From Deltaproteobacteria bacterium (GTDB lineage Bacteria; Myxococcota_A; Polyangia; Polyangiales; Houyiibacteriaceae): a stretch of DNA of 14,482 bases. Location: the NCBI GenBank assembly GCA_034670305.1, contig JAXMNT010000091.1, forward strand, positions 1 to 14,482, written 5' to 3'. Below the pieces are notes generated by a model. It made no database searches, was not told where the DNA came from, and saw only the letters and a list, made by a program, of their open reading frames with translations. This document shows positions 1 through 14,482 of this stretch, in pieces. The position numbers and the translations under genes were made by a program. Every line of letters begins with the position of its first letter. The stretch's first letter is position 1.

Positions 1-76
1 GCGATGCTCGTCGCGCTGATCAAGCGATCTGACCGCTGATCCGCGGGCAAGGGCAAAGGCAAGGGCAGGGGCAAGG
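1..76 (+). repeat. Terminal direct repeat, identical to 14407-14482
   Basis: gcgatgctcg...gcaggggcaagg (76 nt) occurs base-for-base at both window ends. It contains the last codons of the four-helix-bundle remnant (AMLVALIKRSDR*, TGA 37-39) and the start of a GGGCAA ladder. Confidence 0.97.
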
Positions 77-123
77 GGCAGGCTGCGAGAACGCCCTGCG
101 GGCGTTCTTCAGCAACCTGCTAG
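42..123. mobile_element. Right end of an IS5-like non-autonomous element (GGGCAA ladder, hairpin, terminal inverted repeat ending in CTAG)
   Basis: Its reverse complement (ctagcaggttgctgaagaa...ccccttgcccctgcccttgcc...gcccgcg) matches the left end at 13879-13942 (ctagcaggtcgctgaaaa...cccttgccgttgcccttgcc...gcccgcg). Perfect hairpin agaacgccc-tgc-gggcgttct at 88-108. CTAG at 120-123. Confidence 0.6.
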
Positions 124-126
124 AAC

Positions 127-303
127 CCCGTGCCCGTGCCCGTGCCCGGCTGCGCTCACACGTCCACGGCTTCCGCGATCGCCACGGCCACCGCGTCCGC
201 TTCCGCGACCGCTTCCGCGACCGCTTCCGCTTCCGCTTCCGCTTCCGCTTCCGCTTCCGCTCCCGCGTCCGCGTCCGCTTCCGCTTCCGCTTCCGCTTCC
301 GCT
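127..303. repeat. Low-complexity hexamer tandem repeats: (CCCGTG)3 then a degenerate (GCTTCC)n ladder
   Basis: cccgtg repeats at 127-147. A 6-nt-periodic gcttcc/gcgtcc/gcgacc array runs from about 169 to 303 and abuts the radical SAM stop codon. Confidence 0.92.
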
Positions 304-1609
304 ACACGACCTGCAGGCGACGTTTGGTCGCGAGGGCGTCGTGCAGGCTGCCGCCGGATGGCGTGGCCTCCATCGCGGTCTTCAACGGCACGCCGCCGAG
401 CACCACGTCGTCCTCTTCTACGAACTCGGGGCAGTCTTCGAGCGCGATCTCGAAGCGGCCGTGATCGAAGGGCACACCCTCCGCCGCTTCGACGCGCACC
501 AGCCGCTCGCGTTTGCCTTCGGCCTCGAGCATCAACGCGCGGTGGATGCAGAGTGGGTTGTTGCCCGGTTTGCCGAGCCACGAGTGCGCGGTGTAGCTGC
601 AGCCGCCGCGGCACGCGTCCGCGTAGTAGCAGTCGCGGCAGTAGCCCCAGAGGTCGTCGACGGTGCGGTCTGCGAGCCGCCGGAGCGGTTCGCGCTGCAG
701 GATCTCCCGCAGCGGCGTGACGCGTAGATCGCCGCCTGCGTAAGAAGCGGTCGGCAGTGAAGGGCAGCCCTTGAGCGTGCCGTCCGCTTCGATCCCCACC
801 GCGAAGGCGCCGGCACCACAACGTGTCCAGTGCGCGCCATCCGCGCCCCGGTAGCGCACCCACTCTTCGTACGGCCCGAAGTATCCGAGGTTGTTGCCTG
901 GCCGCAGGCGAACGGCGCCTGGCTCCAAAATCGTCTGCTGCATCCAGGTGAGCAGCGGAAACAGATCGAGCAACTCGTACGGCTGCAGCGGCAGCTCGGC
1001 GCGGTCGGCCGCGTTGCCGAGCGGAACCGTCAGCGCCACCTGCCAGTCGGTCGCTCCGAGTTCGACGAGCAGTCGGCCGAGCGCAGGAAGTTCGGGGAGC
1101 GAGAGCCGGTTGATCTGGGTGTTCACGGACAGCCGCATGTCCGACGCGCCCACTCGGCGCGCGGCTTCCACCGCCAACTCGTAGGAGCCGCGCTGGCCCC
1201 GTTGCGCGTCGTGGGTGCGGCCGATGCCGTCGATCGAGAAGCCGACGCCACGCACCCCGGCGGCCTGTGCTTGCGCGACCCGCTCCGCGTCGAAGTCGAA
1301 CCCGCCGGTGGTCAAACCCACCGCCATGCCAGCGTCGGTGAGTGCGCGCGCAACCTCGAGCCAGTCCGAGCGCAGGTAGGCTTCGCCACCGATGAGCGTG
1401 ACCTCCCGGACTCCGACTTCAGCGAGTTGTTCGACGACCGACATGGCCTCTGCGGTCGTCATCTCCCCTTCCCGCGCGTCCCCTGCTCGACTTCCGCAGT
1501 GGCCACAGTGGAGGTCGCACGCGAGGGTCAGTTCCCACACCGCGTAGATCGGGTGAGGGGCCGCTCGGTCTGCTTCGCTCCGGCTCCGGATCGGGACGGG
1601 GTCGGTCAA
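302..1609 (-). CDS. Radical SAM/SPASM peptide maturase, PlpX splicease-like (Y-X10-GDL-associated / nif11-class maturase 3 type)
   Basis: 435 aa, TTG start. YAVWELTLACDLHCGHCGSRAG (CxxxCxxC), LIGGEAYLR, and SPASM cysteines CGAG...GIEADGTLKGCPSL...WGYCRDCYYADACRGGCSYTAH...GKPGNNPLCIHR. This pattern matches the family as I recall it. Starts 3 nt after the stop of an XYG-ending ORF. The radical SAM/SPASM call is secure; the subfamily call is from motif recall. Confidence 0.85.
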   Translation of the reverse strand: MTDPVPIRSRSEADRAAPHPIYAVWELTLACDLHCGHCGSRAGDAREGEMTTAEAMSVVEQLAEVGVREVTLIGGEAYLRSDWLEVARALTDAGMAVGLTTGGFDFDAERVAQAQAAGVRGVGFSIDGIGRTHDAQRGQRGSYELAVEAARRVGASDMRLSVNTQINRLSLPELPALGRLLVELGATDWQVALTVPLGNAADRAELPLQPYELLDLFPLLTWMQQTILEPGAVRLRPGNNLGYFGPYEEWVRYRGADGAHWTRCGAGAFAVGIEADGTLKGCPSLPTASYAGGDLRVTPLREILQREPLRRLADRTVDDLWGYCRDCYYADACRGGCSYTAHSWLGKPGNNPLCIHRALMLEAEGKRERLVRVEAAEGVPFDHGRFEIALEDCPEFVEEDDVVLGGVPLKTAMEATPSGGSLHDALATKRRLQVV

Positions 1610-1612
1610 ATC

Positions 1613-2134
1613 TCAGAGCCCAGGGAGGCCGTAGATCAGCGGGTCGTCGTCTCCACCGCTCATCTCGGTGTACATCGCCGTGCCCCGCATTCTGGTCGGC
1701 GTCTCGGTCGCTGCCTCTGCTTCGGCGGCTTCTGCTTCGGCCGCCTCGGCCAAGCGCGCTTCGGCGGCGGCCTCCGCTGCCGCTTCTTCCGCGAGTGCTT
1801 GCGCAGCCATCGCTGCGGCCTGGGCTTCGGCGGCCTGCCGTTCGGCTTCGACGCGCTCGGCTTCGGCAGCCTCCGCAACGGCCTCCGCAGCGGCTTCGAC
1901 CTCGGCGATCGCCTCGAGCCGTTCCGCTTCCCCGTCGCCACAAGCCGACAGGCCGAAGAGCGACGCTGCAACCAGCCCACCCCGCAGCCCGAAGCGGGGA
2001 CCACTCGCAGCCGCACAGAACGGACACGAACGATCGGCGGGTGTGTCGCCGGCGATCACATGCCGGCGACAGGTGGGGCAGCGGGTGAGCCCAGCGGGAC
2101 TCTTCGCAATGATGTCGCGGTCGGGACGTTTCAC
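1613..2134 (-). CDS. Putative radical SAM substrate: lipoprotein with N-terminal Zn-ribbon, Ala/Glu helical stalk and C-terminal XYG motif
   Basis: CPTC...CPFC (2080-2015), hydrophobic GGLVAASLFG plus lipobox LSA|C (Cys at 1942-1940), ~75 aa E/A-rich helix, C-terminus DDDPLIYGLPGL*. Start placed at GTG 2134 (173 aa) because TATGCT lies 7 nt upstream. ATG 2146 or the ORF-track start at 2269 are alternatives. Confidence 0.8.
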   Translation of the reverse strand: MKRPDRDIIAKSPAGLTRCPTCRRHVIAGDTPADRSCPFCAAASGPRFGLRGGLVAASLFGLSACGDGEAERLEAIAEVEAAAEAVAEAAEAERVEAERQAAEAQAAAMAAQALAEEAAAEAAAEARLAEAAEAEAAEAEAATETPTRMRGTAMYTEMSGGDDDPLIYGLPGL

Positions 2135-2141
2135 GCCAGCA

Positions 2142-2147
2142 AGCATA
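2142..2147 (-). promoter_or_regulatory. Candidate -10 box (TATGCT) for a leaderless transcript of the precursor-radical SAM operon
   Basis: TAnnnT hexamer 7 nt before the in-frame GTG at 2134, with no Shine-Dalgarno. The same geometry occurs at three other genes in the window. Confidence 0.5.
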
Positions 2148-2282
2148 CATGGATTCTGCCCGCCACCATCGTCACGGTGCGGCGAGCCCCGCTCACTGCC
2201 GAACCACTCGCCGACGCTCCTGAACGACCGTTGCGCCGTCCCAGATCCCGACGCCCGCCAGGCGTCCACGTCCCGGCGCGGG

Positions 2283-2636
2283 CTACGAGAGCGACTGCTT
2301 CAGCGCCGCGATGTCCGGCTGGTGGGCGAGGAAGCCGCCGAAGAGCGCCGTGCGGTTGCCCTTCTTGTAGACCTTGCCGTCTCTCACCTGGAGGTCGCGC
2401 CGGGGCACGTCGTGGGTCTTCATCGTCATGCCGAGGAGGTTCTTCATCTCGACGCGGTCTTCGAAGACCATCGCGACGGGGCGCGAGACGTAGCCGAGGC
2501 CGATGACGGTCTGCAGCAGCCCCAGCCCGATGAGGAGCGGCTTGACCACGAGTAGGCCGGTGCCGCCGACGAAGAGGCCGGCGCACAGAATCACGACGCC
2601 GAGGGCCTTGTTGTAGTGGACGGGGATCGGTTGCAC
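2283..2636 (-). CDS. Small membrane protein (two TM helices plus a short soluble domain), hypothetical
   Basis: 117 aa, GTG start. Hydrophobic segments [21 protein letters not shown] and [17 protein letters not shown]. Protein-like composition, unlike the overlapping shadow ORFs. Confidence 0.75.
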
Positions 2637-2764
2637 GGCGCGGTCATAGCACCCCAGGACCGCTCTTGCCCGCCGCCGCGGTTCGACCTTCGGGCGGGAA
2701 GAACCGAGGGGCCGTGTGCGGCGGGTGCGGTGACTCGACCGGCAGGTCCGTGATACCAGGATCC

Positions 2765-3715
2765 ATGCTCCGCATGGCCATCGCGTTCCTCGCGATCTCG
2801 TTTGCCGTCCCGACCACTGGTGAAGCCCAGTTCGGGCCGCAGCCCCCCAACCAGATGTACTACCAGCTGACGACGGTCGCGCGGCTGAACCCGCTCGGGC
2901 TCATCAGCTTTGGTCAGGTCACCTATCGGCGGCGGCTGTTCCGCAGCAACTCGATCTTCACGCGCGACAACTACATCGGCATCGGGGCGATCCCGACCGT
3001 CAGCCCGGCGTTCGGACGGATCGGCGCGCAGGTCGAAATTCAGCCCGTCCCGTTCTTGAGGTTCTGGGCGACCTACGAGTTCGTCGGGTACTTCGGCACG
3101 TTCGACTACATGCAGTCGTTTCCGGACGCGACCGCGGACTACTCGGACACGGCGCTCGGCGATCTCGGGGACGCGGACACCAACTACAGCATGACCGGCA
3201 GCCAGCTGACGTTGAGCGGGACGCTGCAGGCGAAGGTGGGGCCGCTCGCGATCCGGAGCGTGCTGCGGGCCACCCGGCCCGACTACGACCTTCGCGACGG
3301 CGACCGCGTCTTCTACGACATCTTCTACGACATGCTGATCGAAGATCAGAACTGGATGCTCAACAACGACTTCGACGTGCTCTACCTGCACGCGGATCGC
3401 TGGACCGCCGGCATCCGGTACACGTGGGCGCGCTCGTTCATGTCCGACGACGCGAACTGCAGCCTGACCAGCTGCCGCGACGACATCATCACGCACCGGG
3501 TCGGCCCGATCATCGCGTACACGCACTTCAAAGAGTACAAGGCACGCTTCAACGGTCCGACGGTGCTGCTGGCGCTCAACTGGTGGATCAAACATCCGTA
3601 CCGGACCGGCCAAGACGTGAGCCAAGCGCTGCCCTACATTCTTCTCGGCTTCAGCTTCAGCGGCGACCTGCTCGCCCCGCCCCGGGACCGAAGCAGCGAC
3701 GACGACGACGACTGA
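2765..3715 (+). CDS. Secreted, probable outer-membrane beta-strand-rich protein, hypothetical
   Basis: Start at ATG 2765 gives signal peptide [22 protein letters not shown]. Alternating aromatic beta-strand pattern (e.g. [29 protein letters not shown]). Strong GC3 bias. The beta-barrel assignment is inference. Confidence 0.75.
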
Positions 3716-3741
3716 GAGGCGCACCAGCACGGGGTGTGCGG

Positions 3742-3747
3742 TAACCT
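3742..3747 (+). promoter_or_regulatory. Candidate -10 box (TAACCT), leaderless start of the VOC gene
   Basis: TAACCT, 7 nt, then ATG 3755. Confidence 0.5.
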
Positions 3748-3754
3748 CGGGGCC

Positions 3755-4174
3755 ATGCGTATCGACGGAATCGGTGGCCTCTTCATCTTCTCGAACGACC
3801 CCGCGGCACTCGCGGCTTGGTACGGCGAGATGTTCGGGTTCGAGTGGGGCGACGACGCCGGACCGACGACGTACTACATGCAGCTCTGGGCGCGGGCCGA
3901 AGACGAGGACCGTCGCGTCGACACCAGCTTCGCGATCATGAAAGCGAAGCGTCCGCTTGCGGGGGTGCAGCCCCCGGAAGATCCGGAGGCCATCTACGGG
4001 CATCAGCCGTTCATGCTCAACCTGCGGGTGCGCGATCTCGACGCACTGCTCACCCACCTGCGCGCGCAGGGGGTCGAGATCCTGGGCGACTCGGACGAAG
4101 GCTACGCCCGCTTCGCCTGGGTCCGCGACCCCGACGGCCACCGCGTCGAGCTGTACATGCCCGCCGCCGAGTAG
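3755..4174 (+). CDS. VOC family protein (glyoxalase/bleomycin-resistance fold)
   Basis: [23 protein letters not shown]...[24 protein letters not shown]...[18 protein letters not shown], the typical VOC start and end motifs. Confidence 0.9.
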
Positions 4175-4187
4175 CGCACGACAGGAT

Positions 4188-4451
4188 GGCGTCGGGATCG
4201 GCTTCGGGATCGGCTTCGGCGTCGGGATCGGCTTCGGCTTCGGGATCGGCTTCGGGATCGGCTTCGGCTTCGGGATCGGCTTCGGGATCGGCTTCGGCTT
4301 CGGGATCGGCGTCGGGATCGGCTTCGGCTTCGGCTTCGGCTTGGGCAAGGGCCACGGGCCACGGGCACGGGCACGGGCCCTCCCGTTGCGGCTTCGGCGA
4401 CTGTCGCGACTGTCGCGACTCGGTCTCGAGGGCAAGGGCACGGGCAGGGGG
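4188..4451 (+). repeat. Hexamer ladder (GGCTTC/GGGATC/GGCGTC)x25 followed by GGGCAC/GGGCAA repeats and a 9-mer tandem
   Basis: 25 in-register GGnnTC hexamers at 4188-4337 with a 30-nt higher-order unit repeated three times (4231-4320). gggcac repeats to about 4378. gcgactgtc x2.7 at 4397-4420. gggcaagggcacgggcagggg at 4431-4451. Confidence 0.93.
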
Positions 4452-4512
4452 CGGTGAATAACAATGCGCCGGTTGGGGGGGGACCGCGTTCAGGAGGGGA
4501 AAGGACATCCTG

Positions 4513-5079
4513 ATGAAACGCCGCCACTTTCTCGGAGCTTCGCTCGCCTCACTCGGGTCGCTCACCCTCTTCTCCAAGACGTCGGTCGCCCAAGCCCCCG
4601 CGTGTGGTGCCCGCACGGACGACAACATCGAGGGCCCCTTCCACCGGCCGGGCGCGCCGTTCCGCGACGCGCTCCAGCCGAGCGGCGTCCGAGGCATCAC
4701 TCTGATGGGCGCGGTGCTGGGGCGTTCATGCCAGCCCCTGGCCGGCGCGGTGCTCGATGTGTGGCAGGCGGACGCGGACGGGGACTACGACCTCGCCGGG
4801 TTCTCCCAGCGGGGTCAGCTCCGCACCGACGCGAGCGGCCAATTCCGACTCACCACCATTCACCCGGGCCGCTACCGCGCGGGCGGCCTGGTGCGGCCGT
4901 CGCACATCCACGTGAAGGTGCACGCGAACGGTCACCCGCCGCTGACGACGCAGCTCTACTTCCCAGGCGATCCCCACAACGACACCGACCCGTGGTTCCG
5001 GTCTTCGTTGCTGCTCACTCAGCGTCCGCGCGGGTGTCATCCCCGGCCGGCGAGCTACCGGTTCGTGTTCCGTCTCTGA
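4513..5079 (+). CDS. Intradiol ring-cleavage dioxygenase-like protein with twin-arginine signal peptide
   Basis: MKRRHFLGASLA (Tat-like). Motifs EGPF, DVWQADADGDY, RGQLRTDASGQF, TIHPGRY, RPSHIHVKV, LTTQLYF supply the 2 Tyr + 2 His iron ligands. Purine-rich RBS upstream. Confidence 0.88.
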   Translation: MKRRHFLGASLASLGSLTLFSKTSVAQAPACGARTDDNIEGPFHRPGAPFRDALQPSGVRGITLMGAVLGRSCQPLAGAVLDVWQADADGDYDLAGFSQRGQLRTDASGQFRLTTIHPGRYRAGGLVRPSHIHVKVHANGHPPLTTQLYFPGDPHNDTDPWFRSSLLLTQRPRGCHPRPASYRFVFRL

Positions 5080-5097
5080 GGAGCGCGTCGCGGCTGC

Positions 5098-5433
5098 TCA
5101 GCCCTTGGCTTTGGGCCAGAGGTGGACCAGCCACTCGAGCGGCTTCTCTTCGTTCTTGGAGATGCCGTCGGCGGAAGCCAGCGCGTGCAGTCGTTCGAAG
5201 ATGGTCTTCTGCGCCGCGCCCCGCGAGATCGTCTTGGCCAACTCCTTGAGTTCGCCCCGGGAACTGAATCCCTTCGCGCCTTCGACGGCTCGGTCGAAAC
5301 GGGCATCGCCCATCTCCGACTTCAGTTTGCCGACTTCGCGCTGCTCGGCTTCCGAGTAGTTGCCATCCGCTTGAATGATCTCGCGCATGAGGCCGAGCAG
5401 GACCAAGTCTTCTTCGGGGGTGAGGTCGTTCAT
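5098..5433 (-). CDS. TerB-like (tellurite resistance TerB fold) protein
   Basis: Two ADG-x-x-S-x-x-E-type motifs (IIQADGNYSEAE, LASADGISKNEE) in a helical 111 aa protein. Start ATG 5433 has TAGGAT 8 nt upstream. Confidence 0.72.
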   Translation of the reverse strand: MNDLTPEEDLVLLGLMREIIQADGNYSEAEQREVGKLKSEMGDARFDRAVEGAKGFSSRGELKELAKTISRGAAQKTIFERLHALASADGISKNEEKPLEWLVHLWPKAKG

Positions 5434-5527
5434 CGCCGCGCATCCTACCCGATCCAACGTGCGCCGCTACGCCCCCTTTCCCTTGCCCGCACCCGCGCGT
5501 GCCGGAGCCGGTTTCCAATGCGCGCGC

Positions 5528-6199
5528 TCAGAACGTCTTGGGCGGGGCCGTGCGGCCACGGGTCAGCAGCGCGCGCAGCGAGATGGTGACGAGCAACCCG
5601 AGAAGCACGCCGACGAGGGTGACCCCGATGCAGACGAGGCGGCCCGGTGGCGCGTCCAGGTACTGGTGGGCGAGCATGGCGACCAGCACGACCGTGCCGC
5701 CACCAGCGAAGCCACCGACGGCGCCGGCAGTGCGGGGCGAGGAGAGCATGGCGCCACAGGTGCTGCCTCCAAGCAGCGCCGAAACCACCGGGCCGAGCGA
5801 GACGCCCTGGCCCCACTCGGGGAACATGCCGACGATCCACATCGCAGACCACACCGCCCCGGACAGCCCGGCCACGGCGAGGTAGCGCTCCCACTTCGTC
5901 GGAGGATCGTCCCGTGCGATCTGGGTGAGCTTCGGTGCCTTCTTGTCGGCCGGCGATGCGATCTGACGCATGCGGGGCGGCAGGGATTCCCAGAGTGCGT
6001 CGGCGCCGTGGGCTTCGAAGAGCTCGAGCAGGAGCTCGCCCGGCTTGGTGCCGCGCTTGAGCTTCGCTTCCATGTCTGCCTTCGCGTGGCCGTGGTCGAG
6101 CCAGAGATGAAGCAGCACGTGCGGCTCGAGCATGACCTCGACCTTCTCGGCGGAGGACGCCTTCAACAGGCGCAGGAGAATGTCGACGGTGGAGGCCAT
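5528..6199 (-). CDS. Hypothetical membrane protein (soluble N-terminal half, about four C-terminal TM helices)
   Basis: 223 aa with hydrophobic Gly-rich helices in the C-terminal half. TATCCT 6 nt upstream of ATG 6199. No recognisable family. Confidence 0.65.
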   Translation of the reverse strand: MASTVDILLRLLKASSAEKVEVMLEPHVLLHLWLDHGHAKADMEAKLKRGTKPGELLLELFEAHGADALWESLPPRMRQIASPADKKAPKLTQIARDDPPTKWERYLAVAGLSGAVWSAMWIVGMFPEWGQGVSLGPVVSALLGGSTCGAMLSSPRTAGAVGGFAGGGTVVLVAMLAHQYLDAPPGRLVCIGVTLVGVLLGLLVTISLRALLTRGRTAPPKTF

Positions 6200-6256
6200 C
6201 GGCCGAGGATAAGTCGCCCGGCCCGAGTTGCTCGCAAAACGCGGTTCGGACTGGGC

Positions 6257-8863
6257 TCAGCTGCGCTTCGTGAACGTGAAGGCTTCGTCCTTCACGTCGA
6301 CGACGATCGTGTCGCCGGCCGAGTAGCCCCCTTCGAGCATCGCCTGGGCCATCGGATCCTGAAGGCTCTTCAGGATGACGCGCTTGAGCGGACGCGCGCC
6401 GAACGCGGGTTCGTAGCCGAGCTCGACGATCCGATCTTTCGCCGAGTCGGTGACCTCGAGTTCGATGCGCCGGTGCGCCAGCAGCTTCGCCAGGCCGCGC
6501 AGCTGAATGTTGGCGATGCCGAGGAGATCCGGCTTGTGGAGCGGATCGAAGATCACGACGTCGTCGATGCGGTTGAGGAACTCCGGCCGGTAGTGGCTGT
6601 GCAGCTCCTCTTCCACCTTCTCGCGCAGCTCTTCGTCGGTGCCTTCGTGGTCCAAGATGAAGTGCGATCCGACGTTGCTCGTCATGATGATGACGGTGTC
6701 CTGGAAGTGGGCCGGGCGGCCACGCGAGTCCGTGAGGCGTCCGTCGTCGAGCACCTGCAAACAGATGTTGAAAACGTCCGGGTGCGCCTTCTCCATCTCA
6801 TCGAAGAGCACCACGCTGTAGGGGCGCTGCCGAACCGCTTCGGTGAGGAACCCACCCGCGTCGCTGTCCTTGTAGCCGGGCGGCGCGCCGAGCAGCCGCG
6901 CGACCATGTGCTTCTCCATGAACTCCGACATGTCGAGCCGTGTGAGCGACGCCTCGTCGTCGAAGAGGAACTCGGCGAGTGCTTTGGCCAGCTCGGTCTT
7001 GCCAACGCCCGTCGGTCCAAGAAAGAGGAACGAGCCGATCGGCTTGCGGGGATCGCGAAGGCCCACCCGACCCCGGCGCACAGCGCGGCTGATCGCTGCG
7101 ACCGCGTGGTCCTGTCCCACGACGCGCGTCTTGAGCGAGTCCTCCATGCGCAGGAGCTTCGTCGTCTCTTCTTCGAGCATCCGGCTGACCGGCACGCCGG
7201 TCCAGAGCGCGACGACGTCCGCGATGTCCTGCGCGCCGACGGTGTCGTTCACCATCATGTTGCTCTCGTCGATGTCGCCGATGTCGGCGGTGGCGGCTTC
7301 GAGCTGCTTCTCCATCATCGGGATCGTGCCAAAGCGCAGTTCGCCGGCCCGCGCGTGGTCGCCGCTCGCGCGCACCTGCTCGAGCTCTCGGTTCGCGGCG
7401 CCGAGTTCTTCTTTGAGCCGCCGCACTTCGCCGACGCTCTTGAGTTCCTTCTCCCAGCGCTCCACGAGCGCCGCGAGGCGCGGCCGCAGTTCTTCCGCTT
7501 CCGCGTCGAGTTTCTTCTTGGTGACTTCCGACTCGCTGTCGTGGTCGTCGAGCAAGGAGCGCTGTTGGATCTCCACCGCTTCGAGTCGGCGTTTGATCCG
7601 ATCGAGTTCGGCCGGCTCGCTCTCCATCTCGACCCGAACCCGCGCCGCGCCTTCGTCGATGAGATCGATCGCGCTCTTCGGGAGCTGCACGCCCGGAATG
7701 TAGCGGCGCGCAAACGTGCACGCGGCCACGAGCGCCGGATCGCTGATGCGCACGCCGTGGTCGATCTCGAATCGGCCGACCACACCACGCAGCACCGCGA
7801 CCGCGTCGTCGAGCGTCGGCGGTTCGACTGGAATGGCGACGAAGCGGCGCTGCAGGCCGCTGTCTTCGTCGAACGCTTTGCGGACCGCATCGGGCGTGGC
7901 GACCGCGATGCAACGCAGCTCGCTGCGTGAGAGCGCGGCGCTGATGAGGTCGCCGGCGCCCGCGGCGCGGCCGGAGAGCGCGCCGAAGTCCGGAAGGAAG
8001 AGGATGACTTCGCCCGCCGAGTCGCGGATCGCATCGAGGATGGCGCGGGTGCGTTCTTCGAGCTGTCCACGCAGCGACGCGCCGGCCACGAGCGTGCCCA
8101 TGTCGAGCATCACGATGCGCTTGCCCTTGAGCAACGTGGGCACGTCGTTGACCGCGATGCGCTGCGCGAGCGCCTGCACGATCGCGGTCTTGCCGATGCC
8201 CGGTTCGCCGACGAGCAGCGGGTTGTTCTCGCGGCGGCGCGCGAGCACCTGGAGCATGCGCCGGATCTCTCCGTCGCGGCCCACCGTTGGATCGAACACG
8301 CCCTGCGCAGCCATCCGGGTCAGGTCCCGGCCGAACTGTTCGATCGGATCGCCGAAGTCTTCGCGGCCGCGCATCGGACGGGCGCCGGGCGGACGTTTGG
8401 CGCCGGGCGCGCTCTCTTGACCGACGGTCTCGCCGCCGAGGGTCGCGCGCAGAATCGGCGCGCTGAGGTTGATGGCTTTGAACACGTCGCGCACGCCGCC
8501 TTCGGTCTCTTGCGCGCACGCCAGCATCAGGTGCGCGATGCCGACCGGGACGCCTCCTTGGCGGGCGGCTTCGCCTTCGGCGCGGCCAAGCAAGTCGAGC
8601 ATGCTCTGCGAAAGGAACGACTTGCCGTCGGTCGCGGGCATCTTGCGGAGCAACATCTCCGACTCGACCAGCACGTCGGTGGGATCCACCCCAGCTCGCT
8701 CGACTGCGGACTCGGCGTCGCCGCCCCGCTCGATGAGGATGTAGAGCAGGTGAAGGGGATCGACTTCCGCGTGTTTGCGCTCGTCGGCGGTGGCCTGCGC
8801 AGCGCTGATCGCGGCTTTGGCGTGTTTGTCGTAGGCCTCGAGGCGGATGGTGAGCGTGGACAT
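6257..8863 (-). CDS. clpB: ClpB-family AAA+ chaperone paralogue with degenerate NBD1
   Basis: 868 aa. Clp N-domain repeats (HLLYIL, HLMLAC), DPTVGRDGEIRR, NNPLLVGEPGIGKT, LPKSAIDLIDE, coiled-coil middle domain (ESEPAELDRIKRR...RAGELRFGTIP), RPIG-like KPIGSFLFLGPTGVGKTE, VVLFDEMEKAHPDVFN, FGARPLKRVI. Confidence 0.88.
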   Translation of the reverse strand: MSTLTIRLEAYDKHAKAAISAAQATADERKHAEVDPLHLLYILIERGGDAESAVERAGVDPTDVLVESEMLLRKMPATDGKSFLSQSMLDLLGRAEGEAARQGGVPVGIAHLMLACAQETEGGVRDVFKAINLSAPILRATLGGETVGQESAPGAKRPPGARPMRGREDFGDPIEQFGRDLTRMAAQGVFDPTVGRDGEIRRMLQVLARRRENNPLLVGEPGIGKTAIVQALAQRIAVNDVPTLLKGKRIVMLDMGTLVAGASLRGQLEERTRAILDAIRDSAGEVILFLPDFGALSGRAAGAGDLISAALSRSELRCIAVATPDAVRKAFDEDSGLQRRFVAIPVEPPTLDDAVAVLRGVVGRFEIDHGVRISDPALVAACTFARRYIPGVQLPKSAIDLIDEGAARVRVEMESEPAELDRIKRRLEAVEIQQRSLLDDHDSESEVTKKKLDAEAEELRPRLAALVERWEKELKSVGEVRRLKEELGAANRELEQVRASGDHARAGELRFGTIPMMEKQLEAATADIGDIDESNMMVNDTVGAQDIADVVALWTGVPVSRMLEEETTKLLRMEDSLKTRVVGQDHAVAAISRAVRRGRVGLRDPRKPIGSFLFLGPTGVGKTELAKALAEFLFDDEASLTRLDMSEFMEKHMVARLLGAPPGYKDSDAGGFLTEAVRQRPYSVVLFDEMEKAHPDVFNICLQVLDDGRLTDSRGRPAHFQDTVIIMTSNVGSHFILDHEGTDEELREKVEEELHSHYRPEFLNRIDDVVIFDPLHKPDLLGIANIQLRGLAKLLAHRRIELEVTDSAKDRIVELGYEPAFGARPLKRVILKSLQDPMAQAMLEGGYSAGDTIVVDVKDEAFTFTKRS

Positions 8864-9041
8864 CGCGCGAACGTTCGTTCGGATCTCCCCATCGCGTCAA
8901 CCGCTTCGTGCCTCGAGGCAGCGCTCAGGCCGCGATCTTGGCCCGCAAAACGTACGGTTGGGCAGCCTTCGAGGAGGGTGGTGCGTAGCGAATGCGCGGT
9001 TTGCGCGACAGTATGCGGCAGGGCCCGTCGCGGCCGCGACC

Positions 9042-10841
9042 ATGGCTTCTTCCCACCACGCCCCAGACGACTCTCCGACCCGGGCCAAACGCAGCCGCGG
9101 ACTCATCCGGATTCTTCGTTTGGTCAGCCCCTACCGGGGCCGGTTCACGCTGGCCACGGTGCTGCTCTTGCTCGGCAGCATGATCGGGCTGATCTATCCG
9201 AAGGCGGTCCAGCACGCGATCGACCAAGGGCTCACCGAGGAGACGCTGGCGGATCTCGATCGTCTCGGCCTGGCGCTGATGGGGCTCTTCGTGCTGCAGG
9301 CGGGGTTCACGTGGGGCCGGCACTACTTGATGAGCTGGCTCGGCGAACGCGCGGTCGCGGATCTGCGCGGTCTGGTGGTCGACCGTTTGGTCCGGCTGCC
9401 TCCGGAGTGGTTCCACCAGCAGCGCACCGGCGAACTCGTCGGGCGCGTCGCCGGCGATGTGTCGATCGTCGAAGGCGTGGTCGGCAGCGAGCTGAGCATC
9501 GCGCTGCGCAACCTGGTCCAGCTGGTCGGCGGCATCGTGCTGCTGCTCTTCACGGACGTCGGCCTCACACTCACGATGTTGCTCGTCGTGCCGCCGCTCT
9601 CGATCGCGATCATGCTCTTCGGCCGGCGGATTCGAAAGATGAGCCGCGCCGTGCAAGACGCGGCGGCCGACACCCATGGGCGGGTCCAAGAAGTGCTCGG
9701 CGGCATCCACACCGTGCAAGCGTTTGGACAGGAAGACCGCGAATCGGAGGACTACGCGAAAGGCGTGGGGGTCATCTTCGACCGCGCGCTCGAGCTCTCG
9801 AAGTGGCGCGCGTCGTTCATGTCGGTCGCGTCCTTCAGTGGCTTCGCGGCGATCGGCGGAATTCTCTGGCTCGGGGGCCGCAGGGTGGCGGATGGGACGC
9901 TCACCGCTGGAGGGCTCACCGCGTTCTTGCTCTACACGAGCATCGTCGCCATCGCGCTCGCGAGCCTCACCGGGCTGTGGGCGGGGCTGCAGCGCGCGGC
10001 GGGCGCGACCGACCGCCTGTACGAAATCATCGACACGGTGCCGAGCATCCGAAGCCCCGAAGCGCCGCAGGCCATGGGCAGCGAACCGCGGCGCATCCGA
10101 TTCGACAACGTCGGCTTCCACTACCCGACCCGTCCGGACAAGATCGTGCTCGAGGGGGTCGACCTGGTGATCGAACCCGGCGAGACGGTGGCCCTCGTCG
10201 GTCCGTCGGGGGCGGGCAAGACGACGTTGACCGGCCTCGTGCCGCGCTTTTACGACGTCACGTCGGGCCACGTCTTCGTGGGCGGCGTGGAGGTCACAGA
10301 GCTCGACCTCGACGCGCTGCGCGACGTCATCGCCATCGTGCCGCAGGACCCGGTGCTCTTCAGCGGAAGCATCGCCGAGAACATCGCGTACGGCGCCGTG
10401 GACGCGTCCGCGATCGACATTCAGAGCGCGGCGAAGCGGGCCAACGCGCATGGGTTCATCGAGTCGTTTCCAGACGGCTACGAGACCCTGTGCGGCGAAC
10501 GCGGCGTGCAGCTGTCTGGCGGGCAGCGGCAGCGGGTGGCCATCGCCCGCGCGCTGCTCGCGGACCCGAAGATCCTCATCTTGGACGAAGCCACCTCCAG
10601 CCTCGACAGCGAGAGCGAACAGCTCGTACAGCGCGCACTCGAGGAGCTGAAGAAGGGCCGCACGACCCTGGTCATCGCCCACCGGCTGAGCACGATTCGC
10701 GACGCCGACCGCATCGTCGTCCTGGTCGACGGCCGCATCGCCGAGATGGGGACCCACCAGGACCTGATGTCGCGCGGCGGGTCCTACGCGTCGCTGGTCG
10801 AAGCCCAAGTCGAGCCGGCTCAGTTGGTCAGCGCCATCTAA
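9042..10841 (+). CDS. ABC exporter, fused permease/ATP-binding subunit (MsbA-like/ABCB type)
   Basis: N-terminal six-TM domain, Walker A GPSGAGKT, Q-loop VPQD, signature LSGGQRQR, Walker B ILILDEATSSLD, H-loop IAHRLST. Start moved to ATG 9042 to avoid overlap with the divergent clpB. Confidence 0.93.
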   Translation: MASSHHAPDDSPTRAKRSRGLIRILRLVSPYRGRFTLATVLLLLGSMIGLIYPKAVQHAIDQGLTEETLADLDRLGLALMGLFVLQAGFTWGRHYLMSWLGERAVADLRGLVVDRLVRLPPEWFHQQRTGELVGRVAGDVSIVEGVVGSELSIALRNLVQLVGGIVLLLFTDVGLTLTMLLVVPPLSIAIMLFGRRIRKMSRAVQDAAADTHGRVQEVLGGIHTVQAFGQEDRESEDYAKGVGVIFDRALELSKWRASFMSVASFSGFAAIGGILWLGGRRVADGTLTAGGLTAFLLYTSIVAIALASLTGLWAGLQRAAGATDRLYEIIDTVPSIRSPEAPQAMGSEPRRIRFDNVGFHYPTRPDKIVLEGVDLVIEPGETVALVGPSGAGKTTLTGLVPRFYDVTSGHVFVGGVEVTELDLDALRDVIAIVPQDPVLFSGSIAENIAYGAVDASAIDIQSAAKRANAHGFIESFPDGYETLCGERGVQLSGGQRQRVAIARALLADPKILILDEATSSLDSESEQLVQRALEELKKGRTTLVIAHRLSTIRDADRIVVLVDGRIAEMGTHQDLMSRGGSYASLVEAQVEPAQLVSAI

Positions 10842-10880
10842 AACCTGAGCGAACTCGAGGTCTTACATGATCGCATGAAG

Positions 10881-10897
10881 TGTGAACCTAGTTCACA
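10881..10897. promoter_or_regulatory. Perfect palindrome TGTGAAC-CTA-GTTCACA, candidate activator binding site
   Basis: 7-bp inverted repeat in an AT-richer intergenic patch about 85-100 nt upstream of the sigma54 motif. Confidence 0.5.
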
Positions 10898-10979
10898 TTG
10901 GGCCTCTTGGCCCCAGCTCCACAGACCCGAGGGTCGCCTGAGGGGATACAGCCATCGCTGGAAGCCCGAGAGATCGCGG

Positions 10980-10995
10980 TGGCATGTGTCGTGCA
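10980..10995 (+). promoter_or_regulatory. Candidate sigma54 (-24/-12) promoter
   Basis: TGGCATGTGTCGTGCA versus consensus TGGCACG-N4-TTGCW. GG at 10981-82 and GC at 10993-94 have exact N10 spacing. The predicted +1 falls within a few nt of ATG 11008. Confidence 0.65.
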
Positions 10996-11007
10996 CCGTC
11001 CCACATC

Positions 11008-13047
11008 ATGCGACTTTCACTCCTTCTCTCCTCCGCGCTTCTCCTGGCCAGCGTCGGCTGTTCGTCAGACGTGGGCGGGCCGGTCGCCGACCCCCGCGAG
11101 CTGACCGACGAACGGGTCCGGATCACCAGCCCGATCGAGTACACGGACGACCTCCTCTTTCCCGAACTCGAGGGTCGACTGGTGGACACGCTGGTGGAGG
11201 ACGAGCGGCTCGTCCTGACCTACGACGGAGAGCCTGCCGTGCTCATCGAAGAGGGCGCGGTTCTGGCCGGCGGCATCGAGCGCGCCACCCCGTACCTGCG
11301 CCGCGTGCTGAGTGTTGAACGAGACGGACTCGTCTTCACCCTGACGACCCGGCCGGCGCTGCCCGAAGAAGCGATTCGCAACGGCGCGTGGCATTACACG
11401 GTCGGCGAGCCGTACACGCAGGCGCAGCTGACCGACGCGCTCGAGGAAGATCGTTTCGATGCGCTGCTCGAAGAAGCCGAGCAGAGCCGCAACGACGACC
11501 TCGGCGTCGGCGGCCGCATGGACTCGCTGATCGACGACGAAGAGGGCGTCGGTTCGGTCTCGCAGGCGAGCCGACGTTCCCGCATCCCGAACGGTGGCAG
11601 CCTGATCAAAGCGATCGAGGACTCCACGATTCAGTGCAGCTACGAGGGCCGCAACTTCTCCCTCGGCGTCGACATGAGTTCCCAGTACGCCATGACCGTC
11701 GCCTCGAGCATCGACGACGGCAGCCGCGTCGACCAGGTGGACGCGACGCTGGACTTCGTCTTCGAACTCGAGACGACTGGCTTCATCGCGGGCGGCGCCA
11801 AGTGCGTACGCGAACTCGAGAGCCGCAACTTCATCCCGTACCGTTTCCGCGAAGGCCTCGTGAGCATCGCGGGCATCCCGGTGTGGTTCGACATGAAAGC
11901 CGTCGCCTACGGCAAGGCGGAAGTGAAGCTGCGCCTGGGCGACGTCGAGTCCTCGTCCAAGACCGACTTCCTCTACCGCATCCGCTACAGCAGCCGCGAA
12001 GCCACGCCGATCGAACCGACCTGCATCGTCGATCTCGAACAGGCCAACCGCCTCGGGCGCGCGGCCTCGGAAGCCATCGACTGCGAACCTGCCTTCGAGT
12101 GCGAAGCCGGCTGCAACCCCGACTACTGCTCGGAAGGTGACGAAGCCTGCGGTGGCGTCTGCTGCGACAGCCCGCCGACCGCCGCGGAGTTCGCGCCGCT
12201 CTACATGGACATCCCGGTGGTCGCCGTCGACAACACCTACGTGTGCAACTACAACCGCTTCATCGAGCTGCCCTGCAGCACGGCCGAGGCGCTCGGCGTC
12301 GAGTACCAAGACCAGTCCGGCGTGCGTCGCGTCGCGACGACGAGCCGCCGCACCTGGGATTGGGACGTCACCCACGAGCTCACCCCGCAGCGGGCCCGGA
12401 TGGACTCCGGCCGAGGCGCGACGATGGACTTCGAAGTCGAAGGCGGCGCGCTCTTCGAGTTGATGCTCTACCGCATCCTCTACTTCGAGATGAAGGCGGG
12501 CCCGAAGGTCGGCACCACCGTCACGTGGAACCGCGACGCCTGCCTGATCAACACCTCCACCGCGGTCGACATCGGACTCAACTTCGAAGTCGGCGTGCGC
12601 GAACCGATCTTCCTCAGCGACCTGGCCAAGTGGGAGTACCGCCTCGCCTACCCGATCCTCAACGTGCCGGACAAGTCCTACCGGATCGAGAGTTGCCGAC
12701 CGGTGACGACCGTGTCTTGCGACCGGGAGATCGACTGCCACTCCTGCGCGCTGATCGATGGCTGCGCGTGGGTCAGCGCCGCCCATGAGATCGATGTCGA
12801 CAGCCCTCGCGCCGGTGGTTCGTGCATGGCCGAACGTGAGGTGCCGCGGAACCCGAACCTCTGGGCGGCCACCAACATCAACCTCTGCCGGAACTGTGCG
12901 GCCTACCGCACGGTCGAAGCGTGCCAGGCAGACAGCGGCTTCTGCGCGCTGTGCGACGACGGAGGGTACTTCGACCGCTCCTGCATCAACACCAACCGCG
13001 AGTCGCCCCACATCAGTGGGCCGGTCGCGTGCGGATCCTGGAGGTAG
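11008..13047 (+). CDS. Large Cys-rich lipoprotein, hypothetical (probable surface protein)
   Basis: MRLSLLLSSALLLASVG|C lipoprotein signal, 679 aa, beta-rich core. Internal Cys cluster (CEPAFECEAGCNPDYC...CGGVCC) and C-terminal PSI-like Cys repeats (DCHSCALIDGCAWV...C; CAAYRTVEACQADSGFCALC). Confidence 0.82.
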   Translation: MRLSLLLSSALLLASVGCSSDVGGPVADPRELTDERVRITSPIEYTDDLLFPELEGRLVDTLVEDERLVLTYDGEPAVLIEEGAVLAGGIERATPYLRRVLSVERDGLVFTLTTRPALPEEAIRNGAWHYTVGEPYTQAQLTDALEEDRFDALLEEAEQSRNDDLGVGGRMDSLIDDEEGVGSVSQASRRSRIPNGGSLIKAIEDSTIQCSYEGRNFSLGVDMSSQYAMTVASSIDDGSRVDQVDATLDFVFELETTGFIAGGAKCVRELESRNFIPYRFREGLVSIAGIPVWFDMKAVAYGKAEVKLRLGDVESSSKTDFLYRIRYSSREATPIEPTCIVDLEQANRLGRAASEAIDCEPAFECEAGCNPDYCSEGDEACGGVCCDSPPTAAEFAPLYMDIPVVAVDNTYVCNYNRFIELPCSTAEALGVEYQDQSGVRRVATTSRRTWDWDVTHELTPQRARMDSGRGATMDFEVEGGALFELMLYRILYFEMKAGPKVGTTVTWNRDACLINTSTAVDIGLNFEVGVREPIFLSDLAKWEYRLAYPILNVPDKSYRIESCRPVTTVSCDREIDCHSCALIDGCAWVSAAHEIDVDSPRAGGSCMAEREVPRNPNLWAATNINLCRNCAAYRTVEACQADSGFCALCDDGGYFDRSCINTNRESPHISGPVACGSWR

Positions 13048-13049
13048 TC

Positions 13050-13244
13050 ATGAATCAGTGGAAGAAGAGCCAGTCCCTCAAAGCGCGTTCGGTCGGCTCG
13101 GATGAGCGCGGACTCAGCACGGTCGAGTACATCATCATCCTCGTGCTCATCGCGGTGCTCGGGATCTCGGTCTGGCGGAGCTTCGGCGAAGCGGTCGAGT
13201 ACCAAGTCCGCGACTCCACCACCGACATCAACGGGCTTCGTTAA
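13050..13244 (+). CDS. flp: Flp family type IVb (Tad) pilin
   Basis: 64 aa. Prepilin cleavage site DERG|LSTVEY with E+5/Y+6, then hydrophobic IIILVLIAVLGI. GGAGG RBS at 13040-13044. Starts 2 nt after the lipoprotein stop. Confidence 0.9.
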   Translation: MNQWKKSQSLKARSVGSDERGLSTVEYIIILVLIAVLGISVWRSFGEAVEYQVRDSTTDINGLR

Positions 13245-13255
13245 TTTACACTACG

Positions 13256-13881
13256 GGCCTGGCTCGCTTCGCGAGACTGGCGGCCCTAATTCGCGCCCGT
13301 CGCTGCCTGCACGTGCTCGCCGCCATTCGGTGGGTCCATTGGAAAACCCTTGATGCGATTGGCGGCTGCGCGCGTCCAGGCGCTCCTTGAGGCGCTCTGC
13401 GTGCACTTGGGGAGTGCACCAGTTGCTCGCCCTGCGGGCTGCGCAGGTGCACGGGTGGAGATGCCTGACTCGCTGGCGCTGAGCGTGGCCTGGCTCGCTT
13501 CGCGAGACTGGCGGCCCTAACTCGCGCCCGTTGTTTCTGAGGGGGAAGGGTTCCCCCTCCGGCCTGCGGCCTCCTCCCCACCTGGGCACCTTCACGTGCT
13601 CGCCGCCTGTTCATTGGGCGCACTGAAGAAGCGATTGGAACAACTGGCGGCTGCGCGCGGTGAAGGCACTCCCGCCGCCTCTACGACTCACTTGGGGAGT
13701 GCACCAGTTGCTCGCCCTGCGGGCTGCGCAGGTGCACGGGTGGAGATGCCTGACTCGCTGGCGCTGAGCGTGGCCTGGCTCGCTTCGCGAGGCCTGCGGG
13801 CTGCGCAGGTGCACGGGTGGAGATGCCTGACTCGCGGGCGCTGTTCGAGGCCTGGCTCGCTTCGCGAGACTGGCGGCCCTA
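13256..13881. repeat. Modular palindromic repeat array (REP/BIME-like mosaic)
   Basis: Block A ggcctggctcgcttcgcgag(actggcggcccta) at 13256, 13487, 13772 (partial) and 13849. Block B at 13310 and 13593. Block C at 13360 and 13645. 83-nt block D at 13404 and 13689, partial at 13793. Several short hairpins. Confidence 0.88.
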
Positions 13882-13906
13882 GCAGGTCGCTGAAAAGCGA
13901 CCTGCT
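13881..13906. other. Perfect 11-bp hairpin with GAAA loop formed by the element end
   Basis: agcaggtcgct-gaaa-agcgacctgct. No U-tract, so not called an intrinsic terminator. Confidence 0.7.
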
Positions 13907-14025
13907 CCCTTGCCGTTGCCCTTGCCCGTGCCCTTGCCCGCGTCGTGGACGCCGTGTGTTTCGCGACGGCGAGGCCGCGAATCCGAGCCCGATGCCCAGC
14001 GGACGAAGCCGCCGGGCATCGGTTG

Positions 14026-14121
14026 GTAGGCGGCGCAGCTCCGCAGCCGCGCGACGCGTAGGAGGTTGTATGCGGCGCCGACCAGGTAGGCGGCGAACTG
14101 TGTCTTGGGTCTGCCTCGATA
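14026..14121 (-). pseudogene. IS5/IS1182-type DDE transposase C-terminal fragment
   Basis: YRGRPKTQFAAYLVGAAYNLLRVARL resembles the RYRG..K......L...AYNL.R...L terminus of these transposases. It is truncated upstream exactly at a mini-element copy. Confidence 0.65.
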
Positions 14122-14122
14122 T

Positions 14123-14170
14123 TCGACAGCGTGCAGCGTCGCGAAGCGAGCCAGCGGTGTCACTGGGAGG
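14123..14170 (+). mobile_element. Partial copy 1 of the mini-insertion
   Basis: tcgacagcgtgcagcgtcgcgaagcgagccagcggtgtcactggga follows GATAT (14118-14122) and differs from copy 2 at 2 positions over 46 nt. Confidence 0.7.
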
Positions 14171-14172
14171 GC

Positions 14173-14445
14173 GCCGAGGGCGCAGGCGAGTTCAGTCCCA
14201 AGGAGAAGGCCTGCTTCTATCGGATGGCCCGCGATCGAGGTCGTCTCCTGGCTCGAAATCACGGACCGTCGGGCCGAGGCATCGAGGCCCGATATTCGAC
14301 AGCGTGCAGCCTCGCGAAGCGAGCCAGCGGTGTCACCGGGACGGGGTTTGGGGCCGTGCCCCCAAGAAATATCGAACGGGCTCTCGCCCACCTCGAGCAG
14401 GTCGTCGCGATGCTCGTCGCGCTGATCAAGCGATCTGACCGCTGA
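14173..14445 (+). pseudogene. Four-helix-bundle protein (23S rRNA IVS-type family) remnant
   Basis: AEGAGEFSPKEKACFYRMAR / frameshift / AIEVVSWLEITDRRAEASRPD / insertion / IERALAHLEQVVAMLVALIKRSDR*. The AEG and FY..AR..A.E and 'VAML' motifs match the family. The 5' half is missing. Confidence 0.75.
14296..14368 (+). mobile_element. 73-bp mini-insertion (copy 2) flanked by ATAT direct repeats
   Basis: ATAT at 14292-14295 and 14369-14372. Removing the insert plus one ATAT restores CCC GAT ATC GAA CGG (PDIER) in frame. Ends in hairpin ttggggc-cgt-gcccccaa. Confidence 0.75.
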
Positions 14446-14482
14446 TCCGCGGGCAAGGGCAAAGGCAAGGGCAGGGGCAAGG
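14407..14482 (+). repeat. Terminal direct repeat, identical to 1-76
   Basis: Exact 76-nt match to the window start. Confidence 0.97.

Follow-up and report, generated by a model that had tools for sequence, protein, structure and literature searches.

A splicease-like radical SAM enzyme paired with a candidate envelope lipoprotein precursor in Myxococcota

Introduction

Can the splicing chemistry of spliceotides, which have so far been regarded as released peptide natural products, also be directed at a protein that stays with the cell? The question is raised by two adjacent genes in a 14,482-nucleotide stretch of DNA from a member of the Polyangiales (contig JAXMNT010000091.1, positions 1-14,482; hereafter the window). 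As of 2022, according to the available part of PMC8868522, no natural spliceotide had been isolated and the biological role of the class was unknown. Here the splicease chemistry of small secreted peptides may decorate a cell-envelope protein, and the architecture would assign the splicing modification a cellular address, the envelope. The literature that we searched, which did not cover Scott et al. (2022) with its lists of 939 predicted systems, contained no link of spliceases with lipoproteins or zinc ribbons and no mention of the enzyme family TIGR03913. Judged from its sequence, the window pair would be a variant within the spliceotides, a known class.

Results

A two-gene unit encodes a modular precursor

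Both genes are on the reverse strand. The precursor (substrate) gene spans positions 1613-2134 and encodes 173 amino acids from a GTG at 2134, as read from the open reading frame and eight orthologues; an in-frame ATG at 2146 is an alternative start that gives 177 amino acids, and the orthologue N-termini (MKRPDD) align to the GTG. Its TGA stop codon (1613-1615) is separated by three bases from the TTG start of the enzyme gene at 1609. Scanning positions 1-2800 yielded no promoter-like site and a single terminator-like site, on the wrong strand, with no excess over shuffled sequences. Of the sequencing runs listed as containing this stretch, none is an RNA run; four are DNA runs from one study, which may be its source.

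The encoded protein is composed of distinct segments. Near the N-terminus is a zinc-ribbon-like element, CPTC-x14-CPFC (C19-C40; 2015-2080), a putative docking leader by virtue of its conservation and of ribbon-enzyme fusions described below. A signal-peptide-like segment follows (R47-C65; 1940-1996), in which R47 and R51 precede a hydrophobic run of 13 residues, GGLVAASLFGLSA, and the lipobox L62-S63-A64-C65, with the Cys codon at 1940-1942. Residues 69-143 (1706-1930) form an Ala/Glu-rich rod, with 38 Ala and 21 Glu among 75 residues, which AlphaFold2 predicts as one helix throughout (block pLDDT 88-97). Beyond the rod, the motif Y155-T156-x-M158 (1661-1672) has its Tyr, Thr and Met invariant in eight of eight orthologues, and the predicted splice site I167-Y168-G169 (1628-1636), assigned from orthologue conservation and its YGLP context, lies in the C-terminal ...IYGLPGL. 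C65 is invariant among the orthologues, as are Y168 and G169 in all eight, while the rest of the tail varies. No NCBIfam or Pfam family matched the precursor above threshold, with one zinc-finger match below it, and ten precursor relatives searched against NCBIfam gave weak matches, all on signal regions. The initial annotation had described a two-gene unit with a 3-nucleotide gap, the lipobox LSAC, a rod of about 75 residues and IYG at 1636-1628, and each was found at its place; its claim of a lipoprotein-type signal also agrees with an LSAC that follows basic residues and a hydrophobic run.

The enzyme belongs with the splicease families

The second gene (302-1609) encodes a protein of 435 amino acids that NCBIfam and Pfam identify as a splicease-like radical SAM/SPASM enzyme, with Pfam scores of 62.1 bits for Radical_SAM and 25.3 bits for SPASM (residues 264-328). 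In a 58-row alignment of such enzymes (A1), the three Cys of the CxxxCxxC motif (C31, C35 and C38; 1496-1519, read from the translation), which bind the radical SAM 4Fe-4S cluster, are nearly invariant, and the six auxiliary-cluster Cys of the SPASM region (C264, C282, C324, C327, C333 and C354; 548-820, from Pfam SPASM and the alignment) are invariant or nearly so. The best NCBIfam match is the PlpX family TIGR04103 at 462.3 bits, below its cut-off of 725, and the second is TIGR03913 at 435.1 bits, below its cut-off of 591.75; the third-ranking family, TIGR04133, reached 148.3 bits (cut-off 425). Ten relatives of the enzyme scored 386-519 bits against TIGR04103, and all stay below both curated cut-offs.

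The window enzyme falls inside a 34-row clade (SH-aLRT 99) of a 46-row IQ-TREE quick tree, together with P0012, a true TIGR03913 member (771 bits), and P0014, the best TIGR04103-like row (551 bits), is placed just outside. The TIGR04103 cut-off of 725 bits was reached by none of the 20 representatives scanned; as the tree holds no true TIGR04103 (PlpX-level) sequence, the tie between the enzyme and PlpX rests on the HMM scores. The TIGR03913 cut-off was reached in none of 201 sampled Myxococcota genomes. We conclude that the enzyme, the sole copy of its type in the genome, belongs to the PlpX/TIGR03913 superfamily of radical SAM/SPASM proteins and stands closer to the spliceases than to the remaining SPASM families. 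The initial annotation had proposed a splicease-like radical SAM/SPASM protein, and this is borne out by the Pfam domains, by the scores of the two leading families against 148 bits for the next, both leading scores being sub-cut-off, and by a clade shared with a TIGR03913 member.

The enzyme is coupled to a family of ribbon-bearing proteins with Tyr-Gly sites

The window and 48 related loci, 49 sources together, were inspected for genes beside the enzyme, and 42 of them have one to four genes with a ribbon and a lipobox at that position; the same holds for 10 of 12 further, more distant Myxococcota loci. The enzyme is present in about one third of the sampled Myxococcota genomes (72 of 201), and a ribbon profile matched in 31 of the 201 (E≤1e-6). 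By hand comparison of the two tables, 30 of these 31 genomes have the enzyme as well, and for 42 of 62 ribbon places an enzyme match is found no more than about 2.2 kb away; since the profile is insensitive, failing to recover the precursor gene of the window at E≤1e-6, these co-occurrence counts are lower bounds. One row, P0057, was set aside as a likely chimera in which the N-half of an enzyme is joined to a ribbon precursor.

Beyond the family Cys, 155 of 182 Tyr residues have Gly as the next residue, at a Gly frequency of 0.171 (binomial P ~1e-89, which is overstated because the family proteins are related to one another). Given this family-wide enrichment, and with Y168 and G169 fixed in an otherwise varying tail, the Tyr-Gly tip of the window protein goes beyond chance. 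Most relatives have two to five repeated sites within an acidic Pro/Gly-rich region, and proteins with an Ala/Glu stalk and one terminal site form a small subclade. Within the window's own genome no other substrate with the ribbon signature was found, leaving the window's gene alone of this type. Among the ten neighbouring open reading frames of the window, Pfam revealed no peptidase and no PqqD/RRE match, and a PqqD match was likewise absent from the enzyme and the precursor.

The enzyme is genetically coupled to a protein family in which a zinc ribbon and a lipoprotein-type signal are followed by X-Tyr-Gly sites, and this architecture is widespread in Myxococcota and no one-off. The initial annotation had called for a check of whether ribbon, lipobox and terminal Tyr-Gly recur beside homologues, which they do in most loci, and had stated that no peptidase or PlpY/RRE gene adjoins the pair, in agreement with the Pfam results. 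Of the two computational outcomes that it named as refuting, a place of the enzyme among non-splicease SPASM families and a terminal Tyr-Gly that is not conserved in neighbours of homologues, neither was observed.

The zinc ribbon is a candidate docking element

Within the substrate family the CxxC..CPFC ribbon is conserved best: its four Cys, the Pro and the Phe are invariant in 63 N-terminal regions, in part by construction of the search pattern. It is probably the enzyme-docking leader. The tree sister of the window enzyme, P0009/P0159 (cluster name of P0159: Arenibaculum), carries a ribbon fused at its own N-terminus, which shares 13 of 31 residues with the window ribbon (E 3e-5), and in P0028 and P0096 a ribbon is located after the enzyme C-terminus. 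A comparable fusion has been engineered: RhaX joined to the RhaA leader spliced in a leader-independent manner, according to the part of Richter et al. (2024; PMC11414181) available to us. Structure prediction of the enzyme-precursor complex gave a median ipSAE of 0.45 (runs of 0.36, 0.45 and 0.57), compared with 0.00 for the best of three controls. Of 80 solved complexes 58 attain the ipSAE mark, as do 2 of 110 mismatches, and values at or below 0.60 comprise 7 of the 80 solved complexes and both passing mismatches; with at least 21% of contacts agreeing between runs and a partner pLDDT of at least 52, the prediction was graded 'weak support'. The same genome encodes 12 other generic open reading frames with a zinc ribbon and one membrane helix, and the ribbon could be the mere cytoplasmic head of a membrane anchor.

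Alternative readings of the pair

The precursor carries a lipoprotein-type signal, and the genome has LspA (86.2 bits, above the cut-off of 73.95) with the best Lgt match adjoining lspA (87.7 bits, below the cut-off of 118.9). We also considered Lgt/LspA as a conserved neighbour of the pair and rejected it, as an Lgt gene is nearby in one of 48 loci only (L015). The position of the signal invites another reading, in which the same pair is at work on an unlipidated substrate: the hydrophobic segment would be a signal anchor, the ribbon would stay in the cytoplasm, and the modified rod would project from the inner membrane into the periplasm. An N-region of 46 residues containing a folded ribbon stands ahead of the basic and hydrophobic part, so that a lipidated Cys at residue 65 would be far from the usual lipoprotein signal; the strict lipobox pattern [LVI][ASTVI][GAS]C is met by only 24 of 64 family proteins, and the 12 ribbon-and-helix proteins of the same genome fit an anchor as well. 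Yet a Cys directly follows the hydrophobic run in 64 of 64 family proteins, though none was required by the search pattern, with Gly, Ala or Ser before it in 61 of the 64. The residues downstream are rich in Gly, Ser and Asp, as in lipoprotein linkers, and the weak NCBIfam matches of the relatives sit on lipoprotein signal regions. We regard the signal anchor as unlikely, though deserving of weight. That the upstream gene merely encodes an unrelated membrane protein, with the true substrate elsewhere, we consider highly improbable: the complex score, graded 'weak support', would allow for it, but the pairing recurs across near and distant loci, ribbon and enzyme are fused in nature, and this genome has one gene of this ribbon type and one such enzyme.

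The chemistry and the fate of the product can also be read differently. The enzyme might act on Tyr-Gly by other radical chemistry, such as cross-linking, hydroxylation or epimerisation, with no excision of tyramine. Its scores below both family cut-offs, its place in a clade of its own, none of whose members is assayed in the literature examined, and the T-Y-A-G-P that replaces Tyr-Gly in some Nannocystaceae relatives would all suit such a reaction. Against this, no family of known function comes anywhere near as close as PlpX, the YGLP/YGAPP context of the sites agrees with known splice tags, and 27 enzyme-substrate pairs, selected by the signature of Tyr-Gly-rich neighbours that is seen here too, have been shown to splice (Scott et al., 2022, as summarised in the accessible part of the review PMC10849128), and we judge a different reaction to be quite unlikely. 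It is improbable, too, that the rod serves as a carrier only, from which a host protease would release a keto-amide peptide, diffusible and about 20-25 residues long, as in a conventional RiPP. Six of eight aligned orthologues have RRRR some 20 residues from the C-terminus, an Arg run that could mark the place of such a cut, but the window's protein, with RMRG there, and its nearest relative have no such run. A released peptide would, moreover, leave the conserved lipobox and the rod purposeless, and among the ten neighbouring open reading frames there is neither a peptidase nor a peptidase-transporter gene.

Discussion

A proposed route from precursor to envelope

The reading that we prefer, a binary spliceotide-type system acting on an envelope lipoprotein precursor, with lipidation and splicing both inferred, has in our estimate about an even chance of being right. 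The precursor would be synthesised in the cytoplasm, where its N-terminal ribbon region would dock on the enzyme in the manner of the RhaA leader helix of type II systems. The enzyme would then cut out a tyramine equivalent at I167-Y168-G169, so that an alpha-keto-beta-amino amide derived from Ile167 would come to lie six residues from the C-terminus. The modified chain would be exported by Sec, and Lgt and LspA would lipidate and cleave it at Cys65. As cleavage at this Cys takes off both the ribbon and the signal peptide, signal peptidase II may act as the leader peptidase. The mature product would be a lipid-anchored acidic protein of 109 residues including the lipidated Cys65 (108 after it); its helix would measure about 11 nm (1.5 Å for each of 75 residues), and its free end would bear an electrophilic keto-amide. 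Surface display, as suggested in the initial annotation, would go beyond what these sequence results support.

Since spliceotide keto-amides inhibit serine and cysteine proteases, the most likely role, by analogy, would be that of a tethered inhibitor of envelope serine/cysteine proteases. Only in their spliced form do Rheinheimera peptides inhibit elastase, chymotrypsin and cathepsin B, as reported in the available portion of PMC11626197. More tentatively, we consider it possible, if not probable, that Myxococcota apply RiPP-type radical SAM backbone splicing to Sec-exported lipoproteins, with a Cys4 zinc ribbon ahead of the signal peptide holding the precursor on the enzyme until its Tyr-Gly sites are converted and signal peptidase II doubling as leader peptidase. 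The window product would then be an Lpp-like rod whose electrophilic tip captures an envelope nucleophile covalently (the active site of a protease, a penicillin-binding protein, or an amine in the peptidoglycan or the matrix), giving a lipid-tethered covalent trap or cross-link. Were the architecture to work as proposed, leader removal would follow a natural route and a dedicated peptidase would be unnecessary, the product would be a candidate for self-protection or cross-linking in predatory bacteria that secrete many proteases, and the ribbon would offer a compact natural docking tag for splicease-based protein engineering. The single-site rod variant of the window is the simplest family member to test.

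Relation to known systems

The type I spliceotide systems of Pleurocapsa (PlpA/PlpX/PlpY and PcpAXY) share with the window a radical SAM/SPASM enzyme, TIGR04103 being the top HMM match of the window enzyme, as well as an X-Tyr-Gly site with YGLP-like surroundings; PIRPLYGLPI, the PlpA2 splice tag (PMC10533398, Table 1), resembles the window tail IYGLPGL, and the expected product, an alpha-keto-beta-amino amide, is alike. Unlike these systems, the window enzyme attains only 462 of the 725 bits of the cut-off, the pair has neither a PlpY/RRE partner (the PqqD-like Y protein) nor a peptidase-transporter gene in the window, and in place of a Nif11 or nitrile-hydratase-like leader the substrate has a ribbon that is followed by a lipoprotein-type signal and a helix of 75 residues. 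The type II systems RhaXA, RasXA and RcsXA of Rheinheimera, to the extent that they are described in the accessible parts of PMC11414181 and PMC11626197, are two-gene units that have no Y protein, as in the window. In those systems a leader element presumably binds the enzyme and activates it, a role that is putative for the window ribbon, and the engineered RhaX-leader fusion is paralleled by one natural ribbon-enzyme fusion. The leader of type II is a plain helix, whereas the putative leader of the window consists of a Cys4 ribbon with a signal peptide behind it, and the window product is predicted to be membrane-anchored and not released. TIGR03913, a GDL motif peptide-associated radical SAM/SPASM maturase family, is close through its member P0012 in the window's clade, but the window enzyme stays below its cut-off (435.1 against 591.75 bits).

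TIGR04133, whose model name is rSAM_w_lipo, is also a family of SPASM enzymes, and its partner is presumably a lipoprotein, as that name points to; with a distant match of 148 bits (cut-off 425), it is a different family. The product outlined above also recalls Braun's lipoprotein Lpp, which has a lipobox and a helical rod and is linked enzymatically to peptidoglycan through its C-terminal Lys. The two would be alike in outline, in the lipobox, a rod of comparable length and a reactive C-terminus able to reach an envelope component, but there is no sequence relation, and the window protein has Leu as its last residue and would bear an electrophile.

The precursor and enzyme genes

The window comprises the entire contig C91 (14,482 bases) of a 7.9 Mb Myxococcota assembly. 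Translation confirmed all the coordinates that the initial annotation had assigned to the two-gene unit and the IYG motif. The precursor gene runs on the minus strand from a GTG at 2134 to a stop at 1613-1615 and encodes 173 amino acids, and the enzyme gene (1609-302, minus strand, 435 amino acids) begins with a TTG three bases after this stop. We preferred the GTG over an ATG at 2146 because the orthologues of the precursor begin with MKRPDD; the N-terminus of the window's protein then reads MKRPDRD. The precursor carries a zinc-ribbon-like Cys4 motif, hereafter the ribbon, at C19-C40 (CPTC-x14-CPFC), a signal-like segment with two Arg, the hydrophobic run GGLVAASLFGLSA and Cys65 in the lipobox LSAC, a stretch of 75 residues containing 38 Ala and 21 Glu, and a tail of 30 residues with the C-terminal IYGLPGL. 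AlphaFold2, run on the precursor with an alignment of eight orthologues, predicted residues 69-143 as a single helix (block pLDDT 88-97), the ribbon hairpin with moderate pLDDT (67-73) and the tail as disordered (below 50), with a mean of 71.6. The window's genome encodes one enzyme of the splicease-like kind and one ribbon gene of the precursor's type.

A protein search with the precursor returned seven relatives and the window's own record. These orthologues have in common the ribbon, a signal with Cys, a helix rich in Ala, Glu and Gln and comparable in length, Y-T-x-M and a terminal Tyr-Gly; they mostly end in ...TYGLDF, and the nearest relative in ...TYGLGGL. The Y-T-x-M is a second conserved Tyr motif (Y155-T156-x-M158, window 1661-1672), located 13 residues ahead of the Tyr-Gly and invariant in 8/8 orthologues.

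Placement of the enzyme

Pfam assigned Radical_SAM and SPASM domains to the enzyme. TIGR04103 and TIGR03913, against which the initial annotation had proposed to check the enzyme, were the top two NCBIfam families, and both matches fell below the cut-off, with 462.3 bits (cut-off 725) for TIGR04103, the nif11-class peptide maturase 3 family of the prototype splicease PlpX, and 435.1 bits (cut-off 591.75) for TIGR03913, the GDL motif peptide-associated maturases. The third-ranked family scored only 148.3 bits, and none of ten relatives from other loci reached either cut-off.

Scanning 1.84 billion representatives yielded 472 proteins at E ≤ 1e-30, and trees of the top matches and the enzymes of related loci were built with FastTree (106 rows) and IQ-TREE in quick mode (46 rows). 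The window's enzyme pairs with that of locus L009 and next with the representative P0009 (support 99), and this group is nested in a 34-row clade (support 99), together with enzymes from Polyangiales and Nannocystaceae and with P0012, which at 771 bits is a true member of TIGR03913. P0014, the most TIGR04103-like of 20 representatives scanned (551 bits), falls just outside this clade. Based on the NCBIfam scores and the tree placement, we assign the enzyme to the splicease superfamily, within which its sequence marks it as a third, unnamed subfamily in trees that hold no PlpX-level sequence.

Spliceotide chemistry and this class of enzymes are already known: Scott et al. (2022), as summarized in PMC10849128 and PMC10533398, traced such enzymes to 189 genera, confirmed 27 pairs and predicted 939 systems; the Myxococcota ribbon precursors may already be listed there. 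The papers retrieved by our literature searches provided no link of spliceases with lipoproteins or zinc ribbons.

A probable substrate family encoded beside the enzyme

One genome per species was scanned, which provided 48 related loci, almost all of them from Myxococcota. These and the window (49 sources) were searched in six frames for the ribbon pattern with a hydrophobic run after it. The search reported 64 proteins in 40 sources (one in 25, two in 7, three in 7 and four in 1), and a looser pass added loci L030 and L048. The initial annotation had proposed to test whether ORFs upstream of enzyme homologues retain the Cys motif, the lipobox and Tyr-Gly; genes matching the search pattern, 1-4 each, were found in 42 of the 49 sources. 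In six loci (L013, L035, L040, L046, L051 and L052) the searches found no ribbon gene, and in L010, the window's closest relative, an orthologue is represented by its cut C-terminal tail alone. At 1497-1955 of L010, 3′ of the enzyme gene, there is also a decayed precursor paralogue, which retains the start, the signal and the Ala/Glu helix but has most of the ribbon deleted and no Tyr-Gly.

Most of the 64 genes lie downstream of the enzyme gene, 49 on the same strand and 10 on the opposite strand, and five are upstream on the same strand. A Cys immediately follows the hydrophobic run in all 64 proteins and is preceded by G, A or S in 61, while the strict lipobox is matched by only 24. Of the 182 Tyr past this Cys, 155 have Gly as the next residue, in regions with a Gly frequency of 0.171 (binomial P = 1e-89, an overstatement since the proteins are related). 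The Cys, lipobox and Tyr-Gly regularities are all outside what the search pattern required. The consensus site is GG-(I/V/P)-(A/M)-(P/A)-(L/A/R/P)-YG-(A/G/L)-PP-(P/D)-D, and 10 of 12 further loci from more distant Myxococcota (1.5 kb flanks) also encode a ribbon protein with Tyr-Gly. The majority of the family have 2-5 sites within an acidic, low-complexity region rich in Pro, Gly and Thr; judging by these sequences, the stalk with a single Tyr-Gly site represents a small branch.

Several relatives depart from these forms. Nannocystaceae substrates of L029, L030, L031, L033 and L053 are about 350 amino acids long and have a Cys-rich C-terminal domain, with CSFYGGCP as the only site. In L012 (4816-5622), one of three precursor genes in tandem turns Arg/Pro-rich past its first site (..PLYARPP..), which resembles a frameshift, either of the assembly or of the gene itself. 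L061 encodes a ribbon protein (2693-3016) with one Tyr-Gly site and neither a hydrophobic segment nor a lipobox, suggesting that the ribbon, rather than the export signal, is the element that accompanies the enzyme.

Distribution in Myxococcota

Among 201 evenly drawn Myxococcota genomes, the enzyme was present in 72 at E ≤ 1e-60 to TIGR03913, and the TIGR03913 cut-off was reached in none. It was found in 0/13 other sampled genomes of the window's family and in 11/15 of a neighbouring family, a patchy distribution compatible with gain by transfer or with repeated loss. A ribbon-signal profile (63 positions) matched 31 of the 201 genomes at E ≤ 1e-6; the counts that rest on this profile are lower bounds, because the divergent ribbon of the window itself escaped it. 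Comparing the tables by hand, 30 of the 31 genomes also had the enzyme, the exception (G147) being a marginal ribbon-only match, and for 42 of 62 ribbon places an enzyme match was no more than about 2.2 kb away. Since the remaining 20 were on other contigs or far off on the same contig, some genomes may have unlinked substrates.

The ribbon as a candidate docking element

The ribbon is the most conserved region of the family: its four Cys, a Pro and a Phe do not vary, which is in part built into the search pattern, and at least 90% have an Arg. In P0009, the tree sister of the enzyme, and its cluster mate P0159 (named as an Arenibaculum sp. protein by NCBI), a substrate-type ribbon is fused to the enzyme's own N-terminus (residues 1-110), followed by a ...RAAAF... 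stretch and a poly-Pro linker; the P0009 ribbon shares 13/31 identities with that of the window (E 3e-5). Two other representatives carry a ribbon after the enzyme C-terminus, P0028 (residues 405-422) and P0096 (residues 242-259). According to Richter et al. (2024; PMC11414181), the leader helix of binary type II systems sits in the enzyme site used by the Y protein in type I, and RhaX fused to its leader splices independently of a leader. The fusions found here would be natural counterparts of that engineered one, and by this analogy the ribbon region fits a docking or activating leader.

We also modelled the complex of the enzyme and the full precursor, with SAM and three 4Fe-4S clusters included. 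Three runs gave ipSAE values of 0.36, 0.45 and 0.57 (median 0.45; 'weak support' in the method's grading) and the best of three controls 0.00; the runs shared at least 21% of contacts, with a partner pLDDT of at least 52. The ipSAE mark is reached by 58/80 solved complexes and 2/110 mismatches, and at values up to 0.60 by just 7/80 solved complexes and both passing mismatches.

Proposed processing and role

The sequences show to which family the enzyme belongs, that its gene is coupled to that of the precursor, that Tyr-Gly is conserved, that ribbon fusions exist and that the precursor has a lipobox-like signal; the route proposed here for the precursor goes further. Radical SAM enzymes act in the cytoplasm, and it is there that tyramine would be excised at I167-Y168-G169. 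The modified chain would then be exported via Sec, and processing by Lgt and LspA at Cys65 would discard the ribbon and the signal with no need for a dedicated peptidase, leaving an acidic, lipid-anchored rod that bears a keto-amide close to its tip. The window's genome encodes LspA (86.2 bits, above the cut-off); its best Lgt match is below the cut-off and adjoins lspA. The signal itself is atypical, being preceded by 46 residues, and since the same genome holds 12 other generic ORFs combining a ribbon with a membrane helix, the view that the hydrophobic run simply anchors the protein in the membrane competes fairly with the lipoprotein reading. Counting against splicing are the substrates of some Nannocystaceae relatives (L034, L042, L050 and L056), whose repeated sites read T-Y-A-G-P-D-E, with Ala at the expected Gly position. 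If the spliced, lipid-anchored rod is formed, its likely role, by analogy, is protease inhibition, since spliced Rheinheimera peptides are described in PMC11626197 as inhibitors, in the range of 0.03-9 μM, of elastase, chymotrypsin and cathepsin B, with the unspliced peptides inactive.

Other features of the window

The other genes of the window encode a VOC-family protein, an intradiol dioxygenase, TerB, ClpB and an ABC exporter; no ties of these to the enzyme-precursor pair were seen in the window. Two ORFs have no Pfam match, one at 10984-13047 (687 amino acids, Cys-rich, with a lipoprotein-like start) and one at 2666-3715 (349 amino acids). Intergenic arrays of hexamers and microsatellites of 12-30 bases, with units of the types CCGCTT (18.8 copies), GGGCAA, CCCTTG and TCGGCT, occupy 45-77, 191-303, 4184-4379, 13907-13939 and 14451-14482. 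One array lies directly 3′ of the enzyme stop and two are at the contig ends, where they may have caused the assembly to break. A 77-base unit is present in two tandem copies at 13716-13887 (94% matches), and repeated ORF translations point to a similar stretch near 13350-13520, a few hundred bases upstream; the unit may be a dispersed repeat element.
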